Source: Synergistaceae bacterium
GTDB lineage: Bacteria; Synergistota; Synergistia; Synergistales; Synergistaceae
DNA length: 64,000 nt
Assembly (NCBI GenBank): GCA_031257775.1
Contig: JAIROA010000033.1
Coordinates: forward strand, 1,321 to 65,320
Direction of reading: 5' to 3'
In this document: positions 1 to 64,000 of the stretch, in pieces
Numbering within the stretch: position 1 is the first letter of the stretch
Layout: every line of letters starts with the position of its first letter
Position numbers and translations under genes: made by a program
The notes under the pieces: generated by a model
The model's database searches: none
The model's input: only the letters and a program-made list of their open reading frames with translations
Told to the model about the DNA's origin: nothing

Positions 1-1003
1 CCTTGAAACCGGGCATGTCAGTGAGGATCTTTGCCTCCCGGACAATGCTTTCCCTGCTGCGAGGCTGTATCACCCTGCCCTGGTGCGATGCTATAGCGCA
101 GAAAGCGCACTCGCCGAAGCAGCCTCTGTGGCTGGTCAGGCTAAAGGAGACTTCCTTGAATGCCGGGATTTCCTTCCCCCCATAGGACGGATGGGGCATC
201 CTGGCATACGGAAAGCCGTATACCCTATCCATTTCATCCGGCGAAAGCGGCAAAGATGGCGGATTCTGCGCGACGATCCAAGGACCGTTGTCCTGCATCA
301 GCACTCTTCCGTCCGCGAAATTCTGTTCCTCATAGAAAACCCTGAACGCCTCGGCGAACGCCTTTTTATTGCCGCGCACGTCATCAAACGACGGCAGCTC
401 AAGCGAGCCGGGGGCTGACGATATGTCGTGTGTTTTCCAGCACGTTCCAGGCACGTCGCGGATCATGCTTATATCCTCTCCGGCAGCAAGGCGAGCGGCG
501 ATTTGCTCAAGCGATGTTTCCGCCATCCCGTACGCGAGGATATCCGCCCTGCTGTCAGCCAGGATGGATCTTCGCACGCTGTCTGACCAGTAGTCGTAGT
601 GCGCGATTCTCCGGAGGCTTGCCTCCAGGCCGCCGATTATAAGGGGAACGTCTTTCCATAGCTCCCTTATCCTGTTGCAGTACACAATCGTCGCCCTGTC
701 CGGCCTGAGCCCGGGTTCCCCGTCGGGGGAATACGCGTCACGCCTCCTTCTTTTGCCGATAGACGAGTAGTTCGACAGCATAGAGTCCAGATTGCCGGCA
801 GTCACTAAAGCCGCAAGGCGCGGACGCCCAAGGCGGGCAAAATCGTCCGCGGAACGCCACTTCGGCTGAGGGACAATGCCGACTCTGTAGCCTAATGATT
901 CCAGGAGCCTGCCGACCACGGCATGCCCGAAAGTGGGATGATCGACGTAGGCATCCCCCGTTATGAGGAGAAAATCTATCCCATCCCACCCTCGGGCCGT
1001 CAT
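1..1003 (-). CDS. ygiQ: YgiQ-family radical SAM protein (UPF0313), N-terminal part; 3' end runs off the window
   Basis: Not in the ORF track because it is truncated by the edge. My translation from ATG 1003-1001 gives MTARGWDGIDFLLITGDAYVDHPTFGHAVVGRLLESLGYRVGIVPQPKW ... SLTSHRGCFGECAFCAI. It has a CxxxCxxC radical-SAM motif and is open to position 1. The N-terminus matches the YgiQ signature I remember (ITGDAYVDHPSFG). Confidence 0.85.
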   Translation of the reverse strand, partial: MTARGWDGIDFLLITGDAYVDHPTFGHAVVGRLLESLGYRVGIVPQPKWRSADDFARLGRPRLAALVTAGNLDSMLSNYSSIGKRRRRDAYSPDGEPGLRPDRATIVYCNRIRELWKDVPLIIGGLEASLRRIAHYDYWSDSVRRSILADSRADILAYGMAETSLEQIAARLAAGEDISMIRDVPGTCWKTHDISSAPGSLELPSFDDVRGNKKAFAEAFRVFYEEQNFADGRVLMQDNGPWIVAQNPPSLPLSPDEMDRVYGFPYARMPHPSYGGKEIPAFKEVSFSLTSHRGCFGECAFCAIASHQGRVIQPRSRESIVREAKILTDMPGFK

Positions 1004-1071
1004 TTCGCGTTTCGTAATCGGAAGAAATGGAAAATCGTCTTTAGGTGTTGAACGCGATATATTTTTGAAAC

Positions 1072-1557
1072 TCATAACTGCGTCATCAATGTAATTCCCT
1101 CGGTATTCATGCCGCCTAAAAACCCCGCGACCGTCCAGCCATATTTGGGATGCTTCCACCCCGGGGCGACGTCTGAGAGCGGAACCATGACGAAACCCCT
1201 CAGTTCCATGAGTGGATGCGGGATTATCAGCTCCGGGTCATTCATTATGAGGTCATCGTAAAAAATGATGTCTATGTCGATCTCGCGAGGCCCCCAGTGT
1301 GCCCTCTTAACCCTGCCAATATCGCGTTCTATCGTCTTTGCTTTTTCCAGAAGACCGGGCGGCGTGATTTCGGTTTCAACTATGAGACAAGCGTTCATGA
1401 AATCCGGCTGATCCGTCCGGCCCCACGGGACTGTCTTATACACACCGCTCTTTGCTGTCACGTTCCCTATCCGCTCTGAAATGATCTCCGCGGCGCGGCG
1501 GAGCGCGCCAAGGCTTTCGCCTACATTAGCGCCGAGAGCGAGGGCTGCCTCACTCAT
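1072..1557 (-). CDS. folK: 2-amino-4-hydroxy-6-hydroxymethyldihydropteridine diphosphokinase (HPPK)
   Basis: 161 aa with HPPK-like motifs: VYKTVPWG, REIDIDIIFYDD, LIIPHPLMELRGFVMVPL. Overlaps the folP stop by 8 nt. Confidence 0.9.
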   Translation of the reverse strand: MSEAALALGANVGESLGALRRAAEIISERIGNVTAKSGVYKTVPWGRTDQPDFMNACLIVETEITPPGLLEKAKTIERDIGRVKRAHWGPREIDIDIIFYDDLIMNDPELIIPHPLMELRGFVMVPLSDVAPGWKHPKYGWTVAGFLGGMNTEGITLMTQL

Positions 1558-2449
1558 GCCTGAACTCTTTTATCCGGCTCACGGTCTCTACGACGCGCCT
1601 GTTCTCCTTGACGTCATGCACTCTGATTATCTGAACGCCCTCCTCGGCGCAAAGGGCAGAAACGGCAAGCGTTCCCTCCAGGCTGTTTTCGGGGGTTGCC
1701 TGCGATTCAAGGCCGGCAAGATGAATTATCCTGCCGAGGAAACCCTTGCGTGACACTCCGGCTAAAACAGGGAGGCCGAACTTTCTCATCTCGCCTATGT
1801 TGGCAACTATCTCGATATTATCTTCCATCCTCTTCCCAAAACCAACGCCAGGATCCAGTATTATCCTATCTCTCGATACCCCGGCCCGCAAAAGGGATTC
1901 AATTTTTGCCTCGAAAAAATTAAAGAGATCCGCCCAGAAATCATCGTAATGCGGATTTTGCTGCATCACGTCAGGGGTTCCTTTTGTATGCATCAGGACA
2001 TAAGAAGCGCCTGTCTCGCAGAGTAGCGAAACCATCTCCTGAGACTCGCATGGCAATTCCAGGCCGGATACGTCGTTTATAATGTCAGCGCCGGCTTTGA
2101 GCGATAACCGGGCGGTTTTTGCCCTTCTCGTGTCCACGGATATCGGGATTTGAGGCATCTCGTCCCTGATTGCCTCTATGGCCGGAATGAGCGCGGCAAT
2201 CTCCGAATCCTCCAGCACGGCTTGCGAGCCCGGCCTCGTGGACTCAGCGCCGATATCCAGAATGTCGGCACCGTCCCTTGCCATCTTCCTTGCGGTTTCC
2301 AGCGCGTCGTCAGGCGAAGATAGCCTACTCGGCGCGAAAAAAGAATCCGGAGTCATGTTCAAAATCCCCATGACTAAAGTCCTCCCAAAAAGAAGCGACC
2401 TTCCTCCGGCTAGATGCATTTTTTCGCGCGCGGCTTCCGGAATGCACAT
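1550..2449 (-). CDS. folP: dihydropteroate synthase
   Basis: Contains VMGILNMTPDSFF, DILDIGAESTRPG, DPGVGFGK and VSRKGF, all DHPS hallmarks. The true start may be the internal ATG at 2419 (MHLAGG...). Confidence 0.9.
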   Translation of the reverse strand: MCIPEAAREKMHLAGGRSLLFGRTLVMGILNMTPDSFFAPSRLSSPDDALETARKMARDGADILDIGAESTRPGSQAVLEDSEIAALIPAIEAIRDEMPQIPISVDTRRAKTARLSLKAGADIINDVSGLELPCESQEMVSLLCETGASYVLMHTKGTPDVMQQNPHYDDFWADLFNFFEAKIESLLRAGVSRDRIILDPGVGFGKRMEDNIEIVANIGEMRKFGLPVLAGVSRKGFLGRIIHLAGLESQATPENSLEGTLAVSALCAEEGVQIIRVHDVKENRRVVETVSRIKEFRHE

Positions 2450-2467
2450 AGCTTAGATGATAAGCGC

Positions 2468-3334
2468 CTATTCCGCGGACGGGATGAATTTATAGCCTTC
2501 CGCGACTTCCAGATCCCGCTCAATATTTCCAATGGCTGGGTAAGCCACGTGCATGCCGGCTACCGGCACCTTACCATCCGTCACGAATTTCAGCACTTCT
2601 TTCCTGATTGCGGCAGCGCGCACGGGGTCTGAGTCGTATGTAACGGAGATATCAGGACGCGGCATCTGTATTGCCATAGCGTGAGTGAGGTCGCCCCACA
2701 CGAGCAGACGTTCACCGGCAGACTCTATCAGGAAGATCGTGTGGCCGGGTGTGTGCCCGTAAGCCTGTATCGCTCTTATCCCTTCCATGATCTCTAGCCC
2801 TGAATCCGCCAGGTTACCTGGATCAAACTGGCTAACGCAGCCCGCGTAGGCCGAAAGGCTCCGCCTGACCTGCGGCGACCAGGAAAACTCCGCCTTAGAT
2901 ATATAAACTTTGGCTTTAGGGAACGCGGGAGAGCCGTTTTTTACAAGCCCGCCGATATGGTCTCCGTGGCTGTGCGTTATCAGTATAGTGCCTATGTCAT
3001 CCGGGGATAAGCCAATGCTCTTCAGGTTCCCCTCAAGCTTCTCGCCGAGGCCCGCGTCAATCAGGATCGCTCCGTCTTTAGTCCTGACGAGGAAAGTATT
3101 CACGGCTGTCGGATAGCTGCCCGAAGAAACATACTTTTCGATATCCCGCGAGGAAGCGTCGATTAGAATGGACAGCGATCCTTCCGATTGCCTCTCGGAT
3201 AGCGCGTAAACCTCGAACGTGCCTACCTTAGAGCGAAAAACCGGGTTTGCTTTGTCAGTGGCGGCGCAAACCTTCCCGACGCCGAAAAACGCAAGAAACA
3301 GAACACCTGCCGCAAGGAACAACATCTGCCTCAT
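2468..3334 (-). CDS. MBL-fold metallo-hydrolase with N-terminal signal peptide
   Basis: HxHxDH motif (ITHSHGDHIGG) plus later GHTPGH. Hydrophobic N-terminus MRQMLFLAAGVLFLAFFGVGKVCA. GAGGAGG SD upstream. Confidence 0.8.
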   Translation of the reverse strand: MRQMLFLAAGVLFLAFFGVGKVCAATDKANPVFRSKVGTFEVYALSERQSEGSLSILIDASSRDIEKYVSSGSYPTAVNTFLVRTKDGAILIDAGLGEKLEGNLKSIGLSPDDIGTILITHSHGDHIGGLVKNGSPAFPKAKVYISKAEFSWSPQVRRSLSAYAGCVSQFDPGNLADSGLEIMEGIRAIQAYGHTPGHTIFLIESAGERLLVWGDLTHAMAIQMPRPDISVTYDSDPVRAAAIRKEVLKFVTDGKVPVAGMHVAYPAIGNIERDLEVAEGYKFIPSAE

Positions 3335-3346
3335 AACTCAGCCTCC

Positions 3347-3922
3347 TCAGTTTACGGCACGGCAAAACGCACCGTTACATTCCCGCTCGACGACCTTCCC
3401 GCACAGCCACTCTGACATCGGATGACGCCTCAGAGCGATAAAAGAAGCCATCTGAAGGTGCAGGCACTTGACTGCCACTGGATCTTCAGAGTAACGGGCA
3501 CCGCCAACCCCCCTAGCGCAAATAGCGCGATAAAGAGCTTTCCTCCGGTTTCTCAGAAATGCCCTCTGCGCTGGTTTTATCATCGAAAGCCTCAGCAGCG
3601 CGTGCGACAGGTGATATTTCCTCCATTCCGCGTCCATATTCCGCGACTCTTCCTTTAGCCCGGCAACTCCACCGCCTGACTCCAGGGTGGCGATGGATCG
3701 TATAAGGAATGGGCAGACGAGCCAGAAAGAAGTCGGGAAAGGCTTCATGCGTTGCAACGCCCCGCACAGCACTACCTGCGGAAAACCCCAGCGGCACCGA
3801 TGCGCGGCTCCTTTTATCAGGCTCATTGAAAAGCCGTCTCTTTTATCGCCCAAAATGGCTGCGTCGGCGCTTTGAAAACGAGAAAAAAATGCCGCAGGGA
3901 AAAAAGAGCGGGCCTCAGGCAC
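3347..3922 (-). CDS. DUF501-like protein (function unknown)
   Basis: RCRWGFPQVV ... PFPTSFWLVCPFLIRSIATLESGGGV resembles the DUF501 core as I recall it. The start may be the internal ATG at 3826 (MSLIKG...). Confidence 0.5.
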   Translation of the reverse strand: MPEARSFFPAAFFSRFQSADAAILGDKRDGFSMSLIKGAAHRCRWGFPQVVLCGALQRMKPFPTSFWLVCPFLIRSIATLESGGGVAGLKEESRNMDAEWRKYHLSHALLRLSMIKPAQRAFLRNRRKALYRAICARGVGGARYSEDPVAVKCLHLQMASFIALRRHPMSEWLCGKVVERECNGAFCRAVN

Positions 3923-3945
3923 TTATCTATCCTCGCTGTTTTTTC

Positions 3946-4347
3946 TCACTTCTTGCCGGAGCGCCTCTTGCCGCCCCTTGAGTCCTTCATCTTGCTGTTT
4001 AAGTCGGCGATTTTTTCGTCGCTCTGCTTCATAAAAGATGTCAGTTTCTTCTCAAAATCCTCTTCGCGGCGGACAGGCCGCTGCTCTTTCACCTGCAAGG
4101 CCTTTATCGAAAGGTCTATCCGTCCTTTTTCATCAATTTTGATGACCTTTGCCGTTATTTCCTGGGATGGCGCAAGTACGTCCTCCACTTTTTTGACAAA
4201 GTTATAGGACAGCTCCGATATATGAATCATCGCCTTCTGTCCGCCCTCAAGCCTTATAAAGGCACCATACGGGGCGATGTGCTCCACTGTTCCACTGAGA
4301 ACGTCGCCCACCCCCACGACGGAAGCCGCCGTCTTTTCATCTGACAT
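3946..4347 (-). CDS. S1 RNA-binding domain protein (YabR/GSP13-like)
   Basis: S1 fold signature GDVLSGTVEHIAPYGAFIRLEGGQKAMIHISELS ... KVIKIDEKGRIDLSIK with a lysine-rich tail. I prefer ATG 4347 (MSDEK...), which is preceded by GGAGG, over the longest ORF start at 4389. Confidence 0.8.
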   Translation of the reverse strand: MSDEKTAASVVGVGDVLSGTVEHIAPYGAFIRLEGGQKAMIHISELSYNFVKKVEDVLAPSQEITAKVIKIDEKGRIDLSIKALQVKEQRPVRREEDFEKKLTSFMKQSDEKIADLNSKMKDSRGGKRRSGKK

Positions 4348-4416
4348 AAGTACTTCATACCTCCAGTTTGTTTTTAAGTAAAATGCCAATAAAAAATGAA
4401 AATTAACGCCAATATC

Positions 4417-5040
4417 TTAGATTTTTTTATTTACAGGCAACCAGACCCACTTCAATGGCGCCCCCCCTCCAAAAACCCGCAACAACAGCAGATGATGCCT
4501 CTCTCCTGTTTTTGGCCGATCATTATCATACCAAAAAAGCAAGTTTCCGCTACCCTTATCAAGCGCGCTTTTTACGACTTTTTCCTGAAAAATCGGCGAA
4601 TATAGCGCAAGCACGCTCGCTCGTTCAAACTTCGGGAGAGACTTGACGAAGTGAAGCCTGTTCCTACGCGTGATCGGTGTTTTGGCAATCTTCCCCATCG
4701 CGCGCCTTGCTGCCGCTCTTTCCTTTATATTCAGCCTATACCTGCGGATGCTTTTTTCCCTGAAAACAGCCAGGTTGATGGAGCGAACCTTAAAATTTTC
4801 CGCCAAACGCCCGCAAATCAGATCCCCCGCGCTTACCGCCCTCATGCCCTTCCACTTGGCAAAAAGCGCCGCCTGGACTCTGGGCTCCGCCCTCATAGGG
4901 TTTATCTCAACCTTGTGAAAATGCGTCATTATCTTAGCAGCCTGCGTTGCCTTTCGCGGATTTGCAAGCTTCCGCACCACTATGCGGCCAAGAAATAAAC
5001 GCGAAAGCTTCCTGCCGAACTCAGAAAGTATATCCTTCAT
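4417..5040 (-). CDS. hypothetical protein, strongly basic (207 aa)
   Basis: Long ORF starting 6 nt after the stop of the upstream gene. By my count roughly 45 Arg+Lys versus about 15 Asp+Glu. No motif I can place. Confidence 0.55.
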   Translation of the reverse strand: MKDILSEFGRKLSRLFLGRIVVRKLANPRKATQAAKIMTHFHKVEINPMRAEPRVQAALFAKWKGMRAVSAGDLICGRLAENFKVRSINLAVFREKSIRRYRLNIKERAAARRAMGKIAKTPITRRNRLHFVKSLPKFERASVLALYSPIFQEKVVKSALDKGSGNLLFWYDNDRPKTGERHHLLLLRVFGGGAPLKWVWLPVNKKI

Positions 5041-5046
5041 GCGCGG

Positions 5047-5598
5047 TCATGATTCTGACTCTGACACCGCCTCGAAAGCCTTAGCTATGCGCGTGAAAGG
5101 CTCCATAAGCTCCATGTCGAGAGCCGCTGATGTAAGCGATTCGGCGATCTGGGCTATCTTGGAGGCGTTCTCCTGCGTTACGGATAGCCTGAACGGGGCG
5201 CTTATGTTGTCGGCCTGAAATATAAAAACACCGTTCTCCGACGTCGGCTCGCATTTCCCGCTCGCCTCAAGCGGCGACCGCTGAGTGGGCTCTATGGCGA
5301 CCGCCTGAAGTTTCGTAAGCTTCTGCACGGGACGCATCAGATCTTCGCTATCGACCAGCCATAAAGACGGGCTTGCCTCGACAGCGCCGAGGAGGTTTTC
5401 CAGTATCACTTCCTCGCGAAGATATATATCAAGAGCGCCGCCGTAGAGGATGCGCTCCAGTTTAGTCGGTCTTACAGGCTCAGTGTACCGGAAGTCAACA
5501 GGTATGCCCCTCGCGTCAGTGACCAGAGCCGCTCCTCTGAAAAAATTATCCCTTGCCTCTATCGTCAAGAACCCCAAAAGGAGCTTTTTTTCCGCCAC
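5047..5598 (-). CDS. hypothetical protein, acidic (183 aa)
   Basis: GTG start with GGAG about 10 nt upstream. Composition is coding-like. No recognisable motif. Confidence 0.6.
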   Translation of the reverse strand: MAEKKLLLGFLTIEARDNFFRGAALVTDARGIPVDFRYTEPVRPTKLERILYGGALDIYLREEVILENLLGAVEASPSLWLVDSEDLMRPVQKLTKLQAVAIEPTQRSPLEASGKCEPTSENGVFIFQADNISAPFRLSVTQENASKIAQIAESLTSAALDMELMEPFTRIAKAFEAVSESES

Positions 5599-5725
5599 AA
5601 TCTATCATCTCCGTGACTTTCGCCGCTTCATGCCTATTTAAAAACCAAAAACTGCGTGCAAAGCGTAAAAACCAGCGTGTATGACGAAAAAACCACGTCA
5701 AAAACAGCCTCGCCGCGAATCGGCA

Positions 5726-6040
5726 TCACGCCAAAAAATCAAGCCTGCCTGAGGAAGCGCCCGACGCATTTTTCTCTTCGGCCTCATCCGTCTCAGGCAA
5801 TGAATCCCGTTTTTTTTTACCGCGCCTCTCGTCTTTTTTCCCTTCGTCCTTACGATCCTTTATCTTCACGTCCCCATCAGTACGGTCCGTACCCTGCACC
5901 GTCTGCTTTTCGCGCTCGGTTTTCTTCGCGATCTCGTCCTGCTGAAGCGTCTGAACGTGATGCGCGCTCGGATCGCGTATCTGGCTTGCCCTCTGTTCGC
6001 TATTTAAAATCGAAAGGTTTGAATCTATAGGCCTCAGCAC
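5726..6040 (-). CDS. small charged hypothetical protein (104 aa) at the distal end of the motility operon
   Basis: GTG start 8 nt after a GAGGAGG SD. The K/E/D/R-rich C-terminal half reads KIKDRKDEGKKDERRGKKKRD. No homolog recognised. Confidence 0.55.
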   Translation of the reverse strand: MLRPIDSNLSILNSEQRASQIRDPSAHHVQTLQQDEIAKKTEREKQTVQGTDRTDGDVKIKDRKDEGKKDERRGKKKRDSLPETDEAEEKNASGASSGRLDFLA

Positions 6041-6103
6041 GAAAAACGCCTCCTCTCAAAACCGGCTGCTTTGCGCATGTCCGTGAACGCCCGACAGAAT
6101 ACC

Positions 6104-7525
6104 CTACTCAAAAGATTTTATCTTGATCTCCCCATCCTCATATACGAATTTTACAAAACGCAGTCTCTCCCTGACTACGTAATGAATTCCTCTTATCGTT
6201 ATCAATACGCCCGGATAGCACACGTTCCTCACCCGCACACAGCCGTCGATCCTGTTTTCATCCGCGTCCCTTTCAAGCTCGCCCATACGTTCGCGGGCCG
6301 CGCTGTACTGCGCCTTGATCTGAAACTTCGCCTTCGTCATCTTAGCCAAAAGTTCCTGTTTGTCTGGCTTTAGGTCGCCGTTTTTCTGGAGATCCTTCAG
6401 AAAATCAATATTTGCGTCAATCTTCTCTACCTGCGCGTCAAAAAGCTTAAGGTTTTCCTGAAGTTGCCTGCGCTCCTCTATTATCTCAGGGAGCTGGCCC
6501 ACCGTTACGTCAGTCCTCGGTTCCATTTCGCTCCCGAGTATCTCGCAGACGACCTCGCTTCCGGCAACGATCCTCCCGCCAACGATCTGTCCTTTTTTAC
6601 CTCCGCCCACGACGACGTCGAACCTTGCGCCGATATCGCTGTTCAGAATGACTTCGGCGACCTTAACGCTGCGCCCCGCGCGCACAAACGCCTGATCTAT
6701 GTAGCTGATTATGACGTTCTCCTTCGCGACGAGCTTTGCCTTTCCCGCGCCTCGGACGCCTGTCTTTATCAGCATGTCGCCCCCTGCGCTCAAAGTAGCC
6801 CCTTCCACGACCCCCCCGACGCTGAGGACGTTTCCGGACGCCACCTCGAACCCTTCGCGTATGCTGCCTGTAATCGTAACCGGCCCAATAAAATCAATGT
6901 TCCCTACGCTGTAATCGACGTCCCCGTTTACCTCGAAAGTGGGATTTACCGTGAGTTTCTGGTCTTTTATGTATAGATTCCCGTCGCAGTCAGCGAAAAG
7001 CTGCGTCTTGTCCTCTGAAAGAAGAGTACCCTTGCCAGCCGACAGGTTTTTATCTTTTCCCATGTACACGTTTATCTTCCTGCCCATGACGCTGGTGCCC
7101 TCTTTGCCCTTGAAGGCTGGTATTTTCTCCGCTATCAGCTGGCCTTTCGTGACATTGATGACTGCGCCGAGTTCTCTCATATCGACCCTGTCGCCAACCG
7201 CTTTAGGCTTCAGGATGTTAAGATCGACTTTATAGTCTATCTTCGCGTCCCTGCCGTTTTCCGGCGGATCCCCTTTAGCGGTAACCACCCACTGCCTGGT
7301 GACCGGCGCCTCAAGCATATTCTTTATGGCGTCCTCATCATGGCCAAAAACAACCCCTCTTGAGTTCATCTCCCCTTTTACGCGCTCTATGGTTGGCAAG
7401 GGGACATCGCCTTGAGGAGGGATATAGAGCATCTCACATGTGAGCGCGTCGTCCGATATCTTCATGCGGAATACTGCTTCTTTCGTTTCGCCTGAATTTT
7501 CGCTTATGTCCGAATTATGATCCAC
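6104..7525 (-). CDS. DUF342 / FapA-family (flagellar assembly protein A-like) protein
   Basis: 473 aa. Has a repetitive beta-helix-like GxxV/I-rich centre followed by a C-terminal coiled coil, and sits immediately after fliA, as is typical for DUF342. Confidence 0.75.
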   Translation of the reverse strand: MDHNSDISENSGETKEAVFRMKISDDALTCEMLYIPPQGDVPLPTIERVKGEMNSRGVVFGHDEDAIKNMLEAPVTRQWVVTAKGDPPENGRDAKIDYKVDLNILKPKAVGDRVDMRELGAVINVTKGQLIAEKIPAFKGKEGTSVMGRKINVYMGKDKNLSAGKGTLLSEDKTQLFADCDGNLYIKDQKLTVNPTFEVNGDVDYSVGNIDFIGPVTITGSIREGFEVASGNVLSVGGVVEGATLSAGGDMLIKTGVRGAGKAKLVAKENVIISYIDQAFVRAGRSVKVAEVILNSDIGARFDVVVGGGKKGQIVGGRIVAGSEVVCEILGSEMEPRTDVTVGQLPEIIEERRQLQENLKLFDAQVEKIDANIDFLKDLQKNGDLKPDKQELLAKMTKAKFQIKAQYSAARERMGELERDADENRIDGCVRVRNVCYPGVLITIRGIHYVVRERLRFVKFVYEDGEIKIKSFE

Positions 7526-7554
7526 GATGCCCTCCTTGCTTCAGGTTCATAATT

Positions 7555-8307
7555 TCATGCGCCTGCCATAGCTTTCAGTCCGGCCCTCAAGAGCGAGAGC
7601 GCCCTGCCGTGCAGCTGCGACACGCGCGATTCCGTGACTCCCAGAACCTGCCCTATCTCTTTTAGAGTAAGCCCTTCGTAGTAATAAAGCGACAGTAAAA
7701 GACGCTCTCTTTCCGGAAGTTTTTTAAGAGCCTCAACGACCTGCTCAACTTCCTCAGCCTGCTCAATGAGATCAAGGGCGCTTGGCCTATCATCCTCAAG
7801 CGTATCCTCTCTCTGAATGTCTCCATCGCCCAAAGCGAGGACATCGTCTAAAGAGACGATGTAAGAGCGGCTTGCGATCTCAAGCAAGTCCTTATACGAT
7901 TTTTCGTCCATGTCCATCGCTTTCATAAGCGATGCGTCATCTGAGCTGCCGTTGGCTTTCGCCACGTTTTCAAGTGTCCGCTCGAATTTTTGCAGTTTTT
8001 CCCTGCCGCTTCTTGAAATCCAGTCGAAACGGCGCAGCTCGTCGAGTATCGCGCCCCTTATCCTCGGCACCGCAAACGTTTGGAAGCAAAACCCGCGGCC
8101 TGGCTCGAAGCGTTCGATCGCGTCGAGCAGGCCGAGCGCCCCAAAACTCAGGATATCCTCAAAGTCAAGGCCTGACGGGAATTTGACTGACATCCTGGAT
8201 GCGACGTAACGCACAAGCGGGAGGAAGCGTTTTACTATTTCTTCTTTTAGACGTGGTTCCGGAGAGCGTATATATGCTTCCCACAGTTTGTCATTCTCCA
8301 GCTCCAC
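7555..8307 (-). CDS. fliA: flagellar RNA polymerase sigma factor sigma-28 (FliA/SigD)
   Basis: Sigma-70 family region 2 (FQTFAVPRIRGAILDELR) and region 4 HTH (LTLKEIGQVLGVTESRVSQLHGRAL). Size of 250 aa and position after cheD fit. GTG start after GAAGGGGG. Confidence 0.9.
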   Translation of the reverse strand: MELENDKLWEAYIRSPEPRLKEEIVKRFLPLVRYVASRMSVKFPSGLDFEDILSFGALGLLDAIERFEPGRGFCFQTFAVPRIRGAILDELRRFDWISRSGREKLQKFERTLENVAKANGSSDDASLMKAMDMDEKSYKDLLEIASRSYIVSLDDVLALGDGDIQREDTLEDDRPSALDLIEQAEEVEQVVEALKKLPERERLLLSLYYYEGLTLKEIGQVLGVTESRVSQLHGRALSLLRAGLKAMAGA

Positions 8308-8451
8308 AAAGCTACCCCCTTCAAAAAAGTTTATGCCGGTTTGAAATCAAATGCCTAAATGGCGAACGTAAAAAGCGATGCCTGCGCGCCCTCTTCTTCG
8401 CCGTTAACGCCCTTATGAGATCAGTTTGACACTAGATTCAATGCTTTCCCG

Positions 8452-8940
8452 TTAAAGCTCCTTTGTCCCTAATCCAAGCGTTTTAACGGTGAATTTCATC
8501 GTATCGGTGTCGAACTCGACGCTGCGGCCCTTGCTTCCGCCTGTATCCTGAGCGACGAGGCGCACCCCCTCCGATGAAAGCATCTTCAGCGTGGCTTCGG
8601 TATTGCGCGCGCCGACCGCGAAAATCGCGCTGTCTTTTCCGGGCATCGAAAACATCTGGGCGCCCCCGGCCATTTTTGCCCGCAGCTGCGACTTGTTCAC
8701 CCCTAGCTTGGCTAGTTCGTCCAAAAGAAGCGGGACGGCAGTGTCAGCGAACTTTCCGGGCTTAGGGATGTTCTTGGCCTCCCTGCTGTCGGGAAGCATG
8801 ATATGCACCATTCCTACAGTTTTTGACATCTGATCGTAAATCACAAGGCCAATGCACGAGCCAAGCCCCAGCGTCACAAGATGCGCGGGGTGCCTTGAGA
8901 CCACGAGATCCGCCATTCCTACATGAACTGGCTGAACCAC
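8452..8940 (-). CDS. cheD: chemoreceptor glutamine deamidase CheD
   Basis: 162 aa. LGSCIGLVIYD and MVHIMLP motifs with the catalytic Cys context. Adjacent to cheC. Confidence 0.9.
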   Translation of the reverse strand: MVQPVHVGMADLVVSRHPAHLVTLGLGSCIGLVIYDQMSKTVGMVHIMLPDSREAKNIPKPGKFADTAVPLLLDELAKLGVNKSQLRAKMAGGAQMFSMPGKDSAIFAVGARNTEATLKMLSSEGVRLVAQDTGGSKGRSVEFDTDTMKFTVKTLGLGTKEL

Positions 8941-8942
8941 GG

Positions 8943-9578
8943 CTAAAGCACCCCCAATTTAGAGAGCAGCGTCTCAAGCGACCCTGGATCCGGTATCATG
9001 ATGAGCGTACCGCCAAGATCCTCATCCAAATCCTTTACATGGAGGTTCGTTTTGACGAGCATCGCGGAGTCGCCGATTACGCCAAACATCGACGCGACAA
9101 GATCCATTATCGAGCCCAGCATGTCCCTGGCCACTGCTGGCGCCGTTGTGGGAAGCACCCAGCCGGTTATCATCGAAAGAGCGTTCAGAAAAGCGCCCAG
9201 TATAATATTGCCCTGTTCAGCAAGGGCGCTGTTCCGTATCTGAAGCCGCGTCTCCTCATCCATCCCTGACAGATCCATGGGAATGATAAGGTTGGCAAGC
9301 ATGTCTGCCTTAAACTCCTCTATCATGAAAATCAGACTGCAGGAGAAGTTCTCTTCTGTGCGGACCAGCACTGCGCATACAGGGGTCTCGGGAGACCCGT
9401 AATGCGCTGAAACCTCATATATTGGAACAAGCTCAGCCACAGGGACGTCCATATCCACTATACGCTCCAAAAGACGGGAAAGCGCGGTAGCCGCGTTTCC
9501 GGTTCCGATATTTCCGATCTCCTTGATAGCGTCCATGTGAATACTTGTAAACTCAGAAGTAGGATCCATGGCACCCAA
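8943..9578 (-). CDS. cheC: CheY-P phosphatase CheC
   Basis: Has the CheC motif D-x3-E-x2-N in DAIKEIGNIGTGNAATALS, with a second pseudo-repeat later in the protein. Confidence 0.85.
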   Translation of the reverse strand: MGAMDPTSEFTSIHMDAIKEIGNIGTGNAATALSRLLERIVDMDVPVAELVPIYEVSAHYGSPETPVCAVLVRTEENFSCSLIFMIEEFKADMLANLIIPMDLSGMDEETRLQIRNSALAEQGNIILGAFLNALSMITGWVLPTTAPAVARDMLGSIMDLVASMFGVIGDSAMLVKTNLHVKDLDEDLGGTLIMIPDPGSLETLLSKLGVL

Positions 9579-9610
9579 CAGCCTTTCTTATTTGGTTTTG
9601 GAAACGGCTT

Positions 9611-11695
9611 CTATAGCGACGCCGCGTCTAAAATGAGCGCTACGTTGCCATCCCCGAGTATGGTCGCCCCGGCTATGCCCTTCACCTTGAGAAGGAGCTT
9701 GCCAAGAGGCTTGATGACTATTTCCTGCTGCCCTACGAAGGCGTCTACCAGAAAGCCTACTCGTGAGTGGTCGCGGCCTACTCTCACCACCACGACGGGA
9801 TTTTCCTCAACATCCGGCCTTTCGCCCGGCGTCCCGATGATCCCGGAGAGATCCGAGAGCGGCAGTATCTCGCCTCTGACCGTCGTCACCGGCGTGCCAT
9901 GAACGTATTTGATATCTTTTTTATGCACGAGGAGCGTCTCCTCGACGTTTTCCAGCGAAATGGCGTAGGTCTCGTCTCCAACCTTTATCAAAAGGGCAAG
10001 CACTATCGCCAGAGTCAAGGGAAGGCGTATGATGACCCTGGTTCCAGCGCCGAATTTCGAGTACATCATGAACTGCCCGCCGAGCGACTCGACCTTGTTT
10101 TTGACAGCGTCCGTCCCGACCCCGCGCCCTGAAATCTCAGTGATGCTGTCGTTCGTGCTGAAACCCGGCAGCATGACAAGCTGGACGGCTTCGTTCTCTG
10201 TCATCACGGCAGCCTGTTCGTTCGTAATCAGTCCGCGTTCCAGAGCCTTTTGCTTGACTTTTTCAGTGTTGACCCCCGCGCCATCGTCACGGACTTCGAT
10301 AATGACGCCGTTGCCCTCCTGATAAGCCGCTACCGTTATCGTTCCCTGGCGAGGCTTGCCAGACTGCTCCCTTTCGTCCGGGGATTCTATTCCGTGGTCG
10401 AGCGAGTTCCTGAGGATATGCACCATCGGGTCGCCTATCTCGTCTATGACGGTGCGGTCAAGCTCTGTTTCGGCGCCCTCGACCACGAGCTGGATATCCT
10501 TGCTCATCTGGCGCGAAAGATCCCTCACGAGTCTCGGAAGCCTGTCGAACACCATCGAAACCGGAACCATGCGCAGCTTCGTCACAAGTTCCTGTATATC
10601 GCCTGAAATTCTGCCCAGCTGCGACAGGGGCTCCTGAAACGCCTTGAGCCTGGATTCCTGCACGAGCCTCTCTATCCTCGCGCGCCCAATGACAAGCTCT
10701 CCGACAAGGTTCATCAGCTTATCGAGACGCCCTATATCAACCCTCACGGTCCGGCTTCCCACCTGATGCCCCTGCTGTTTATGCTCGGCGGCGGGCTTCG
10801 GGCTTTCCTTGGAAGGCTCATTCGAAGCGGCTGCCGCAGGCGGTTTCCCTGGTTCTTTTTGGGCCGGTTCGTCCGGCTCGGACGAGGCCTCAGGCATCTC
10901 GTCCGGAAGGGTGATTTCCGTCCCTACCACCTCCTCGACTTCGCCTACCTTTGCTATCTGGCCTGTGAACGTCTCAATGGGATTGCTCGACGCTACGTAA
11001 ATCGTAAACGTCTTATCGAACGCTTCCTTTTCGAGATCCTCGACGCTTGGCTCGGCCTTGATTATGTCACCGTTATCCCCGATGATCGTCACGACCATGA
11101 AAGCCCGCGCCGCGCGAAGCATGCAACTGTCATCAAGCGTGACCTTGAGCTCGTAGACCTGCATCCCGGCGTGCGTGGCGGATTTTATCCAGTCACGCTC
11201 CTGCTCCGAGAGGTTCAGGCCGCCATTGTCGGACGCCTCTTTGGAAACATCCGCATCCTGAGCGGCTATGGAAGCCGCTTTTTCCAGCGCTGGCTCCTCG
11301 CCGGGGTTATCCCTGCGCGCGTGCAGGATCTTGATAAGCTCATCGGACGGCACATCCTGGTCAGCCCCGCCGTTCCTGATGGAATCCACCATAGCAGTCA
11401 GCGTGTCCAGGCATTTGAACAGCACGTCGACGTCATCGGACGTCAAAAGCATCGTTCCGGATCTGACTAGCCCCAGCAGGTCTTCCATAGAGTGCGTAAG
11501 TGTCGCCATCGTCTGAAAGCCCATGGTAGCGGACATTCCCTTGAACGTGTGCGCCACCCTGAATATTTCATTGATTATGTCCATATCGCTCTGGTTCTGC
11601 TCAGCGGAGAGCAGAAGCTCGTTTAGGTGTGCCAGGTTATCTCCGGCCTCGTCTAAAAAGGCGCCCATATACTGGTTTAAATCCAAATCAGCCAT
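9611..11695 (-). CDS. cheA: chemotaxis histidine kinase CheA
   Basis: Hpt domain (AHTFKGMSATMGF), HATPase (DDGAGV, GRGVGTD) and a C-terminal CheW-like domain. Confidence 0.95.
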   Translation of the reverse strand: MADLDLNQYMGAFLDEAGDNLAHLNELLLSAEQNQSDMDIINEIFRVAHTFKGMSATMGFQTMATLTHSMEDLLGLVRSGTMLLTSDDVDVLFKCLDTLTAMVDSIRNGGADQDVPSDELIKILHARRDNPGEEPALEKAASIAAQDADVSKEASDNGGLNLSEQERDWIKSATHAGMQVYELKVTLDDSCMLRAARAFMVVTIIGDNGDIIKAEPSVEDLEKEAFDKTFTIYVASSNPIETFTGQIAKVGEVEEVVGTEITLPDEMPEASSEPDEPAQKEPGKPPAAAASNEPSKESPKPAAEHKQQGHQVGSRTVRVDIGRLDKLMNLVGELVIGRARIERLVQESRLKAFQEPLSQLGRISGDIQELVTKLRMVPVSMVFDRLPRLVRDLSRQMSKDIQLVVEGAETELDRTVIDEIGDPMVHILRNSLDHGIESPDEREQSGKPRQGTITVAAYQEGNGVIIEVRDDGAGVNTEKVKQKALERGLITNEQAAVMTENEAVQLVMLPGFSTNDSITEISGRGVGTDAVKNKVESLGGQFMMYSKFGAGTRVIIRLPLTLAIVLALLIKVGDETYAISLENVEETLLVHKKDIKYVHGTPVTTVRGEILPLSDLSGIIGTPGERPDVEENPVVVVRVGRDHSRVGFLVDAFVGQQEIVIKPLGKLLLKVKGIAGATILGDGNVALILDAASL

Positions 11696-11765
11696 TTTTC
11701 CTACCTCCTTGTCCTAGCATATCTATATTCAACGAAAAGAGGATTTCTAATGTAAGGTACGGAAG

Positions 11766-12854
11766 TTAATTTTTAATTACGCGCTCCAGGCCGGACGCTA
11801 TAGAGTAAAGCGGCAAAACCTCATCCGCGAGGCCAGCCTCGACTATCGCGCCGGGCATTCCGAATATCACGCATGTCTCTTTCGATTCCGCTATCACATA
11901 AGCGCCCTTTGCGCGAAGAAGCCGCGTCCCGTCAAGGCCGTCCTTGCCCATTCCGGTCAGCACCACAGCAATGGCAGGCCCTACGAGCACATCGGCGGCG
12001 CTCGCGAAAAGGACGTCCGCCGCCGGACGGACGCTGCGCACCGGAGGAGTTTCAGCCAGCCGGCAGACAAAATCAGCGCCCTTCCGGCCAAGCATCAGAT
12101 GATGCCCGCCCGGAGCTATCACCGCGACGCCCTTTCTCACCGGCATCCCGTCACAGCCTTCCAGCACCGTTAGCTGGCTGCGCTCGTTGAGCCTGAGAGC
12201 GAAGGAGGAAGTAAAGCCCGGAGGCATGTGCTGAACGACCATCACAGGAATGGGAAAATCCTTCGGCAGCGCGGGCAGAAGTTCCTGCAGAGCGTTCGGC
12301 CCCCCGGTCGAAGCCGCTATCAGGAGCATCTCCGGCCTGCGCGGTGGCTCTCGACGCGGAACGTTTGGCATCGGCGCTCTTGACTGACCCTGCAGCGCGC
12401 TGTAGCTTTTTGCGACAAGCCTGTGAGTCAGCGCATTTTGAACGGATGCCCGGCTTGCGGCTAAAACCTTCTGCAGCAGTTCCCCTCCGACTTTTTCCAT
12501 ATCAAGCGAGATCGTGCCGGAAGGCTTCGTAACGAAATCCACCGCGCCGGCATCCAGAGCCCGCATAGTGGCATCGGCCCCATCTTTTGTGAGGCTGCTG
12601 ACCATTACGACCGGAACCGGCTTTACAGCCATTATCTCAGGCAATATTTCAAGCCCGTTTTTGCCGGGCATCTCAATATCGAGCGTTATGACGTCCGGGG
12701 ACGACTCCTTCAGATGCTGCAACGCCTCGTTCCCGTTCTTAGCCTTTGCGACGACCTCTATCGCGGGATCCGCAGATAATATATCGCCGATTACCTTACG
12801 CATAAACGCGGAATCATCCACTATCATCACGCGTATTTTCTTATTATTAATCAT
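11766..12854 (-). CDS. cheB: protein-glutamate methylesterase/deamidase CheB
   Basis: N-terminal receiver (IRVMIVDDS ... DVITLDIEMPGKNG) plus a methylesterase domain (AASTGGP, GMGKDG). Confidence 0.95.
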   Translation of the reverse strand: MINNKKIRVMIVDDSAFMRKVIGDILSADPAIEVVAKAKNGNEALQHLKESSPDVITLDIEMPGKNGLEILPEIMAVKPVPVVMVSSLTKDGADATMRALDAGAVDFVTKPSGTISLDMEKVGGELLQKVLAASRASVQNALTHRLVAKSYSALQGQSRAPMPNVPRREPPRRPEMLLIAASTGGPNALQELLPALPKDFPIPVMVVQHMPPGFTSSFALRLNERSQLTVLEGCDGMPVRKGVAVIAPGGHHLMLGRKGADFVCRLAETPPVRSVRPAADVLFASAADVLVGPAIAVVLTGMGKDGLDGTRLLRAKGAYVIAESKETCVIFGMPGAIVEAGLADEVLPLYSIASGLERVIKN

Positions 12855-12859
12855 CTCAG

Positions 12860-13549
12860 CTACTCCCGAAACATGATTTCTTGCTGCCTTATGTATTCGA
12901 ATAGTTTTTTTTCGGTGCTCGCCGGGAGCGCGTCAAAACCGACACCTATCTCCAAAATATCCTTCTTGTTTACGATCCTTGTGACTCTGCCTACTTGCAG
13001 TTGCTCCACCGATGCGAGATCGAAGCGCACGAATATCCTGTCTCCCAGCTCAAAATTGATTTCGCTGACAAGATTCCTATTTATCACGAACCTATAGCCG
13101 CCAAGGCTGATATCGATAGCTTTTGCGGGAAGCCAGGAAGTGGACATCGGGCTTTTCATCTCGCTCTCAAGATGAAAGATCATTATGTTCCATAAACACG
13201 AAATTCTGAGGAATTGCCTGCGCTGAACTCTTTTAGGGAAACCATTGATATTTGCCCATAAAATCGGAGGGCCGGACTGAGTCTCCACCTTACGGACCGA
13301 CATGTCAAACACGTAAAGGGCACCCCCGTCTTCGAACGTGAAAGTGAAGTTCATTTCGCGGTAGGCGGGAAGAAGAGCGCCTTTCATGAGCGGGTGAGCA
13401 AGTGCCACCGAGTCAGGCTTTATGTCCTCCACCTGAGAAGGGTAATGACCTTTATAAATGCCAGCGTTTATTGCTATTTCGCCCTTTTTGCCCGGTTGTA
13501 ACTTCGAAGAGTAATCAAGAGCTGGCGTTATCATTTCGTCTTTCGGCAC
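12860..13549 (-). CDS. PilZ-domain flagellar brake/clutch-like protein (YcgR/MotI type)
   Basis: c-di-GMP binding motifs RxxxR (RRQFLR) and D-x-S-x-x-G (DISLGG). Located between flhG and cheB. Confidence 0.8.
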   Translation of the reverse strand: MPKDEMITPALDYSSKLQPGKKGEIAINAGIYKGHYPSQVEDIKPDSVALAHPLMKGALLPAYREMNFTFTFEDGGALYVFDMSVRKVETQSGPPILWANINGFPKRVQRRQFLRISCLWNIMIFHLESEMKSPMSTSWLPAKAIDISLGGYRFVINRNLVSEINFELGDRIFVRFDLASVEQLQVGRVTRIVNKKDILEIGVGFDALPASTEKKLFEYIRQQEIMFRE

Positions 13550-13550
13550 G

Positions 13551-14480
13551 TCAATCCCCCCTCTTTGCCATCTGGCTTGACAGACGCCTTAAAAAGGACT
13601 CCTCGCCGATATTCCGCGCTGCCCCCTCTGCTTCCTGCCTCGGCTCAAGGATTTTGCCGGCAAGCAATTTAAAGCATGGAACCGAAACTGTGTTCAAGCC
13701 GGCCAAAAGCAACGGCTTTCTTCTTCGCACGGAATCTCTTATCGCCGCGTCCCACAATATGCAGCCCAGATACGGCACCTCGCACCCAAGAAACTGATTG
13801 GCGGCGGACAGGATCCTGTCGGCAACCATTTCAGCCTCGTTTGCGTCTGAGGCCATATTTACGACGAGCCCGACACTCACATTCCCTCCGGTCGATTGCC
13901 AGAGGGACTTGAGAACGCTATACGAATCCCTTATGGCCGTCGGTTCCGGCGTCGTAAGGAGTATGGACAGATCGGACGCCGTCGCGAACGCAAGCACGTT
14001 TTTATGCAGCCCCGCGCTCGTGTCCAGAAGCAGAACGTCTGTCTCGTTCTCCAGGAAAGAAAGCCTGTCTATCATCCAAGCCTGCCTCTGATCGTCGATG
14101 TCCGCCAGCTCCCTGAGACCCGCGCCGCCAGGGATGATCGTCAGCCTCTCCCCGACCTGGAAGAGTATGTCAGATAGCTCCTTCTCTCCCCTCAGAACAT
14201 GCCCGAGGTTGAATTTCGGCACGACGCCAAAGAGTATGTCTATATTCGCGAGCCCGAGATCCGCGTCTAGCAGCATCACCTTCATGCCCTGATCAGCAAG
14301 CGCAAGAGCCAGATTCACCGCGAGATTGCTCTTCCCGACGCCGCCTTTCCCGCTAAGGATCGACACAGATCTCATGCCCGTTATCTTGCTTCTCGATACC
14401 GAATCCTTCTTTTCAAGCACAAACTCCCTGAGCCGCGTAGCCTGATCATGAGCGGGAGGCGGCATAATGACCGGGTTCAT
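13551..14480 (-). CDS. flhG: MinD/ParA-type ATPase FlhG (YlxH)
   Basis: Deviant Walker A SGKGGVGKS. Position directly after flhF. Confidence 0.85.
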   Translation of the reverse strand: MNPVIMPPPAHDQATRLREFVLEKKDSVSRSKITGMRSVSILSGKGGVGKSNLAVNLALALADQGMKVMLLDADLGLANIDILFGVVPKFNLGHVLRGEKELSDILFQVGERLTIIPGGAGLRELADIDDQRQAWMIDRLSFLENETDVLLLDTSAGLHKNVLAFATASDLSILLTTPEPTAIRDSYSVLKSLWQSTGGNVSVGLVVNMASDANEAEMVADRILSAANQFLGCEVPYLGCILWDAAIRDSVRRRKPLLLAGLNTVSVPCFKLLAGKILEPRQEAEGAARNIGEESFLRRLSSQMAKRGD

Positions 14481-15772
14481 CTTTCAGGCTTTCTTAACGT
14501 CTGTCCGTTGCTGAATAAAAGTTCCACAAATTTATCGCCTCGCGCTATCTCGATGTCGTTAGGGACATTTTGCCCGATGGTGAAAAACGACAGCGGCAGA
14601 TCGAAATCGTGCAGCACGTTTAAGATTGTACCATAACTGGCGGTCTCATCGAGCTTCGTAAACAAAAGAGCTGACAGGGGGACGACGCCCATGCGTTCTA
14701 TCACGTTCAGCATATCGCGATATTTGATGTTAGCCGCCATGACGAGATGAACCGAATCCGGCATATACGCGTCATACAGAGCGCGAAGCTCATCAATTCT
14801 CGTTCCGTCATAATGGCTGCGTCCTGCGGTATCAAGAAGAATAAGGTCGGCATTCTTGTGTTTTTTTATCGCGTGCTGGGTTTCCTTCGAATTAGCGGCG
14901 ATTTCTATGGGGATCCCCAGGATTTTCGCATAGGTGCGTAGCTGCTCCACGGCCGCGATCCTGTAGGTATCAGACGTCATCAGCACGACTTTTTTGTCGC
15001 CCCATAACGACTGAATGGCCGCTATCTTCGCTATCGTAGTGGTCTTGCCGACGCCTGTCGGGCCCGCGAACAGAACTCTCCGTCCCCCCAGCGCCGCAAA
15101 TCCGTCCGACCCCATTATCGGTATTCTTCCGGAAAGCCAGTCCCGGAAATCAAGCGTCACTCCCGAGGCGCGGAATGTTTCCGATATGTCGAGCGCTATT
15201 TTTTTGTCAACGTCCGCGTCTATCATGATCTGCGAATATTCATCTGTCACGTGCCCAGCGGAGGTTTCTTCCGCGCCGCTAAGGCGCTCAAGGACATTGG
15301 CGAGTATGGACTTGATCTCGTCCACGTCCTTTGACGCTGACACTGCCTCAGCGGCCTTTGCCGGTGATGCGGCTTTATGCGCGGACTGCATCTCGTAAGC
15401 CTGCGTTGCCACAGCAACGGGGACAGTTGCCACAGCGGGGGATGAAAAGGCCGTAGTAACCATTGGCTCGGCGACGGCCACGCCTGCGCCATGCGCGCCA
15501 TTCGTCACGCCGCTTACTGCCCTTCGCACGTCAAGCAGATGCTGAAAGGCGACCATGCGCTCTTTCGATTCGCGGAGAAGATCTTCATGATCCGGAACTA
15601 AAATTCCGGCTGTAACCCAAAGCGCGTCCCTCTTGAAGAGACCGAAAACCCCTCCGAGCTTGACGGGGCGCGAGGAAAGTATTACCGCTTCCCTCCCAAG
15701 GCGGTCCCTGGCAACCTGAATCGCTTCGGCATCGCTCTTCGCCTCATACTCGATTTGCTGCTCAACCTTCAA
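14477..15772 (-). CDS. flhF: flagellar biosynthesis SRP-type GTPase FlhF
   Basis: NG domain with GPTGVGKTTT, DTAGR and TKLDET. Confidence 0.9.
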   Translation of the reverse strand: MKVEQQIEYEAKSDAEAIQVARDRLGREAVILSSRPVKLGGVFGLFKRDALWVTAGILVPDHEDLLRESKERMVAFQHLLDVRRAVSGVTNGAHGAGVAVAEPMVTTAFSSPAVATVPVAVATQAYEMQSAHKAASPAKAAEAVSASKDVDEIKSILANVLERLSGAEETSAGHVTDEYSQIMIDADVDKKIALDISETFRASGVTLDFRDWLSGRIPIMGSDGFAALGGRRVLFAGPTGVGKTTTIAKIAAIQSLWGDKKVVLMTSDTYRIAAVEQLRTYAKILGIPIEIAANSKETQHAIKKHKNADLILLDTAGRSHYDGTRIDELRALYDAYMPDSVHLVMAANIKYRDMLNVIERMGVVPLSALLFTKLDETASYGTILNVLHDFDLPLSFFTIGQNVPNDIEIARGDKFVELLFSNGQTLRKPER

Positions 15773-17896
15773 TTATTCCACCGTCCCCAAAGATTTTAAT
15801 TGCGCGCCCGATGCAATTTCATTATAGGATATGACGTAAAGTTGCGGTAGGTTCCCCTCCAAAATTTTTCTAACTATAAAGCGCAAGTCCGGATGCACGA
15901 GCAAAATGGGCGTAATCCCAGCCATTGCCATCTGTTCGGCCGCAGCGGCTGCCGATTTTATGACCTGCTGAATGCCCTCCGGCGAAAGCCCGAGCTGCCA
16001 GCCTTGATTAAGATCACCGGAGACTGACTCTTTTATCTTTTGCTCAAGGCGCGGCGACATGGCAAAGACTGAAATCACTCCGGACTCATCCTGAAGCCGG
16101 ATTGTTATCACCCGCGAAAGGGCTTCCCTCACGCGTTCAGTCAGATAGTCGACGCCCTTTGCAAAGCGCCCGAAATCAGACAGCGTCTCGAAAATAGACA
16201 CGAGGTCTCGGATAGGCACCTGCTCTTTCGCGAGGTTTTGCAGAACTTTCTGGACATCGCCGAGTCCCAGGACGGACGTAAGCTCCCCGGCCACGGCAGG
16301 GTTGTTTTCGTTCACGAGATCGACGAGTTTCTGGACTTCCTGCCTTGTCAAAAGATCAGCGCCGTAACGCTTTATCACTTCGGAAAGATGCGTCGCCAGA
16401 ACGGACGGGCAGTCGACAACGGTGTATCCCATAGCCTCGGCTTGGTCGCGGACCTCCGGCGATATCCATACCGCCGGGAGGCCAAATGACGGCTCTTTAG
16501 TCGGTATGCCGACTAAAGTGTCGTCGCCCTGATCCACGCTCATGCTGAGATAATGATCCGGCAGAAGCTCGCCCCTGCCCACCTCAGCGCCCTTCACCCG
16601 TATCACGTACTCCGTCGGCTTGAGCTGAATGTTGTCGCGTATCCTGATAGGCGGCACGACCAGACCTAGATCCATCGCCATCTGGCGGCGGATCGTACCG
16701 ATCCTGTCCAGCATATCGCCGCCCTGTCCCGGATCCACCATTGAGATCAATGCGTACCCTATCTCGACCTCCATCGGATCGACGGTCAGAAGCGGCAAGA
16801 CGTTTTCCGGGCTCCCAGGGGCTGAGGTGCCTGTCCCTGTCACGGTAGTTCCGCTCGCGTTCTGCTGCGTAACGGCGCCGCCCTTAGCGCGCTTTTTGTC
16901 CAGCTCGGCAAGCTGCGTCTCGCACTCTCGGTAAACGCTGCGAGCCAGAAACGCCATCAGGAAGCCAAGTATGCCAAACGGAACCGTGGGGAGGCCCGGA
17001 ATCAAAGCAAAGGCAAAAAGCAGCCCGGCGCCGATGTAAAGCGGCCTGTGGTTGCCCGTGAGCGATGAGATTATATCGACTCCCAGGTTGCCCTCGCCTG
17101 CCGACCTTGTGACTATGATGCCGGTGGCCGTCGAAAAGAGCAAAGCCGGGATCTGCGAGACTAGACCGTCCCCAACCGTGAGAAGGCTGTAAGTCTGGAG
17201 CGCCGTCCAGACATCCATATTTTTCTGCAGCATGCCGATAGCGAGGCCACCGATGATATTGATGATCGTTATGATGAGCCCTGCCACAGCATCCCCCTTG
17301 ACGAACTTAGAAGCTCCGTCCATCGCGCCGTAAAAGTCAGCCTCGCGCTGTATATCCCGCCTTCTCTTGCGGGCTTCCGCCTCGTCGATCATACCCGCGT
17401 TCAGATCAGCGTCTATAGCCATCTGCTTGCCTGGCATAGCGTCCAGGGTGAACCTGGCCGCGACCTCCGCGACGCGCTCCGCGCCCCTGGTTATGACCAT
17501 GAACTGAATGACGACAAGGATGAGGAATATTACGGCACCGACCACGTAATTTCCCCCGACCACGAAATACCCGAACGCCTGGATGACCTCTCCTCCAAAG
17601 GCATTGAGCAGGATCTGCCTCGTAGTGGAGATATTCAGGGAAAGACGGAAAAGCGTAGCGATGAGGATGATTGTCGGGAAAGCGGCTATCTCCAGCGCGC
17701 TCGTCACGTAAAAAGTCGCAAGCAGCACCACAACCCCGAACGTCACGTTCAGCGCCAGCAGAAAATCGAGCAGCTGGGTAGGCACCGGGATGATCATCAT
17801 GACGACGATCATCACCAGCATGACCGCAAGGCCTACGTCAGCGTGTCTTGTTATAAAATTGCCTTCAACAGAAACTGCGTTATCCGCCATAATCAA
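15773..17896 (-). CDS. flhA: flagellar type III export gate protein FlhA
   Basis: 707 aa with multi-TM N-terminus. FHIPEP-type motifs (GDGLVSQIPALL) and a large cytoplasmic C-domain. Confidence 0.95.
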   Translation of the reverse strand: MIMADNAVSVEGNFITRHADVGLAVMLVMIVVMMIIPVPTQLLDFLLALNVTFGVVVLLATFYVTSALEIAAFPTIILIATLFRLSLNISTTRQILLNAFGGEVIQAFGYFVVGGNYVVGAVIFLILVVIQFMVITRGAERVAEVAARFTLDAMPGKQMAIDADLNAGMIDEAEARKRRRDIQREADFYGAMDGASKFVKGDAVAGLIITIINIIGGLAIGMLQKNMDVWTALQTYSLLTVGDGLVSQIPALLFSTATGIIVTRSAGEGNLGVDIISSLTGNHRPLYIGAGLLFAFALIPGLPTVPFGILGFLMAFLARSVYRECETQLAELDKKRAKGGAVTQQNASGTTVTGTGTSAPGSPENVLPLLTVDPMEVEIGYALISMVDPGQGGDMLDRIGTIRRQMAMDLGLVVPPIRIRDNIQLKPTEYVIRVKGAEVGRGELLPDHYLSMSVDQGDDTLVGIPTKEPSFGLPAVWISPEVRDQAEAMGYTVVDCPSVLATHLSEVIKRYGADLLTRQEVQKLVDLVNENNPAVAGELTSVLGLGDVQKVLQNLAKEQVPIRDLVSIFETLSDFGRFAKGVDYLTERVREALSRVITIRLQDESGVISVFAMSPRLEQKIKESVSGDLNQGWQLGLSPEGIQQVIKSAAAAAEQMAMAGITPILLVHPDLRFIVRKILEGNLPQLYVISYNEIASGAQLKSLGTVE

Positions 17897-17971
17897 CTCT
17901 CCGAAATAGCAAAATTCAACTAAAACAATTATAACTTTTTGTATTATACGTCATATCCGCAGTTAATGCGA

Positions 17972-19132
17972 TCATTGCCGTACGTCAGAGGGGCCGTGAG
18001 CGCCAAAAGCGCTTTTCGGTGCCCTGCCTTCCTTGAGACGGTAGATAAACGCCAGCACCTCCGCCACTGATCTGTAGAGATCCTGCGGGACAGTCTCTCC
18101 GACCTCGACCTGTGCCATCAGGGCTCTTGCCAATGGCTTATTTTCGATCACGGGGATTTTGTTTTCCTCTGCCAAATCGCGTATCCTCCTCGCTATGAGC
18201 CCATGGCCTTTGGCGACGACTACAGGCGCGATCATGCTCTTTGAGTCGTACTGTATGGCAACTGCCACATGAGTTGGGTTCGTCACGACGACATCCGCTT
18301 TAGGGACGTCGGACATCATGCGCCCTCTCGCCAGTTCCCTCTGTTTCTGCCTTATGCGCCGTTTTACCGTCGGATCCCCTTCCATCTGCTTATATTCATC
18401 TTTAATCTCCTGTTTGCTCATCCGTATGGACTTTTCGAATGACCACTTCTGGTACGCGTGGTCAATAAGCCCTATGAGAAGAAGAAAGAGCGACATCCTG
18501 AGCGCGAGCCACCAGATTTTTTCCATGACCATGACGGCACCCTGCATGAGCGAGAAATTCATCACGCCCAGGAAAAAATCCCTCTCGTCCCTGATCGCGG
18601 CATAAAGCACCCACAAGAGGACGAGCGCCTTTAAAAAACCCTTCCCGAGTTCAACGAGAGACCTTGCCGAGATGATTTTTTTGAGCCCGGACACCGGGTT
18701 GAACCTGTCGAACTTGGGCACGAAGGGCTTGGTTGTGATTTTGAAGCCGACCTGGCGCACCAGAACGGCCACAGCCGCAAACGCGCAGAGCAGGCCGATA
18801 GGTAACCACCCGTAAAAATATGTCCTCATGGCCGATTCCACAGGAAGGATCCACCAGTCATCCCCCGCCATTTTATCGGACGCCAGATGCGAGAAAACGC
18901 TCCTCAGCATCGAAATCAGCACACCATGAAGATGAACCACCAGCAGATAGAGGCTCAAAAGCCCTGAAATAATGACAGAAGCGGCCGTTAAGTCTTGGCT
19001 TTTGGCCATCTGCCCGTCATCACGGGCCTTTTCGCGTCTTTTGGGCGTGGCCGGCTCTGTGCGCTCGCCGGCGAAAAACTGCACGTCGAACGCCCGGACG
19101 CGCCCGAGCGACAGTGCCTTTATCATGCTCAT
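17972..19132 (-). CDS. flhB: flagellar export switch protein FlhB
   Basis: NPTH autocleavage motif (VVVTNPTHVAVAIQY). N-terminal FAGERTEPATPKRREKARDDGQ. Confidence 0.95.
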   Translation of the reverse strand: MSMIKALSLGRVRAFDVQFFAGERTEPATPKRREKARDDGQMAKSQDLTAASVIISGLLSLYLLVVHLHGVLISMLRSVFSHLASDKMAGDDWWILPVESAMRTYFYGWLPIGLLCAFAAVAVLVRQVGFKITTKPFVPKFDRFNPVSGLKKIISARSLVELGKGFLKALVLLWVLYAAIRDERDFFLGVMNFSLMQGAVMVMEKIWWLALRMSLFLLLIGLIDHAYQKWSFEKSIRMSKQEIKDEYKQMEGDPTVKRRIRQKQRELARGRMMSDVPKADVVVTNPTHVAVAIQYDSKSMIAPVVVAKGHGLIARRIRDLAEENKIPVIENKPLARALMAQVEVGETVPQDLYRSVAEVLAFIYRLKEGRAPKSAFGAHGPSDVRQ

Positions 19133-19920
19133 CGCCAGTAAAAAATGCCGTACAGGGCGTATTCGACCGCGCGCTCCAGATCAGCGTGAAGTATCTCGAC
19201 CATGGAAGGGATCACGGCAAGAAGGACGAGAAAACCGACGCTTATCTTAAGCGGGATGCCCAGTACAAAAACATTCATCTGCGGTACGGTCCTTGCCACG
19301 AAGCCGAGCCCTACATCGGCCAGTATTACCGAACCCAGCACGGGGAGGCTGAGGCTCATCGCTATCACGAAGAGACGCTGAAGCCAGTCCAGCCACGGAA
19401 CGCTGCCAGTCCCAGGCCACATGGAGACGCCCGGAGGCACTAGCTTGACGCTCTCCACGAGCGCGCGCACTATGAGCAAATGGCCATCCCAGTACAGGAA
19501 AAACCATATGGCAAGAAGATACTTTACCTGAGCCAAGACCGACGACTGCTGGGCTGAGAGCGGGTCAAACATGTTCATCATGTTAAAGCCCATGATCATG
19601 CCGTCTATATAGCCGGATGCCTGAAGCGCGTAAAGAGGCAGGCTCGATATGAAGCCGACGGCGGCCCCAAGGATAAACTCCCGGGCCGTCATGATAAAAA
19701 CATACGTCCAGCTCCCTAGCAGCACGGCAGGGACGGAGACGTCAGCGAGCGGGGTCACTATAACGGAGAGCATGACGGATGTCCAGAGTTTGACCTGATT
19801 CGGGAAGGAGGGCAGCATAAAGACTGACGAGGTGAAGATCATGGCCAGGAACCTTATGCTTATCATGAAATGGATGATTATCAATCTCACGAGAGCCTCG
19901 TCTGCCACGAAAGGAAGCAC
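19129..19920 (-). CDS. fliR: flagellar export apparatus protein FliR
   Basis: 263-aa polytopic membrane protein between fliQ and flhB, with a 4-nt overlap with flhB. Confidence 0.9.
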   Translation of the reverse strand: MLPFVADEALVRLIIIHFMISIRFLAMIFTSSVFMLPSFPNQVKLWTSVMLSVIVTPLADVSVPAVLLGSWTYVFIMTAREFILGAAVGFISSLPLYALQASGYIDGMIMGFNMMNMFDPLSAQQSSVLAQVKYLLAIWFFLYWDGHLLIVRALVESVKLVPPGVSMWPGTGSVPWLDWLQRLFVIAMSLSLPVLGSVILADVGLGFVARTVPQMNVFVLGIPLKISVGFLVLLAVIPSMVEILHADLERAVEYALYGIFYWR

Positions 19921-19932
19921 CGCGGATCTCCC

Positions 19933-20202
19933 CTAACTGACGTACTTGTACATGTTCGTGAAGAGGTTGATGGCAAGATCCCTAACAAGCGCGAACATCC
20001 ACGGGCCAAGCAGGACGAGAGCCAGAATGACTGCCAGTATTTTGGGGATGAAGGCAAGCGTTTGCTCCTGTATGGAGGTAGCGGTCTGAAGTATTCCCAC
20101 TATCAGGCCGACAGCCATGGCGATCAGAAGGACCGGCATGCTCGCCATCACGATAATAGTCACCGCGCTCCTCATTGCGTCTGAAATGCTCAGGAATTCC
20201 AT
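19933..20202 (-). CDS. fliQ: flagellar export apparatus protein FliQ
   Basis: 89 aa, two TM segments, contains the ILQTATSIQEQTLAFIPK motif. Confidence 0.9.
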   Translation of the reverse strand: MEFLSISDAMRSAVTIIVMASMPVLLIAMAVGLIVGILQTATSIQEQTLAFIPKILAVILALVLLGPWMFALVRDLAINLFTNMYKYVS

Positions 20203-20228
20203 CTATAGCCTCCGGCTTCCGGGCGACA

Positions 20229-21026
20229 TCAATTAAAGCTCGTGACGAGGCTCGCGACTATGAGGTTCCAGCCGTCGGCCATCACGAACAGCAGGATTTT
20301 AAAGGGCAGCGATATCATGGACGGGGGCAGCATCATCATCCCCATGCTCATGAGAATGCTTGCCACGATCATGTCGACGACAATAAAAGGTATATATATG
20401 ACAATGCCCATCTGGAATGCCGTTTTAAGCTCGCTCAGGACGAAAGCCGGTATGAGTGTCATCGTCGGCACGTCGTCCTGGCCCGCCGGCTGGCCTTCCC
20501 CGGAAAGCCGGAGCATGAGCGAAAGCTCCCTCTCCCTCGTCTGCCTGAACATAAACTGGCGAATCGGGCCCATCGTGCGCTCGAGCGCGGTCTGAACCGG
20601 AATCTCCTCCTGCATGTAAGGGGCGACCGCGCTGGAATACACCTCATTCCAGACGGGGCCCATCGTAAAGATTGTGAGGAAAAGGGCCATGGACGCCACC
20701 ACCTGGTTAGGAGGCGTCTGCTGAAGGCCTATCGCGCCCCTGATAAACCCAAGGACGACGAGTATCCGCGTAAAGCTCGTCAGCATAAGCAGAATGGCCG
20801 GCGCCATGCTCAGGACGGTAATCAGCGCGATTATCTGAATCGTCAGCGCGAGATCCTGAGGGCTGTCCGCCGCGCCGACCGCGACATTTATCGCGGGGAT
20901 CGGCAGGCTCGGCATATTCGGCGCGGGCGCTGCGCTTGCTGGCGCGATCATCACTAAGCACATTAAGAGAACCGCGGCCAAGGCGGTCTGGTGTTTTATT
21001 TTAAAAAGCAGGAAAGCGTTTTTCAC
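20229..21026 (-). CDS. fliP: flagellar export apparatus protein FliP
   Basis: Signal sequence followed by SMAPAILLMLTSFTRILVVLGFIRGAIG, which is the FliP signature. Confidence 0.95.
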   Translation of the reverse strand: MKNAFLLFKIKHQTALAAVLLMCLVMIAPASAAPAPNMPSLPIPAINVAVGAADSPQDLALTIQIIALITVLSMAPAILLMLTSFTRILVVLGFIRGAIGLQQTPPNQVVASMALFLTIFTMGPVWNEVYSSAVAPYMQEEIPVQTALERTMGPIRQFMFRQTRERELSLMLRLSGEGQPAGQDDVPTMTLIPAFVLSELKTAFQMGIVIYIPFIVVDMIVASILMSMGMMMLPPSMISLPFKILLFVMADGWNLIVASLVTSFN

Positions 21027-21493
21027 AGAAATTCACTATTCCCCTTCGTCTCCCCAGCTCCGTGTGTGCCTTCTCCCAAAGACGCCTCATAATCCTCCCA
21101 CTCGTCCATACTCCATCTGCCAAGGAGCGCGGGGCCGCTCTTGCCGACGAAAAGGGCCACGACGTCAGGGCCTATCTGGAGAATATACACGGCATCCCGC
21201 CCGAGGCTCATAGCCCCCAAAACGCACAGACGCCCGGCACTGCCGGTCTTAAACAGCTTCGGCAAAAACTTCGCCGCCGCAAATGCGATAGCCGCGAAAA
21301 GCGCCAGCGCAAGCAGCATCTTCTCGATGTACCCGGACAGCGTGCCTCCTAAGCCAGGCGGCTGTGGAAGCACGTCAGCGCTAGCGGCCAATAAAAGCGC
21401 GGTGCCGCAAATATAAAAAAAGAGCGCCAAGGCAGTCACTGAAATGAGCCTCAACGCCCGTTTTTCCGTTAAAAGCCTCGTTACGCTCTTCAT
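21023..21493 (-). CDS. fliO: FliO/FliZ-like flagellar export protein
   Basis: Two hydrophobic segments with a conserved position between cheY and fliP. 4-nt overlap with fliP. Confidence 0.6.
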   Translation of the reverse strand: MKSVTRLLTEKRALRLISVTALALFFYICGTALLLAASADVLPQPPGLGGTLSGYIEKMLLALALFAAIAFAAAKFLPKLFKTGSAGRLCVLGAMSLGRDAVYILQIGPDVVALFVGKSGPALLGRWSMDEWEDYEASLGEGTHGAGETKGNSEFL

Positions 21494-21518
21494 GAAACCT
21501 GAAGCATTAACGGGCGTT

Positions 21519-21881
21519 CTACAGCAATGCCTTGCCGAGAGCCTCCAGCACCCTGTCCGGCTGAAAGGGTTTTACGATAAAATCGGCGGCACCTGAACGT
21601 ATCGCCTCTATTACCATAGCCTGCTGCCCCATCGCGCTCACCATCACGACTTTAGCGGCAGGGTCAGCCGCCTTGATCTCCTTGACCGCGGCGATTCCGT
21701 CCATTTCGGGCATTGTGATATCCATCGTAACGACATCCGGCTTCAGTTCCGAATACATCTGGACGGCGACCCTGCCGTTGTCGGCCTCGCCGACCACCTC
21801 AAATCCGTTTTTCGCGAGAATATCGCGCAGCATCATTCTCATAAACGCCGCATCATCAACTATCAATACCTTTGTTCCCAT
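21519..21881 (-). CDS. cheY: chemotaxis response regulator CheY
   Basis: 120-aa single receiver domain: VLIVDDAAFMR ... DVVTMDITMPEMDG ... VMVSAMG ... FIVKPF. Confidence 0.9.
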   Translation of the reverse strand: MGTKVLIVDDAAFMRMMLRDILAKNGFEVVGEADNGRVAVQMYSELKPDVVTMDITMPEMDGIAAVKEIKAADPAAKVVMVSAMGQQAMVIEAIRSGAADFIVKPFQPDRVLEALGKALL

Positions 21882-21945
21882 TTTTATGCCCTCCTTGGAC
21901 GCCCGTTTTCAATATTGACTAGTCAATAAAACCGCAAACAGGGCC

Positions 21946-23085
21946 TCAAACGCCCATAGACCTAATACGCTCCGCCTTGCTCACGACTTCTGTCACCCTT
22001 ATGCCGAAACTCTCATCTATCACAACCACCTCGCCGCGTGCTATCAATTTACCATTGACCAACACGTCGACCGGTTCTCCTGCCATCTTATTTAATTCTA
22101 CCACAGAACCAGGCCCCAGGGCCAACACTTCGCCAATAGTTTTTCGAGTCCTGCCCAATTCTACAGTAACCCGTACCGGAATGTCGACTATCAAATCGAT
22201 ATTTCCTGGAGAACCGGCAAATTCCGAGCTTCCGAGCTGCGCAAATTCCACAGGGCGGGCGTCTACTGGCTGGGCTTGCGGGCGGGGCGGGAGCGAAACA
22301 GACTGCGAGGGCTGAGATGCGGCAGACGCCTGAGGCCTTGAAGGCATCATCTGAGGCGCGGGCGCGGACACAGGCGCGGGTTCCGGTGCCGGAGGCGCCA
22401 TAGCCTCCCTCACTTTAGCCGCAAGGGAAACCGCGTTCGCGGCGGGAATGAGCATGCTTAGAGAAAACGGCTCGACTCCCTGAACCGTCAGGTCTATCTT
22501 GCCGATCCACACGGGGGAGTCTTCCGCTTCGTCCTGGAACGGAATCCATGTCCCCTCGTCGTCAAGGCTCGACGACGACGAGTCCGCGGCAAGGCGCGCT
22601 CCGCCCATGAGGCCGCTAAGGTTCGTGAGCGCGGAGCCTATGAGCTGACTTAAGCCTTCCTGAGCCGCGGAGAGATAAAGATCGTTCGCCTCAGCCGGGA
22701 GTTCCTTCGCGTCGCCGCCCATCATGAGGTCAGCTAAGGCAAGAGCCCCGCTCTCGCCCATTATGAGCCGCGCGGGGGCTGAATCCAGCCCGTTCAGCGT
22801 CATGGAATACGAAAAGACCTTCGGGCTGCCTACCTCGCCCGCAATGGAGTTCTGAGGGGACTCCGTCTGGGTTCCGAGATTCGTAGTGACGTCGCGCCCG
22901 GCTAACATCCCTATGACGTTGCTTGCCGCGCTTGCCAGTATGCCGGTCACCTCGTTCAGCACCGTAAGATCGTCCTGCGTCAGGATGCCGCCCGCAGGGG
23001 CGGCCGGGGATGCGCCGCCAGGTTCCGGCGTTCCGGAGAGAAGCGCGTCTATTTCGTCCTGATTAAGAAACTCGTCAACCATCAT
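21946..23085 (-). CDS. fliY: flagellar motor switch phosphatase FliY (CheC-like N-region plus FliN C-domain)
   Basis: I place the start at ATG 23085 (MMVDEFLNQDEIDALL), which overlaps the fliM stop as TAATG. C-terminal FliN/SpoA domain: IPVRVTVELGRTRKTIGEVLALGPGSVVELNKMAGEPVDVLVNGKLIARGEVVV. About 379 aa, like B. subtilis FliY. Confidence 0.85.
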   Translation of the reverse strand: MMVDEFLNQDEIDALLSGTPEPGGASPAAPAGGILTQDDLTVLNEVTGILASAASNVIGMLAGRDVTTNLGTQTESPQNSIAGEVGSPKVFSYSMTLNGLDSAPARLIMGESGALALADLMMGGDAKELPAEANDLYLSAAQEGLSQLIGSALTNLSGLMGGARLAADSSSSSLDDEGTWIPFQDEAEDSPVWIGKIDLTVQGVEPFSLSMLIPAANAVSLAAKVREAMAPPAPEPAPVSAPAPQMMPSRPQASAASQPSQSVSLPPRPQAQPVDARPVEFAQLGSSEFAGSPGNIDLIVDIPVRVTVELGRTRKTIGEVLALGPGSVVELNKMAGEPVDVLVNGKLIARGEVVVIDESFGIRVTEVVSKAERIRSMGV

Positions 23086-24089
23086 TATTCCTCCCCTTCG
23101 GGGATCATGTCTTCCCCAAGTATTTCCGTCACCTGAGCGGCGTAATTTTTGTCGCGCATGCCGGGCACGCACATGAACTTAACCCTGTTGCCGACCCTCA
23201 TGCCCATAGGATCCTTAGCTGTTCCGTCAAGCCTGATCACGTCGCCTGTCTGAAGCTGGAGGACGTCGCCTAAGCTGACGATGCTGTGACCCAATTCAAG
23301 CGCGAGCGGCACAGAGACGTCATGGAGCCGATTTCTCAGGATATCGAGCGCGCCCTCCGTTCCCTTGCGGCTCGTCGAGGAGAACCACTGCTGCGAGCTG
23401 AGCTTATCTATCAATGGCTCTATCACGAAGTATGGAATGCAAAAGTTCATGATGCCCTGCACGTCGCCTATCTGAGTCTTCATCGTGACTAGAAGCACCA
23501 TATCGCTGCCCGGGCAGACCTGAACGAAAAACGGATTGTTCTCCATGGTCTCGAAGCGGAACCTTATGTCGACTACGGTGCTCCAGCTCTCCTCCAGATG
23601 CTCCAGTATCTTCATCATCACGCGCTCCATAACGGTGCGCTCTATGTCCGTCAGATCCCTGGGCTTGCGAAGAGGCTCGCCTTTACCGCCAAGCAGGCGG
23701 TCTATGATCGCGAAAGTAAGCTGGTTATTTACCTCAAGTATCGCGTTGCCGCTCAGGGGGTACATCTCGAGAACCCCTATCACGGTCGGCTGGACAAGGG
23801 AGTTTATGAACTCATCGTAGGCGAGCTGATCCACTGCCACGACCTCGACCGATACCATGGAACGGACCATAGTCGACAAGGACGTGGTCAGAGTGCGGCA
23901 AAACGATTCATGGATCATCTGAATCGCGCGCAGCTGATCCTTGCTGAATTTATCAGGCCTTCTGAAATCGTAGCGTTTGAGCGGCTTTTCCTCGGGCGCC
24001 TGCATCTTCGATATGTCGTCGCCCCCGCTCGATATAGCCTGCAAAAGGGAATCTATTTCATTTTGGGACATGACCTCCGGCGGAACCAT
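23085..24089 (-). CDS. fliM: flagellar motor switch protein FliM
   Basis: N-terminal CheY-P binding peptide (SQNEIDSLL), RYDFRRPDKFSKDQLRAIQ, and a C-terminal SpoA domain. AAGGGAGG SD. Confidence 0.9.
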   Translation of the reverse strand: MVPPEVMSQNEIDSLLQAISSGGDDISKMQAPEEKPLKRYDFRRPDKFSKDQLRAIQMIHESFCRTLTTSLSTMVRSMVSVEVVAVDQLAYDEFINSLVQPTVIGVLEMYPLSGNAILEVNNQLTFAIIDRLLGGKGEPLRKPRDLTDIERTVMERVMMKILEHLEESWSTVVDIRFRFETMENNPFFVQVCPGSDMVLLVTMKTQIGDVQGIMNFCIPYFVIEPLIDKLSSQQWFSSTSRKGTEGALDILRNRLHDVSVPLALELGHSIVSLGDVLQLQTGDVIRLDGTAKDPMGMRVGNRVKFMCVPGMRDKNYAAQVTEILGEDMIPEGEE

Positions 24090-24110
24090 GCTGAAACCTC
24101 CCTTGTCAGG

Positions 24111-24572
24111 CTACTGAGTCATATACTCGTCGAAGAGGATCTTTTTTATGGATGCCTCTCCGGCTTCCCTCGGCAGGATGGAGTTGAGCCTCGTCTTCAG
24201 GTCGAGCTTCAGGCTCTCCATGCCCTCAGTGAAGCGAATTACGTCATACCGCTGATCCTTCAGCGTCTTTATGACCTCGTCCTTTATCGTCAGCATCCAT
24301 CCGTTCGCGGACGCGTTGATCCTGTCGTACGCTTTCATTCCAGTCAGCTCCAGCGTGATTTTCAGTTTCACGACGTGTATTTCCTGGTCGGCCAGGGTGG
24401 ATGTGAACTGCCCCAACTCAAGCATCGGGCCCGGGTCTGGCACTTGATCCGACACCGCCGGGGCGCTGCCCCCAAAATACCTGAGGCCGACGACCGCCCC
24501 TCCGATGACCCCTGCTATGAGAACCACGATGCCAACGATTGATATGATTAGAGTTTTTCTAGCAAATGCCAT
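24111..24572 (-). CDS. fliL: flagellar basal-body-associated protein FliL
   Basis: 153 aa with a single N-terminal TM segment. Conserved position after motB and before fliM. Confidence 0.8.
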   Translation of the reverse strand: MAFARKTLIISIVGIVVLIAGVIGGAVVGLRYFGGSAPAVSDQVPDPGPMLELGQFTSTLADQEIHVVKLKITLELTGMKAYDRINASANGWMLTIKDEVIKTLKDQRYDVIRFTEGMESLKLDLKTRLNSILPREAGEASIKKILFDEYMTQ

Positions 24573-24609
24573 CCGGAACTGCCTCCTTGCGTCGTCCTGA
24601 GTTCGTGCT

Positions 24610-25350
24610 TTAGTGTATGCCGTGCTGCGACAGGATCACCATGTCCACTCTTCTATTGAGCGCCATATGCTCCTCCGTGTCGTTCGGGGATTTTGGCCTT
24701 GCCGCGCCTAACCCCACGGCTTTCAGCCTTTTATCCGAGATGCCTATCTCGTTGTTAAGATAGGTGACGACGGCCGCGGCTCTCGCGGCGGAAAGCCCCC
24801 AGTTGTTTATGTATATGCTGTTCCGCAGAACAGCCGAATCCGTATGCCCCACAAGCTCCACTTCATTCGGCATGGAGTTTATTATCGTCCCTATCTTGTA
24901 AATGATGCGAAGCGCTTCGGGACGGATCCGGGCGGAGCCTTCCGCAAAGAGGAGCTGCTCCGAGAACGATATCACGATCCCCCGCTCATCCATATCTATT
25001 CTTATATCGTCACCTAGATTCTCCTGCTTTATAGCTTCCTGCACAAGAGCCAAAACCCGATTTGCGTTGTTGGTCTGATCGGACTCTGTAGGCCTTGCGG
25101 CATCCCCGGCACCCTCCCCCAGCGCGCCGTCCATCAGTGACTGCCTGCTGGAAGCAGAGGGGCCTCCAGGCATTATGTTGAAAGCCTGCTGCAGGGACTC
25201 GGCCAGAGCATTGAATTTTTGCGTGTCAAGCGACGAAAAAGCGTAGAGGAGAACGAAAAAACAGAGAAGGAGCGTCACCATGTCTCCGTAAGTCGCCAGC
25301 CAAAGGGGCGCTCCAGGCGCTGAGGGAGGGGCTTTTTTCTTCCTGGCCAT
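24610..25350 (-). CDS. motB: flagellar stator protein MotB
   Basis: N-terminal PLWLATYGDMVTLLLCFFVLL with the conserved Asp, and a C-terminal OmpA-like domain (GHTDS ... NRRVD). Confidence 0.9.
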   Translation of the reverse strand: MARKKKAPPSAPGAPLWLATYGDMVTLLLCFFVLLYAFSSLDTQKFNALAESLQQAFNIMPGGPSASSRQSLMDGALGEGAGDAARPTESDQTNNANRVLALVQEAIKQENLGDDIRIDMDERGIVISFSEQLLFAEGSARIRPEALRIIYKIGTIINSMPNEVELVGHTDSAVLRNSIYINNWGLSAARAAAVVTYLNNEIGISDKRLKAVGLGAARPKSPNDTEEHMALNRRVDMVILSQHGIH

Positions 25351-25359
25351 CCCGAGGGC

Positions 25360-26142
25360 CTACCCTTCGTCCTCTTTGCCGGCATCAAGCAGTTTGCGAA
25401 GCTTCGGCGGCAGGAACACCTTCAGTTTTTCCTCGACGATCCTCGGGTTCTCGCCAGCCTGGATGGAGAGAATGCCCTCAACCATCAGTTCCCTGGACAG
25501 CACTTCGCGGCTCGAGTTCTGCGTGAGTTTTTTCCCGAGCGGGATGGCAATCATGTTGGCCAGCAGGGAACCGTAAAACGTCGTAACGAGCGCGACCGCC
25601 ATGCCGGGCCCCAGCGCGCTCGGGTCGCTCAGGTTCCCGAGCATCTGGATGAGGCCTATGAGCGTCCCGAGCATCCCGAAGGCAGGGCCAAGCTCCGCCA
25701 CCGAGTCGATAAGCCCCTTGTTGTCGTTGTGCCGTTCCTCAAGCAAACCTATATCCGTGTCCAGGATGGATTTCACCAGCTCAGGATCAGTCCCGTCCAC
25801 TACGAGCTGTATGGATTTCCGAAGGAACTCGTCGTCGAGCTGCCCAGCGTCTTCTTCCAGAGCGAGAAGCCCTTCCCTCCGCGCCTTTTCGGCGAAGCTC
25901 ACGAGCGTCTGTATTAGCCCTATCATGTCGATCTGTTCATTGACAAAGGCTGCTTTTAGAATCTGGCCGACCATCTTGCTCCGCTCAAGAGGGTTTGCCA
26001 CTATCGTAGCGCCGAAAGTCCCGCCAAGCACTATGAAAATGGACGGTATGTCCACAAATGCCCCGACGTCCCCGCCCATGATCATGCCTGCCAGCACGAC
26101 TATTATCGAAAGAGATAAACCAACGACAGTCGCTAAATCCAC
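25360..26142 (-). CDS. motA: flagellar stator protein MotA
   Basis: 260 aa with four TM segments. MotA/TolQ/ExbB motif region GPAFGMLGTLIGLIQML ... ALVTTFYG. Confidence 0.9.
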   Translation of the reverse strand: MDLATVVGLSLSIIVVLAGMIMGGDVGAFVDIPSIFIVLGGTFGATIVANPLERSKMVGQILKAAFVNEQIDMIGLIQTLVSFAEKARREGLLALEEDAGQLDDEFLRKSIQLVVDGTDPELVKSILDTDIGLLEERHNDNKGLIDSVAELGPAFGMLGTLIGLIQMLGNLSDPSALGPGMAVALVTTFYGSLLANMIAIPLGKKLTQNSSREVLSRELMVEGILSIQAGENPRIVEEKLKVFLPPKLRKLLDAGKEDEG

Positions 26143-26195
26143 TTTCTGATCACCTCATTCCCGCCCTAGGGCAGCCCTAAACGGCAAAAACATGC

Positions 26196-26390
26196 TCACA
26201 GCACGACGGGCTTGGAAGCATTCCTGCGGAAAGACTCAATTTTATCTATAATTTCGCTTAACGTCTCTTTTACCAAATACTTATGCCCGTTCAGCATCGT
26301 GACGACAGTGTCCGGCGTTTCCTCGAGAATCTCTATCTGATCCGAGTTCAACGCGAATTTCTCGCCTTTAATCCTTGTAAGTTCAATCAT
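26196..26390 (-). CDS. flbD: flagellar protein FlbD
   Basis: MIELTRIKGEKFALNSDQIEILEETPDTVVTMLNGHKYLVKETLSEIIDKI matches the FlbD family. I prefer ATG 26390 over GTG 26402. Confidence 0.85.
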   Translation of the reverse strand: MIELTRIKGEKFALNSDQIEILEETPDTVVTMLNGHKYLVKETLSEIIDKIESFRRNASKPVVL

Positions 26391-26447
26391 AAACAATAAC
26401 ACGCCCTTTTCTTGCAGACGCTAACGGAATCGCGCCGTGATTATAAT

Positions 26448-26497
26448 ACAAAAAAACCTATAAAAACAGTGGAGGATGACTAAATGTCACCCTCCAC
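26448..26497 (-). terminator. intrinsic terminator downstream of flgE
   Basis: Minus-sense RNA reads GUGGAGGGUGAC-AUUUA-GUCAUCCUCCAC. That is a 12-bp stem with one G-U pair and a 5-nt loop (26469-26497). It is followed by UGUUUUUAUAGGUUUUUUUG. Confidence 0.65.
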
Positions 26498-26513
26498 CGC
26501 TAGGCAAAATCGC

Positions 26514-28214
26514 CTAACGTTTCATGTTAATAAGCTCTTCCAGCACCTGATCGGACGTCGTTACGACCCTCGTGTTGGCCTGGAAGCCCCTCTGAGCGCG
26601 GATTAAGTTCACGAACTCCTCGGTAAGGTCGACGTTGGACATCTCTATCGTGTTGCCAACGATTTTGCCCGCGCCGCCCTCCATCGGGGTGCCTATCTGC
26701 GCCATCCCGGAGTTAACCGTCTCGGCAAAGCACGTCTCGCCGACTTTGAGCAGCCCTCCCGTGTTCGCGAACATCGCAAGGGCCACCTGCGCTATGGGCA
26801 GGCTCTTCCCATTCGTAAACGAGCCGGTTATTATGCCGGTCTGCGAGACGGACCAACTGTCAAGAGTGCCCATCGCGTAGCCGTCCTGATAGTAGGGCGT
26901 AGTCGTTGATGTCGCTGAACTATATTGCGTAATGCCGTCGATAGGCGCCTTTTCGGTACCTACCTGCCTGCCAACGCTGTAACCCAAAAAGTCCAGTTCT
27001 ATCGAGTTTGGCTCGTAACCTGGCGGCTGAGTCGTTACCGAACCTTCCGAACCCTCCGTGTTGAAGTCCGCCCCGACCTTGCCGGTAACGGTGAGATCCC
27101 CTCCGGTGAGAGCAGTGCGGGGCTGGCCGTCCACGATAAAAACCTCTTTCAGAGTAGCGTTGCCTGCTCCACTCCGCAGGGCGGCAAGATCTTCCGGCTC
27201 ATAATAATATGACCGCTTCAGAAGGCCGTCGTCACCAAAGACGAGCGTCCCCGCGCCTTCGCCGCCCATCAGTATCGGAGGGGTAGCGTTAGGATCACTT
27301 TCAAGCCTTTTGCCGTCAGCGTCGACGTAGTACGAGTACCAGTCCCACTCGGTCTCAGCGGATGTCGGTGGACTGGCGGCAGTATTGGCGGGTTTAGTGA
27401 CGACCTTGCGCCAGACCGTTTCCTGCGTATACTGATTGCCCAGCGAATCATACACGCTGATCTTCGTGACATGGTCATTCGTCTTCATGATGCTCTGCGC
27501 GAACTCTTCCAAGGCTGTGCCATTTGTAACGCTCGTATCGCTGGCAAAGAAAGTAGCTTGATTGCCAGTATTAACGCTAAAGGCGCGCTTTATATCGCTG
27601 GAATACATCTCAGTCGTCGATGTTATGTATTTCGCCTGAGGCGTACAGCTGCTGGAGAGATTGCATTTAAAGGCCAGGAGCGTAGTTGCCTTGGCGGGTA
27701 TCTTCTGGCCGATCTGTATGTTTACCGTGGAAAGCCTGCTGTCCCTCACGCGCTCGACGGTGCCCGTGGCCTGGTTCATCTGCTCCTTAAAGGCATAGCC
27801 CTGAACCAGGTAACCGTTGCCCTGCATAACGAGATTCCCGTTGCTGTCGAGCGAGAAGTTGCCTGCGCGGGTATATAGCGTCTGACCGTCGTTCTGAACG
27901 ACGAAAAAGCCTTCCCCGCTTATCATCATGTCCGTCGCGATGCCGGTGGACTGAGAGCTGCCCTGCGTGAAAACATGCTCAATGGAACCAATCTGAACGC
28001 CAAGGCCAACCTGCGCCGGGTCGATTCCGCCAATGGGAACGGCGTTGTCCGGGGCGCTTGGGTTCTTCACGCTCTGGTATATCATGTCCCGGAAGTGAAG
28101 GACGTCGCGCTTGTAGCCCACGGTGTTAACGTTGGCTATGTTGTTGCCTGTGACATCAAGGTACGTCTGGTGCGCTTTCACGCCGCTGACGGCAGCATAA
28201 AGAGAACGAAGCAT
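26514..28214 (-). CDS. flgE: flagellar hook protein FlgE
   Basis: N-terminal MLRSLYAAVSGVKAHQTYLDVTGNNIANVNTVGYKR and C-terminal SNVDLTEEFVNLIRAQRGFQANTRVVTTSDQVLEELINM. Confidence 0.95.
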   Translation of the reverse strand: MLRSLYAAVSGVKAHQTYLDVTGNNIANVNTVGYKRDVLHFRDMIYQSVKNPSAPDNAVPIGGIDPAQVGLGVQIGSIEHVFTQGSSQSTGIATDMMISGEGFFVVQNDGQTLYTRAGNFSLDSNGNLVMQGNGYLVQGYAFKEQMNQATGTVERVRDSRLSTVNIQIGQKIPAKATTLLAFKCNLSSSCTPQAKYITSTTEMYSSDIKRAFSVNTGNQATFFASDTSVTNGTALEEFAQSIMKTNDHVTKISVYDSLGNQYTQETVWRKVVTKPANTAASPPTSAETEWDWYSYYVDADGKRLESDPNATPPILMGGEGAGTLVFGDDGLLKRSYYYEPEDLAALRSGAGNATLKEVFIVDGQPRTALTGGDLTVTGKVGADFNTEGSEGSVTTQPPGYEPNSIELDFLGYSVGRQVGTEKAPIDGITQYSSATSTTTPYYQDGYAMGTLDSWSVSQTGIITGSFTNGKSLPIAQVALAMFANTGGLLKVGETCFAETVNSGMAQIGTPMEGGAGKIVGNTIEMSNVDLTEEFVNLIRAQRGFQANTRVVTTSDQVLEELINMKR

Positions 28215-28373
28215 TTTATATTCCTCCTGTTTTTCTCGCAGTCCCTTGCCGTCATCTTTTCCAACTTCCTGGTCGGATTTGCTTCCAAAAATGCAGCGTT
28301 ATTATAATTTATGAATAACACCGAATCTTCTAAGTAGAAAACTGACTCGGACGCGGCTATGGCGCACGTTCTT

Positions 28374-28922
28374 TTACTGGCCCTCTTCCTCTCCCTCATC
28401 GGACGTTTCCGGAGTCTCTGTGGTTTCCGGCGTATCCGAATCCTCTGGAGTTTCTGGCGTCTCTGACGTTCCTTCGCCGGTACCCGCGTAGTAGCTGCCT
28501 ATCTGCTCCACTTTGCTGAAAGGTACGTACGTTCCGTCCGTAAGATAGAGGTTTACCTCCCCGTCGACTATATCGAGGAACGACACCATCCCGGCCTTGA
28601 CCTGACCGTCCTCGCCGAGATAGCCTACGACCTTGCCTATGAGCGACACAGCGGAAGCCGCCGTCGTGGCGGTATTAGCCGCTATGAGCGTCTCGAGGTT
28701 CTTGTTCATCGTAATCTGCTGCTCAAGGCCCGAGTATGTAGCAAGCTGGGTCACGAACTCCGTGTCGTTCATCGGGTTCGTCGGATCCTGATTGGTGAGC
28801 TGAGTCACCAGAAGTTTCAGAAAGTCCTCCTTGCCCAGGCTGTCGCCCTTGCTCTCCCTTGTGATGGTATCCTCATATTTCACGTAGTTAGTTGTGCCAA
28901 CTGCTGACGTGCTATCGGCCAT
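28374..28922 (-). CDS. flgD: flagellar hook capping/assembly protein FlgD
   Basis: LGKEDFLKLLVTQLTNQDPTNPMNDTEFVTQLATYSGLEQ is the FlgD signature. Has an unusual acidic PET-rich C-terminal tail. Confidence 0.9.
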   Translation of the reverse strand: MADSTSAVGTTNYVKYEDTITRESKGDSLGKEDFLKLLVTQLTNQDPTNPMNDTEFVTQLATYSGLEQQITMNKNLETLIAANTATTAASAVSLIGKVVGYLGEDGQVKAGMVSFLDIVDGEVNLYLTDGTYVPFSKVEQIGSYYAGTGEGTSETPETPEDSDTPETTETPETSDEGEEEGQ

Positions 28923-28940
28923 CTCAATTGCCCCCTCTTG

Positions 28941-30578
28941 TCAAGCGACCCAGTGAAGAAGGCCCTTTTCGAGATCTATCCTCGCAAGGCGCGGCTCGTT
29001 CTCGCCGTCCGCGTCCACTATGCCGTCCGCCCTGCGGGCTTTTGCCCTGCCGCCATAGAGGTCAGGACGGCCCTTCTGATCATCCCTGTTTTTAATATCG
29101 ACCGCCAGATTCGAAACATGAATACCCTGCGCCTCAAGAGACGTTTTCAGTATATCGAGCTGCTGCTGAAGGATCTGCTTCAAGGACTCGTTATCCACCT
29201 TGAATACCGCCTCGACTCCGGTGCCGCTTGCCTGCAGGGAGACGTCCACCCTCCCCAGGGAGGGGGGCTCGACGACTATCCTCGCCTCATTTATGCCGTC
29301 GTTCCTCATGAACTCCAGAACGGATCTCATGCCGTCCCCGAGCGGGCTTTCGGCGTTCAGGCTGTATGTCGATCCCGGCAGCGTCATCATCGGCGTCTGA
29401 GCGGCGTTTTCAGCCTTCGCTGTGCCGGGGCGAGCGCGCATCGCTGACGCGAACTCTCCCGAAAACGCGCCGTTTTTTAGCTCCGCGTCATCTTCCGGCT
29501 TTACTCCATAAGCCCGCCGCTCGATTTTCTGTTCCTTTGAGACGGACGCGGGGCCAGGCTTTTTAGCGGCAGTTTCGCCGCACTCATCTGCTTTTACCGG
29601 CACTTGCGGCTTGGCGGCCTGATCCAAATCCGCGCCCCACGGGCTTTCCTCGGTTTTGATCGCTTCAGCAAAGCCCGAGGTCATGGCGGATCTGTCCCGC
29701 GCCGGCACAGAGGCGTCAGGATCTCTTTCATCTTCATTTTTTTTGTCTTTTGTGCCTTTTTGGCCTTTTTTATCTTCGTCCCCGGCATCCTTCTTTGAAT
29801 CGTCCTCCGGCAAATCAGAAAGCACAGGAACGTCAGGATGCTTTGGCATTTCCGCCGTCTTTTCAGAGTCCTCTGGCATATCCGGCATCTTTTCCGCGTC
29901 CTCTGACATATCCTGCGTCTTTTCCGCCGGCGTTTCCGGGACGGCAGGCAATGACGGATCAGCGGCTTCGTCGCCCTCGCGCGGAAGCTCCTCCTTGCCC
30001 TGCGGCAGCTCCACGCCCGCCTTTGGCAGTTTCGCGGGGATTTTCGGAGCGTCCGGCGTTCCGGGGCTGGCCTTTTCGTCCTGCGAAAGGCGGAATTTAT
30101 TCAAAAATTCCTCTATGAGCCTGTGCAGCGAGCCGTTCATGAAATCCCCGCCAAGGATGAGATCCGGGTCGAACTTGCCCGCTTTTTCGACAGCCCTCCC
30201 CGCAAGCTCGACGGCCCCGCGCACGTCGCCTTCCATAAGTTCCGCGTCAAGCGCGTCCGCAAAGTCCCTTATGAGATCCGCGCCCGCGGAAATAGGCGCG
30301 GCGAGCATGGCAAGGTCTTCATCGCTCAGCCCCTCGGCAAATTTTTCTATTTCCGCGGCTATGCCCGACGCTTCGTCCATGCCGTGCTTTTCCACGTACA
30401 TCGACTTTGCGAGCTTTGCTGCGGCAAGGATCCTGTTAAAGCTCTCTTGCGCCGGGATGCCTGCATTATCGGCAGTCGCCGCTACAGCCCCTGCCGCGGG
30501 TACGCCGGCGGAAGCATCGATATTCGCCATGAAGTCGCTCGCCTGTGCGGTTGCCATCTGAACAGCCATACTTTCCAC
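28941..30578 (-). CDS. fliK: flagellar hook-length control protein FliK
   Basis: C-terminal Flg_hook-type domain: ARIVVEPPSLGRVDVSLQASGTGVEAVFKVDNESLKQILQQQLDILKTSLEAQGIHVSNLAVDI. Long disordered acidic/Pro-rich centre. Position between the ylxF-like gene and flgD. Confidence 0.8.
   Translation of the reverse strand: MESMAVQMATAQASDFMANIDASAGVPAAGAVAATADNAGIPAQESFNRILAAAKLAKSMYVEKHGMDEASGIAAEIEKFAEGLSDEDLAMLAAPISAGADLIRDFADALDAELMEGDVRGAVELAGRAVEKAGKFDPDLILGGDFMNGSLHRLIEEFLNKFRLSQDEKASPGTPDAPKIPAKLPKAGVELPQGKEELPREGDEAADPSLPAVPETPAEKTQDMSEDAEKMPDMPEDSEKTAEMPKHPDVPVLSDLPEDDSKKDAGDEDKKGQKGTKDKKNEDERDPDASVPARDRSAMTSGFAEAIKTEESPWGADLDQAAKPQVPVKADECGETAAKKPGPASVSKEQKIERRAYGVKPEDDAELKNGAFSGEFASAMRARPGTAKAENAAQTPMMTLPGSTYSLNAESPLGDGMRSVLEFMRNDGINEARIVVEPPSLGRVDVSLQASGTGVEAVFKVDNESLKQILQQQLDILKTSLEAQGIHVSNLAVDIKNRDDQKGRPDLYGGRAKARRADGIVDADGENEPRLARIDLEKGLLHWVA
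29851..29940 (-). repeat. three tandem 30-nt imperfect repeats inside fliK (10-aa units)
   Basis: The units are 29851-29880, 29881-29910 and 29911-29940. Units 1 and 2 are identical at 25 of 30 positions by my alignment, and unit 3 is more diverged. They encode DMSEDAEKMP / DMPEDSEKTA / EMPKHPDVPV. Confidence 0.6.
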
Positions 30579-30622
30579 CTCTTATTCGTTGTTAAAAACA
30601 GCATGCCGTCCCTGGCTTTGCG

Positions 30623-31333
30623 CTATTGCCTGTTCCTATAAGCTTCCGAGAGCCTCTCGGTCAGGACAGCGGCCGTCGTGGCTTCTATGCGCCCTAGGAT
30701 ATTGGCCCTCGTGTCCTCCGGCAGGCCTTCAAGTATCGCCACCGCGAGTTCCGGCGTCAGCTTCTCGACTATGGCGGCCGCGTTTCTCGCTGACATCTGT
30801 CCGAAAGTCCCTATGATATCCCCTATCTCGTCCGCCTGAGAGGCGGCTAAGCCCCCGGAGTCTCTGGAGGCTATGTCGTTCGAGAGGGCTTCAAGCCGTG
30901 CCGCCAGGTTTTCCCTCTCATAGTCTAGATCCTGCTCTCTCGCGGACAGATCGCTCGAAACCTTATCAAGTTCCTGCTGCCTGGCGTCCAGCGATCTCAT
31001 GGAGTCGGATATCATGGCCTCCCACTCGCCAAGCTCCTGCCTCCTGCGTTCCTCGGGCGACAGCGAATATATCTCCGGTATGCCCAGGGCATCCTTCAGC
31101 GGCCCGCCCACTTTCGGTATCCTTGGCACGACGTTGTAGACAAATGGCCTGAAATCCACGTTGCCGCTTGCCTGAAGTCCCGATGAGATCCCTGCCGCAA
31201 GCAGTATTAGGAGAATAAAAAAACCGCAACCTCTCTTCTTTTTTTTCTTTTTCTTCCGCGGCTTTTCAGCCTCAGATGTTTCAGGGGTTGCGGGTTCTAT
31301 AACGGTTCTTTCTCTTTCCTGCGCTTCTGCCAT
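30623..31333 (-). CDS. YlxF/FlbB-like flagellar protein (TM anchor, coiled coil, MgtE-N-like C-terminal helices)
   Basis: Poly-Lys followed by TM segment GCGFFILLILLAAGISSGL. Coiled-coil middle. C-terminal MSARNAAAIVEKLTPELAVAILEGLPEDTRANILG. Same position as B. subtilis ylxF. Start is ATG 31333 (AGGGG SD) or the TTG at 31339. Confidence 0.6.
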   Translation of the reverse strand: MAEAQERERTVIEPATPETSEAEKPRKKKKKKKRGCGFFILLILLAAGISSGLQASGNVDFRPFVYNVVPRIPKVGGPLKDALGIPEIYSLSPEERRRQELGEWEAMISDSMRSLDARQQELDKVSSDLSAREQDLDYERENLAARLEALSNDIASRDSGGLAASQADEIGDIIGTFGQMSARNAAAIVEKLTPELAVAILEGLPEDTRANILGRIEATTAAVLTERLSEAYRNRQ

Positions 31334-31335
31334 TC

Positions 31336-31929
31336 TCAATCGCCCCTGGAATATTTTCGGTACAAAGCCAGCACGTTCTTAACGTAGCGTTCCGTCTCCG
31401 GGAAAGGAGGGACTCCGTCATAGGAGTCGACCCTTGCCGGTCCCGCGTTATACGCGGCCAGAGTCTTAACATAATCACCATCATATTTATCGGCTAACTG
31501 AGCGAGGTATTTAATGCCTCCCTCAAGATTTCTTTTCGGGTCGGCAGGATCCACTCCAAGACCTCTTGCCGTGCCAGGCATGAGCTGCATGAGCCCGAGC
31601 GCTCCCGCGCCCGACACGGCGTTGGGGTTGCCGCCGGACTCCATGCGCATGACGGCCCTCGCAAGATGCGGATCCACGCCGTATCTGCCGCTCAGTTCCT
31701 GCAGGTCGGGCTCCCACATGGCAAGGCGCTCCGCCACGGACTCAGGCACTAAAGCGCTGTCAAACGACGAAAAGCCGCCTTCTCCGTCATATGGGTCGTC
31801 CAGTTTTTCCTCAAGGACTTCCTCAAACCTTACCTCGGCTTCCTGTTTCTCGCGGGCCTGCTCGGGATATATGAGCGCCTCTATTTCCCTCATCCGTCCA
31901 AGGACTCTCGTTATGCCCGCCATCCTCAT
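31336..31929 (-). CDS. SLT-domain lytic transglycosylase embedded in the flagellar operon
   Basis: Contains AVMRMESGGNPNAVSGAGALGLMQLMPGTA ... YNAGP, with the SLT catalytic Glu context. ATGA overlap with the fliJ stop. No N-terminal hydrophobic segment. Confidence 0.85.
   Translation of the reverse strand: MRMAGITRVLGRMREIEALIYPEQAREKQEAEVRFEEVLEEKLDDPYDGEGGFSSFDSALVPESVAERLAMWEPDLQELSGRYGVDPHLARAVMRMESGGNPNAVSGAGALGLMQLMPGTARGLGVDPADPKRNLEGGIKYLAQLADKYDGDYVKTLAAYNAGPARVDSYDGVPPFPETERYVKNVLALYRKYSRGD
31487..31513 (-). promoter_or_regulatory. sigma-28 (FliA/SigD)-type promoter, exact consensus TAAA-N15-GCCGATAA
   Basis: Minus-sense sequence is gaggcatTAAAtacctcgctcagttaGCCGATAAatatga. It lies inside the 3' part of the SLT gene, about 150 nt upstream of the ylxF-like start and on the same strand as the flagellar genes. 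Confidence 0.6.
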
Positions 31930-32390
31930 CCTAAGCCACCCCCCTCTCCTTTAGAAATCCGGCGATACCTCATCGTCGTTATGTCATCGAGGTTGTTCTG
32001 CTCCGCGTCTATGCCCTTTTTGACTTCCAGCTCCTTAAGCCTGCCCACGAAATGCTCCATCATCTGGACGTTGCGGTGCCTTTCAAGAAGAATGGTCTTC
32101 GTCTCCTCTATCTCGGCCCGGCAGCACTCCAGTTCCTGCTTGTTCTTATTCATCTTACGTTCCATGACGTCCAGGCTCTGGCGCTCGAACCAGAGCTGCC
32201 TGGGCGACACGACTCCCTTTCCTGAGCAGAAGTCGGCAATGGCGTCCTCGCGGCGGGCCTCGATCTCGTTCAGCCTCGTCAGGATCGATTCCTCCTCGCG
32301 CATCTTGACAGCCAGTTCGCTCTCGGTGATCTCACGCTCCACCTCGCGGACGTGAAGAACTCTCTTGAATCTCTTCAGCTCGCCAGCCAT
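31926..32390 (-). CDS. fliJ: flagellar export chaperone FliJ
   Basis: 154-aa all-helical, charged coiled-coil protein directly after fliI. Confidence 0.75.
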   Translation of the reverse strand: MAGELKRFKRVLHVREVEREITESELAVKMREEESILTRLNEIEARREDAIADFCSGKGVVSPRQLWFERQSLDVMERKMNKNKQELECCRAEIEETKTILLERHRNVQMMEHFVGRLKELEVKKGIDAEQNNLDDITTMRYRRISKGEGGGLG

Positions 32391-32406
32391 AGCCGTATGC
32401 TCCCCT

Positions 32407-33768
32407 CTACTTCGGCGCCAGCTTTAAAAGCTGGCTTACGGTATCGTCAAACCCGACGTTCTCCATCATACCCTGCTTTAAAAAAACGTCCACGGATTCG
32501 ATATGCTCGAGCGCCCAATCGACCTTCGCGTTGCTGCCGGCCTTATAGGCGCCGATGTTTATCAAGTCCTGCGCTCCTTCGAAGATAGAAAGCAGCTCGC
32601 GCACCCTGCCGGCCGCTTCGTACTGAGCCTCGGACACTACAGTCGGCATGACGCGGCTGATGCTGCGCTGGACATCGACGGACGGGTAGTGGTACTTCGC
32701 GGCTAAGTCACGGCTAAGCACGAAGTGCCCGTCCAGTATCCCCCTGACGGTGTCCGCCACGGGCTCGTTCATGTCGTCGCCCTCCACCAGAACCGAGTAT
32801 ATCGCGGTGATGCTGCCTATCTCGCCAGCGCCGGAGCGCTCGAGCAGCCTCGGGAGGAACGCGAATACGGAGGGCGTGTAGCCCCTGGTGGCTGGAGGCT
32901 CGCCTATGGCAAGCCCTACGTCCCGCTGGGCCATCGCCACCCTCGTGATTGAATCCATCATCATGAGCACGTTTTTGCCGAGATCCCTGAAATATTCCGC
33001 TATGGCAGTCGCGGTGAGAGCGGCCTTTAAACGGACAAGAGGGGGCTGATCCGATGTCGCGACCACGACAACCGAGCGCGCCAGGCCAGACTCGCCAAGG
33101 TCGCGCTCCAGAAACTCCTTAACCTCCCTGCCGCGCTCTCCGACGAGCGCTATGACGTTCACGTCGGCCTCGGTGTTCCTGGCCATCATCCCCAAAAGGA
33201 CGCTCTTGCCTACCCCTGAGCCCGCGAATATGCCGACGCGCTGCCCCTGCCCCAGAGTCAAGAGGCCATCTATCACTTTCACGCCGACCGCGAGAGGCTT
33301 TTCCACCATCTGCCGTCTCAGCGGATGCGGAGGCGACGAGATGAGCGGGTAATAATCAATGGCCGGAACCGGCCCAAGCGAATCAAGGGGATTGCCGAGC
33401 CCGTCCAGGACGCGGCCCAAAAGGGCATTCGAGACATTCACGCCCAGAGGGTGCCCCATAGAGAGGACGTCGCACCCGGGGCCGATGTCGGAAAGCTCGC
33501 CAAGAGGCATCAGCAAGACCCGGTCCGTCTTGAAGCCGACGACTTCGGCGCGGAGTATCGTGTCGCGGTTGCGGGAACGCACCTCACAGAGATCGCCTAT
33601 CTGGATGTCAGGCCCCTGCGACTCTATCACGAGCCCGACGACCTGCACTACCCGCCCGTTTATACGGATCAGCTCCATCTGAGAGAGCCGTCCCTCCAGG
33701 GCAGTGAGCATGTCGCTTGCGGCGCGCCGCGCCGTATGCCGCTCAGCCTGCGACGTCTGCGTCGTCAT
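32407..33768 (-). CDS. fliI: flagellum-specific ATPase FliI
   Basis: Walker A GSGVGKSVLLGM, Walker B-type MMMDSITR, F1-ATPase-like fold motifs. Confidence 0.95.
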   Translation of the reverse strand: MTTQTSQAERHTARRAASDMLTALEGRLSQMELIRINGRVVQVVGLVIESQGPDIQIGDLCEVRSRNRDTILRAEVVGFKTDRVLLMPLGELSDIGPGCDVLSMGHPLGVNVSNALLGRVLDGLGNPLDSLGPVPAIDYYPLISSPPHPLRRQMVEKPLAVGVKVIDGLLTLGQGQRVGIFAGSGVGKSVLLGMMARNTEADVNVIALVGERGREVKEFLERDLGESGLARSVVVVATSDQPPLVRLKAALTATAIAEYFRDLGKNVLMMMDSITRVAMAQRDVGLAIGEPPATRGYTPSVFAFLPRLLERSGAGEIGSITAIYSVLVEGDDMNEPVADTVRGILDGHFVLSRDLAAKYHYPSVDVQRSISRVMPTVVSEAQYEAAGRVRELLSIFEGAQDLINIGAYKAGSNAKVDWALEHIESVDVFLKQGMMENVGFDDTVSQLLKLAPK

Positions 33769-34651
33769 TTGCCATGCTTTCCATCAGCAAGCCCTGAACC
33801 TCATCCGATATCTGCTCAAGCTGCGTCCGCCACCTCGCGTCGTAAATTCCCAGCTTCGTTTCCACAAGACAGCTCCCCCTGTCAACGTGGTCGTCCGACA
33901 GCATTTCAAGCGACTTCACCCCGCGGATGGAATCCATCAGGCCGTCCCTGCCAGCCTCGACGGACGCGATGTCCGACGGGTTCAGGTATATGATTATTTT
34001 CTCCCTGTCGTTCACGCGTTTTAAGATATATTCCAAAAGGCGCTTCGCCGCCTCAGGATCTGCCTCGACTTTCGCCTGAAGCATCCTCTTTAGCATTATC
34101 TCCCACATGCGGACGAGCTGAGGGGCGTGAAGCAGCGCAAGCTCCTCTCTTGAAGAGGCTAACGCTTCGCTCACGTCATTCAGCATGGACATGGCATCCG
34201 AGAACTTCCCCTCGTACTCAAGGCGCACCTCGCTCTCCGCCTTCGCAAGCCCTTCCGCGTATCCGCTCGCGAAGCCTTCCTCGCGGCCTTCCTTGGCTGA
34301 GGCGTTCTTTTGCTCCTGCGCGTCCTTCAGCGCTTTATCGTAAAAATCGCTCTTTTCCGCCTCCAGGCCGTCCTTCAGCTTCTCCATCGCGGCCTTTATA
34401 GATGACAGCGACGAACGCGACTCGAATAGCTCCGCCTCCCTCCCGCGAAGCTCCGAGCGGAGCGTGCGGATCTCCTCTTCGGCCAGCGCGAGCGCTGACT
34501 CCTCAGTTGCCGCGCCATGCCTACCGGGCTCATTTTTGTCAAACGACTCTCCGCCGGGCCCGACCTTTTCCAGAGTCCCGCGCCCGACCCTTATAGTCCC
34601 CGGAAGAAGGCGGACGGCCTTTATGAGGCGCTGGCGTGAGGCGCTAGACAA
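33743..34651 (-). CDS. fliH: flagellar assembly protein FliH
   Basis: Coiled-coil N-terminal half with a FliH-type C-terminal domain. Lies between fliG and fliI with overlapping stop/start codons. Confidence 0.8.
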   Translation of the reverse strand: MSSASRQRLIKAVRLLPGTIRVGRGTLEKVGPGGESFDKNEPGRHGAATEESALALAEEEIRTLRSELRGREAELFESRSSLSSIKAAMEKLKDGLEAEKSDFYDKALKDAQEQKNASAKEGREEGFASGYAEGLAKAESEVRLEYEGKFSDAMSMLNDVSEALASSREELALLHAPQLVRMWEIMLKRMLQAKVEADPEAAKRLLEYILKRVNDREKIIIYLNPSDIASVEAGRDGLMDSIRGVKSLEMLSDDHVDRGSCLVETKLGIYDARWRTQLEQISDEVQGLLMESMANDDADVAG

Positions 34652-35657
34652 CTATCTCTTCCTCTCCGCCCCGGGCTATGACGATCTCGCCCGCTTCTTC
34701 CAGAGCGCGGACGACGTTCACTATCTTCTGCTGCGCTTCCTCGACCATGCGCACCCGGACCGGCCCCATGAAGTCCATGTCCTCTTTCAGCATGTCCGCC
34801 GCGCGTTTTGACATATTCTTGAAGAAATTCTGCCTCAGATCCTCCGAAGCGCCCTTTAAGGCCAGGCCAAGATCCTTGAGGTCGACCTCGCGAAGAACCC
34901 TCTGCAGCGAGCGGTCGTCTATGCCTCCGATGTCGTCGAACATGAACAGGCGCTTTTTTATCTCCTCGGCCAGTTCCGGATCCTGCTCCTCCAATGATTC
35001 TATGATATTTCTCTCCGTGCCGCGGTCCACGCGGTTTATCAGGTTGACTACGGCGTCTATGCCGCCCGCTATCGTGAAATCCTGCCCCATGACAGTAGAA
35101 AGCTTCCGCTCCAGCACACGCTCGACCTCCCTCAGCACTTCGGGCGTTATGCGATCCATCTTCGCTATGCGGCGCGCAACGTCCCACTGAGCCGCGGGGG
35201 CGAGCCCGCCCAATACAAGCGCTGACTGTTCCGGGGCAAGGTATGAGAGGATTAGCGCTATCGTCTGCGGGTGTTCGTTCTGTATGAAACTCAGAAGCTG
35301 CTGGGGATCCGTGTGCCTTACGAAGTCGAACGGACGTACCTGGAGGCTTGCCGTGATGCGGCGCAGTATGTCCTGCGCCTTCTCCGAGCCAAGCGCCTGC
35401 TCCAGGAGCTTGCGGGCATATTCCACGCCTCCCTGCGTCATGAATTCATGCGCCATTATCAGTTCCTGGGCTTCTTTAAGGACGTCGAGCTTCACGTCCG
35501 GCGTGACCTTTCTCAGGTTAGCTATTTCAAGGGTCAGCAGCTCGATGGTCGTGTCGTCTATATAGCGATAGGCCCGCGCGACTGCCTCGGGCCCAAGCGC
35601 GACCATAAGTATGGCCGCTTTTTCGCGGCCTTTTAAATCCTTGCTTGCCTTACTCAT
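34644..35657 (-). CDS. fliG: flagellar motor switch protein FliG
   Basis: 337 aa. REKAAILMVALGPE, the MFDDI-type motif (RLFMFDDIG), and the charged C-terminal torque helix region. Confidence 0.95.
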   Translation of the reverse strand: MSKASKDLKGREKAAILMVALGPEAVARAYRYIDDTTIELLTLEIANLRKVTPDVKLDVLKEAQELIMAHEFMTQGGVEYARKLLEQALGSEKAQDILRRITASLQVRPFDFVRHTDPQQLLSFIQNEHPQTIALILSYLAPEQSALVLGGLAPAAQWDVARRIAKMDRITPEVLREVERVLERKLSTVMGQDFTIAGGIDAVVNLINRVDRGTERNIIESLEEQDPELAEEIKKRLFMFDDIGGIDDRSLQRVLREVDLKDLGLALKGASEDLRQNFFKNMSKRAADMLKEDMDFMGPVRVRMVEEAQQKIVNVVRALEEAGEIVIARGGEEEIVV

Positions 35658-37231
35658 ACATCGTCAACCACCCAATTTTTGATTAGGTTCGCAAGTTCCT
35701 CCGGGTTGTTCATGGCGTAGTTCCTGAGCTGCTCCTCAAGGACGGAGAGCTCTCCCTGAGACGTCATGAGGTCAGGGTTCTCCAGCAGTTCACGCAGAGA
35801 CGGCGTCTCGTCGGCATCCACGCCGGCCTTCGCTCTCCGCAGCGCTTCAAGCTGCTTGCGCCTCCTGAACCATACCGCAAGGGCCCCGGCGACGGCGAGA
35901 AGGAGGATCACGAACGAGCTTACCCCCAGGATCAGGCGGCTCTGGCGCTCCCGGGCGATCCTGGCCGCTATGGCGTCCGCGACTGTCGTGTCGAACGCGG
36001 TCGCCATGACCGTGAGCCTGTCTCCCCTTCCTTCGTCAGTCCCTATCGCGGTTGCGACGGCGTTCCGCATGTCTTCCTGCTGCCGCTGGTTCATCTCGCC
36101 GTCGATAAAAACGGTCGCCGTGATCCTCTTGATCTTGCCTTGCGTCTCGATCTCCTGGGATTCCTGTGTCGAATTGTCGTAGTTATTTATTGTCTCGTTA
36201 AGGTTATAGTCGGCGGGAACGTTCGTCTGGCCCGTGTTGACGGTATACCCTGGGATGTTGGAGGTAGTTCCGGGCGGGCCGCCGTAAACGCCAGCCGGCC
36301 CGCTGTAGCTTTCGTCCCTTACCTGCGAGCTCTGAAGCGTTCCGTAGGATTTGTCCGGAAGGGGGGTCACGAGCCGCCTGTTCACCTGGCGCTTGTCGAA
36401 GTCAAGCTCCACGCGGACGACGGCTTTCACTTTTCCAGGGCCGTATATCTTCTTGAGCGAGTCCTCTATCTTTTTCTCGAACTCCTCCTCGTAATCCCTC
36501 TCGAACTGCCTTTGCCTCAGGACAAGCTTGTTGCCGCTCTGAACGGCAAGCGATCCATCCCTCAGATCTTCGAAATTTATCACACCGTCAGCGTCCACGA
36601 GCGTGACGTTCTCAGGCAAAAGCCCCTCGACGCTGTGCGAAACGAGGTGAATGACGGCCTGAGCCTGATCCTGGCCGAAATGAGAGCCTGATTTCAGTTT
36701 GAGCAGGATCGCTGCCGTGGACGGCTGATTTTGCTCCAGAAAAAGGCGCTGCTCCGGCACGACGATACTGACCCGGGCCGAACTCACGGCGTTCATCTCG
36801 CGGATCGTCCGAGATAGCTCCCCTTCGAGGGATCTGTAATACGCTACCTTTTTTTGAAAGTCATCCGCTCCCATCGGAAGCTTGTCCATGATTTCAAAGC
36901 CAACGATCCCGCCTGTCGGTATGCCCTTTGCCGCAAGCGCCATCCTGGCCTCGTACACGCTCTGTGTCGGGACCAGGATGGCGTTCGCCGCGGAGTCCGT
37001 CCTGTACGGTATGCTTTCGGCTTTCAGGTACGTGATGACGGCCTCCTGATCACGCGCCTCAAGCCCCGAGAATATAGGTTCGTAATTCTGGCGCCCCGCG
37101 GCGAAGGCCATCAGCAGCATCCCGCCAAGCACGGCTAATCCGGCGGAGGCAATGGACACCTGCTGCCACCTGGAAAGACCGCCCCAGAATGACTTGAAGC
37201 GTCCGGCAATTTCCATCAATTTATCTCGCAT
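35654..37231 (-). CDS. fliF: flagellar MS-ring protein FliF
   Basis: 525 aa with N- and C-terminal TM segments and YscJ/FliF family ring-building motifs. Confidence 0.95.
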   Translation of the reverse strand: MRDKLMEIAGRFKSFWGGLSRWQQVSIASAGLAVLGGMLLMAFAAGRQNYEPIFSGLEARDQEAVITYLKAESIPYRTDSAANAILVPTQSVYEARMALAAKGIPTGGIVGFEIMDKLPMGADDFQKKVAYYRSLEGELSRTIREMNAVSSARVSIVVPEQRLFLEQNQPSTAAILLKLKSGSHFGQDQAQAVIHLVSHSVEGLLPENVTLVDADGVINFEDLRDGSLAVQSGNKLVLRQRQFERDYEEEFEKKIEDSLKKIYGPGKVKAVVRVELDFDKRQVNRRLVTPLPDKSYGTLQSSQVRDESYSGPAGVYGGPPGTTSNIPGYTVNTGQTNVPADYNLNETINNYDNSTQESQEIETQGKIKRITATVFIDGEMNQRQQEDMRNAVATAIGTDEGRGDRLTVMATAFDTTVADAIAARIARERQSRLILGVSSFVILLLAVAGALAVWFRRRKQLEALRRAKAGVDADETPSLRELLENPDLMTSQGELSVLEEQLRNYAMNNPEELANLIKNWVVDDV

Positions 37232-37260
37232 TTTCCGGCCTCTTTAATTTTATTTAAAGG

Positions 37261-37572
37261 CTAAACCGACATGCGGCCGATTTGCTGATACGCGTCCAGC
37301 AACTTATCGCGGATCTGTACCATCAGGCGCAGGGCAAGCTCGGCTTTTTCCACAGCGATAGAAACCTCCGACACGTCTTCGACCTCTCCGAGCGACATTT
37401 TCTCTATCATTCTGTCCGACTCCCCCTGCAGGTCGTTTACCCTGGTGATGCTGGCCTTGAGAACTTCGGAAAATGGCCGGGCCGCTTTTCCCCCCTTATT
37501 AAGATTTTTTGGAAGAATAAGCCCCACGCTTTCCTCTAACTGAACAGGCTGAACTCGTATGGGATCTAGCAT
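37261..37572 (-). CDS. fliE: flagellar hook-basal body complex protein FliE
   Basis: 103 aa. C-terminal VSIAVEKAELALRLMVQIRDKLLDAYQQIGRMSV is typical of FliE. Confidence 0.9.
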   Translation of the reverse strand: MLDPIRVQPVQLEESVGLILPKNLNKGGKAARPFSEVLKASITRVNDLQGESDRMIEKMSLGEVEDVSEVSIAVEKAELALRLMVQIRDKLLDAYQQIGRMSV

Positions 37573-37798
37573 AAAATCAAACCTCCGCTCTTACTGATAA
37601 AGCAACATACGGGACGCAAAAACATACGAAATAACTTTCTAAAAAAGGCAGAAGAGACATGAGAATGCGTATACCCACATCACAGCCTTATTTTCCGCTT
37701 CTTCTTAGATATGTCAATATGAAAATGCCTTTTCTTTGCATTTATGAATCGAGGAATAAGCTCGCAGCGTCGTGCGTGGCCTGAGATTCAGATATTTT

Positions 37799-37829
37799 TT
37801 GACAATACTCCTGGGAATTGTTGTATAAT
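37799..37829 (+). promoter_or_regulatory. candidate sigma-70 promoter for nifS-nifU-MOSC
   Basis: TTGACA (37799-37804) and TATAAT (37824-37829). By my count the spacer is 19 nt, which is longer than optimal. Confidence 0.4.
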
Positions 37830-37866
37830 ATATATCGGTTGTGAAATTTGCATAGAGGTGATAGAG

Positions 37867-39033
37867 GTGGAAACACGGAAAGTTTATCTTGACAACTCTG
37901 CCACCGCTTCGGTGGCAGAAGAGGTATTAAGCGCCATGCTGCCGTATTTCAGGGAGAGCATGGGCAATCCGAACAGCCTGCACTCGTGGGGGCGGGACGC
38001 GCGGCGGGCTGTCGACGAGGCGAGGGAGAGCGTGTCCGCGCTCATCGGCGCTTCTCCGAACGAGATAGTGTTCACAGGCGGCGGAAGCGTCTCCGACAAC
38101 CTCGCGATAAAGGGCGCCGTCTGGAGCGCGAAAGAAGAGAAAAAGCACATAATCACTTCCGCCGTGGAACACCACGCCGTTCTCGACACATTCAAGTGGC
38201 TGGGCAAGAGGGGCTGCGACGTTACGTTCCTGCCGGTCGACGAATACGGCATGACAAGCCCTGAGTCGCTCGCCAGCGCCATAAGAAGCGATACGCTCCT
38301 GGCAAGCGTGATGTACGCGAACAACGAGGTCGGCACGATAAACCCCATAGCGAAGCTGGGCGGAATATGCCGCGAAAAGGGCGTGCTGTTCCACACGGAC
38401 GCCGTGCAGGCGGCGGGGCATATCCCCATTGACGTAAAGGAGCTGCCCGTCGACATGATGACGATGTCCGCTCACAAGATGTACGGCCCGAAGGGCATCG
38501 GGGCTCTTTATATCCGCAAGGGCATAAAGCTCACTCCGCTCGTCCACGGAGGGGGGCAGGAATTCGGCCTCTACTCCGGGACGGAGAACGTGCCGTCCAT
38601 AGTCGGAATGGGAGCTGCCGCGAGAATAGCGCTCAAGCTTCACGAGGCCGGGGAGGCGCGGCGAGTCGCGGAGCTGCGTGATATGCTGCTAGACGGCATA
38701 ACTGCCCGCATCCCGGATTCTTTCGTCACGGGGCACAGGACGGAGCGCCTGCCGTACCACGCCAGCGTCTGCGTGAAACGCGTCGAGGGCGAGGGGATGC
38801 TGCTTCGGATGGACTTCGCGGGCATAGGCGTATCGAGCGGCAGCGCGTGCACGTCAGGCAGCCTGGAGCCAAGCCACGTTCTGCTGGCCATGGGGCTCGA
38901 CCACGCGACGGCGCACGGTTCCGTGCGCCTGACGCTCAGCATCGACACGGTCCGCGACGACATAGAATACGTTTTGGAAAAGTTCCCTCCGATAGTGGAG
39001 ACGCTTAGAAAAATGTCTCCATATAAAGGATAA
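37867..39033 (+). CDS. nifS: cysteine desulfurase (NifS/IscS class)
   Basis: VYLDNSATASV, the PLP-Lys context SAHKMYGPKGIGALY, and the active-site loop SSGSACTSG. I prefer GTG 37867, which follows AGAGGTG, over the longest ORF start at 37744. Confidence 0.9.
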   Translation: METRKVYLDNSATASVAEEVLSAMLPYFRESMGNPNSLHSWGRDARRAVDEARESVSALIGASPNEIVFTGGGSVSDNLAIKGAVWSAKEEKKHIITSAVEHHAVLDTFKWLGKRGCDVTFLPVDEYGMTSPESLASAIRSDTLLASVMYANNEVGTINPIAKLGGICREKGVLFHTDAVQAAGHIPIDVKELPVDMMTMSAHKMYGPKGIGALYIRKGIKLTPLVHGGGQEFGLYSGTENVPSIVGMGAAARIALKLHEAGEARRVAELRDMLLDGITARIPDSFVTGHRTERLPYHASVCVKRVEGEGMLLRMDFAGIGVSSGSACTSGSLEPSHVLLAMGLDHATAHGSVRLTLSIDTVRDDIEYVLEKFPPIVETLRKMSPYKG

Positions 39034-39057
39034 AGGGCGAGGACAGGGGGAGGAAAA

Positions 39058-39528
39058 ATGTATAACGAAAAAGTCGTGGATTATTTCATGAACCCGCGCA
39101 ATGTCGGTTCCCTTCCCGATGCCAACGGCATTGGAGAAGTGGGCAACCCGCGATGCGGGGATGTCATGAAGATTTATCTGGACGTGGATGAAAACGAAGT
39201 GATAAAGGACGTCAGGTTCGAGACATTCGGATGCGCGGCCGCGATAGCGACTAGCTCGATGGCCACTGAGATGGTGAAGGGCTTGACGCTAGACGAAGCG
39301 CTTAAAGTGACGAACAAGGACGTGGCGGGAGAGCTTGGAGGGCTCCCTCCGCAGAAGCTGCACTGTTCCCTCTTAGCTGAGGAAGCCCTGCGGGCGGCCA
39401 TCCTGGACTACCGCAGCCGCAAGGACGGGACGGCACCGGCAAGCGGATGCGCGGGCTGCTGCAACGCCTGCACGGAGTACGAGGAAGACGAGAGCTACGT
39501 GTCGGAGATGTCGAGAGTTGCCGATTGA
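39058..39528 (+). CDS. nifU: Fe-S cluster assembly scaffold NifU/IscU-like
   Basis: Three scaffold cysteines in NPRCGDVM, FETFGCAAAIATSS and KLHCSLLAEEAL. Has a Cys-rich C-terminal extension (GCAGCCNAC). Confidence 0.9.
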   Translation: MYNEKVVDYFMNPRNVGSLPDANGIGEVGNPRCGDVMKIYLDVDENEVIKDVRFETFGCAAAIATSSMATEMVKGLTLDEALKVTNKDVAGELGGLPPQKLHCSLLAEEALRAAILDYRSRKDGTAPASGCAGCCNACTEYEEDESYVSEMSRVAD

Positions 39529-39973
39529 CGGGAATATCCCTCCTGGCAGGGTGATAGCGGTCTGCGTTTCCTCTTCGAAAGGCACGGTCAAGCAGAACGT
39601 CGGAAGCGGAAAGCTCATAGAGGAGTATGGAATCGAAGGGGACGCGCACGGCGGCTTCGCTCACAGGCAGGTGAGCCTCATCGCGTCCGAGGACATCGAG
39701 ACTATGAGGGCAAAGCTGCCGGATCTTGAGCCTGGAAGTTTCGCGGAGAACATCACGACCGAAGGCTTCGATCTTTCAGCGCTTGCGCTCGGGAACAGGA
39801 TTTCGGTGGGCGATTGCCTCTTAGAGGTGAGCCAGATCGGCAAAGAGTGCCATACGAAGTGCCAGGTATTCCAGAAAACGGGCGACTGCATCATGCCTAA
39901 AAAAGGGATATTTTGCCGCGTTATAAAGGGAGGCGCAGTGCGGACCGGAGACGTCATAGCTTTTTCAGCCTAA
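39518..39973 (+). CDS. MOSC domain-containing protein
   Basis: 151 aa. GIEGDAHGG ... RQVSLIASE ... ENITTEG ... GDCLLEVSQIGKECH is a MOSC beta-barrel signature with a conserved Cys. Overlaps the nifU end by 11 nt. Confidence 0.8.
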   Translation: MPIDGNIPPGRVIAVCVSSSKGTVKQNVGSGKLIEEYGIEGDAHGGFAHRQVSLIASEDIETMRAKLPDLEPGSFAENITTEGFDLSALALGNRISVGDCLLEVSQIGKECHTKCQVFQKTGDCIMPKKGIFCRVIKGGAVRTGDVIAFSA

Positions 39974-40010
39974 AAAAGCCTCTTGCAACGTCATCTAGAA
40001 CGATTTGACG

Positions 40011-40029
40011 GCCCCGCAAGGGGCTTTTT
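40011..40029 (+). terminator. intrinsic terminator after the MOSC gene
   Basis: GCCCC-GCAA-GGGGC followed by TTTTT. Confidence 0.7.
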
Positions 40030-40059
40030 AAATTCACGGTTGAAGAAACGAGGTTTGCG

Positions 40060-41133
40060 ATGATACGGCTCGATTGCGTAAGCAAAATTTTCAAAGTGAG
40101 CGAACCAGGCAGCGCTTCAAAAAAAGACTTTCACGCCCTGCGCGATGTCTCGCTTGAGATAGAAAACGGCTCGATCTACGGCATAATCGGCCGCAGCGGC
40201 GCCGGAAAGAGCACATTAATCAGATGCGTCAACCTGCTGGAGCGCCCCACTGCTGGCAGGGTGTTCATAAACGGCGTCGAGATGACCTCGCTGAAAGAGG
40301 CAAAGCTCCGGGCGGCAAGAAGGAAAATAGGCATGATCTTCCAATCCTTCAACCTGCTGGCGAACAGGACGGCATTCGGGAACATCGCGTTCCCCCTTGA
40401 GCTGGAACGCTGGACCAGGCAGGATATAGCCGACAGGGTACATGAGATAGCGGCGCTCGTCGGCATCACGGACAAGCTCGACCAATATCCCTCGCAGCTC
40501 TCCGGCGGGCAGAAACAGAGGATCGGCATCGCGAGGGCATTAGCGAACCGCCCCGACCTGCTGCTCTCCGATGAGGCCACATCCGCCCTCGACCCGCAGA
40601 CCACGAAGTCCGTGCTTACGCTCCTCAAGGACATAAACGACAAGCTCGGGCTTACCGTAATCCTGATCACTCACGAGATGGACGTGATAAAGGAGATATG
40701 CGACTCTGTGGCGGTGCTGGACTCTGGCGAGATCGTGGAGGAAGGCCCGGTTCTCAAGATCTTCACGGCGCCGATAAAGAGCGTCACGAAGGAACTTCTG
40801 GCACATGTGCTAAGGACGCGGCTTCCTGACTCGCTCGCCGGCCTCGAGTTCACACGGGAGCGCGGAAACCGCCAGGCGGACGTGCTGCTCCGGCTTTCGT
40901 TCTTCGGCAATGTCGCCGCGCAGCCGATAATTTCGGATATCGTCCGTAAATTTGACGTGGACGTGAACATCCTGGCCGCACAGCTCGACCATGTCAGGAC
41001 GACCCCATACGGGACGATCGTCGTGCAGCTCTCAGGAGGGGACAGGGAGGAAGCTATCGAGTACCTGCTGGATTTGAATCTGAAAGCCGAGGTGATGGGA
41101 TATGTCGCAAGATCTGGCGACATTACTTATTAA
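40060..41133 (+). CDS. metN: methionine ABC transporter ATP-binding protein MetN
   Basis: Walker A GRSGAGKST, signature LSGGQKQR, Walker B LLLSDEATSALD, and a C-terminal NIL domain. Confidence 0.9.
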   Translation: MIRLDCVSKIFKVSEPGSASKKDFHALRDVSLEIENGSIYGIIGRSGAGKSTLIRCVNLLERPTAGRVFINGVEMTSLKEAKLRAARRKIGMIFQSFNLLANRTAFGNIAFPLELERWTRQDIADRVHEIAALVGITDKLDQYPSQLSGGQKQRIGIARALANRPDLLLSDEATSALDPQTTKSVLTLLKDINDKLGLTVILITHEMDVIKEICDSVAVLDSGEIVEEGPVLKIFTAPIKSVTKELLAHVLRTRLPDSLAGLEFTRERGNRQADVLLRLSFFGNVAAQPIISDIVRKFDVDVNILAAQLDHVRTTPYGTIVVQLSGGDREEAIEYLLDLNLKAEVMGYVARSGDITY

Positions 41134-41764
41134 AGGACTTGCCGATACACTATATATGATAGGAGCGTCTTCAGCGATATCGTTTCTGTTCGGCCTGCCG
41201 CTTGGGGTCATTCTCTCCGTCACCGCGCCCGGCGGGATACTTATGAACAGGACTCTTTACAGCTCGCTCTCCTTGCTGGTCAACGTCGGCAGATCAGTAC
41301 CGTTCATAATCCTGATGGTGGCGATAATACCGTTCACGAGGCTCATCGCAGGCACATCCATCGGGACTAACGCCGCCATCGTGCCTCTTTCCGTCTCCGC
41401 TATCCCTTTTGTGGGCAGAGTGGTTGAGACTGCCCTGCGCGAGATAGACGACGGCATAATAGAAGCCGCGCTCGCTATGGGCGCCTCCCCGTTCGAAATC
41501 ATCAGGAAGGTCCTCCTGCCGGAAGCGCTTCCCTCCATAATCTCAGGGCTCACGCTAACCGTAATAAGCCTTATAGGCTACTCGGCGATGGCCGGTGCCA
41601 TAGGCGGAGGGGGGCTGGGCGACATAGCCATCCGCTACGGGTACCAGCGCTTCATGCCGGACGTGATGCTCGCGACGGTCATCGTTCTTGTGCTGATGGT
41701 GCAGCTCTTTCAGTTTGCGGGCGACAGGCTTTCGGGCATCACGAGGCACGACAAAAAAAGCTAA
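41102..41764 (+). CDS. metI: methionine ABC transporter permease MetI
   Basis: 220 aa. Has the EAA-type loop (IIEAALAMGASPFEIIRKVLLPEA) and follows metN with an overlap. Confidence 0.9.
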   Translation: MSQDLATLLIKGLADTLYMIGASSAISFLFGLPLGVILSVTAPGGILMNRTLYSSLSLLVNVGRSVPFIILMVAIIPFTRLIAGTSIGTNAAIVPLSVSAIPFVGRVVETALREIDDGIIEAALAMGASPFEIIRKVLLPEALPSIISGLTLTVISLIGYSAMAGAIGGGGLGDIAIRYGYQRFMPDVMLATVIVLVLMVQLFQFAGDRLSGITRHDKKS

Positions 41765-41825
41765 AGATGATATGATACGCTCCGTGTCCGCGATACCCGG
41801 CACTTAGGATTATAGGAGTGAAGTT

Positions 41826-43211
41826 ATGAAAAACGCGCCCGACAGGACATTTATGGAAAAGGAGGCGATCTTCCGCCTCCTCGCCCGTTTCGCGGGGCCA
41901 GCCTTGATCGGGATGGTCTCAAACGCTCTTTACAACATAGTGGACAGGATTTTCGTCGGCCAGATAGTCGGGGCGCGGGGCATTGCCTCCATCGCGCTCG
42001 CGTTTCCCTGTATGCTCTTTTTCGCCTCGGCTGCGACTCTGATCGGGATCGGGGCAGCTTCGCTGATATCAATCCAGCTCGGCGAGAAAAAAAGGAAACA
42101 CGCCGAACAAACGCTTGGGAACGCGGTATTCCTGGCTATAGCGTCATCGGCGCTCTTCTGGATCATAGGGGCGCTCTTTTTTGAGAATATACTGCGCCTT
42201 TCGGGAGCAAGCGACGCCGTTCTCCCCATGGCCTCAGGATACCTGTCGATAATACTCTGCGGCATTCCGCTCGGGGTAATCGGCTTCTCGCTCTCAAATC
42301 AGATTCGGGCCTGCGGCAGCCCGCTTTACGCTATGGGAAGCCAGATGTCCGGCGCCATAGCGAACGTGATCCTGGACGCATGGTTCGTAATCGGGCTCGG
42401 GATGGGGGTGGAAGGCGCGGCTATCGCTACCGTCATCAGCCAGGGCGTCTCTATGGCCTGGTGCCTGTCATATTTCGTGACGGGCAAATCGGCGCTCCGG
42501 CTTCGCGCCATGTTCATCCTGCGCCCAAACCACCAGACCATCTACAGGATTTTCGAGATAGGGATCCCGGCTTGCATCGTGAACATGAACTTCGTCCTCG
42601 TTCACGCTTTCATCACGAACGCGTCCAGCTCCTACGGCGGCGACCTGGCGGTATCGGCCACCGGGATATTCATGAGCATGGACTCGCTGCTCTTCATGCC
42701 GGGCGTCGCCATCGCCGATGCCTGCCAGCCGATAGTAGGTTTCAACTACGGCGCCGGCAAAATCGACAGAGTGATAAGCACAGCCCTGACAGGCGTTTTG
42801 ATATCCTCGTTCTTTTACGCGGCAAGCTTCATCGCGGTCATGCTATTCGCGGATAAGATGGCTATGATCTTCAACTCGGCGGATACGGAGCTGATAGCTC
42901 TTGCCGCCAATGCCCTACGCGTAACGTACATCGGGGTGCCCGTCGCCGGCATTTCCGTCGTGACGTCATCGTTCCTGCAGGGCCTCGGAAGGGGAAAAGA
43001 CGGGCTTATCCTGGCGTTTGCGAGGTTCGGGATATTCCTATGGGGGCCTCTTCTGACTTTGCCGAAGCGTTTCGGGGTATACGGCGCGTGGGGCAGTTTC
43101 CCGGTGTCGGATGTCTGCGGCGCTATCGTGTGCGTCTTTGCGCTTATCCGCACCATTAAGGGGCTGAAAAAGGTCAGCGTGCCGATGAGCCGGATCGCTG
43201 AGACTGAATGA
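41826..43211 (+). CDS. MATE family efflux transporter
   Basis: 461 aa, about 12 TM segments. The N-terminal context (FAGPALIGMVSNALYNIVDRIFVG) is typical of MATE transporters. Confidence 0.85.
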   Translation: MKNAPDRTFMEKEAIFRLLARFAGPALIGMVSNALYNIVDRIFVGQIVGARGIASIALAFPCMLFFASAATLIGIGAASLISIQLGEKKRKHAEQTLGNAVFLAIASSALFWIIGALFFENILRLSGASDAVLPMASGYLSIILCGIPLGVIGFSLSNQIRACGSPLYAMGSQMSGAIANVILDAWFVIGLGMGVEGAAIATVISQGVSMAWCLSYFVTGKSALRLRAMFILRPNHQTIYRIFEIGIPACIVNMNFVLVHAFITNASSSYGGDLAVSATGIFMSMDSLLFMPGVAIADACQPIVGFNYGAGKIDRVISTALTGVLISSFFYAASFIAVMLFADKMAMIFNSADTELIALAANALRVTYIGVPVAGISVVTSSFLQGLGRGKDGLILAFARFGIFLWGPLLTLPKRFGVYGAWGSFPVSDVCGAIVCVFALIRTIKGLKKVSVPMSRIAETE

Positions 43212-43262
43212 CGTTTTTAAATAAATTCTAAATTCACGCATCATGGCATAGGAGGAAAGTCA

Positions 43263-44888
43263 GTGCTAATTACAGATTTTTTGAGCCGAAACGCCCTGTC
43301 AAAAGGAATGGATGTCGCGATAACTGAGATCAGCCCGAAGGCATCAGGCGGCAGTACCGTCTCCTTGAGGGAACCTGATGACACCGGAAGCTATCCAGAC
43401 AGCGCGGCGCGGCGCGAGATGACATGGGAATATTTTGACAGGCAGGCAAACAGAGTGGCTAATTTCTGCCTTAGCCGGGGGATCGGACACGGCAATAAAG
43501 CCGCAATGCTCATGATGAACTCGCTCGAATGGTTTCCCATATACTTCGGGATATTGAGAAGCGGGGCCACGGTCGTCCCGATAAGCTTCAGATACACCAA
43601 AGAAGAGGTCAGTGGCTGCCTGGAACTGACCGGCACGGACGCAATATTCTTCGGGCCTGAATTCTCCGGCATTATCGAGGACATCCACGGCAAGATCCCA
43701 GCTCTCGCCACGTATGTGTTTGTCGGGCAAGGCATCCCTGAAAACGCCGATTTCGCGCTGAACTACCGCCAGAGCGTGGGGGATTTCCCCAGCGAGGATC
43801 CTGGGGTCGATATCGCCACAGAAGACGACGCCGCGATATACTTCACGTCGGGAACAACCGGCAAGCCAAAGGCGATACTGCAGACACACGCAAGCTTAGT
43901 CTCCGTCTGCCTCACCGAGCAGAGAAACCACAGCCAGACAGAGGACGACGTATTCCTGTGCATGGCGCCGCTATTCCACACCGGCTCGATGATGCACTGG
44001 CTCGGAAGCCTCATATCGTGCGGCGGCGCCGTGCTGCTGAGAGAGCCGAAGCCCGAATCCATCCTGAACGTTGCATCCCGCGAGGGCGTGACCATCGCCT
44101 TCATGCTCGTCCCGTGGGCACAGGATCTCCTGCAGGCCCTTGAAAGCGGCAATCTCCTCCTTTCCGATTACGAACTTGGCCAATGGAGGCTCATGCACAT
44201 AGGGGCTCAGCCGGTCCCAGTCGAGCTGATCTCAAGGTGGAGAAAGTATTTCCCTGATCAGCAGTACGACACGAACTACGGTCTGAGCGAGGCAATGGGG
44301 CCAGGCTGCGTCCATCTAGGCGTGGACAACTCTCACAAGATCGGCGCGATAGGAAAGCCAGGCGAGGGGTGGCAAGCCCGGATAGTCGACGACGACGGCA
44401 ATCCGCTTCCGCAAGGGAAAATAGGCGAGCTTATCGTAAAGGGCCCGAGCGTCATGAAATGCTACTACAAAGACGAGGAATCCACGTCCCTGGCGCTTAA
44501 AGGCGGATGGCTCTTTACAGGCGACATGGGATACGTTGACGAGGATGGCTTTATATTTCTGGTGGACAGGAAGAAGGACATCATCATAAGCGGCGGCGAG
44601 AACATATTCCCCATCCAGATCGAGGATCATATCAGGCAGTTGAGCCAAGTCCTTGACGTTGCCGTCATCGGCGCATGTCATAAACGGCTCGGAGAGGTGC
44701 CGATCGCTATAGTATCGCTCAAGCCCGACTGCGAGTGCGACGAGGAGGAAATTATGGCACACTGCGAGGAACTGCCGCGCTACAAACGCCCCAGGCGCTG
44801 CATCTTTGGAGACGTGCCGAGAAACCCGACCGGCAAGATAGAAAAACCGCGCCTCAGGGCCATGTACAAAGACGCGCTATCGAATTAA
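43263..44888 (+). CDS. AMP-dependent acyl-CoA synthetase/ligase
   Basis: AMP-binding motif IYFTSGTTGKPKA, then YGLSE, GELIVKG, TGDMGYVDEDGF and a C-terminal PRNPTGKI. GTG start. Confidence 0.85.
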   Translation: MLITDFLSRNALSKGMDVAITEISPKASGGSTVSLREPDDTGSYPDSAARREMTWEYFDRQANRVANFCLSRGIGHGNKAAMLMMNSLEWFPIYFGILRSGATVVPISFRYTKEEVSGCLELTGTDAIFFGPEFSGIIEDIHGKIPALATYVFVGQGIPENADFALNYRQSVGDFPSEDPGVDIATEDDAAIYFTSGTTGKPKAILQTHASLVSVCLTEQRNHSQTEDDVFLCMAPLFHTGSMMHWLGSLISCGGAVLLREPKPESILNVASREGVTIAFMLVPWAQDLLQALESGNLLLSDYELGQWRLMHIGAQPVPVELISRWRKYFPDQQYDTNYGLSEAMGPGCVHLGVDNSHKIGAIGKPGEGWQARIVDDDGNPLPQGKIGELIVKGPSVMKCYYKDEESTSLALKGGWLFTGDMGYVDEDGFIFLVDRKKDIIISGGENIFPIQIEDHIRQLSQVLDVAVIGACHKRLGEVPIAIVSLKPDCECDEEEIMAHCEELPRYKRPRRCIFGDVPRNPTGKIEKPRLRAMYKDALSN

Positions 44889-44900
44889 TGAACTCTTGAT

Positions 44901-44961
44901 AAAAAATATCCCGCAAGCCGCCGCAAGCGCAGGCCCGGCGTTATCTCCGGGCACCTTGCGG
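44901..44961 (-). terminator. possible composite hairpin terminator at the 3' end of the 586-aa orphan gene
   Basis: CCGCAAG (44921-27) pairs with CTTGCGG (44955-61), and an inner GCCCGG (44933-38) pairs with CCGGGC (44947-52). A T6 tract lies on the minus sense at 44901-06, offset from the stem. The geometry is imperfect. Confidence 0.35.
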
Positions 44962-46701
44962 CTGCTTGCTGTCGCTCGTGACGCCAGATTTCTGCTTGAA
45001 GAAAGTCTTGAACCATTTCGACACCTCGCGCGGGAGTATCTTGTAGCCTTTGCGCTCCTTCGAAATCCACAGGAAATAGTCGTTGAAGAACGACTCCTGC
45101 AGCGCCCTGATCCCCTTGCCCTTGTTAGCTTTCAGTAACGCGTACGTGTCCTTGAGGGTTCTGTCTTCGTCGTTGTCCCACCTGAAAGCCGCCAGCGCGA
45201 AGCAAAAATCCTTGACATCCGACACCGCTGGAAATATCGGGATGATAAGGCTGTTGTCTTCCCAGTCATATACCCCCAGCCCCTGGCCAGGGACGAGTAT
45301 GACTCTCGGGATCCCGTACATCCTTATGCGGGAGGCCCTCAGCATGTCCGGATCGAGCGGGGTGAGATCCATCATTATCTCGCCGGCCCTCTGGGCGGAT
45401 ATGGGGACGCTTCTGTTCTGGCATAGCGGGGATTCGTCGAGCCTCGCCGTGTGGGCGGCAAGGAGCATGAACTCCCTTTTGTGGCTAATCCCCTCCCTGA
45501 GTTCCAGCTTCATGGCCGGGATGCCCTGCCCCTTGAATTTTTTCTTAGCCATCTCGCTCCTGGTCTTCCACCGCTCCGATTCATTCGTGACGTGGACGAT
45601 CAGCCCCGCGAGGAACTTTGTCTTGTCGTGCAGTGACAGCACGTTCTGTATTATCTTGAGGGACTGATCCAGTGCCTCGCCCTGCTCTTTTTTGTCCCGG
45701 GCCGGCGTTTCGGGCTGGTCATCGACCGAACCCTCGTAGCAGGGCGCTTCCGCCTCGGATTCTTCCCTTTCCTCGGTTTTTTGCTCCGCCGGCGCCGCTT
45801 TTTTTGCCGGAACGTCGTCTATCTCGGCAAACGGGTCAAAGGCCGCGAGCGGATCATGAGTCTCCGGCTCATCGCTTGCGGCAGGCGCCTCAGGCTGCGG
45901 CGCTTCAGGCTCGTTTGCCTTCGTGAGCTTCCTTTCGAGGCTGTCCATCAGATACCATAGCGTCCGCTCCGCTGTTTCGTAATTTTTGCAGCGTTCTTTT
46001 ATTATGCTTCTTGTCTTATTATCGGCCTCGCGAATCCGTTTCGTCCGCATGTCCGTCTCAATGGCATCATGCAGGCCCTCTTCGAGGTTCTTCAGAAGCT
46101 CGGACAGATCCTGTTTTTCTATGAGCCCCGTAGCGTTAAATAACGTATTCATGGCAAGGCGCCTTCTCGTCTGCGCCGTCCTCAGCTCGCCGTTAAAGCG
46201 TTTCAGCTTCTCATCGAGCGGCACTCCGCCGGACGGGCCGTCATAGCTCTTGCCGAATATGAGCGCGTAGTTCTCCTCCAGGTAGTCCGTCAGGCGGTTG
46301 TACTGGTACATATCGACTGCTGAGGGCTGCCCTATCTGCTCGCCAAACGACGCGTTTGGGACCGTGTACTCTGAGCATAGGTGGCCGAAATCTATAAATA
46401 GGCGCTCGGGTGGGGCGAACTCTAGCTTTTCTGGAGGGCCCGCGTCGATCTTCGCCTCCACGATAGCCCAGAGAACCTCCCAGAAATGGGCTGCTGCCTT
46501 CTGCCAGACGATGCGTGCCTTCTTGCGTGTCTCCGTGTCCGAAGCCCCGCGAAGCTTCGCCATGTTCCTGCCTAGAATCTGCATCTGCGAAGCCAGGGTG
46601 GCGACGTTTTTGTTTTCTTTCCAGTTAGCCGCTATCCAGCCGATGGCGTCGTCAATTTTTTTAAAATCGTCGGAATTTCCGCAAACCTCAGTAAGAGACA
46701 T
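44941..46701 (-). CDS. hypothetical protein, 586 aa, tripartite with acidic/Pro-rich linker
   Basis: Long ORF with a GGGGAG SD 7 nt upstream of the ATG. The antisense frames are Ser/Arg/Pro-rich shadows. No motif I can place. Confidence 0.7.
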   Translation of the reverse strand: MSLTEVCGNSDDFKKIDDAIGWIAANWKENKNVATLASQMQILGRNMAKLRGASDTETRKKARIVWQKAAAHFWEVLWAIVEAKIDAGPPEKLEFAPPERLFIDFGHLCSEYTVPNASFGEQIGQPSAVDMYQYNRLTDYLEENYALIFGKSYDGPSGGVPLDEKLKRFNGELRTAQTRRRLAMNTLFNATGLIEKQDLSELLKNLEEGLHDAIETDMRTKRIREADNKTRSIIKERCKNYETAERTLWYLMDSLERKLTKANEPEAPQPEAPAASDEPETHDPLAAFDPFAEIDDVPAKKAAPAEQKTEEREESEAEAPCYEGSVDDQPETPARDKKEQGEALDQSLKIIQNVLSLHDKTKFLAGLIVHVTNESERWKTRSEMAKKKFKGQGIPAMKLELREGISHKREFMLLAAHTARLDESPLCQNRSVPISAQRAGEIMMDLTPLDPDMLRASRIRMYGIPRVILVPGQGLGVYDWEDNSLIIPIFPAVSDVKDFCFALAAFRWDNDEDRTLKDTYALLKANKGKGIRALQESFFNDYFLWISKERKGYKILPREVSKWFKTFFKQKSGVTSDSKQPQGARR

Positions 46702-46713
46702 CCTGCCACTCCC

Positions 46714-47910
46714 CTAGAAAAAAGAACGGATGCAGGCGTGCCAGTCCTTCACATCCATTCCTCCGATCACCGAGTTTATGGTATACTGCGGGTCTTTGTC
46801 GCCGCCCAGAGAACAGGCCTCAAGGCACGTTTCCCAATCATCCCCGCTCAAGGTCACAATCCTGTCATTCTCGCCCGGAAGGCGCGTGTCCGGTATTATG
46901 CCGAATAAAACGTCGCCTGAATCGCTCACGAACCTCGTGACCTTAAAACGGCGGTCTCCAGCCCCTGTCATCTCGAATCGTTCGCGCTTCTTCATCTGGC
47001 GCGCCTCGGCAAGCTTCATGGAATCAGTGTCAAGCTCTATCTCAATCCTCGCCAGTATCGGCCACAGGCGGAGATATGCTATCAGCCTCGCTATAGCTGG
47101 ACGCCCGATTCCCGTCATGGCGTTTATGCTGTCCTCGGAACGGTACGACGCGCCAGGAAGGTATTTCCAGAAGGCCTCTCCGAAAGTATGCTCGCCGCCA
47201 AGCGACCAGTCGCTGAAGCCAAACAGAAGCCCTTTTGAAATGGGCAGAAGAAACTCGCTCCAGCGCTCCGGAGTGGCATTGATTATTTCCTTCGCGACAG
47301 GGGCATTCCTCATAGTGAACGGCAGGCACCCCTCTTTCAAGAGGAAACCGGGCCACGGCGCTTCATCGCTCTTATTGTGCTCCAGGATGGCCGCTTCGGT
47401 CTCCGTGGGGATGAAACACGGGCGCATGCACCACTTGCCCTTTTTGGGGGTGTACGCGTACCAGAGCGTGTCTTTCTTATTTTCGGCTATCAGAGTCAGG
47501 TCGGCCTCGCTCCTGGCCGCTTTCGTCGTGTGCAGGATATCGCCAAGGAGCTGGACGCCGCGCCATTCAAGGGATTTCAGCGACAGGGCCTCCTCTCCTT
47601 TAACGATGAGCGAGGCAATGCTTTCCGCTATACTGTCCATGGGGTATTCTTTTATGGATTTTCCAGCTTTGATCTTGAGGCTGCGCTCAGCGCCTTCGGC
47701 CCAAGACAGATGAACGTACTTTTTTTTGTTCGTGTTCGTGTTGAATATGCCAAGCCTCGGAAGGCTGTCGCTTCTTACCAGGAGAAGCGTAAGGTCGTCA
47801 TCCATAACTTCCTCAGCGATTACCGATAGATCAGCGCCGGTTGCCAAAAAAATCACCTCAATGCCATTTAGTAACTTAGCAATACATCTCTGCAAAACGC
47901 AGGGGATCAT
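46714..47910 (-). CDS. hypothetical protein, about 360-398 aa
   Basis: Long ORF 12 nt upstream of the 586-aa gene. The start is ambiguous among ATG 47910 (no SD), TTG 47847 (after GAGGTG) and ATG 47805 (after GAGGAA). No recognisable domain. Confidence 0.65.
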   Translation of the reverse strand: MIPCVLQRCIAKLLNGIEVIFLATGADLSVIAEEVMDDDLTLLLVRSDSLPRLGIFNTNTNKKKYVHLSWAEGAERSLKIKAGKSIKEYPMDSIAESIASLIVKGEEALSLKSLEWRGVQLLGDILHTTKAARSEADLTLIAENKKDTLWYAYTPKKGKWCMRPCFIPTETEAAILEHNKSDEAPWPGFLLKEGCLPFTMRNAPVAKEIINATPERWSEFLLPISKGLLFGFSDWSLGGEHTFGEAFWKYLPGASYRSEDSINAMTGIGRPAIARLIAYLRLWPILARIEIELDTDSMKLAEARQMKKRERFEMTGAGDRRFKVTRFVSDSGDVLFGIIPDTRLPGENDRIVTLSGDDWETCLEACSLGGDKDPQYTINSVIGGMDVKDWHACIRSFF

Positions 47911-47950
47911 ATGTCATTAAACAGGAGGTTCGCAACGGCCATTACGCTTA

Positions 47951-47988
47951 AAAATCAACGAAAGAGCCGAACCCGTAGGGCCCGGCTC
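47951..47988 (-). terminator. intrinsic terminator downstream of rpsU
   Basis: Minus-sense sequence is GAGCCGGGCCC-UAC-GGGUUCGGCUC, an 11-bp stem with two G-U pairs (47964-47988). It is followed by UUUCGUUGAUUUUU. Confidence 0.6.
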
Positions 47989-48024
47989 CTGAATTATCAC
48001 AAAAAAACCGGCGAAGCTTCGGCC

Positions 48025-48210
48025 CTAATCCACTCTCCTGTGCTTATTGCGAACGGAGGCCGCCTTCTTGCGTTTTTTAATTTCGCTAGGTTTTTCATAA
48101 TGCTCGTGTTTACGGGCCTCTCTTAGCACTCCTACCTTCCGGAGTTCCCGTTTGAATCGCTTCAGAGCATCCTCTATCGTCTCGTTTTCCCGTCGAACAA
48201 CGCTGGTCAT
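48025..48210 (-). CDS. rpsU: 30S ribosomal protein S21
   Basis: MTSVVRRENETIEDALKRFKRELRKVGVLREARKHEHYEKPSEIKKRKKAASVRNKHRRVD. Start at ATG 48210 after GGGAGGGGGG. The longer track ORF, which extends to 48372, is an upstream extension. Confidence 0.9.
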   Translation of the reverse strand: MTSVVRRENETIEDALKRFKRELRKVGVLREARKHEHYEKPSEIKKRKKAASVRNKHRRVD

Positions 48211-48332
48211 CTCATGTCCCCCCCTCCCGTTTGTGCCGGTCGAGCATAAATAATAACGCAACCTCTTGCCCAACTGTCCGCCCCAAAGCGGTACACCTTC
48301 CAACATGGGGACGCACTCTTCACATAGGTATT

Positions 48333-49352
48333 TTAACCCAGCTTTTGATCCCGCACAATAGCAGAGGCCCACACCCTTACCACGGGAGACTTATGCTCTG
48401 TCATTATTTTATTTATAGCCGGCATAAACCACATGGGTATTTTCTCCTTTTTCATCAGCCGCAAAAGCGGAACGAGTATGGATTCATCATCCTTTTTGAT
48501 GAGCCCGAGCAAATCAACCGACTCCGGCAGGCTCTGGTCAAGGGGCCATCCGTTCAGCGCGGCGGCAATCACGGAATTAACAGGGTGAGAGAGAAACGGC
48601 ACGAAGAATTCCTTCGGGACGTTCTGCCTCCTGAACCATTTTAGCACCATCATGGAATCGGCCGGGGAAAAACCGCCCGAATGAGAGGCCAGCGCCCTGG
48701 CAAGGTCTTTTGACATTGACGGCGCGGAAAAGAGCGAAAGAAGGCTCTCCAGTATCTCAGAGGAGGGCGCATGCCTCGTAAAGTGATCCACGACGGCCCT
48801 CCTCATGTCGTTAGTGGCGTCGCGGGAGGATATGCTTCGCAGCGCCAGCATCACGACGCCAGGGTGCCTGCTTCTCAGCCTCCGCAGAATTGCCTCGATC
48901 CGGCTGCTGGCCTTCATCTCGCCCCGGTGGGAGAAAATACCCTGCATCTCAAACTCCGCCCTCGATATGACGCTGCCAAGGAAACGCACCCTTGCCGGCG
49001 GCAGATCGTAGTCAAACTGCTCTTTCTCGTGACTTTTCTTCACTGCCGCGCCGAACAGGTTCTTCCAAAAGGCCTTAAAAACCGACTCCTTAGCCTTGCC
49101 CGTCGCGGGCTGCGCCTGACGGCGCTCTTCCTGCCCGGCCTGCCGGTTTCTGGGCCGCCTGGATGGCGCCCGCGACACAGTCTCCTTAAGGGTCATGTAA
49201 GCCTCGGTTATTTCCGAAAACTTCCTTGCCCCGTCAGGACCCGCAATGTCGGGGTGATACGTGCGGGCAAGATGCCTGAACGCCGATTTGATCTCGTCCC
49301 AGCTTGCGTCGGCACTAAGGCCTAGAATTTTGAAGTTCGCGTTTGAGTTCAT
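48333..49352 (-). CDS. J-domain protein with HEAT/ARM-like C-terminal repeats (non-canonical DnaJ-like)
   Basis: J domain NFKILGLSADASWDEIKSAFRHLARTYHPDIAG with the HPD motif. It has no Gly/Phe region or zinc-finger CxxCxGxG repeats. The C-terminal helical repeats include a HEAT-like HKSPVVRVWASAIV. Start at ATG 49352 overlaps the upstream stop as ATGA. Confidence 0.8.
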   Translation of the reverse strand: MNSNANFKILGLSADASWDEIKSAFRHLARTYHPDIAGPDGARKFSEITEAYMTLKETVSRAPSRRPRNRQAGQEERRQAQPATGKAKESVFKAFWKNLFGAAVKKSHEKEQFDYDLPPARVRFLGSVISRAEFEMQGIFSHRGEMKASSRIEAILRRLRSRHPGVVMLALRSISSRDATNDMRRAVVDHFTRHAPSSEILESLLSLFSAPSMSKDLARALASHSGGFSPADSMMVLKWFRRQNVPKEFFVPFLSHPVNSVIAAALNGWPLDQSLPESVDLLGLIKKDDESILVPLLRLMKKEKIPMWFMPAINKIMTEHKSPVVRVWASAIVRDQKLG

Positions 49353-50926
49353 GGCGAGACCACCTGCTCTATCTCCGCGATCATCCTGTCTATCACTTCG
49401 AGAGCCTGCCACTGCAGCGCGCTGTCCTCATTCCGCAGCGAACGGGCCTCCGTGACGATTATTCCAAGGCGCTGCTGAAAATTATCGGGAAACGACATCG
49501 AAAGGCGCGCCAGGCGGTCTTCCCTCACGCGCAGCTCTGAGGCAATGTCGCAGGGCATGATGCCTGACGCGTCCGTCTCGAGCGATATCGTCTTTCTGCT
49601 CGTTTTTCTCTTTCTCTTTACCTCGACATGGAGAAGGCCTCCGCCGTCAACCCTGAAAAAAACCTCCACTATCTCGCCGTCCTTCACGTTGTCTACGTAG
49701 AGCGTCTGCAATACCCTGTTGAGGCTTTTGACTCTCCCCTCTCCCTGCACGATCGTCACTTCCAGGCTGCCGTTGCCATACGCGGTAAAGCTTCTCTTTG
49801 CCTCGGCGGGAAGAGGGATTCCCCTGCCGAGTATCTGAACTACCCCGCCGTCAACGTTCATCACGCCGAGGCTGCGGCTCAGGACATCAATGAGAAGCCG
49901 TTCTCTCCCCTGGTTCGCGTAAAGCGCGGTGCCAGTGACTACGGCGTCCTCTGGGGACGAACGGAGGCGCTCGGGATCCTTTACTTTAGCCGCCAGGGTA
50001 TCGCGAAGGAGCGGTATGCGCCCGCTGCCCCCCACGACCAGCAGTTTCTGCGGATTATGCCTTCTCCACATGCGGGAAACCATGCCTGCCACCTCGTCGA
50101 TCACCGGGCGGATGAGCATTTCAAACTCCTGCCGTGAAATTTCGATGGACCGTTCCCGCGACGATAAGCCGGCGGGAATCCTCCATGTCACGCTCCCTGT
50201 GCTGCTCAAGGCTATTTTCACTCCCTCGGCTTCCCTCATCATGAGGGAGCCTCTGGGATCCTCAGCCCTGGAGAACGGTATGCCTGCCCTCCTGCACATC
50301 CGGTCGGCAAGAAGCCTGTCCAGATCATAGCCCCCTATGTCCTTCCTGCCTTTGCTCTCTATGACCTGGAATATCCCGCGCTCGCCCTCGACTAAAGAGA
50401 GGTCGAGCGTCCCGGCGCCAAAATCTATGATGAGGAATCTGCCATCCATGCCTATAGAGAGGGCTGCCGCGGTCGGCTCGTTCACTATCCTGATTTTCTC
50501 GAACCCGGCGCTCTGCGCGGCCCTAGCCAGCGCGCCGCGCTCCGGGAAGCTGAAATGTGCCGGGACCGCCAGTACGCACGACGAGACGAAAGCCCCCAGA
50601 TAGGCCTCAGCGTCCTCCCGCAAGAGGCATATCATAGGAATCAGAAGCTCTTCGGGCGTGTAGGTTCTCCCGCCCATGCGGGCAACCCAGTCCGTGCCAA
50701 GATGACGCTTCATATCCCACCACGCGACCTGCGGATCGGTAAGGGCGATCTTCGCGGCGTCCTCGCCCGCAATCAGGCCGTCGCTCGACACGGCGACCAT
50801 AGATGAGGTTCTAGTGTTCCCCCATCTGTTGCGTATGAGCGAGACTCCCTTTCCGGGCATATCGACCGCAAGCTGGGCGTACCTCGTCCCGAGGTCGACT
50901 CCTACGACAATTTCTTCCACCAACAC
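49349..50926 (-). CDS. non-canonical Hsp70-family ATPase (DnaK paralog, 525 aa)
   Basis: Actin-like ATPase motifs VGVDLGTRYAQLAV, IVNEPTAAALS, IIDFGAGTLDLSLV and LLVVGGSGRIPLLRD. SBD-like IDVLSRSLGV ... VTIVQGEG. The helical lid is short. Start is GTG/TTG at 50920-50926 after AAGGAG. Confidence 0.85.
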   Translation of the reverse strand: MLVEEIVVGVDLGTRYAQLAVDMPGKGVSLIRNRWGNTRTSSMVAVSSDGLIAGEDAAKIALTDPQVAWWDMKRHLGTDWVARMGGRTYTPEELLIPMICLLREDAEAYLGAFVSSCVLAVPAHFSFPERGALARAAQSAGFEKIRIVNEPTAAALSIGMDGRFLIIDFGAGTLDLSLVEGERGIFQVIESKGRKDIGGYDLDRLLADRMCRRAGIPFSRAEDPRGSLMMREAEGVKIALSSTGSVTWRIPAGLSSRERSIEISRQEFEMLIRPVIDEVAGMVSRMWRRHNPQKLLVVGGSGRIPLLRDTLAAKVKDPERLRSSPEDAVVTGTALYANQGRERLLIDVLSRSLGVMNVDGGVVQILGRGIPLPAEAKRSFTAYGNGSLEVTIVQGEGRVKSLNRVLQTLYVDNVKDGEIVEVFFRVDGGGLLHVEVKRKRKTSRKTISLETDASGIMPCDIASELRVREDRLARLSMSFPDNFQQRLGIIVTEARSLRNEDSALQWQALEVIDRMIAEIEQVVSP

Positions 50927-50951
50927 AGAACTCCTTCCGCAAAGACGCGCC

Positions 50952-52355
50952 TTAGCCGCAATAAATCAGCTCTTCGCTAAAATCCTCTTTGGAAATGCCT
51001 TCGCCGAAAAGTATACCGCCTATTTCGGATTTAGGAGACACGGAAATTTCCGTTCCCTCAAAACCCTGCCCCCGCGACAGGGCGTAAACCTTTAAATAAT
51101 GGCGGGTCCACCCCGACACCACGGATACGCCCGGCGTATGGCCAGGCCTGGAAGATTCGCAGAATATTTCCTCGCGCGAGCCCACCTTGCCTGACGCGTA
51201 TCGCGACAGCAGGCGCCCGGCAAGCTCCGCCGCGCGCCGGACGCGTTCTTTTATAATCGCAGCGTCCACCCTGCCGCTCATCTTAGCGGCGTCAGTCCCC
51301 TCGCGCGGCGAAAACGGGAAAACGTGAATTTTCCCGAAGCCGGACTCCTCCAAAAAGCCAAGGCTCCGCGCAAAGGCGCTTTCCGTCTCGCCGGGGAAAC
51401 CTACTATAAGGTCAGTGGAAATATGGACGTCCCCGCCAAGCGCTGAACGGACTCTGCCTAACATCCGCCTGAATGCGTCCGTGTCGTAGCCGCGCCTCAT
51501 TCTGGCTAACGTCTCGTCGTCGCCGCTTTGAAGCGGCAGATGCAGATGGGGGCAAAAAACCCCCGACCGCGAGAGCGCGTCAAGCAGCTCTCCCGTCACC
51601 GCGAATGGCTCTAGCGAGCCCATCCTGAGACGCATGAGGCCCTTTATGCCCGATAGGCGCTCGATGAGGCCCCCGAGACCCCCGTATTCGCTTTTGTACG
51701 ATCCGATATGAACTCCTGTCAGCACGGCCTCGCGGCACCCTGACTCCACGATCCCAGACACCTCGCGGATTATGTCCGCCGCCGGGCGCGAAACCTCGGC
51801 GCCCCGGACACTCGGCACGATACAGTAGCTGCAACGCCTACCGCAGCCGTCCTGCACCTTGACGAAAGCCCTGTCGCGAAGGCGCGGGCGATCCAGCGAA
51901 AGCTCGTCCCACGCGGCATTCTCCCCTAGGCTCATGTCTCGTCTCGATATAAGCGCCGGGCCGAGATCCCGCTCTGAGGCGAACCACTCGTAAAGGGCGT
52001 CCGGCAGCGCGCTCTTCATCCGGTTACCTATCAGGATATCGGCGCCAAGCTCCGAGGCCTCCTCTGCCGGCAGATGCTGGACAGAGCAACCGCAAGCGAC
52101 AATGACGGCGGACTTGTTCTGCCTGCGCGCGCGGCGGATGAATTTTCTGGCCTTCGCGTCAGCGGCGGATGTCACGGAGCAAGTGAGTATTATGACGATG
52201 TCGGTGCCCCCGCGCGCCTCACGGCAAAACACCGCCCCTCTTTCCTCCAGCATGGAGGCAAGGGCTTCCGCCTCAGACAGATTCGTCCTGCATCCAAGAA
52301 CGAGAATGGAGAATGTTTTTCCGGCTAAACGCAAGAGAGGCGAAACCAGCCGCAT
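50952..52355 (-). CDS. mtaB: tRNA methylthiotransferase, MtaB-like (radical SAM MiaB family)
   Basis: N-terminal LGCRTNLSEAE, radical SAM VQDGCGRRCSYCIV, and a TRAM-like C-terminus. Position after rsmE is as in the Bacillus dnaK operon. Confidence 0.85.
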   Translation of the reverse strand: MRLVSPLLRLAGKTFSILVLGCRTNLSEAEALASMLEERGAVFCREARGGTDIVIILTCSVTSAADAKARKFIRRARRQNKSAVIVACGCSVQHLPAEEASELGADILIGNRMKSALPDALYEWFASERDLGPALISRRDMSLGENAAWDELSLDRPRLRDRAFVKVQDGCGRRCSYCIVPSVRGAEVSRPAADIIREVSGIVESGCREAVLTGVHIGSYKSEYGGLGGLIERLSGIKGLMRLRMGSLEPFAVTGELLDALSRSGVFCPHLHLPLQSGDDETLARMRRGYDTDAFRRMLGRVRSALGGDVHISTDLIVGFPGETESAFARSLGFLEESGFGKIHVFPFSPREGTDAAKMSGRVDAAIIKERVRRAAELAGRLLSRYASGKVGSREEIFCESSRPGHTPGVSVVSGWTRHYLKVYALSRGQGFEGTEISVSPKSEIGGILFGEGISKEDFSEELIYCG

Positions 52356-53077
52356 CCCACTATCGCCGCCGTCGAGGCGCGCAGGATACCGTGCCCAAGG
52401 CTTACTGGCACGAAATTTTTCTGCATGAGGGCATCCGTCTCGCCGTCAGTCCAGTCGCCCTCAGGCCCGACGGCAAACGCGGCTTCCTCCCGCACGGAGG
52501 CCTGGGAGATCGGCATGGCCTCTGGCGAGAGGATCGCGGCGTAGCGGGTCTTTGGGATTTCCTGCCAGTCAAGACCGCAAAGAGCGACTGGCTGATATAT
52601 GGCGGCGGGACAGGCGAAACCGGATATTTTAGAGCCCTCGTCAAGAATTTTCTGCCACCGGGACATCTTTTTCGGCATCTCGCCCTCGTTGATCCTTGGC
52701 ACCGACCTTTCGCAGATTATAGGCCTGACGTCCCTTACGCCAAGCTCTGACGCCGCCCGCAGGACGGAGTCGAACTGTTCCGCTTTTAAGAGGCCAATCA
52801 AAAGCGTGAGGCTTATGCCGGGCAATTCCGGTTCTTCGGGGCCGACCTCGCGGAGATAGCTTTTCCCGCCGATCTTTTCGAGGCGCATTTTGATTTTACT
52901 CCCGCCGCCGTCTGGCAAAAGCCCCTCCGCCACAGCCCCTTCATAAGAGCGCAGAGATTTCGTAAGATGGCGATCCTGGGCACCGTCGAGCTTCCATAGG
53001 CCGTCACCGGCCTTAAGGCAGCGCTCAAGCCTTACTTTGGGCAGAGACACCCCACCAATCCTCCACCTGCAGCTCAT
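52325..53077 (-). CDS. rsmE: 16S rRNA (uracil1498-N3)-methyltransferase RsmE
   Basis: SPOUT-type C-terminus (AFAVGPEGDWTDGE ... SLGHGILRASTAAI) and an N-terminal PUA-like part. The start is uncertain (a GTG/TTG around 53044-53050 is possible). Confidence 0.8.
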   Translation of the reverse strand: MSCRWRIGGVSLPKVRLERCLKAGDGLWKLDGAQDRHLTKSLRSYEGAVAEGLLPDGGGSKIKMRLEKIGGKSYLREVGPEEPELPGISLTLLIGLLKAEQFDSVLRAASELGVRDVRPIICERSVPRINEGEMPKKMSRWQKILDEGSKISGFACPAAIYQPVALCGLDWQEIPKTRYAAILSPEAMPISQASVREEAAFAVGPEGDWTDGETDALMQKNFVPVSLGHGILRASTAAIVGCGWFRLSCV

Positions 53078-53924
53078 CGACCGCTTCCAGCCCGCTGCCG
53101 GAGAGCGCTTCGAGAAATCCGTCCCTCTCCCTCTCTATCATTCCGGAAAAAATAGCCACAGCCCCCGGCTTCAGGACTTTCCTGACGTCAGGGAGCATCT
53201 GGACGAGAGGGTCGGCCAGAATATTTGCCAGCACCAGGTCGAAGCCGTCCCCGACATTGGTGAGAAGATCCCCGACCTCAAGCGTGACTCGGGCCATATC
53301 GACTTCGTTCAGCTCCAGATTGTTTCTGACCTCGCTTATCACCGCCGGGTCGAGGTCACGGGACACTGCCCGCGACGCGCCTAATTTCAGCGCCGCGATG
53401 GTCAGTATGCCGGATCCGGTCCCGACATCTATGACGTCTCCGACGGGCTTGCCGCTGCGCGAGCGATTAACGAAGTGCCGCTCAAGCAGCCGAAGTATGA
53501 CCTGAGTGCTTTCGTGATAGCCAGTCCCGAAAGCGCTGGCAGGGTTTATGTAAAGCGGTATCCTCCCGTCAGGCACCTTGTCCTTGTGCCACGGTGCCAG
53601 CACGACCAAGCCATCGCCCAGCTCCAGGGGCGGGAAGGCTTCCTCGCTCTGAACTGACCAGGGCTGATTTTCTATCTTGCCTATATCCTCCATCCTTATG
53701 TCAGGCCAGGGCTCGAGCGCGCCAAGCAGCCGGCTCCTCCAGAAAGAGATTTCCTCGTCGCCGCGATAATATATCCGCATCCTAACCCCGTCCGGCAGTT
53801 CCTGAACCTCAGTGCCGATGCTGCCCGATATTTCGGCAGCCGAGTACAAGATTTCCTCGCACTCCCGCGAGGGGATGCTCCCGCGATCCAGAACCGTTAT
53901 ATACCACCACCAGCTTCCCATCAA
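53025..53924 (-). CDS. prmA: ribosomal protein L11 methyltransferase PrmA
   Basis: INPASAFGTGYHESTQ and the SAM motif DVGTGSGILTIAALKLGA. Confidence 0.9.
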   Translation of the reverse strand: MMGSWWWYITVLDRGSIPSRECEEILYSAAEISGSIGTEVQELPDGVRMRIYYRGDEEISFWRSRLLGALEPWPDIRMEDIGKIENQPWSVQSEEAFPPLELGDGLVVLAPWHKDKVPDGRIPLYINPASAFGTGYHESTQVILRLLERHFVNRSRSGKPVGDVIDVGTGSGILTIAALKLGASRAVSRDLDPAVISEVRNNLELNEVDMARVTLEVGDLLTNVGDGFDLVLANILADPLVQMLPDVRKVLKPGAVAIFSGMIERERDGFLEALSGSGLEAVDELQVEDWWGVSAQSKA

Positions 53925-53956
53925 GCAACACCTCCCGAGGCGGATTTAACTAACTG

Positions 53957-53997
53957 CAAAACATGGAGAGAAGGCGATCGTCCTGCCTTCTCTCCAT
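53957..53997 (-). terminator. strong hairpin terminator after dnaJ
   Basis: Perfect 13-bp stem, ATGGAGAGAAGGC (53963-75) pairing with GCCTTCTCTCCAT (53985-97), and a 9-nt loop. The minus-sense stem is followed by GUUUUG. Confidence 0.7.
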
Positions 53998-54020
53998 TCT
54001 ACATCATCAATGGGCAAAAT

Positions 54021-55172
54021 CTACCCCGCGAATTTATCGCGTAATTTGCCAAAGAGCCCTTTATCCTCAGAAACTTCGACCTTCATCTCCGCCGCAAGCT
54101 CGGTCAGAAGCTTTTTCGCGGTATCGGAGAGGTTTTTAGGCACGCTGACGCGGACGTGAATATGCAGATCTCCCCTGCCCGAGCCCCTGAGAAGCGGCAT
54201 CCCGCGGTTCTTTATGCGAAGCACGGAGCCAGGCTGAGTCCCGGCCGGGACATCCAGCTTCTCCACTCCGTCAAACGTCGGTATGGATACGGTCGCGCCG
54301 AGAGCGGCCTGGGGAATGGCTATGTCGATCTTCGTGTGGAGGTCGGCCCCGTCCCGCTGGAAGCGGCTGTCCGGCGTCACTTCCAGCACGATGAACAGAT
54401 CACCGGGAGGCCCGCCGTTCCTGCCGCCCTCGCCTTCCCCGCTTATCCGCAGCCTTGTCCCCGTATCGACGCCAGGCGGTATCCTGACATCGAGCTTCCG
54501 GTTGCGCCGCGTGCGCCCATGCCCTCTGCACTCCTTGCACGGAGTCTTTATGATCTTCCCCTCGCCTTTGCACTGAACGCACGGGACTACTTGAACCATC
54601 TGCCCGAAGGGCGTGCTGGTGACCCGTTCCACCTGCCCGCTTCCTCCGCATGCCGTGCATGTCTCGGCGCTCGAGCCTGGCTCCGCTCCGCTGCCGGAAC
54701 AGTGGGGGCAGTTTTCCTCCCTCGGAACCTCGACCTCGCGGTTAATGCCCTTATAAGCGGTCTCAAGGGTGATCCGCATGGACATCTCAAGGTCTGAGCC
54801 CTTGCGGGGCGCGTTGGGGTTAGCCCTGCTGCGCCCCATGCCCCCGAAAAAGCTGTCGAAAATGTCCCCGAAAATGTCCCCGCCCATGCCGCCGAACGGA
54901 TCCCTGCCGCCGAAACCGCCTCCGGGCGGCGCGTCCCCGACAAAGCCGAACTGGTCGTACTGCGTCTTCTTCTGGGGATCACTCAGCACGTCATTCGCTT
55001 CGTTGATCTCCTTGAATTTCTTCTCGGCGTCCGCGTTGCCCTGATTGGCATCGGGATGGTACTTCCGAGCTAGCTTCCTGTAGGCCTTTTTGATTTCGTC
55101 CGGCGAGGCGTTCCGAGGCACCCCCAGGATTTCGTAATAATCTTTCTTGCCTGGCCCTGCCACAGCACTCAC
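54021..55172 (-). CDS. dnaJ: molecular chaperone DnaJ
   Basis: J domain (DYYEILGV ... KYHPD), Gly/Phe-rich region, and four CxxCxGxG zinc-finger repeats. Confidence 0.95.
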
Positions 55173-55187
55173 CTCTTCGTTCTGATT

Positions 55188-57029
55188 TTAATTGCTCCCG
55201 GACTCGGTGAAATCGGCATCGACAGTAGTGCTGTCCGAGTCTCCGGCCTCCGCGTTCGCGTTGCCGGCATCCGGCGCGGAAGCCTGCTGCGCCTGCGCGT
55301 AAAGCTTCTCCGCGATGGGATGCATGGAGGTGGAAAGCTCGTCCTTGGCCGCGTTGATCCTGGATATGTCATCGGATGACATGGCTTCGCGCAGTGCCGA
55401 TATTTTGGCCTCCACGGCGCCGCGCTCGCTCTCGCTTACCTTGTCCCCCAGATCCTTAAGCGATTTCTCCGCATTATATACGAAGGAGTCGGCTTCGTTG
55501 CGGGCCTCTATAAGCTCCTTCTTGCGCTTGTCCTCGTCCTCGTGACTCTCCGCGTCTTTGCGCATCTTCTCTATGTCCGAATCGGTCAGGCGAGACGACT
55601 GGATCGTGATATGCTGCGCCTTGCCCGTGCCCTTATCTTTGGCGGTCACGTTCACTATGCCGTTAGCGTCAATGTCGAACGTAACCTCTATCTGAGGTAT
55701 GCCCCTCGGTGCCGGCGGAATGCCGTCGAGATTGAACTTGCCGAGCGTCACGTTGTCCGAGGCCATAGCCCTTTCGCCCTGAAGGACGTGAACCTCTACC
55801 TGCGGCTGGTTGTCCGACGCGGTCGTGAAGACCTGGCTCCGCGAGGCCGGTATGGCCGTGTTGCGGTCGATTATCTTAGTGAACACGCCGCCCATGGTCT
55901 CCAGCCCGAGCGAGAGGGGCGTGACGTCCACGAGCACTATGTCCTTGTGTTCGCCTGACAGCACGGCACCCTGGAGGGCAGCGCCTATCGCGACGCATTC
56001 GTCCGGGTTGATTCCCTTTGTCGGCTCCTTGCCGAGCAGATCCTTTACCTTCTTTTGAACCATCGGCATACGCGTGGAGCCGCCGACAAGGAGTATCTTG
56101 TCGACCTCGGAGGGCTTAAGGCCTGCGTCCGAGAGCGCGGACTGCGTCGGCGCCACTACGCGGTCCAGGAGATCCCTCGTCAGATCCTCGAACCGCGCCC
56201 TCGTGAGCGTCAGCTCAAGGTGCCTCGGCCCGTTCTGGTCGGCGGTGATGAAGGGAAGGGATATGGTAGTCTCCGCCATGGACGATAGCTCGACTTTAGC
56301 CTTCTCCGCCGCCTCGCGGAGGCGCTGAACCGCCATGCGGTCCTTCCTCAGATCTACCCCGTCGCTCTTTTTGAACTCGTCCGCCATCCAGTCGACGATC
56401 CGGTTGTCCCAGTCGTCCCCGCCGAGCATGTTGTCGCCTGACGTGGCCAGCACCTCGAACACGCCGTCGCCAACATCGAGGATCGATACGTCGAACGTAC
56501 CGCCGCCAAGGTCGAAAACGAGGATCTTGTGCTCGCCCTCCTTGTCCGCCCCGTAAGCGAGGCAGGCGGCGGTAGGCTCGTTTATGACCCTGAGGACCTC
56601 AAGCCCCGCTATCGTCCCCGCATCCTTCGTGGCCTGACGCTGTGCGTCCGTAAAGTACGCCGGGCAGGTGATCACGGCGTGAGAAACCTGCATCCCGAGG
56701 TATTCCTCAGCATCCCTTTTCAGCTTCTGAAGGATCATCGCCGAAATCTCCTGCGGGCTGTACCCCTTTTCGTCGATCTTGACCTTATGATCCGTGCCCA
56801 TCTTTCTCTTTATGGATATCACGGTCCTGTCGGTGTTCACTATCGCCTGTCGTTTCGCAAGCTGCCCGACAAGGCGCTCGCCCTCTTTCGTGAAAGCCAC
56901 CACGGACGGAGTCGTGCGGTTCCCCTCAGCGTTGGGGATGACCGTTATATTGTCGCCCTCCTTCACCGCGACACAGCTATTCGTCGTGCCGAGGTCGATT
57001 CCTATTACCTTTCCTGTTGTTTTAGCCAT
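55188..57029 (-). CDS. dnaK: molecular chaperone DnaK
   Basis: Canonical Hsp70: [32 protein letters not shown]. Confidence 0.97.
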
Positions 57030-57106
57030 TAAAATTACCTTCCTTCTAAACTGAAATTTTTTGATATATTTTTTTAAAAAAACGCCCGGTCAAGGCTTTA
57101 TGCCGG

Positions 57107-57730
57107 TCATTCGGGCTTTTTCCGCCCTACCTTAACCTGAGCGGCGCGCAGCACCTTGTCGCCAAGCCTGTAGCCTCTGTGAAGCTCCTCCAGTATCCTG
57201 CCGTCGTCGCTTTCCTCGACGTCGTCCGCCATAAGGGCTTCGTGCTGCGACGGATCGAACTGGCAATCAGTGGCGATCACCTCTAGCCCAAGGTTCTGAA
57301 GGGCCGCGAAAAACTGCCGCTGAACCATCGACACTCCCTTGTAAAGCTGGGAATCCTTATCCGTCACTGCCCGCAATGTCCTGTCCAGGTTGTCCAGCAC
57401 TGGAATGAGGGCGCTCACAGCGCCTTCCGCGGCTAAAGCCCTGTCCCTGGAGCGGTCCCGCTCTATCCTCGTCCTGTAATTGTAGAAATCAGCCTTCGCC
57501 CTCGCAGCCTCGTCCCTGTAGCTCTCCGATTCGGCTCTCGCCTCTTCGAGAAGCTGCCTGAGCTCGTCAATCTCGGGCCCGCGGCATGACGCTTCCTCAG
57601 ACCCGCTTGCGGATTCCTTGTTTATATCATTTGCCCCGTCATAGCCTGGCGCGTCATTTTTTTCCAGCTCCGGCGCCGCTTCGGCATGAGCGTCGCGGCA
57701 GGCCTTCGGAGCGTTCTTTCCAGCCGGCAT
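57107..57730 (-). CDS. grpE: nucleotide exchange factor GrpE
   Basis: Coiled-coil section followed by a GrpE beta-domain (HEALM ... GYRLGDKVLRAAQVKV). Confidence 0.9.
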   Translation of the reverse strand: MPAGKNAPKACRDAHAEAAPELEKNDAPGYDGANDINKESASGSEEASCRGPEIDELRQLLEEARAESESYRDEAARAKADFYNYRTRIERDRSRDRALAAEGAVSALIPVLDNLDRTLRAVTDKDSQLYKGVSMVQRQFFAALQNLGLEVIATDCQFDPSQHEALMADDVEESDDGRILEELHRGYRLGDKVLRAAQVKVGRKKPE

Positions 57731-57732
57731 TC

Positions 57733-58761
57733 CTATCCATCTCCTTCGTTTTCGTCCGCTTTGCCGACAAGATCCTTCAAAACCCTGTCCAGAACGGATA
57801 TCACTTTTTCGTAGTTCATCCTCTTCGGGCCGATCACCCCGAGCGTCGTTTTCTGCCCGTCTGAACTCGACGACGAGAGGACGACCGCGCAGTTTTTCAT
57901 CTCAGGCAGGTCGTTTTCCTCGCCGATGATCACGCCGATGCCGTCAGTCGTGTCGCACGTTCTCAGAAGATCGACAAGCCCGTCCTCCTGCTCAAGGATG
58001 GAAAATAGCGCCCGGAAGCGGCCTATATCCTGAAAATCAGGGATATTGAAGAGGTTCGCGAGGGAACCTGTGAAAAGCGTCGTATGTTCGCCCGCGAGCA
58101 GCCTGTCCAGATCGATGAGGGCCTTCTGGCATGATTCGGCGTACCGGCCAAGCTCCTGCATAATATAATTCTGAAGCGCGGCGCGGACCTCGCCCCACTC
58201 GTGCCCCGACATCGTGTTTATCCTCCTCGCCAGATCCTGGAGCGTGTCCTGGGAGAGGTCATAGGGCATATTGACTATTTTGTGGTGGACGATCCCGCCC
58301 TCAAGCACGACGAGCAGCAGCACGTTCGACGTGTCGACCCTTATGAAGTCTATCTTGCTGAGACGGGCCTGCCTGAGCTGGGTCACTGCCGCAACTCCGA
58401 CGTAGTGCGAGAGCTGCGTCAGAAGCTCCGAAGCGGAGGTAAGCGCGCCCTCGATGCCGTTCCTGTGGGCCTTCAGGTTATCCACCCACTCGCTCGATAC
58501 CTGCTCCCTCGTCCGCCTGCGCTCGAGAACCGTGTCGACGAAAAGGCGGTACGCCCGCGTCGTCGGAATCCGCCCGGAAGAGGTATGAGGCTGCATGAGG
58601 TATCCCATCTCCTCGAGGTCGGCCATTTCGTTCCTTATGGTGGCCGCGCTCCGTCCGATCAGATAGCGTTTCGAAAGCGTACGCGAGCCGACATGCTCCC
58701 CGCTTTCGATAAACTCGTACACCACTGAGAGCAATACTTCAAGCTGCCGCTCCGTCAGCAT
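57733..58761 (-). CDS. hrcA: heat-inducible transcription repressor HrcA
   Basis: MLTERQLEVLLSVVYEFIESGEHVGSRTLSKRY matches the HrcA N-terminal wHTH. I start at ATG 58761, 6 nt after AAAGGGGGG. The longest ORF would run through the CIRCE operator. Confidence 0.9.
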   Translation of the reverse strand: MLTERQLEVLLSVVYEFIESGEHVGSRTLSKRYLIGRSAATIRNEMADLEEMGYLMQPHTSSGRIPTTRAYRLFVDTVLERRRTREQVSSEWVDNLKAHRNGIEGALTSASELLTQLSHYVGVAAVTQLRQARLSKIDFIRVDTSNVLLLVVLEGGIVHHKIVNMPYDLSQDTLQDLARRINTMSGHEWGEVRAALQNYIMQELGRYAESCQKALIDLDRLLAGEHTTLFTGSLANLFNIPDFQDIGRFRALFSILEQEDGLVDLLRTCDTTDGIGVIIGEENDLPEMKNCAVVLSSSSSDGQKTTLGVIGPKRMNYEKVISVLDRVLKDLVGKADENEGDG

Positions 58762-58796
58762 CCTCATCCCCCCTTTCCGGTGATTTTTAGAACCTA

Positions 58797-58823
58797 TTAG
58801 CACTCATGACTATCGAGTGCTAA
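58797..58823 (-). promoter_or_regulatory. CIRCE operator (HrcA binding site), perfect inverted repeat
   Basis: TTAGCACTC-ATGACTATC-GAGTGCTAA matches the CIRCE consensus TTAGCACTC-N9-GAGTGCTAA exactly. It lies just upstream of hrcA. Confidence 0.95.
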
Positions 58824-58842
58824 GCAGTCGCCCAACAGACAA

Positions 58843-58871
58843 AGATTATCAGGGCATTGGCTAATTGTCAA
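58843..58871 (-). promoter_or_regulatory. candidate sigma-70 promoter of the hrcA-grpE-dnaK-dnaJ operon
   Basis: Minus sense reads TTGACA (58871-58866), a 17-nt spacer ending in TGa, then TAATCT (58848-58843). CIRCE follows about 20 nt downstream, which is the classical arrangement. Confidence 0.5.
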
Positions 58872-58934
58872 GACAAGTCAAATTATTTTTTGACGCCAAT
58901 CTGAAATAAAAAGCTTGAGGGGCATAACGCGGCA

Positions 58935-60044
58935 TCAATTCCCCTGGGCTTCAGGCAGGGCGTCTTCCGTCCAGAATCTGTCCGTCACGAGTTTTTTTAC
59001 GCCCTCGCGGTACGCGTCCAGGCTTTCGGAGCTACTGTCTATCTCAAGCGTGGAACGGCTTCCGTCCGGGCGGTATTTCTTGTTCCACCAGCTCACGGCC
59101 CCCAGCCTCGGGTAACGGCCCGACGCCGCCGATTCGATCGCGTTTTTTATCCAGTCAGCCTTGTCATGAGCTGCGACGGACTCGCTCGCGCCAAGCTCGA
59201 GAATCGCTATCGGCTTTGACGGTGAGAGCGCCGCAAGCCCGGGATAAATTTTCCTCATTATGTCATCGAACGGAACGGCGGGCGCGTCGCCGCGGAGCCT
59301 TCCGTAGACGCTGGCGCCGATCCAGTCTATCCACTCGTCCCCGGGGTAGTAGTACCTCGCGGAGTTCCACGCCTCCTTGGGGTGCCCGCCTGAGGAGATG
59401 TGAAAAACCCATGTGACGTCAAGCGCGCCGGACGAGCGGAATAGCCGCGCAACGTGCCTGTACGCGTCCCTGAAACGCTCCGGCCCATCCGGCCAGCCCC
59501 TTTCCCCGTAAACGTCCTCGCTTCCGCCGTTACACGCGCCGCTCCACGGGAACCACGCGCCGTTCGCCTCCGGGCCGAACTCGATCATTATGGGGAACCC
59601 GAGCGCGCGCGCCTCCTCAGCGCATCTGCGCAGCCCTTCGTCGAACTCGCCGCTCGCGATCCGTTCCATCGTATAGCTGCTTTCGGGCGAATTCTGTTTC
59701 ATCTCGCTCCAGGGCATCATGCCGACAAGAGGCGTGACTCCTTCTCCGTGCAGCGTCCGGCAAGCCTCAGAGGGAAAGCGCATATCCTCTTTCCAGTTAA
59801 AGCTGACGTAGGCCCAGACTATTTTTTTCCCCGCAAGCCCGGTAAAGGAGCGGACGCTTTCCGCCGTCACGAAGTCGTCGGACGGCCCGAAATCAGGATG
59901 CGCCGCGTGGTATGCGCCGGATCCGGATGGGGGCCCCAGTTTAATCGCGCCATAGGCCCGGCAGGGCGCAAACAGGAGAAAAGATGCTGACGCCGCGGCG
60001 CAGGCCGCGAAAAACAAAATGAAAAATAACATACCCCGGCGCAT
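58935..60044 (-). CDS. secreted glycoside hydrolase, GH26-like (tentative)
   Basis: I start at ATG 60044 (MRRGMLFFILFFAACAAASA, a signal peptide). The motif IEFGPEANGAWFPW resembles the GH26 acid/base region. The assignment is tentative. Confidence 0.5.
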   Translation of the reverse strand: MRRGMLFFILFFAACAAASASFLLFAPCRAYGAIKLGPPSGSGAYHAAHPDFGPSDDFVTAESVRSFTGLAGKKIVWAYVSFNWKEDMRFPSEACRTLHGEGVTPLVGMMPWSEMKQNSPESSYTMERIASGEFDEGLRRCAEEARALGFPIMIEFGPEANGAWFPWSGACNGGSEDVYGERGWPDGPERFRDAYRHVARLFRSSGALDVTWVFHISSGGHPKEAWNSARYYYPGDEWIDWIGASVYGRLRGDAPAVPFDDIMRKIYPGLAALSPSKPIAILELGASESVAAHDKADWIKNAIESAASGRYPRLGAVSWWNKKYRPDGSRSTLEIDSSSESLDAYREGVKKLVTDRFWTEDALPEAQGN

Positions 60045-60051
60045 CGCGGCG

Positions 60052-60735
60052 CTAAACCCTTCCCTTTTTTCTGTGCCTGGCCGCGTATAGCGCGACCAAG
60101 AGGGCGCAAAAGAGCACAAGCGCGGCCGTGACCTTGTTAAGCACGGAATCCACTCCCGCTCCCCCAGCGCCCACCCAATAGCCGACGGCAGCCAGCACGG
60201 CCACCCAGATCCCGCTGCCCAGAGCCGTATAGAGGCAGAATTTAAACATGTTCATGCGCGCAAGCCCGGCGGGAAGCGAGACGTACTGCCTTATCACCGG
60301 CAGGAGGCGCGCCGTGAACGTGCTGATGTGCCCGTGCTTCTCGAAAAAGGCTTCCGCCTTGTCCAACGCCTCGGGCGAGACGAAAAAATACTTCCCGAAA
60401 CGGTCGAAAAAGCGCCTGCCCCACCTTACCGCTATATAATAATTGAAGAGCGCCCCAAGGAGGCTGCCGATAACGCCGCACGCGATTACAAGGACAAGGC
60501 TCATCTCGCCCTTGCTCGCAAGGTATCCGGCTGGGGGAATCACGACTTCGCTCGGGAACGGGAAAAAAGACGACTCGAGAAACATGAGGGCTATGACGCC
60601 AGGATACCCGAGCGCCCCGACTACTTCCACCAGCCACTCTATCAGAGCATGAAACGACGACGTTGCCCATTGTAAAAAAACCGCTAGATTATCGATCATT
60701 GGAAAATACTGACCTCCCGGAAGTTTAACTGCCAC
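60052..60735 (-). CDS. DedA-family membrane protein
   Basis: [30 protein letters not shown] is the DedA/SNARE-associated signature, with multiple TM segments. An alternative start is ATG 60699. Confidence 0.85.
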
Positions 60736-60742
60736 GTTCCCC

Positions 60743-61024
60743 TTATTCTACGCTAAATCCACGCTCCGCATGTGACACGGGCTCGTCGCGCACGGTGACG
60801 CTCTTGACTGATGCGGCAGGAGAACCCCTGCGGCACCACTCTACCATATCGTCCACAAGGGCTTCCTCCCCCTGGAACACCGCCTCAACCATTCTGTCCG
60901 GCAGATTGCGGATCCAGCCCGAGAGCCCCAGGGAACTTGCCCGCTCATGCGCGTACCACCTGAAACCGACGCCCTGCACTCTGCCGCTTATGAGGACGCG
61001 CTTTCTGCAAATCCTGTCCGTCAT
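60743..61024 (-). CDS. acyP: acylphosphatase
   Basis: 93 aa. [41 protein letters not shown] is the acylphosphatase signature. Confidence 0.9.
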
Positions 61025-61124
61025 CTATTTCCCTCCGTGCCCAAATAAAAATTACCATAATATTCTCACAAAACTGCCTGTCAGTTGTAAGATATCATGA
61101 ATAACGCAAAAACCGAAAGGGGCT

Positions 61125-61670
61125 ATGACGATGATTTCAGACAAAGGCAAATTTCTGCTTTTCGCGGACGATCTTTATGAGGATCTTGAGCTATGGTATC
61201 CGAAACTGCGGCTGATAGAGGCTGGCGCGGAGGTAACAGTGGCGGGGCCGAAAACCGGAACGCTCTACATCGGCAAGCATGGATACCCGTGCACGAGCGA
61301 CGCCGCTATCGATGACATGAGGGAGAGCGATTTCACGGGCCTTATCATCCCTGGCGGCTTTGCGCCGGACAAGTTGCGCCGCATGGAAAGCGTGAAGGAA
61401 CTCACCCGCGCTTTCATGTCCGCCGGAAAACTCGTGGCTCATATCTGCCACGGAGGCTGGATACCGGCCTCCGCGGGCATATGCAAGGGTTTCAAGATGA
61501 CGTCCACCATCGGCATAAGGGACGACCTCATCAACGCTGGCGCGATCTGGACGGACGCGCCTGTCGTCATTGACCGCAACATGGTTTCCAGCCGCAGGCC
61601 CGACGACGCGCCGATGTTCATGAAGGGCATTTTCGAGTTTCTTTCGATGAATCGCGCGACGGCCGCCTAG
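61125..61670 (+). CDS. DJ-1/PfpI family protein (intracellular protease/amidase type)
   Basis: IIPGGFAPD and the nucleophile elbow AHICHGGWI. The start could be the second ATG at 61131. Confidence 0.85.
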   Translation: MTMISDKGKFLLFADDLYEDLELWYPKLRLIEAGAEVTVAGPKTGTLYIGKHGYPCTSDAAIDDMRESDFTGLIIPGGFAPDKLRRMESVKELTRAFMSAGKLVAHICHGGWIPASAGICKGFKMTSTIGIRDDLINAGAIWTDAPVVIDRNMVSSRRPDDAPMFMKGIFEFLSMNRATAA

Positions 61671-61700
61671 CGCCGCGCGAAGCGCCGGCGGCTCGGCTGG

Positions 61701-62144
61701 CTATTCCGCGCCGTTAAACAGATCCTTGGCGCTTGCCGCCGTTATCCCGTGCTTCGCGAAGGCTTCCAGAGCACGCCCGTTGTCGTCGACGCGGAAGATG
61801 ACATAAGCGTTATCCTTTTTGCGCGTGATGGACGCGTAAGAGTACTCGACGCTGACCCCCGCGTCCGCAAGCACCGAAAGCACCTCTGCCAGGCTGCCGG
61901 GCTTGTCCGCGATGCACACGGCCAGCACAGGCGTTACAGAAACGACGCATCCCGCGGCCCGAAGAAGCTCAAGCGTCTTTTCAGGGTCATTGACCATGAG
62001 ACGCAGGACTCCGAAATCCGCGGTGTCGGCCAGCGACATCGCGCGAAGGTCGACCCCGGCGTCCCCCATTATTTTCGTGACTTCCGCGAGGCGTCCCGGT
62101 TTGTTTTCCAGAAATACGGAGATTTGCTCGATTGTCATAATCAT
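61701..62144 (-). CDS. ACT domain-containing (amino-acid-binding) protein
   Basis: Two ACT-like repeats (ISVFLENKPGRLAEVTKIMGDAGVDLRAMS and CIADKPGSLAEVLSVLADAGVSVEY). It sits downstream of the paaK-like ligase, a common pairing. Confidence 0.8.
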   Translation of the reverse strand: MIMTIEQISVFLENKPGRLAEVTKIMGDAGVDLRAMSLADTADFGVLRLMVNDPEKTLELLRAAGCVVSVTPVLAVCIADKPGSLAEVLSVLADAGVSVEYSYASITRKKDNAYVIFRVDDNGRALEAFAKHGITAASAKDLFNGAE

Positions 62145-62162
62145 CCCTCCAATGTCATATTT

Positions 62163-63458
62163 TCATATTTTCCGCTTATCAACGACGCGGACGGCTTTGC
62201 CCTCGCTTCTGGCCAGGCTGCGCGGCGCCACCAGCGTCACTTTCGGCGAAATGCCGAGCATCGCCCTCATGGCCGCCACAAGCTCGTTCTCCCTCGTAGA
62301 TATCTCCTTTATGGTGTCGGAGAACATCTCGGGTGTCAGCTCCACTAAAACCTCGAACGTATCCGTGTGATGAACCCTGTCGACCAATATCTGGTAGTTC
62401 GGCGTGAGCCCGCAGTTCAAAAGCACCGTCTCTATCTGCGACGGAAAGACGTTGACGCCCCTGATTATGAGCATGTCGTCCGTCCTGCCCATCAGCCTCG
62501 ACATTTTAACAAGCGTCCTTCCGCAGGAGCATGGCTTCCGGCTCAATACGCAGATGTCGCGCGTCCTGTACCTCAAAAGAGGGAATGCCTTCTTCGTGAT
62601 GCAGGTAAAAACCAGCTCGCCCTGCTCGCCTTCAGGCAAAACCTCCCCCGTCGCCGGGTCTATTATTTCCGCTATGAAATGATCCTCGTTCACGTGCATT
62701 CCGGTCTGCTCGCAACACTCGAAGGAGACGCCGGGCCCCGATACTTCGGTCAGCCCGTAAATATCATAAGCCTTTATGCCAAGCCGCGCCTCGATGTCGC
62801 GCCGCATCTCCTCGCTCCATGCCTCCGCGCCGAAAATGCCCGCCTTTAGCTTTATCTTGCCGCGGAAGCCCTGGTCTATTATAGTCTCAGCAAGGAACGC
62901 CGCATAGGAGGGCGTGCAGCAGAGAATGGTCGCGTCGAGGTCGCACATGAACTGAATCTGCCTGTCGGTATTTCCGGAAGACATCGGCAAGGTAAGCGAG
63001 CCCACCCTGTGGGAGCCTCCGTTCAGGCCAGGCCCGCCCGTGAATAGCCCGTACCCGTAACAGACATGAACGACGTCATCCTTCCCGCCCCCAGCCGCCA
63101 CTATCGCGCGCGCGCAGCAATCCTCCCAAAGGTCGATGTCGCCCTGCGTATAAAAAGCGACGACGCGCTTGCCGGTCGTCCCGCTCGTGGACTGAATCCT
63201 GACAGCGTCAGCCAGGGGAACGGCCAAAAGCCCGTAAGGATAAGCCTCCTTCAGGTCGTCCTTCGAGAGAAGCGGCAGTTTCGGCAAGTCGTCGACGGAT
63301 TTGATATCGCCCGGTCCTACGCCCTTATCGTCCATCATCTTCCTGTAGCACCGCACGTTATCGTAAACGTGCCTGACGTTCTCGACGAGCCTATTGGACT
63401 GAAGCTCTCTCATTGATTCTCGCGTGGCGCATTCCATTTCCTCTTGATAGTAATTCAC
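62163..63458 (-). CDS. paaK: phenylacetate--CoA ligase family protein (PaaK-like)
   Basis: STSGTTGKRVV, YGLTE and a PaaK-type N-terminal region (ECATRESMRELQSNRL). GTG start 7 nt after AAGGTGGG. Confidence 0.85.
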   Translation of the reverse strand: MNYYQEEMECATRESMRELQSNRLVENVRHVYDNVRCYRKMMDDKGVGPGDIKSVDDLPKLPLLSKDDLKEAYPYGLLAVPLADAVRIQSTSGTTGKRVVAFYTQGDIDLWEDCCARAIVAAGGGKDDVVHVCYGYGLFTGGPGLNGGSHRVGSLTLPMSSGNTDRQIQFMCDLDATILCCTPSYAAFLAETIIDQGFRGKIKLKAGIFGAEAWSEEMRRDIEARLGIKAYDIYGLTEVSGPGVSFECCEQTGMHVNEDHFIAEIIDPATGEVLPEGEQGELVFTCITKKAFPLLRYRTRDICVLSRKPCSCGRTLVKMSRLMGRTDDMLIIRGVNVFPSQIETVLLNCGLTPNYQILVDRVHHTDTFEVLVELTPEMFSDTIKEISTRENELVAAMRAMLGISPKVTLVAPRSLARSEGKAVRVVDKRKI

Positions 63459-63503
63459 GATTTTCCCACCTTTTCAGTGATATTTGCGGATGCTGGCTTG
63501 GAA

Positions 63504-63539
63504 CAAAAAAACCGGGATCCTTTGCCGCAGGATCCCGGT
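63504..63539 (-). terminator. strong intrinsic terminator between a 37-codon ORF and paaK (possible attenuator)
   Basis: Minus-sense RNA reads ACCGGGAUCC-UGCGGCAAA-GGAUCCCGGU, a perfect 10-bp stem (63511-20 with 63530-39). It is followed by U7-8. The terminator ends about 45 nt upstream of the paaK start codon. Confidence 0.75.
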
Positions 63540-63589
63540 CTAACATGATGCCATACGATTTGCCGCGCTTTTTAGCCTATCTTCATCAT

Positions 63590-63703
63590 TTAAGCGGCGG
63601 CATCCGCACAGACCCCATGCATCCCGGGATCCGTGCCGGTAAAGGAGAACAGCGCTACACGAAAATCATAGGAATCGCGAACTCGCGCAATGCCAAATTT
63701 CAT
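63590..63703 (-). CDS. small ORF, 37 codons (candidate leader peptide or small protein)
   Basis: Not in the track because it is shorter than 60 aa. My translation is MKFGIARVRDSYDFRVALFSFTGTDPGMHGVCADAAA. An AAGGAGGAGG SD lies about 8 nt upstream of the ATG. It has its own promoter upstream and a terminator downstream. Confidence 0.4.
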   Translation of the reverse strand: MKFGIARVRDSYDFRVALFSFTGTDPGMHGVCADAAA

Positions 63704-63745
63704 GAGCCCTTGCCTCCTCCTTGGAATGAATTTCCGATAGCTGTC

Positions 63746-63774
63746 TTTATACAACACTCTCATCCGCTTGTCAA
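63746..63774 (-). promoter_or_regulatory. near-consensus sigma-70 promoter driving the small ORF / paaK leader
   Basis: Minus sense reads TTGACA (63774-63769), a 17-nt spacer, then TATAAA (63751-63746). Confidence 0.55.
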
Positions 63775-63859
63775 GACAGACATTCTTCCTGTGCGCCGGA
63801 CAGTGACAGTGAAATTCATGCTATTCATGCTATTGCCCTGAAAATGCCGTCTTCATCTC

Positions 63860-63889
63860 TTGCGCGAAAGCTTAAGAGTGTGATATCAT
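63860..63889 (+). promoter_or_regulatory. candidate promoter for rpsT
   Basis: TTGCGC (63860-65), an 18-nt spacer ending in TGa, then TATCAT (63884-89). Confidence 0.4.
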
Positions 63890-63921
63890 TTCACTCGTTT
63901 TGGAATAAGGAGGTGAGGATC

Positions 63922-64000
63922 ATGCCCAATAAGAAATCAGCGGCGAAGCGCGTATTAATCGCCGAAAAGAACAGGCTCTACAACCGCTACTGGAAAACTC
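63922..64000 (+). CDS. rpsT: 30S ribosomal protein S20, N-terminal fragment (runs off the window)
   Basis: Not in the track because it is truncated by the edge. AAGGAGGTGAGG SD, then ATG 63922. My translation MPNKKSAAKRVLIAEKNRLYNRYWKT matches the S20 N-terminus pattern (KSAxKR ... N). Confidence 0.85.
   Translation, partial: MPNKKSAAKRVLIAEKNRLYNRYWKT

Follow-up and report, generated by a model that had tools for sequence, protein, structure and literature searches.

A predicted two-gene operon of a termite-gut Synergistaceae bacterium pairs a lineage-restricted protein with a long form of an uncharacterised multi-phylum family

The ImmA/IrrE (COG2856, Peptidase_M78) and SprT proteins are small proteases without a stalk, and a degenerate COG2856-like domain is also found in a Mycobacterium tuberculosis (Mtb) regulator (6cz6/6d2s), where we take it to be zincin-like and to bind a ligand rather than cleave peptide bonds. 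In cNMP-regulated effectors, a CRP/PKA-type sensor is joined to an output domain, and in eukaryotes short motifs (such as DPF and FxDxF) dock on adaptor appendage domains. Here we compare these systems with a pair of genes, X and Y, within a 64,000-nucleotide stretch of Synergistaceae DNA, hereafter referred to as the window. Residues 436-547 of Y have an order of structural elements that resembles the zincin core of ImmA/IrrE and SprT, but Y lacks HExxH, a conserved His/Glu ligand set and any Pfam or PDB sequence signal; it also carries a stalk of about 430 residues and, unlike ImmA/IrrE, has no adjacent XRE-type repressor gene. The role that we propose for the Y C-domain is presumably akin to that of the 6cz6/6d2s domain, although Y has neither an HTH nor a conserved Cys for a cluster, and the overall architectures are unrelated. 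Two members of the Y family with cNMP-binding domains resemble the cNMP-regulated effectors, which suggests that the Y core may be a regulated output module, whereas the Y of the window has no sensor domain. The eukaryotic docking motifs offer an analogy of mechanism only: the counterpart in X-Y would be FDPFxEI, a conserved aromatic-acidic stretch set in the long, variable and acidic disorder of Y, together with a folded protein, X, that appears along with the motif, with no homology implied.

Operon layout and genomic neighbourhood

Judged from the sequence, X and Y constitute a bicistronic operon, complete in itself, on the chromosome of this termite-gut Synergistaceae bacterium. The open reading frames as first read (X, 46714-47910; Y, 44941-46701; both on the minus strand), the 12-nt spacer between them (46702..46713, minus strand) and the GGGGAG Shine-Dalgarno sequence of Y (46713-46708), which abuts the TAG of X and lies 7 nt 5' of the Y ATG at 46701, were all reproduced. 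Spacers are equally short in other loci, one of which (L031) repeats the arrangement of the window as TA(A/G)GGGAGTGG...ATG, and across loci the gap between the two genes ranges from -1 nt (a TGATG overlap) to a few tens of nucleotides. X adjoins Y, just upstream of it, in about 20 of 23 loci from other genomes that encode the same long form of Y, and in 0 of 58 Synergistota loci that encode a short form. The pair was kept through at least seven different upstream and at least eight different downstream contexts. The shared strand, the short spacer with its own Shine-Dalgarno sequence and an adjacency that survives rearrangement predict co-transcription, in agreement with the original prediction that the two genes are expressed together.

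The length of 398 aa first given for X was over-extended. The start is placed at TTG 47847 because X orthologues carry an in-frame stop two to four codons 5' of a conserved 'LA(T/A)G..' N-terminus, because an NCBI protein 100% identical to X has 377 aa, and because a promoter-like site overlaps the ATG at 47910. With a GAGGTG Shine-Dalgarno sequence (47859-47854) 6 nt upstream of the TTG, gene X spans 46714..47847 (minus strand) and encodes a 377-aa, predicted soluble, multi-domain alpha/beta protein. The candidate sigma-70-like promoter of the operon (TTGCGA-18-TATGAT; 47906..47935, minus strand) is a consensus match only, and promoter-like matches in the region are no commoner than in shuffled sequence (2 found, 1.9 expected). 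The ATG that this -35/-10-like site overlaps is not conserved, and the position of the site fits the downstream TTG start. Between rpsU and the pair, where a strong hairpin had been described, a GC-rich hairpin of 13 bp (8 G-C) followed by a U-rich tract occupies 47962..47990 (minus strand) and is present in the MFE and centroid folds alike; this candidate terminator would set the operon apart from rpsU. At the other end, the operon appears to close at a terminator-like hairpin of its own, followed by a T-run (44910..44927, minus strand), 14 nt past the Y stop. An Rfam scan of 44000-49000 gave no match.

Genes for an Hsp70-like protein and a J-protein do lie upstream of X-Y in the window, as had been pointed out, which raises the question of whether X and Y are clients, co-chaperones or substrates of this non-canonical pair within a four-gene module. 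The gene order mtaB, Hsp70-like, J, rpsU, X, Y is shared by 10 loci from Synergistaceae, with Y identities of 62% to 81%. However, rpsU and the strong hairpin separate the Hsp70/J pair from X-Y, which is also found beside UPF0182 (a neighbour in 4 loci) or an alkaline phosphatase/MatE pair; at least four further X-Y contexts have no Hsp70/J within 8 kb, and the Hsp70/J pair is never near Y in the 58 short-form Synergistota loci or in loci from other phyla. Searches of X and Y with Pfam and NCBIfam gave no DnaJ or GrpE signal. We therefore regard a four-gene chaperone module as very improbable, and the proximity, confined to 10 long-form loci, is on these comparisons local synteny only; the functional link suggested earlier was not supported.

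The presence of rpsU next to X-Y also invites a reading of Y as a translation- or ribosome-associated housekeeping factor with X as an accessory. An NFACT/RqcH-like gene lies directly downstream of Y in one locus (L006), rpsT and infB are neighbours in two others (L009 and L008, respectively), and in a distant clade 14-18 metagenome loci have der(engA)-gpsA after Y and miaA before it, as we take these genes to be from reading their sequences rather than from profile searches. Each of these associations is nevertheless limited to one clade, and housekeeping regions are rich in translation genes, so that chance adjacency is likely; moreover, neither an RNA-binding nor a GTPase feature was detected, and no single neighbour is common to Y across clades, which makes a ribosomal role improbable. 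Indeed, no conserved partner of Y across clades was found in the loci compared: SIR2 plus methyltransferase and metA-like neighbours occur in the Fretibacterium/rumen clade only, and a lipoprotein/der/gpsA arrangement in one distant clade.

Spread and architecture of the Y family

Gene Y (44941..46701, minus strand), as defined by its ORF, homologues and AF2 model, encodes a 586-aa long form of an uncharacterised family. The pair had been called orphan, a description that does not fit: X and Y each have about 90-100 homologues in Synergistaceae, and the Y family spans several phyla. The Y profile recovered 240 representatives (50%-identity clusters) at E <= 1e-3 and 69 at E <= 1e-30, with named members in Synergistota, Planctomycetota, Fibrobacteria and Elusimicrobiota. 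By sequence comparison, Y belongs to a family that is old and uncharacterised, occurs in four or more bacterial phyla and combines a helical stalk with an alpha/beta C-domain.

The AF2 model of Y, a confident one (pLDDT 83.9), has helices in 10-260, disorder over about 269-332 and an ordered part at 334-570, and so reproduces the tripartite layout proposed at the outset (helical N-terminal part, acidic linker, ordered C-terminal part). The N-terminal helical region (residues 1-261; 45919..46701, minus strand; pLDDT > 88) contains a superfamily motif, F95..E99.L101.ID104FG106, that is kept in A1/A2 and, as 'LxFxxxExLxIDFG', in the A4 consensus. It is followed by the acidic disordered linker (residues 262-335; 45697..45918, minus strand; pLDDT < 50 over about 269-332), which has a net charge of -17, and by a long helical hairpin (residues 336-430; 45412..45696, minus strand; helices 334-388 and 394-418) that makes up the second half of the stalk. 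The conserved alpha/beta C-domain of about 140 aa (residues 431-572; 44986..45411, minus strand) was delimited with the AF2 model and family alignments.

Several members of the family carry additional domains. In P0223 and P0226 the Y core is preceded by a pair of N-terminal cNMP-binding domains, TPR repeats were detected in 9 of the 40 members scanned, and other variants have TM anchors or tandem C-domains. Given that the core, in other phyla, is joined to a membrane anchor, to TPR repeats or to cNMP sensors and in some proteins occurs twice, we infer that it may serve as an effector or adaptor module under regulation. An apparent fusion of an HTH to the Y C-terminus (P0081), considered as an ImmR/ImmA-type fusion, was judged to be a chimeric contig because a truncated C5-methyltransferase N-terminus is abruptly joined to Y.

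The C-terminal domain of Y

In the AF2 model, the C-domain consists of helices, three strands (466-491), a helix (495-509) and further helices. Residues conserved across the superfamily are D450, G463, P465, P471, G474, Y478, D479, P488, R507, D509, D511, Y542, W545, E549, G552 and F564; among these, D450, Y478, D479, R507, D509, D511, Y542 and E549 are kept despite an overall identity of only 16-20%. This pattern suggests a pocket that binds a ligand or a metal or is catalytic, with the C-domain acting as the functional end of Y, although the conserved D/Y/R/E residues could instead be structural or form a protein-protein interface.

The D-x15-D-x-K pattern that had been compared to a PD-(D/E)xK core is indeed present (D479-x15-D495-x-K497), and a Y of this nuclease type would make X-Y a nucleic-acid-targeting or defence module. 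The genomic context of X-Y shifts between genomes, and the neighbouring Hsp70-like protein weakly matches PDC-M61B in PADLOC (E 1.8e-4). The core itself, however, was not recovered: D495 varies within Synergistota (SDVK / GEHK / SAER / GEDK), D495 and K497 both fall below the conservation threshold across 119 distant members, both residues open helix 495-509 of the AF2 model, whereas the motif of these nucleases is carried by strands 2 and 3 of an alpha-beta-beta-beta-alpha-beta core, and no nuclease fold appeared among the Foldseek matches. Neither X nor Y was matched below E 0.01 in Pfam, NCBIfam, PADLOC or PHROGs; in PADLOC-DB 2.0, X had no match and Y matched only Cas11f (E 0.049), over a coiled-coil segment, and PHROGs gave nothing below E 0.5 for either protein. 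In distant phyla Y is a single stand-alone gene amid housekeeping genes. The absence of IMG/VR viral contigs with relatives of X-Y, the PHROGs result and a GC content of 0.55-0.57, like that of the flanks and thus native in composition, all speak against membership in a mobile element or phage. A nuclease or defence role can hardly be right.

The sole structural lead for Y, and a weak one drawn from its predicted model, is a degenerate zincin-like fold with IrrE/SprT topology but without HExxH. The order helix, three strands, (long) helix, helix in residues 436-547 corresponds to what we take to be the zincin core topology, and the helix that would carry the active site terminates with the conserved R507-x-D509-x-D511. 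In both libraries, PDB and BFVD, the Foldseek matches of greatest specificity were all zincin-type folds, namely PprI/IrrE (8sln), the Mtb regulator 6cz6/6d2s (second and third in PDB, at a non-significant E of 1.4-2.2), an IrrE-N-like protein of PBS1 and a SprT-like protein of a phage. Against this, the zincin matches are non-significant (E 0.6-2.2, probability 0.2-0.44, target TM-score 0.21-0.35, rmsd 7-16 A), the family has no conserved His or Cys, no zincin Pfam family was detected at E <= 10 in 40 full-length or 28 C-domain members, and the PDB profile search returned no zincin. A regex search of all loci retrieved found no ImmA-like HExxH proteins from which a comparison profile could be built. 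A true, highly divergent zincin-like domain of the IrrE/ImmA/SprT type, with the stalk and X controlling access to it, is unlikely though far from fanciful, an assessment that covers its variants as well, in which peptidase chemistry has been lost to leave a ligand or peptide sensor, or in which Y is an atypical carboxylate-based metallohydrolase.

Other candidates were set aside. The CPR-C4 protease (7ob6) resembles Y over 28 residues (E 0.2-0.3), but is absent among the Foldseek matches, and its aligned His corresponds to a variable position in Y. An HAD-like DxDxT (D511-E-D-R-T) follows a helix rather than a strand, and T515 is not conserved; on inspection, Pol-beta NTase G[GS]...DxD, DEDDy exonuclease, ART R-S-E and Toprim patterns were mismatched in motif spacing, order or secondary structure.

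The wider searches agree with the first reading, in which neither protein showed a TM segment, Walker A or family signature. No TM segment was seen in a 19-residue hydropathy scan of X and Y (highest value < 1.6), the pI is acidic, both products are predicted to be soluble and are presumably cytoplasmic, and their sequences contain no Walker A, HExxH or CxxC motif. At E <= 10, Pfam scans of 40 Y-family members and 28 C-domains returned accessory TPR and cNMP domains only. Single-sequence searches of PDB with X and Y gave nothing significant, and profile searches with Synergistota alignments of X and Y and with a 28-member cross-phylum C-domain alignment gave chance-level matches only. These chance-level matches were to tropomyosin, ApoE, rotavirus VP4 and an LPXTG protein. 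Foldseek comparison of the AF2 models with PDB and BFVD found nothing at E < 0.1 for either protein, so that neither sequence nor predicted structure ties X or Y to a characterised family. X-Y is thus not placeable in any known kind, with the qualification that folds were compared with PDB and BFVD only and that a fold assignment that already exists may have escaped notice.

Protein X, the linker motif and a proposed role

All 98 matches to X are in Synergistaceae and at least 41% identical, and its AF2 model is of high confidence (pLDDT 92.6, pTM 0.91). No family or structure match to X was found in Pfam, NCBIfam, PADLOC, PHROGs, PDB sequences, the PDB profile search or Foldseek; a Pfam scan of 80 X members at E <= 10 assigned no family, and hmmsearch --max over all loci retrieved yielded no distant homologue. 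On this distribution X appears confined to one Synergistaceae lineage, and even for X the word orphan is only loosely right. A 'DDDLT' motif in X was dropped, as it sits in a beta-hairpin turn, and similarity to the beta2-adaptin appendage (Foldseek E 1.0, probability 0.14) was considered noise.

The acidic linker occurs only in long-form Y and is absent from homologues of 475 aa. Within it lies FDPFAEI (Y residues 288-294; 45820..45840, minus strand), conserved as FDPFxEI in 70 long-form sequences (F288, 61/70; D289, 70/70; P290, 61/70; F291, 69/70; E293, 65/70; I294, 62/70), while the flanking columns are variable; the motif, too, is confined to long-form Y. In three loci (L021, L027 and L032) X is not adjacent to long-form Y, and at least one of these genomes encodes X elsewhere (locus tags LBE65_03910 and LBE65_06585), so X and Y need not be tightly coupled. 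In P0071/L028, the long-form Y that diverges most, the acidic linker and an adjacent X are present but a clear FDPF motif is lacking.

We propose that Y acts alone in most lineages, and that in one Synergistaceae lineage an acidic linker of about 75 residues bearing FDPFxEI was inserted into the Y stalk, with a new gene, X, arising directly upstream of long-form Y in that same lineage. On what we take to be the likeliest reading, X would be a subunit specific to the lineage; it would bind Y, with the linker motif as the probable contact, and would modulate Y or determine where it is located. A complex in which X docks on the motif is our best guess, held with low confidence, the part of the motif being suggested by co-occurrence only. 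The account as a whole (an operon, an ancient Y family, and X as a lineage-specific Y-binding subunit) is put forward tentatively, as possible but somewhat short of probable. A fuller version, in which the C-domain is a fold for catalysis or ligand sensing not recognised before, kept in four or more phyla and sometimes cNMP-controlled, and in which X was recruited in one lineage via a short linear motif of eukaryotic style (FDPFxEI) in a newly inserted acidic disordered linker, seems to us quite unlikely; it would record the datable birth of a bacterial complex in which a motif within a disordered linker arose jointly with a new gene.

At present X-Y is a well-documented conserved hypothetical pair rather than a demonstrated new system or mechanism. 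If the proposal is true, Y would be a widespread family without a Pfam or NCBIfam model or a solved or viral-predicted structural neighbour, and its strongly conserved polar site would merit biochemical study. X-Y would then provide a clean evolutionary case in which a lineage-specific gene and, within an otherwise ancient protein, a disordered motif-bearing linker turn up together.

Layout and boundaries of the X-Y operon

The upstream gene X and the downstream gene Y both lie on the minus strand, where they were called mechanically at 46714-47910 (398 aa) and 44941-46701 (586 aa), respectively. In the window, their 12-nt spacer reads TAG, GGGGAG, 7 nt, and ATG, so the original prediction of two ORFs with a Shine-Dalgarno sequence directly after the stop codon stood, while its length for X did not. 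Because an identical protein from a Synergistaceae MAG (P0092 in NCBI, locus tag LBG29_02190; 100% identity) is 377 aa long, X orthologues at five loci (L011, L015, L018, L026, and L031) carry an in-frame stop 2-4 codons 5' of the conserved N-terminus LA(T/A)G(A/E)D.., and the ATG at 47910 is overlapped by a -35/-10-like pair (47935-47906), the start of X is read from the sequence as TTG 47847, with GAGGTG 6 nt upstream, giving a gene at 46714-47847 and a protein of 377 aa.

Folding of the sequence placed a 13-bp hairpin between rpsU and X (47990-47962, minus strand), as had been predicted, and a second hairpin with a T-run lies 3' of Y (44927-44910, minus strand). X-Y spacers were short at all loci, the tightest being a TGATG overlap and the widest a few tens of nucleotides. 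These features define X-Y as a conserved, independently bounded bicistronic unit, and we are highly confident that the two genes form an operon and function together. Its base composition matches that of the flanks, and this native GC, together with the lack of PADLOC, PHROG, or IMG/VR signals, argues against a phage or defence origin.

Spread of the Y family and the addition of X

We found approximately 90-100 cluster representatives each for X and Y, all annotated as 'hypothetical' and almost all derived from Synergistaceae/Synergistales MAGs. An exhaustive profile search with Y recovered 240 representatives at E <= 1e-3 (69 at E <= 1e-30), with named members outside Synergistota in Planctomycetota, Fibrobacteria, and Elusimicrobiota, and some distant members (e.g., P0216, P0263, P0296, and P0309) aligned to Y over its full length. 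Given these homologues and the relatives of Y in other phyla, the pair is not the orphan it was first taken to be, and Y belongs to a multi-phylum uncharacterised family. One Planctomycetota MAG encodes two Y-family paralogues (P0278 and P0299; HY722_03145 and HY722_08365). We rejected P0081, encoded on a 2958-nt NCBI contig, as a true domain fusion because its Y residues ~390-586 follow abruptly on an XRE-type HTH and the N-terminal part of a C5 DNA methyltransferase (FSGIGAFE); an assembly chimera or a disrupted gene is the probable explanation.

The X profile search returned 98 proteins, every one at least 41% identical, and hmmsearch --max, run on every ORF of the fetched loci, detected no distant X copy. 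A 475-aa short form of Y occurs in Thermanaerovibrio velox, Fretibacterium fastidiosum, Dethiosulfovibrio, and Aminobacteriaceae. It lacks the acidic, variable linker of ~75 residues that is present in all 70 long-form Y proteins, and X adjoins about 20 of 23 long-form genes versus none of 58 short-form genes. At the three remaining long-form loci X is non-adjacent, and in one such MAG it is encoded elsewhere (LBE65_03910 and LBE65_06585). X is an addition confined to one lineage and coincides with the insertion of the linker in Y. The linker contains one conserved motif, FDPFxEI (F288 in 61, D289 in 70, P290 in 61, F291 in 69, E293 in 65, and I294 in 62 of the 70), for which AF2 confidence is slightly above that of the surrounding linker. 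X and Y very probably work jointly, and the simplest arrangement would be a complex with X docked on this motif or on the stalk of Y.

Predicted structures and the conserved site of Y

Neither protein contains a TM segment (highest 19-residue Kyte-Doolittle values, 1.17 for X and 1.53 for Y), and a motif scan found no Walker A, HExxH, or CxxC. Pfam, NCBIfam, PADLOC, and PHROGs gave nothing below E 0.01, phmmer and profile hmmsearch comparisons with all PDB sequences yielded chance-level matches only, and scanning each alignment member singly (E <= 10) added nothing beyond the TPR and cNMP-binding accessory domains that some distant relatives of Y carry. Foldseek likewise found no match at E < 0.1 for either model among 350,542 PDB chains, or for the Y model in BFVD. 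In agreement with the original prediction, which saw no TM segment, Walker A, or family signature, X-Y fits no known family by these searches, and the most fitting description is a conserved hypothetical operon.

The X model (alignment of 80; pLDDT 92.6, pTM 0.91) comprises a beta-rich N-terminal module (8-69), a helical hairpin, a mixed alpha/beta middle, and a C-terminal four-stranded sheet with helices. The Y model (alignment of 85; pLDDT 83.9, pTM 0.79) reproduces the tripartite layout proposed earlier, with helices at 10-260, disorder at ~269-332, a long helical hairpin at 334-418, and an alpha/beta domain at 436-570. Aligning 119 distant Y members to the Synergistota profile (16-20% overall identity) revealed strong conservation in this C-domain, namely D450 (97%), Y478 (91%, aromatic in all), D479 (87%), R507 (83%), D509 (79%), D511 (94%), Y542 (97%), W545 (80%), and E549 (88%), along with structural Gly/Pro residues (G463, P465, P471, G474, P488, and G552). 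The consensus runs PGxGNGxYDWxxN...P, then YRWDxDE, then KDYxxWxTKExxGY..L..E.R.WF. Since four carboxylates, one Arg, and two Tyr persist at such low identity, conservation points to a putative functional site. The PD-(D/E)xK-like motif suggested previously is unconserved and located in a helix, making a nuclease of that type scarcely credible.

The only specific Foldseek matches of Y, none of them significant (E 0.64-2.2), were to zincin-type proteins. The PDB gave PprI/IrrE (8sln, E 1.3) and an M. tuberculosis regulator (6cz6/6d2s, E 1.4-2.2), and BFVD gave a SprT-like phage protein (E 1.1) and an IrrE-N-like protein of PBS1 (E 0.64). The element order of the modelled C-domain (helix, three strands, long helix, helix) agrees with that of zincins, but no His is conserved in the Y family; a degenerate zincin is possible, though doubtful. 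Variants carry two cNMP-binding domains (P0223 and P0226), C-terminal TPRs (9 of 40 members), an N-terminal TM helix (P0247, P0253, and P0288), or tandem C-domains in one polypeptide (P0207 and P0213), and these additions would suit a regulated effector or adaptor role for the Y core. Our overall picture, in which X and Y form an operon and a complex through the motif or stalk and the putative C-domain pocket is the functional end of Y, is tentative.

Genomic neighbourhood of X-Y

The order mtaB, Hsp70-like, J, rpsU, X, Y is shared by the window and 10 further loci. Elsewhere, long-form X-Y adjoins UPF0182 (L005/L025), lies between alkaline phosphatase and MatE (L007), or occupies at least four further settings. 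Y stands among secDF/tyrA/pdxJ or murJ/fba in Planctomycetota and an unclassified bacterium, and has SIR2 upstream and a metA-like gene downstream in the Fretibacterium/rumen clade. In total, X-Y contexts number at least seven upstream and at least eight downstream, and no partner of Y recurs from one clade to another. Hsp70/J adjacency is therefore local synteny rather than a conserved module, contrary to the initial reading, and this range of contexts makes an Hsp70/J client module very unlikely.

The Hsp70-like protein (49349-50926, minus strand; 525 aa) scored ~200 bits against DnaK/HscA equivalog cut-offs of 650-820 and weakly matched PDC-M61B in PADLOC (E 1.8e-4). The J-protein ORF (48333-49412, minus strand) is over-extended; in locus L006 its orthologue begins inside the Hsp70-like gene, 4 nt ahead of the stop codon (ATGA overlap), and the corresponding ATG 49352 (MNSNANF...) in the window gives 339 aa, with a J-domain match only at residues 27-82 and no Pfam match in the C-terminal ~270 residues. 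As a canonical dnaJ sits upstream of prmA in L006, these two genes make up an additional Hsp70/J pair that has been inserted into the dnaJ-prmA-rsmE-mtaB ... rpsU string. The mechanical rpsU ORF (48025-48372, minus strand; 115 aa from GTG) likewise shortens to ATG 48210-48025, given its S21 domain and 61-aa orthologues.

A UPF0182 membrane-protein gene is divergent from the lone short-form Y of T. velox and from X-Y at two long-form loci (L001 7130-9883, L005 3889-6702, and L025), which could be the original location of Y within that part of Synergistota. On metagenome contigs of a distant Y clade (L091-L144), where genes were named by eye rather than by profile, the Y-like gene belongs to a conserved string, placed between a lipoprotein-like gene (18 loci) and der/engA (14)-gpsA (13), which a MerR-like gene (10) follows, with a divergent upstream miaA (9). 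In one species, an NFACT_N gene (RqcH-like, ribosome quality control) directly follows Y on the same strand (L006 9849-11489, plus strand; L016). The neighbours rpsU, der, miaA, rpsT, infB, and the NFACT-like gene might suggest a ribosome-associated factor, but each association is limited to a single clade, and such a role for Y is unlikely. Beyond the 3' end of Y, on the other strand, the window (37744-44888, plus strand; named by eye from translations, not profile-based) holds an ordinary housekeeping run of cysteine desulfurase-like and IscU/NifU-like genes, a small MOSC-like ORF, a MetN/MetI-type ABC transporter, and MATE efflux, as well as an acyl-CoA synthetase-like gene that converges on Y.

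Overall, the original observation was essentially right, and its orphan, nuclease, and Hsp70-linked interpretations were not. X-Y is genuinely uncharacterised, with a testable evolutionary story, and Y represents a widespread, structurally unplaced family that deserves experimental attention.

Follow-up and report, generated by a model that had tools for sequence, protein, structure and literature searches.

A member of the Synergistaceae encodes a divergent Hsp70 paralogue (Hsp70L) and a J-domain protein side by side in the distal prmA-rsmE-mtaB-[Hsp70L-J]-rpsU(-yqeY) part of its dnaK superoperon. The two proteins probably constitute a dedicated two-component machine, in which an ATP-hydrolyzing, strongly remodeled Hsp70L would be served by its own class C J co-chaperone, and which would be an old, vertically inherited trait of the Synergistota.

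Genomic context of the Hsp70L/J pair

Within the window, a 64,000-nucleotide (nt) stretch of DNA, Hsp70L (525 amino acids [aa]; positions 49349 to 50926, minus strand) is supported by its open reading frame (ORF), a Pfam HSP70 match, alignment, and an AF2 model, and the J-solenoid protein (339 aa; 48333 to 49352, minus strand) is supported by a Pfam DnaJ match and a homologue-backed ATG at 49352. The initial annotation had placed both ORFs here, joined by an ATGA overlap, and both features are seen in the sequence. Its account of the surroundings is borne out by ORFs and family models: canonical hrcA (57733 to 58803), grpE (57107 to 57730), dnaK (55188 to 57029), and dnaJ (54021 to 55172) genes lie upstream, and mtaB and rpsU are neighbors. 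The pair stands between these two, 3′ of the string CIRCE-hrcA-grpE-dnaK-dnaJ-prmA-rsmE, and occupies the Bacillus subtilis-like yqeV(mtaB)...rpsU-yqeY interval, as had been proposed. prmA (53025 to 53924) and rsmE (52325 to 53077), both minus-strand ORFs with conserved synteny, open the distal unit to which the pair belongs. The product of the upstream neighbor, mtaB (50952 to 52355, minus strand), scores slightly below the cutoff of TIGR01579 (343.8 versus 357 bits) and above that of the MiaB/RimO subfamily model TIGR00089 (328 versus 251 bits). rpsU, for ribosomal protein S21 (48025 to 48210, minus strand; TIGR00030, 61.9 bits), begins 122 nt 3′ of the J gene. Two orphan genes (398 and 586 aa; 44941 to 47910, minus strand) form a separate, subclade-restricted unit.

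The GC content of the pair is that of its flanks, and no compositional island was seen at the pair in the composition of the window. Rfam gave no match across the whole window. The sole PADLOC match was one of 18 bits between PDC-M61B and Hsp70L, neither the J protein nor the orphans having any, and PHROGs returned only generic Hsp70 and J families for the pair. On the PADLOC, PHROG, and composition results, an origin of the pair in a defense system or phage was rejected. A second 525-aa ORF (35654 to 37231) was considered as a copy of Hsp70L and rejected; it is FliF, with FliG next, and the shared length is coincidental.

Transcription and translation signals

The Hsp70L stop codon (TGA, 49351 to 49349) and the J start codon (ATG, 49352 to 49350) together make up the ATGA at 49349 to 49352 on the minus strand, where the junction reads ...GTC TCG CCA TGA ACT..., an arrangement that predicts translational coupling of the two proteins. 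In 30 of the 37 related loci, the two genes likewise overlap, by either 4 nt (NTGA) or 1 nt. Hsp70L starts with GTG, 5 nt past the Shine-Dalgarno sequence GGAAGGAG (50931 to 50938, minus strand), which is contained in the gap between the mtaB stop (50952) and Hsp70L; at 25 nt, this gap leaves no space for a promoter or terminator.

A hairpin with UUUU directly 3′ of dnaJ (53963 to 53997, minus strand) folds at −26.7 kcal/mol (z = −5.9; none of 200 shuffles was equally stable) and is a probable terminator or attenuator dividing hrcA-grpE-dnaK-dnaJ from prmA...rpsU. A further hairpin, 3′ of rpsU (13 pairs, 8 of them GC; 47962 to 47990, minus strand), is terminator-like in sequence and folding and would mark the end of the transcription unit, ahead of the orphan genes. 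The spacer between J and rpsU shows no more folding stability than shuffled controls do (z = −0.1). Upstream of hrcA, behind a TTGACA-type promoter, motif search found a perfect CIRCE operator (TTAGCACTC-N9-GAGTGCTAA; 58797 to 58823; no mismatches; chance expectation, 0.03 matches). As the genes and signals are laid out, the pair is apparently cotranscribed with prmA, rsmE, and mtaB.

Domains and conserved residues of Hsp70L

Hsp70L matches Pfam HSP70 (PF00012) at 221 bits (E = 3e−65; cutoff, 20.6) and is divided approximately into an NBD (aa 1 to 340), a linker (341 to 349, RLLIDV), an SBD-beta (350 to 448), and a three-helix lid (461 to 523); family members are 515 to 553 aa long. NBD, SBD-beta, and lid are all present in the AF2 model (pLDDT, 83.7), for which the best Foldseek matches are full-length DnaK and BiP (E values of 1e−42 to 1e−35); the RAC core structure 6sr6 is also among the matches, at rank 50 only. 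The shortened lid reported earlier was confirmed, as the alignment to Escherichia coli DnaK stops past helix C, with helices D/E and the tail missing, and the model has three C-terminal helices. No N-terminal extension of the HscA type was present by alignment.

Residue conservation was checked in eight family members (DnaK numbering is used here). The catalytic residues D8, T11, K70, E171, D194, T199, and D201 are retained, as are P143, R151, the J-binding residues R167, N170, and T173, the linker residues L391 and D393, and the linker motif LL[IL]DV; the exceptions at catalytic or J-responsive positions are D194E in one member (P0165) and R167L in another (P0182). The earlier statement that all ATPase motifs are kept thus holds for the catalytic residues themselves and fails for the positions beside them, where the family has its own substitutions, T12R, N13Y, and G197A. 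Both nucleotide-cleft salt bridges (K55-E267 and R56-E264 in DnaK) are lost, K55 being replaced by A, S, or L and E264 by R, S, A, or L, and the GrpE-signature loop (289 to 295) is shortened. The allosteric interface is replaced (D148F, K155A, deletion of D326, N415G, and D481G, with E217 also substituted), the arch residues are variable, and neither arch nor latch is conserved. Because several residues for DnaK-type interdomain allostery are changed, Hsp70L might not act as a classical J-stimulated clamp.

The J-solenoid protein

The J protein is composed of a J-domain (aa 1 to 62), a disordered linker (63 to 118), a long helix (119 to 159), and a predicted alpha-solenoid (164 to 338). Its HPD motif lies at residues 33 to 35 (nt 49248 to 49256), and H33, P34, and D35 are invariant across 25 aligned J protein sequences. 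DnaJ (PF00226; residues 7 to 62, 52.6 bits) is the one Pfam match, with none to a G/F region, zinc finger, or DnaJ_C, in agreement with the initial description of a protein that has the HPD motif and lacks the G/F region and zinc finger. A score of 57.6 bits against TIGR02349 (cutoff, 377) sets it outside classes A and B; with an HPD J-domain and a C terminus unrelated to DnaJ, it is a class C (type III) protein.

The remainder had been read as some 250 aa of HEAT/ARM-like repeats. Part of that length is a disordered linker of ∼55 aa followed by the long helix, and what stands is a predicted solenoid of ∼175 aa, recognizable at the level of fold only. Structural modeling, one of the checks proposed, produced an AF2 alpha-solenoid (pLDDT of 82.4 overall and >90 in the paired helices of the solenoid), for which Foldseek gave matches to alphaRep, importin-alpha, PP2A-A, and TOG with a probability of about 1, yet with E values of 0.03 to 0.2. 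Pfam HEAT and HEAT_2 matched 4 and 3 of the 25 family members, respectively, all below threshold, and HEAT_2 matches in relatives were weak or faint. We predict from the model that the tail has an alpha-solenoid fold. The protein is strongly basic, with a pI of 10.2; the pI ranges from 9.1 to 11.5 in the full set of 25 family members, most of which have a solenoid with a net charge between +7 and +14. A hydrophobic C-terminal anchor is absent from the J protein, the terminus being a conserved motif, VRVWASAIVRDQ, inside the solenoid.

Relationship to other Hsp70 families

Hsp70L shares 24 to 27% identity with DnaK, HscA, and HscC (27% with the DnaK of the same genome and 25% with E. coli HscC). 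It scores 197 bits against the NCBIfam DnaK models (TIGR02350 and NF001413; cutoffs, 822 and 648) and 200.7 bits against HscA (TIGR01991; cutoff, 708.55), and the J protein scores 19.5 bits against HscB (TIGR00714; cutoff, 46.75). No isc genes were seen near Hsp70L in the window. In a profile search of 1.84 billion representatives, the Hsp70L family scored 833 to 481 bits, and the next sequences dropped to 400 bits or less. In a simple neighbor-joining tree, the Synergistota Hsp70L clade was recovered in all 100 bootstraps, and in 81 of 100 once the deep mtaB-linked relatives P0226 and P0244 joined it. Hsp70L grouped with HscC and HscC-like sequences in 0 of 100 bootstraps and with the spirochaete clade likewise in 0 of 100, and DnaK and HscA sequences lay elsewhere in the tree. 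This phylogeny, which the initial annotation had suggested as a check, agrees with its claim of a noncanonical Hsp70: as placed by the tree, Hsp70L is a clade of its own and not DnaK, HscA, or HscC.

Distribution, synteny, and selection

The J protein has 98 homologues (E ≤ 0.001), and all named full-length ones are from Synergistota; named homologues belong to Thermanaerovibrio, Aminithiophilus, Aminivibrio, Aminomonas, Aminiphilus, and Fretibacterium. Hsp70L is directly 5′ of the J gene in 36 of 38 assessable loci, and mtaB is upstream of Hsp70L in all 33 Synergistota loci with a readable upstream side. The mtaB-Hsp70L-J order persists down to identities of 40 to 45% for Hsp70L and 27% for the J protein and includes loci of Acetomicrobium and Thermosynergistes; gene order and 4-nt overlap extend through the phylum, with Acetomicrobium, Thermanaerovibrio, Aminiphilus, and Fretibacterium among its members. 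Judged by gene order, the pair is present at the same place in every sampled Synergistota lineage.

Details of the locus vary. Thermophilic lineages carry a BpsA_C gene between mtaB and Hsp70L, and in Thermosynergistes the J partner is reduced to 140 aa, without the solenoid. Two metagenome-assembled genomes have a J-solenoid gene without an adjoining Hsp70L, and in locus L054 this gene is still beside rpsU despite the lack of Hsp70L. In about 30 loci, rpsU comes next after the pair, and relatives carry rpsU-yqeY 3′ of the pair, ahead of the orphans; in the Fretibacterium-like group and the deepest relatives, rpsU is not adjacent to the pair. The deepest mtaB-linked relatives are loci L084 and L088. 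J proteins with HEAT_2 matches also accompany other divergent Hsp70s.

Relative to loci L001 and L002, dN/dS was 0.07 to 0.08 for Hsp70L and 0.15 to 0.20 for the J protein, compared with 0.16 to 0.21 for mtaB and 0.05 to 0.08 for dnaJ, with dS close to saturation in these estimates. Substitution patterns show both genes of the pair to be intact and under purifying selection, and among close relatives the pair is more conserved than housekeeping neighbors such as mtaB and prmA. Phylum-wide synteny, the conserved overlap, and flank-like GC content indicate that the pair is an old, vertically inherited trait. The earlier view of it as an insertion, if this means a pair gained recently or on a mobile element, finds no support in the same observations (mtaB-Hsp70L-J in 33/33 loci, overlaps in 30/37, and the GC content of the flanks).

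The orphan genes gave no match in Pfam, NCBIfam, PADLOC, PHROG, or PDB sequences, and their dN/dS of 0.06 to 0.09 indicates that they are real genes. They are located past rpsU and its 13-bp terminator-like hairpin, on the same strand as the pair, which they accompany in 10 loci, all of close relatives. They are absent 3′ of rpsU-yqeY in L009 and L019 and from the examined regions of L022 to L028, L049, Acetomicrobium, and Thermosynergistes, in all of which the pair is present. This patchy synteny indicates that pair and orphans are independently distributed, an outcome that the initial annotation had named as refuting and that is contrary to the suggestion that the orphans are partner or client. 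By gene order, the orphans rather than the pair behave as a variable insert, lying between rpsU(-yqeY) and an acyl-CoA ligase gene.

Proposed mechanism and alternative explanations

In the proposed machine, the HPD-bearing J-domain would dock on Hsp70L and trigger ATP hydrolysis. Nucleotide exchange on Hsp70L would probably be fast and GrpE independent, as in HscA and HscC, since Hsp70L has lost both cleft salt bridges (K55 and E264) and has a shortened GrpE-signature loop. The changes at D148, K155, D326, N415, D481, and E217, the variable arch, and the three-helix lid may alter allostery and restrict the range of clients. Targeting or client binding may fall to the strongly basic solenoid tail of the J protein. 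Its likeliest target would be polyanionic, e.g., the ribosome or RNA, given the charge of the solenoid and the operon partners (L11 methyltransferase, 16S rRNA methyltransferase, tRNA methylthiotransferase, and S21); this is the weakest step of the proposal. The link to translation genes could merely reflect the inherited ancestral order of the dnaK superoperon. Firmicutes have this order without the Hsp70L/J pair.

A specific subcase of the dedicated machine would be a ribosome- or RNA-associated pair analogous to RAC (Ssz1-Zuo1), whose solenoid would dock on ribosomes or assembly intermediates and recruit Hsp70L. We regard this as rather doubtful. It is favored by the apparent cotranscription with prmA, rsmE, and mtaB, with rpsU-yqeY next, by a J protein pI of 9 to 11.5 throughout the family, by the Hsp70L-free locus in which the J gene stays beside rpsU, and by the combination of a J protein with an atypical Hsp70 that has a short C-terminal region and matches 6sr6, if at rank 50. 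However, gene order may be phylogenetic inertia, several lineages lack the rpsU linkage, and a spirochaete Hsp70/J-HEAT pair lies in a flagellar, not ribosomal, cluster. It is unlikely, in our estimate, that the pair is a prokaryotic RAC counterpart for ribosome assembly or nascent chains, fixed in Synergistota within a prmA-rsmE-mtaB-...-rpsU-yqeY translation-maintenance operon.

The replaced allosteric interface, the nonconserved arch and latch, and the superoperon shared with dnaK would also suit a regulator or nucleotide exchange-type partner of canonical DnaK (Hsp110- or Ssz1-like), with the J protein as adaptor. This role is quite improbable: catalytic residues, a hydrophobic linker, R167/N170/T173, and an HPD partner are all kept under strong purifying selection, and these catalytic and J-responsive features argue for a working J-stimulated ATPase cycle, as predicted. 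An HscC/DjlB-DjlC type, with a membrane role as in E. coli HscC, is very improbable. Hsp70L does have a dedicated adjoining J protein, a missing 76-101 segment, a shortened GrpE-signature region, and deletions in lid helix B and the PAPRG loop, but the bootstraps with HscC, the 25% identity, the lack of an L1,2 insertion, a length below 550 to 580 aa, and a soluble, basic partner without a tail anchor all speak against kinship. Almost no weight is given to the original reading, in which the pair was inserted into a conserved backbone and served the orphan operon (44941 to 47910) as its client or partner. The orphans adjoin the pair on the same strand, co-occur with it in 10 close-relative loci, and are under purifying selection, but rpsU and a terminator-like hairpin intervene (rpsU-yqeY in relatives), and the many loci with the pair and without orphans largely refute the idea.

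Implications

Reviews recognize three types of prokaryotic Hsp70, DnaK, HscA, and HscC (PMC8215388), and a 2026 review describes the remaining DnaK derivatives as unexplored “dark matter” (PMC13580251). Phylogenetically, Hsp70L is a clear case of an additional class beyond these three, with its own coevolving J protein of new architecture. No paper on the pair was found in the literature. Hsp70L amounts to a natural experiment in rewiring Hsp70 allostery and NEF dependence, and the pair is a possible molecular marker for Synergistota. Acetomicrobium, Thermanaerovibrio, and Aminiphilus are cultured hosts of the pair suited to a search for clients. If the ribosome is the target, the view that bacteria have no ribosome-tethered Hsp70 system would be revised.

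Comparison with known systems

With the canonical DnaK-DnaJ/CbpA-GrpE system (54021 to 57730 in the window), the pair has in common the fold, the catalytic machinery, the HPD J-domain logic, and the superoperon. Hsp70L differs from DnaK in the loss of lid helices D/E and of the tail and in its altered NEF and allosteric residues, and its partner differs from DnaJ in the absence of a G/F region, a zinc finger, and a CTD. Like HscA-HscB, it is a specialized Hsp70 with its own class C J protein and is probably GrpE independent, but it lacks the isc context and N-terminal extension and falls outside the HscA clade.

HscC is characterized by an insertion of 4 to 8 aa in SBD-beta loop L1,2, a length of 550 to 580 aa, and the loss of nine residues from lid helix B (PMC8215388). 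As in HscC-DjlB/DjlC, Hsp70L is divergent, shortened, and encoded beside its own J protein; both also lack the GrpE signature and salt bridges, implying NEF independence, and the DnaK 76-101 NBD segment, and both have a four-residue deletion in the PAPRG loop. Each would serve a dedicated client. The 76-101 deletion is uninformative for kinship, since the DnaK of the same genome has it too. Where HscC has a 12-column gap in helix B, Hsp70L has a deletion of 6 columns. In contrast to HscC, Hsp70L has a gap in place of the NRQG insertion in L1,2, as in DnaK, forms a separate clade, has 525 aa with a lid that stops past helix C, and lies within the dnaK superoperon phylum-wide rather than sporadically. 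[quoted passage not shown]

A pair in the spirochaete flagellar superoperon is similar in that an Hsp70 paralogue is immediately followed, overlapping or after a small gap, by a J protein with weak HEAT_2 matches in its tail. It differs in that its Hsp70 is DnaK-like (about 41% identical to DnaK; 553 to 594 aa) and does not group with Hsp70L (0/100), its J protein has merely 195 to 213 aa, and its context is flhF-flhG-x-fliA-fapA-x-x-Hsp70-J-cheA. Borrelia burgdorferi BB0264 (“dnaK-1”) is presumably an Hsp70 of this spirochaete type. According to the literature, bb0264 is the last gene of the B. burgdorferi flgB superoperon.

The likeness to RAC (Ssz1-Zuotin), in which an atypical Hsp70 is likewise joined by a basic J protein, is one of functional analogy only. 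The pair keeps the genomic company of ribosome and tRNA modification genes and S21. Sequence kinship with RAC is limited to the Hsp70 and J domains, and Hsp70L, unlike Ssz1, has kept its catalytic residues.

Gene organization and predicted transcription units

The genes from hrcA to the two orphan open reading frames (ORFs) form an unbroken minus-strand string in the window. ORFs were found for hrcA (57733-58803), grpE (57107-57730), dnaK (55188-57029), dnaJ (54021-55172), prmA (53025-53924), rsmE (52325-53077), mtaB (50952-52355), and rpsU (48025-48210), and ORFs with Pfam matches were found for the pair, i.e., the 525-aa Hsp70 homologue Hsp70L (49349-50926) and the J-domain protein (48333-49352). 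The orphan ORFs of 398 aa (46714-47910) and 586 aa (44941-46701) are without family assignment. Only 25 nt separate the mtaB stop from the GTG start of Hsp70L, 5′ of which lies a Shine-Dalgarno sequence (GGAAGGAG), and the Hsp70L stop and the J-protein start share ATGA within CCATGAAC (49354-49347). The coordinates and description of the pair in the initial annotation are correct, its ORFs, gene neighbors, and ATGA overlap having all been found again in the sequence. Another ORF of 525 aa (35654-37231) was ruled out as a relative of Hsp70L; it encodes the unrelated FliF, of equal length by chance, in a minus-strand flagellar cluster (fliE-fliF-fliG-fliH-fliI, 32407-37572) ∼11 kb from the pair.

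A promoter-like site (TTGACA...GATAAT, 58860-58890) lies in front of hrcA, with a perfect CIRCE inverted repeat (TTAGCACTC-N9-GAGTGCTAA, 58797-58823) just downstream of it, and the hrcA operon is predicted to be under classic HrcA control. A minus-strand hairpin followed by UUUU (53963-53997; −26.7 kcal/mol, z = −5.9) between dnaJ and prmA likely divides the superoperon as an internal terminator or attenuator. The mtaB-Hsp70L spacer has no room for a promoter or terminator, and rpsU is followed by a 13-bp terminator-like hairpin. We infer that prmA-rsmE-mtaB, the pair, and rpsU are coexpressed, perhaps through read-through of transcripts from the heat shock unit; the orphan genes would form a separate transcription unit.

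Distribution, synteny, and selection

Database searching gave 98 relatives of the J protein (E value of ≤0.001; ∼93 full-length), and the named full-length ones all belong to Synergistota; relatives of Hsp70L include those of Thermanaerovibrio, Aminithiophilus, and Aminivibrio. A locus scan with one genome per species identified a full-length J relative at 41 loci, again all from Synergistota. The J gene has Hsp70L directly 5′ of it in 36 of 38 assessable loci, mtaB is directly 5′ of Hsp70L in 33 of 33, and rpsU is 3′ of the pair in ∼30. A 4-nt (or 1-nt) stop/start overlap, present in 30 of 37 loci, persists in relatives with as little as 43% Hsp70L and 29% J-protein identity and is replaced by gaps of 32 to 135 nt in a Fretibacterium-like group. 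The exceptions to the pairing are two loci from termite-gut Synergistaceae metagenome-assembled genomes, L033 (4907-5965) and L054 (9959-11023), with a distant J-solenoid gene (22 to 28% identity) without adjacent Hsp70L. In L033, the gene 5′ of it encodes a GNAT protein; in L054, where the J-solenoid gene still adjoins rpsU, it encodes a PP-loop ATPase.

The GC content of the pair is that of its flanks. Compared with the closest relatives, approximate dN/dS ratios (dS is ∼1, near saturation) were 0.07 to 0.08 for Hsp70L and 0.15 to 0.20 for the J protein, against similarly approximate values of 0.05 to 0.08 for dnaJ and 0.16 to 0.21 for mtaB. Phylum-wide synteny, the overlap, flank-like GC content, and low dN/dS therefore identify the pair as an old, vertically inherited trait of Synergistota that is maintained by selection. 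It had been seen as an insertion into a conserved backbone; this holds in comparison with the gene order of Firmicutes, to which the pair is an addition, but synteny, GC content, and dN/dS contradict a recent insertion.

The surroundings of the pair vary among relatives. yqeY follows rpsU in 19 related loci, as in B. subtilis, and was not found in the whole 64-kb window or in the examined parts of the related loci L001 to L004; it has been lost or has moved away from rpsU in the subclade of the window. In deeper relatives, a BpsA_C gene (PF01861; bis-aminopropyl-spermidine-synthase-like, ∼350 aa) lies between mtaB and Hsp70L, namely, in the deep mtaB-linked lineages L084 (4939-5991) and L088 (3814-4863), in Acetomicrobium (L091, 6906-7961), and in L086/L087 (at 2151-3203 in L087), which represent Thermosynergistes or Acetomicrobium sp. 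S15. The BpsA_C-carrying Acetomicrobium and Thermosynergistes are thermophilic Synergistota. The J partner in Thermosynergistes (L086, 3258-4023; L087, 4756-5521) is only 140 aa long, consisting of a J-domain and one helix without the solenoid, and has a PemK-family toxin gene 3′ of it; the corresponding Hsp70L (P0228) is on a very long branch.

The orphan genes had been proposed as the client or partner of the pair. No relatives were found in any profile library searched or in the PDB, and the genes are conserved in a Synergistaceae subclade under purifying selection (dN/dS, 0.06 to 0.09); the 586-aa protein has an acidic low-complexity center. In this subclade they are flanked by rpsU(-yqeY) on one side and an acyl-CoA ligase gene on the other, and they occur 3′ of rpsU(-yqeY) in just 10 loci, all from close relatives. 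In L019, the same ligase gene is located ∼0.8 kb past rpsU-yqeY, with no orphan homologues detected between them, and the orphans are absent from L009 and all more distant loci examined, where the pair is present. By the criterion set in the initial annotation, synteny across these relatives shows that the pair and the orphans (44941-47910) are independently distributed, and the proposed partnership is very unlikely.

Phylogenetic position and predicted activity of Hsp70L

A family profile search of 1.84 billion representative proteins recovered 13 family representatives at 833 to 481 bits, with the next scores at ≤400 bits. Hsp70L scores 221 bits against Pfam HSP70 but only ∼200 bits against curated DnaK and HscA models, for which cutoffs are 650 to 1,000, and membership tests for DnaK, HscA, and HscC exclude it. 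In a distance-based neighbor-joining (NJ) tree, the Synergistota Hsp70L clade was recovered in 100 of 100 bootstraps, and in 81 of 100 with the deep mtaB-linked relatives P0226 and P0244 included. The tree places Hsp70L away from DnaK and HscA sequences, and grouping with HscC(-like) sequences or a spirochaete clade was never recovered among the tested NJ groupings. The description of Hsp70L as noncanonical is borne out, since the tree, an identity of 24 to 27% to DnaK, HscA, and HscC, and scores below cutoff place it outside all three.

The top PDB sequence matches of Hsp70L are DnaKs (188 bits, residues 7 to 465). Its AF2 model (pLDDT, 83.7) contains a nucleotide-binding domain, a flexible linker, a β-sandwich, a disordered segment (449 to 459), and three helices, and Foldseek matched it to full-length DnaK and BiP. 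Alignment with E. coli MG1655 DnaK, HscA, and HscC and family members (DnaK numbering) showed that all or nearly all members retain the catalytic and phosphate-binding residues D8, T11, K70, E171, D194, T199, and D201, the proline switch P143 with R151, the J-responsive R167, N170, and T173, and the hydrophobic linker LL[IL]DV with L391 and D393. The same alignment revealed family-specific substitutions (T12R, N13Y, G197A, and E217Q), loss of allosteric interface residues (D148→F, K155→A, D326 deleted, N415→G, and D481→G), and loss of one partner from each nucleotide-cleft salt bridge (K55→A/S/L and E264→R/S/A/L). The GrpE-signature loop is shortened, arch residues M404 and A429 are variable, latch residues are unconserved, and lid helix C is the last element. 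Read against the established Hsp70 mechanism (PMC8215388), these features suggest that Hsp70L retains an ATPase activity that its J partner stimulates. Its nucleotide exchange is probably fast and independent of GrpE, its allostery rewired, and its range of clients narrow.

The J protein and a proposed mechanism

Pfam and NCBIfam recognize only the N-terminal J-domain of the J protein. Across 25 homologues, HPD and the helix II/III residues K22, F25, R26, R30, F45, and Y52 show little or no variation, and the further conserved motifs RLRSRHPxV and SPAVRVWASAIVRD resemble HEAT-repeat signatures. The AF2 model (pLDDT, 82.4) comprises the J-domain (1 to 60), disordered segments (63 to 90 and 101 to 114) with a short helix between them, a 40-residue helix (119 to 159), and a confident α-solenoid (164 to 338). 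Foldseek matched alphaRep, importin-α, PP2A-A, and TOG domains at E values of just 0.03 to 0.2, and Pfam HEAT and HEAT_2 matched 4 and 3 of the 25 homologues, all below threshold. The tail had been called HEAT/ARM-like, which these results support for the fold but not for family membership. All 25 homologues are strongly basic (pI 9.1 to 11.5), and in most of them the net charge of the solenoid is +7 to +14; the Aminiphilus group has the charge in its linker instead.

We propose that the J-domain would stimulate ATP hydrolysis by Hsp70L, that the basic solenoid would choose the target, and that nucleotide exchange would proceed without need for GrpE. The ribosome or RNA would be the most attractive target, because the adaptor is polycationic and the operon partners (L11 methyltransferase, 16S rRNA m3U1498 methyltransferase, tRNA ms2t6A enzyme, S21, and YqeY) all act on the translation apparatus. 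We nevertheless consider such a target rather unlikely and go no further than inferring it, since inheritance rather than function may account for the gene order.

Comparison with known systems

Literature searches found no published description of the pair, and a 2026 review (PMC13580251) refers to such DnaK derivatives as unexplored “dark matter.” The two Synergistota proteins are entered in databases simply as “Hsp70 family protein” (Hsp70L) and “J domain-containing protein.” Spirochaetes, with named matches in Spirochaeta africana, S. dissipatitropha, and Spirochaetaceae metagenome-assembled genomes, have a DnaK-like Hsp70 paralogue (∼41% identical to DnaK; 535 to 567 aa in L090, L092, and L093) followed immediately by a J protein of 195 to 213 aa with weak HEAT_2 matches (L090, 6001-8182; L092, 6001-8312; L093, 6001-8329). 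Its context is a flagellar/chemotaxis cluster (flhF-flhG-x-fliA-fapA-x-x-Hsp70-J-cheA), and no paper on this pair was found in the literature. Borrelia bb0264 may be, we presume, a spirochaete-type Hsp70 of that flagellar-cluster kind.

Hsp70L has the PAPRG-loop deletion and GrpE-loop shortening in common with HscC, and a 6-column helix-B deletion at the site of the 12-column HscC gap, but lacks the L1,2 insertion that defines HscC (HscC-defining features are from PMC8215388), and the tail-anchored J partner of HscC has no counterpart beside Hsp70L. In HscC-DjlC and HscA-HscB, too, a specialized Hsp70 has its own class-C J protein, and the likeness of the Synergistota pair to both is functional, while that to the yeast ribosome-associated complex (Ssz1-Zuo1) is by analogy.

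Follow-up and report, generated by a model that had tools for sequence, protein, structure and literature searches.

The paaK-like gene in the window (the whole 64,000-nt stretch of Synergistaceae DNA analyzed here) is preceded on the minus strand by a leader that very probably functions as a ribosome-mediated (leader-peptide) transcription attenuator sensing charged tRNA-Phe, with tRNA-Tyr taking this role in sister copies. From the sequences compared here, the same switch looks to be widespread in Synergistota, where it had earlier been catalogued only as an RNA motif without a mechanism (PBC-10).

Direct reading of the minus strand confirmed the promoter, the strong Shine-Dalgarno (SD) sequence, the 37-codon open reading frame (ORF), and the terminator that the original prediction had placed upstream of paaK (Table 1). 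The leader ORF contains the aromatic codons F3, Y12, F14, F19, and F21, and the 37-amino-acid peptide had no match in Pfam. The terminator has a stem of 10 to 13 bp, a 9-nt loop, and a U7 tract, with the GTG start of paaK located 46 nt downstream of the latter. It had been claimed that paaK has no separate promoter in this gap, and a scan of its minus strand with a simple promoter scanner found no promoter-like site. The same scanner skipped the window promoter because position 6 of its -10 hexamer is A instead of T. Within the ORF, GGAUCCCGGG at 63632 to 63623 (codons 24 to 27) is complementary over 9 bp to the 5' arm of the terminator. Fold prediction places a 12-bp hairpin at 63636-63625/63617-63606 (arms A and B) that sequesters this upstream GGAUCCCG copy by default, and the SD is paired with UUCUCCUUU, in the FSF codons, in both the minimum free energy (MFE) structure and the alifold consensus; the pairs of this latter helix hardly vary, so covariation is uninformative about it either way. 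The A:B hairpin, the pairing of the SD with the FSF codons, and the existence of a family of such elements were all absent from the original prediction. Downstream, paaK and the gene for an ACT-domain-pair protein probably share one operon.

Table 1. Positions of the leader elements and downstream genes in the window
Feature	Position	Strand	Remarks
-35 hexamer TTGACA	63769..63774	(-)	Letters read directly
-10 hexamer TATAAA, 17-nt spacer from -35	63746..63751	(-)	Letters read directly
SD AAGGAGGAGG of the leader ORF; 5' strand of predicted helix P1	63713..63722	(-)	
Leader ORF, 37 codons + TAA: MKFGIARVRDSYDFRVALFSFTGTDPGMHGVCADAAA	63590..63703	(-)	ATG 63703, TAA 63592-63590
Regulatory codons UUC UCC UUU (F19-S20-F21); also anti-SD strand of P1	63641..63649	(-)	
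Arm A (GCACGGAUCCCG)	63625..63636	(-)	Default partner arm B; 3' part GGAUCCCGG pairs in the predicted antiterminator
Arm B (UGGGGUCUGUGC) of the predicted anti-antiterminator hairpin	63606..63617	(-)	Partner of the spacer in the antiterminator fold
Spacer segment (AAGCGCGGCAAAUCGUAUGGCAUCAUGUUAGA)	63540..63570	(-)	Antiterminator partner of arm B and of the A:B loop
Terminator 5' arm C (ACCGGGAUCC)	63530..63539	(-)	
Terminator 3' arm D (GGAUCCCGG) and U7 tract	63505..63520	(-)	Arm D 63520-63512, U7 63511-63505
paaK-like gene, AMP-forming aryl-acetate-CoA ligase, 431 aa	62163..63458	(-)	GTG start at 63458
ACT-domain-pair protein, 147 aa	61701..62144	(-)	18 nt after paaK; Pfam ACT_8, ACT, ACT_AHAS_ss

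The arrangement seen in the window is far beyond chance; its core motif occurs in 49 of 79 Synergistaceae genomes (18 of 29 genera) versus a single match for the reversed control pattern. The covariance model R1 found matches in 34 of the 151 genomes in a sample of the order, representing four families. In total we collected 81 leaders, of which 77 are unique, and these unique copies are spread over at least 18 Synergistaceae genera and a further three families in the order. Of 72 homologous leaders, 65 have a sigma-70-like promoter (scoring 9/12 or better) no more than 80 nt upstream; a GGAGG-type SD is conserved across the alignment, and 73 of the 77 unique leaders have an intrinsic terminator. 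There is always a gene on the same strand downstream, with a median gap of 44 nt between the terminator and its start. Several copies can be found per genome, with unrelated N-terminal sequences.

The reading frame of the leader ORF is conserved throughout. An aligned, in-frame start is present in all 77 unique copies (76 ATG, 1 GTG), and the ten different spacings, ranging from 48 to 75 nt, are every one a multiple of 3; here the start was taken from the aligned start column, since a rule choosing the first ATG after the SD produced five false out-of-frame cases, all of which were resolved. Across 1,539 leader codons there are no stops in frame 0, compared to 110 and 63 in the other two frames. 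Conservation of the ORF and the repeat in relatives had been proposed as a check on the attenuator, and both this frame conservation and the covarying pairing described below bear it out; conservation of the frame is established from these alignments, and we infer that the ORF is translated. The encoded peptides share a TG(T/A)(D/G)P...G(I/V)CA block that could hide a nascent-chain role, and the amino acid changes within this block follow changes in RNA pairs.

Two mutually exclusive folds are predicted for these leaders, and covariation is established for both in the alignments. The A:B hairpin is 97% paired and has compensatory changes in 7 of 10 pairs, with a score reached by 0 of 500 shuffles. 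The antiterminator combines pairing of A with the terminator 5' arm (A:C) and of B with the spacer; 80.5% of its cells are paired versus 28 to 50% with slid partners, and compensatory changes are found in 19 of its 25 pairs. For the B:spacer helix the figure is 6 of 9 pairs. The score of the antiterminator was likewise reached by 0 of 500 shuffles, but for both folds the shuffle statistics overstate independence, as the leader sequences are related. RNAalifold run on the A-to-C alignment gave only the local A:B hairpin, and the antiterminator was therefore defined from folds of individual sequences and tested as a named structure. When the terminator 3' arm is not yet transcribed, MFE prediction yields the antiterminator for 69 of 72 leaders. 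Cognate A:C runs have a mean length of 8.4 nt versus 5.1 nt in controls, and the two segments change together across clades (CGGACUCCG with CGGAGUCCG, GAUUCCU with AGGAAUC, and GCGGGUCC with GGGCCCGC); in the MAFFT alignment the two clades are one column out of register for A:C, so a single-register count understates this pairing in clade 2. The original prediction that the GGAUCCCGG copy inside the ORF pairs with the terminator 5' arm as an antiterminator is thus upheld, since the pairing is conserved and covaries across clades, and the folding it had called for did recover mutually exclusive structures, which in the window are nearly isoenergetic (-87.4 versus -84.6 kcal/mol).

The association between the regulatory codons and the downstream gene is also established by the comparison of leaders. 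The regulatory block occupies an invariant position directly 5' of arm A, where FSF is elsewhere replaced by YSY, FFFF(F), or FYFYYF, or supplemented by runs of Tyr, in each case matching the gene downstream; the FSF that the original prediction had pointed out just before the repeat thus behaves as the regulatory block. FSF or FFFF leaders lie upstream of PaaK-type ligases, Phe-only leaders upstream of PaaK group 1 and an MFS transporter, YSY-only leaders upstream of a distinct PaaK paralog, and leaders with Tyr-rich runs together with FSF upstream of tyrA, aroB, aroA, and DAHP synthase; the FFFF(F) block is found in other families and FYFYYF in Thermovirga lienii. At least two Tyr codons are present in all 7 tyrA leaders and in the aroB, aroA, and DAHP synthase leaders, versus 3 of 34 in the PaaK group 1 and MFS set.

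The ligase in the window matches Pfam AMP-binding and AMP-binding_C_2, and its score against the NCBIfam PaaK model TIGR02155 (497.5 bits) is under the 646.3-bit equivalog cutoff, as are those of four other leader-linked paralogs (419 to 491 bits); by homology, the leader-linked ligases are PaaK-like enzymes with putative substrates. The downstream operon had been linked to aromatic amino acid catabolism; that tyrA, aro, and pheA genes are under the same control points instead to a role of paaK-ACT in supplying aromatic amino acids. In such an anabolic role PaaK would act in a sequence leading from aryl-acetate to aryl-acetyl-CoA, arylpyruvate, and the amino acid. Prephenate dehydratase was not found in roughly half of the sampled Synergistaceae genomes.

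We modeled how a stalled ribosome would affect A:B stability and refolding, assuming a stall position and a ribosome footprint (P site +15 nt). The median dG of A:B is -21.7 kcal/mol when free; it is -20.4 kcal/mol when the first regulatory codon occupies the A site and -8.0 kcal/mol when the last one does. With the same assumed footprint, the estimated barrier to refolding into the antiterminator drops on stalling from a median of 10.4 to 6.9 kcal/mol, and from 15.7 to 8.8 kcal/mol in the window copy. According to these models, stalling at the last regulatory codon would open A:B at its base and lower the barrier to the antiterminator, and this event is most likely the signal. The original prediction had made pairing of the repeat dependent on whether a ribosome covers it; more than simple coverage is probably involved, the default partner of the repeat being arm B in the local hairpin. 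Equilibrium energies calculated with ribosome masks were indistinguishable for the stalled, unstalled, and stop-codon states, so the direction of the switch rests on kinetics, the assumed footprint, and the biosynthetic nature of the co-regulated genes; we infer both the stall position and the direction, with expression on at starvation. Many leaders have two regulatory codons only (FSF), and in the window copy there is a further Phe codon near the start, F3, at which stalling would not open A:B.

In the mechanism that we propose, transcription would initiate at the TTGACA/TATAAA promoter, and a pioneer ribosome would bind the strong SD before the anti-SD UUCUCCUUU in the FSF codons is transcribed. 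By default, whether the leader is untranslated or the ribosome reaches the stop codon, arm A would fold with arm B into a very stable hairpin, allowing the terminator (63539-63505) to form and transcription to end 46 nt before paaK. When Phe-tRNA is scarce, the ribosome would stall as F21, the last of the regulatory codons, occupies the A site, so that the ribosome's leading edge covers the first ∼5 nt of arm A, at a cost to A:B of about 13 kcal/mol, and the 3' half of B is freed as a toehold. The spacer would then anneal to B, and the terminator 5' arm to the 3' part of A (GGAUCCCGG), producing a long antiterminator hairpin that would let RNA polymerase proceed into paaK-ACT. Across Synergistota, the same chassis with other regulatory codons would control tyrA-aro-pheA operons, further PaaK paralogs, and an MFS transporter.

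This leader family and PBC-10 appear to be the same RNA family. PBC-10 was described as a protein-binding candidate, with no mention of an upstream ORF (uORF) or regulatory codons, and its type locus is in T. lienii (NC_016148.1/318758-319077) (Stav et al. 2019, BMC Microbiol 19:66, PMC6429828). We placed this locus at positions 459 to 778 of our T. lienii sequence L162 by exact coordinates of the neighboring genes, and the published boundaries of the intergenic region agree exactly. R1 matches it at 556 to 675 (E = 8e-6), and the locus encodes the leader ORF MARAQKLQRTIYVDGFYFYYFTGVGPPQRFDA; its A arm is the complement of the terminator 5' arm, and a PaaK-like gene follows. The published traits of PBC-10, namely, occurrence in Synergistia, an intrinsic terminator, alternative structures, a palindrome at the base of a stem, several copies per genome, and a location upstream of phenylacetate-CoA ligase and "ilvH" (PMC6429828), are all found in the leader family, as compared by their published descriptions. 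The ACT protein in the window matches ACT_AHAS_ss, which fits the "ilvH" neighbor of PBC-10. The PBC-10 motif is absent from Rfam 15; a search of window positions 62900 to 64000 against Rfam at E ≤ 10 recovered no relevant match, including to Phe_leader (RF01859), other leaders, riboswitches, or T-boxes, and the T. lienii locus had only subthreshold, terminator-like matches.

Given its palindrome and terminator, PBC-10 was originally proposed to be a cis-regulatory RNA in which a dimeric protein recognizes the palindromic GGAUCC near the stem base and blocks terminator formation (Stav et al. 2019, PMC6429828); on this reading the ORF would be incidental. The GGAUCC of the window copy is indeed palindromic, but a large second clade (GCGGGUCC/GGGCCCGC) has no palindrome, and where it occurs it is a by-product of the need for A to be complementary to both B and C, and for C to be complementary to D as well. 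Protein binding also leaves unexplained the perfect conservation of the frame, the avoidance of stops, the conserved SD and start, and the switching of Phe and Tyr codons with gene function, and we regard it as very unlikely. We give as little credence to a nascent-peptide sensor of the TnaC or SpeFL type, in which (F/Y)S(F/Y)-TG-x-x-P...G(I/V)CA would arrest the ribosome on a free aromatic ligand and thereby select the fold. The ORF is clearly maintained, and the conserved block includes a nearly invariant Pro five codons past the last regulatory codon; however, the amino acid substitutions (T/A, D/G, and V/I) coincide exactly with covarying base pairs and leave the pairing intact, so RNA constraints suffice to explain the conservation of the peptide, and synonymous positions are as strongly conserved as others. 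Moreover, arrest on an abundant ligand would turn expression on when the ligand is in excess, the wrong direction for tyrA, aro, and pheA genes.

It is exceedingly unlikely that the leader is a metabolite-binding riboswitch that binds Phe, Tyr, or an aryl acid directly and carries the ORF as a structural by-product. A conserved structure with two alternative folds and a terminator as expression platform would suit such an element, which would be a new class given that no Rfam family matched, but nucleotide conservation falls in helices, the loop and the 5' region being free to vary, and there is no conserved junction or pocket. Nor would it explain the conservation of the frame or the exchange of F for Y at a single fixed position when the gene downstream differs. 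The alternative raised with the original prediction, a stand-alone small protein gene with its own terminator and paaK transcribed from elsewhere, was unsupported, and we assign it next to no probability: the unit is complete in having a promoter, SD, ORF, and terminator, but the next gene is always on the same strand, at a median of 44 nt across a gap with no promoter-like site, the several copies per genome have unrelated N-terminal sequences, the window peptide has no Pfam match, and the terminator arm covaries with the interior of the ORF.

The attenuator that we favor would supply a mechanism for an orphan RNA motif tentatively filed as protein binding and would add the phylum Synergistota to the range of classical attenuation, with the segments in an unusual order and one conserved chassis reused with swapped Phe or Tyr codons. 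It would also place PaaK-type ligases and the ACT protein that accompanies them in the supply of aromatic amino acids and not in their catabolism, which matters for interpreting the metabolism of Synergistota from the gut, rumen, oral cavity, and digesters, and the regulatory codons could serve as a sequence-based predictor of PaaK paralog specificity. Tentatively, and with somewhat less than even confidence, we further suggest a reprogrammable chassis, in which a codon block resembling a T-box specifier (FSF, YSY, FFFF, or mixed F/Y) has been exchanged time and again, redirecting one conserved RNA switch to different operons. If so, the codons would predict the substrate of each PaaK paralog, with FSF indicating phenylacetate and YSY 4-hydroxyphenylacetate, and a regulated aryl-acetate salvage route consisting of PaaK, reductive carboxylation, and transamination would exist, which would be the main or only source of Phe/Tyr in genomes where prephenate dehydratase was not detected.

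T-boxes bind uncharged tRNA directly and do not need translation. The likeness of the leaders described here to T-box leaders is a functional analogy only: both place one chassis with a codon-sized specificity element before many amino acid genes and set an antiterminator against a terminator, but here specificity is in translated codons, and there was no Rfam T-box match. Among Firmicutes, uORF-12 and uORF-13 have been described as "aromatic amino acid attenuators," and uORF-12 encodes an F/Y-rich peptide just before its stem P1 (Stav et al. 2019, supplementary text). Like the Synergistota leaders, both combine F/Y-rich uORFs with terminators before genes of the shikimate pathway, Tyr/Phe biosynthesis, and transport, although as compared by description their structures are different.

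Close parallels in logic are found in the enterobacterial leader-peptide attenuators (trpL, pheL/pheA, hisL, thrL, and leuL), which likewise have a short leader ORF that encodes the end-product amino acid (two regulatory codons suffice in trpL), an intrinsic terminator just before the first structural gene, an SD of the leader that is sequestered by a downstream segment, and mutually exclusive antiterminator and terminator structures with a default hairpin that locks out the antiterminator. There is no sequence or model similarity to them, however, with Rfam Phe_leader (RF01859) and other leaders unmatched, and the antiterminator strand A is here upstream of its default partner B, both inside the ORF. 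The stalled ribosome would melt only the base of A:B instead of covering the whole of "segment 1," different operons share a single conserved chassis in which Phe or Tyr codons are swapped, and the regulated genes, in the phylum Synergistota, include PaaK-type ligases. We also considered pairing of B with C as a trp-like "2:3" antiterminator and rejected it, as the two segments have the same polarity (both are complementary to A and D) and form only ∼5 bp.

The features of the original prediction, namely a promoter, a Shine-Dalgarno (SD) sequence, a 37-codon ORF, a terminator and an upstream repeat, were all located on the minus strand ahead of paaK, which encodes a PaaK-like AMP-forming ligase and is followed after 18 nt by the gene for an ACT-pair protein. 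The folding energy of the full leader is far below that of shuffled sequences (z = -3.1), and in its minimum free energy (MFE) fold the SD forms a helix with the FSF codons, the upstream GGAUCCCG copy lies within a hairpin inside the ORF (arms A and B), and the terminator (arms C and D) is the third element. An Rfam search with this leader gave no match. We consider it likely, on evidence that is all comparative or modelled, that the leader is an attenuator in which the ribosome senses Phe or Tyr. Divergent from the promoter region is rpsT (ribosomal protein S20, MPNKKSAAKRVLIAEKNRLYNRYWKT...; 63922-64000, +), and an acylphosphatase gene lies near paaK-ACT (60743-61024, -).

Features of the leader upstream of paaK (window coordinates)
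Feature	Position	Strand	Basis
-35 hexamer TTGACA	63774-63769	-	read from sequence
-10 hexamer TATAAA, 17-nt spacer after -35	63751-63746	-	read from sequence
SD AAGGAGGAGG of leader ORF	63722-63713	-	
Leader ORF, 37 codons	63703-63590	-	
Hairpin A:B, 12 bp	63636-63625 with 63617-63606	-	MFE fold
Upstream repeat copy GGAUCCCGGG	63632-63623	-	
Terminator ACCGGGAUCC / GGAUCCCGG + U7	63539-63505	-	
paaK start codon GTG	63458	-	

A DNA search of relatives recovered the 3' half of the leader ORF from several genera, with multiple copies per genome, and the window's own genome (80% complete) carries a second copy outside the window (G000:C90:2077-2194, +; L076/L163). A 25-nt degenerate core pattern was present in 49 of 79 genomes and 18 of 29 genera of the family, with 1 match for the reversed control. 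When 185,579 species genomes were scanned for an exact pattern, 54 loci were returned, 46 of them in Synergistaceae or Synergistota (including Fretibacterium, Cloacibacillus, Synergistes, and "Ca. Caccocola"), with termite-gut MAGs as the closest relatives; the other 8, where ∼4 are expected by chance, are scattered outside Synergistota (L113, L120, L129, L135, L136, L143, L149, and L152; e.g., Bacillus niameyensis and Aeromonas sobria). A covariance model spanning the SD to arm B had matches in four families of the order (34 of 151 sampled genomes), and 81 model matches, 77 of them unique, constitute our comparative set.

Comparison of these copies indicates that the leader ORF is maintained as a reading frame. 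Every one of the 77 unique copies has, downstream of a GGAGG-type SD, an aligned start (76 ATG and 1 GTG) that shares its frame with the conserved block. Ten different start-to-block spacings occur, ranging from 48 to 75 nt and each a multiple of 3, and this interval has no stops among 1539 codons in frame 0, compared to 110 and 63 stops in the other frames. An indel in the A:B loop is of one codon and retains the frame. The leader peptides have 29 to 48 residues, the first 13 to 20 of which are without sequence conservation.

The copies also point to two mutually exclusive, covarying folds, the A:B hairpin and a long antiterminator. A strong intrinsic terminator (T4 to T8, mostly T6 to T7) is present in 73 of 77 copies, beginning 13 to 64 nt past the leader stop; the median gap to the next start codon is 44 nt, and a promoter-like site lies upstream of 65 of 72 copies. 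The A:B hairpin is 97% paired (22 to 53% in slid controls), with compensatory changes at 7 of 10 pairs and a covariation score reached by 0 of 500 shuffles. With the terminator 3' arm omitted, 69 of 72 leaders adopt as their MFE fold a long hairpin in which A pairs with C, the A:B loop with bases just 5' of C, and B with a conserved spacer. When the antiterminator fold was specified as the structure to be scored on a MAFFT alignment, 80.5% of cells were paired, versus 75.2% in shuffles (0 of 500 reached the observed value) and 28 to 50% in slid controls, with compensatory changes at 19 of 25 pairs; the leader sequences are kin, and shuffle-derived numbers of this kind are not probabilities. 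The antiterminator pairing originally predicted between the upstream repeat and the terminator 5' arm is this covarying A x C, seen as CGGACUCCG x CGGAGUCCG, GAUUCCU x AGGAAUC, GGUUCCGGCUU x AAGCCGGAAUC and, in a large second clade of leader copies (clade 2), GCGGGUCC x GGGCCCGC; the mean length of cognate runs is 8.4 nt, compared to 5.1 nt for shuffled or reversed arms. Residues of the peptide block vary exactly at covarying pairs (T/A, D/G, and V/I), so that RNA constraints account for the conservation of this block.

The regulatory codons, as read from the leaders and their gene neighborhoods, track downstream gene function. FSF lies at a fixed distance directly 5' of arm A in most copies, with YSY (AVYSYPCTDP) in the second, tandem copies of one genus and FFFF(F) in other families. 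Among 70 downstream genes, 51 encode PaaK-family ligases, which belong to several paralog types (each one tested fell under the PaaK equivalog cut-off), 7 prephenate dehydrogenases, and 4 MFS transporters, with single cases of AroB, DAHP synthase, a Trp/Phe-dehydrogenase-like protein, an acylphosphatase, a DUF262 protein, and an EPSP-synthase-like protein assigned by eye. Just before FSF, 2 to 6 Tyr codons are found in each of the 7 tyrA leaders and in the aroB, aroA, and DAHPS leaders, while the 34 leaders of PaaK group 1 and MFS genes include just 3 with at least 2 Tyr codons. Leaders with YSY alone are invariably followed by one distinct PaaK paralog.

The two folds are almost isoenergetic in the window (terminator, -87.4 kcal/mol; antiterminator, -84.6 kcal/mol), with a median difference of -7.5 kcal/mol across leaders, and the choice between them must therefore be kinetic. 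Free A:B is very stable (median, -21.7 kcal/mol) and the first to form. For a ribosome whose footprint is assumed to end, on the 3' side, 15 nt from the first P-site base, A:B is intact (-20.4 kcal/mol) with the A site on the first regulatory codon, and with the A site on the last the first five pairs are covered, leaving -8.0 kcal/mol. With such a last-codon stall, the direct path leading from the pre-C fold into the antiterminator has an estimated median barrier of 6.9 rather than 10.4 kcal/mol, and in the window copy of 8.8 rather than 15.7 kcal/mol. In the proposed model, where the response direction, the stall site, and leader translation are inferred, starvation for Phe (or Tyr) would stall the ribosome on the regulatory codons and melt the base of A:B, the freed 3' half of B would nucleate spacer pairing, and the 3' part of A would bind C, allowing polymerase to read through into the downstream gene. 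With ample tRNA, the ribosome would reach the stop codon, A:B would re-form behind it, and the terminator would fire; without translation, the SD would be sequestered and termination would occur by default.

The boundaries of an intergenic region in Thermovirga lienii coincide exactly with those of the published type locus of the PBC-10 RNA motif, NC_016148.1/318758-319077 (Stav et al. 2019, PMC6429828). This region has an FYFYYF leader ORF and a PaaK-like gene, and its arm A shows complementarity to the terminator 5' arm; the covariance model matches the type locus (E = 8e-6), so the RNA motif is already catalogued as PBC-10. It was described from 53 to 58 examples, mostly in Synergistia and upstream of 'ilvH' and phenylacetate-CoA ligase, as having an intrinsic terminator, alternative structures, a stem-base palindrome, and several copies per genome, and was cautiously labelled a protein-binding candidate; the PBC-10 text contains no uORF or codon-sensing reading, and uORF-12 and uORF-13 of Firmicutes in the same paper are analogous F/Y attenuators (PMC6429828). 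A literature search found no later paper on PBC-10.

Binding of a protein to the stem-base palindrome is very unlikely in our view, given that the palindrome is missing in clade 2 and that the frame and codon evidence would be left unexplained. The latter objection applies equally to a metabolite-binding riboswitch, for which the leader is also without a conserved unpaired pocket and which we regard as highly improbable. Sensing of a ligand by the nascent peptide need not be invoked and would give a response of the wrong sign for biosynthetic genes; we regard it as very unlikely. The alternative offered with the original prediction, a stand-alone small protein gene, is contradicted both by a gene context that stays constant and by the covariation of the ORF interior with the terminator, and we judge it extremely unlikely.

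The second leader of the window's genome (MKSSPEANNLPVRYYTALFSF...; MKSSPEANNLPVRYYTALFSFTCGDPALHGIHACRLLSV) heads tyrA, encoding a 281-amino-acid prephenate dehydrogenase, and pheA (prephenate dehydratase; G000:C90:7220-7747) is located on the same strand ∼5 kb further downstream; tyrA through pheA is probably a leader-controlled operon. Prephenate dehydratase (PF00800) was detected in just 22 of the 44 Synergistaceae genomes with a completeness of 90% or more, and several genera without a detected dehydratase nonetheless have an FSF leader before paaK (genus handles g10, g12, g13, g14, g36, and g38). These observations, along with the co-regulation with shikimate genes, argue for PaaK-ACT as a supplier of Phe, by a route that would run via phenylacetyl-CoA and its reductive carboxylation, which is known from rumen anaerobes.

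Several individual loci have distinctive layouts. In one genus, an FSF leader and a PaaK paralog (MKLVIRNVETK...) are followed by a YSY leader and another PaaK paralog (MVHSETA...), as at L025/L077 (G051:C14:34036 and 35671) and in genomes G053, G054, G058, G062, and G014; this suggests adjacent aryl-acetate ligases under separate Phe and Tyr control. At L012 (G018:C16), a VYSQVTRFSF leader lies upstream of a 441-amino-acid amino-acid dehydrogenase whose top NCBIfam match is tryptophan dehydrogenase ScyB (151 bits, far under the cut-off) and which may catalyze an arylpyruvate-to-amino-acid step. A leader with a SYSYVAWFYF block and a terminator at L079 (G169:C40:13745-13875) precedes a DUF262-type gene and no amino-acid gene, and is possibly a copy that has been displaced or is decaying. 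At L045 and L005, in two other genomes, an acylphosphatase-like ORF comes first after the leader, ∼100 nt away, with a promoter-like stretch in between.
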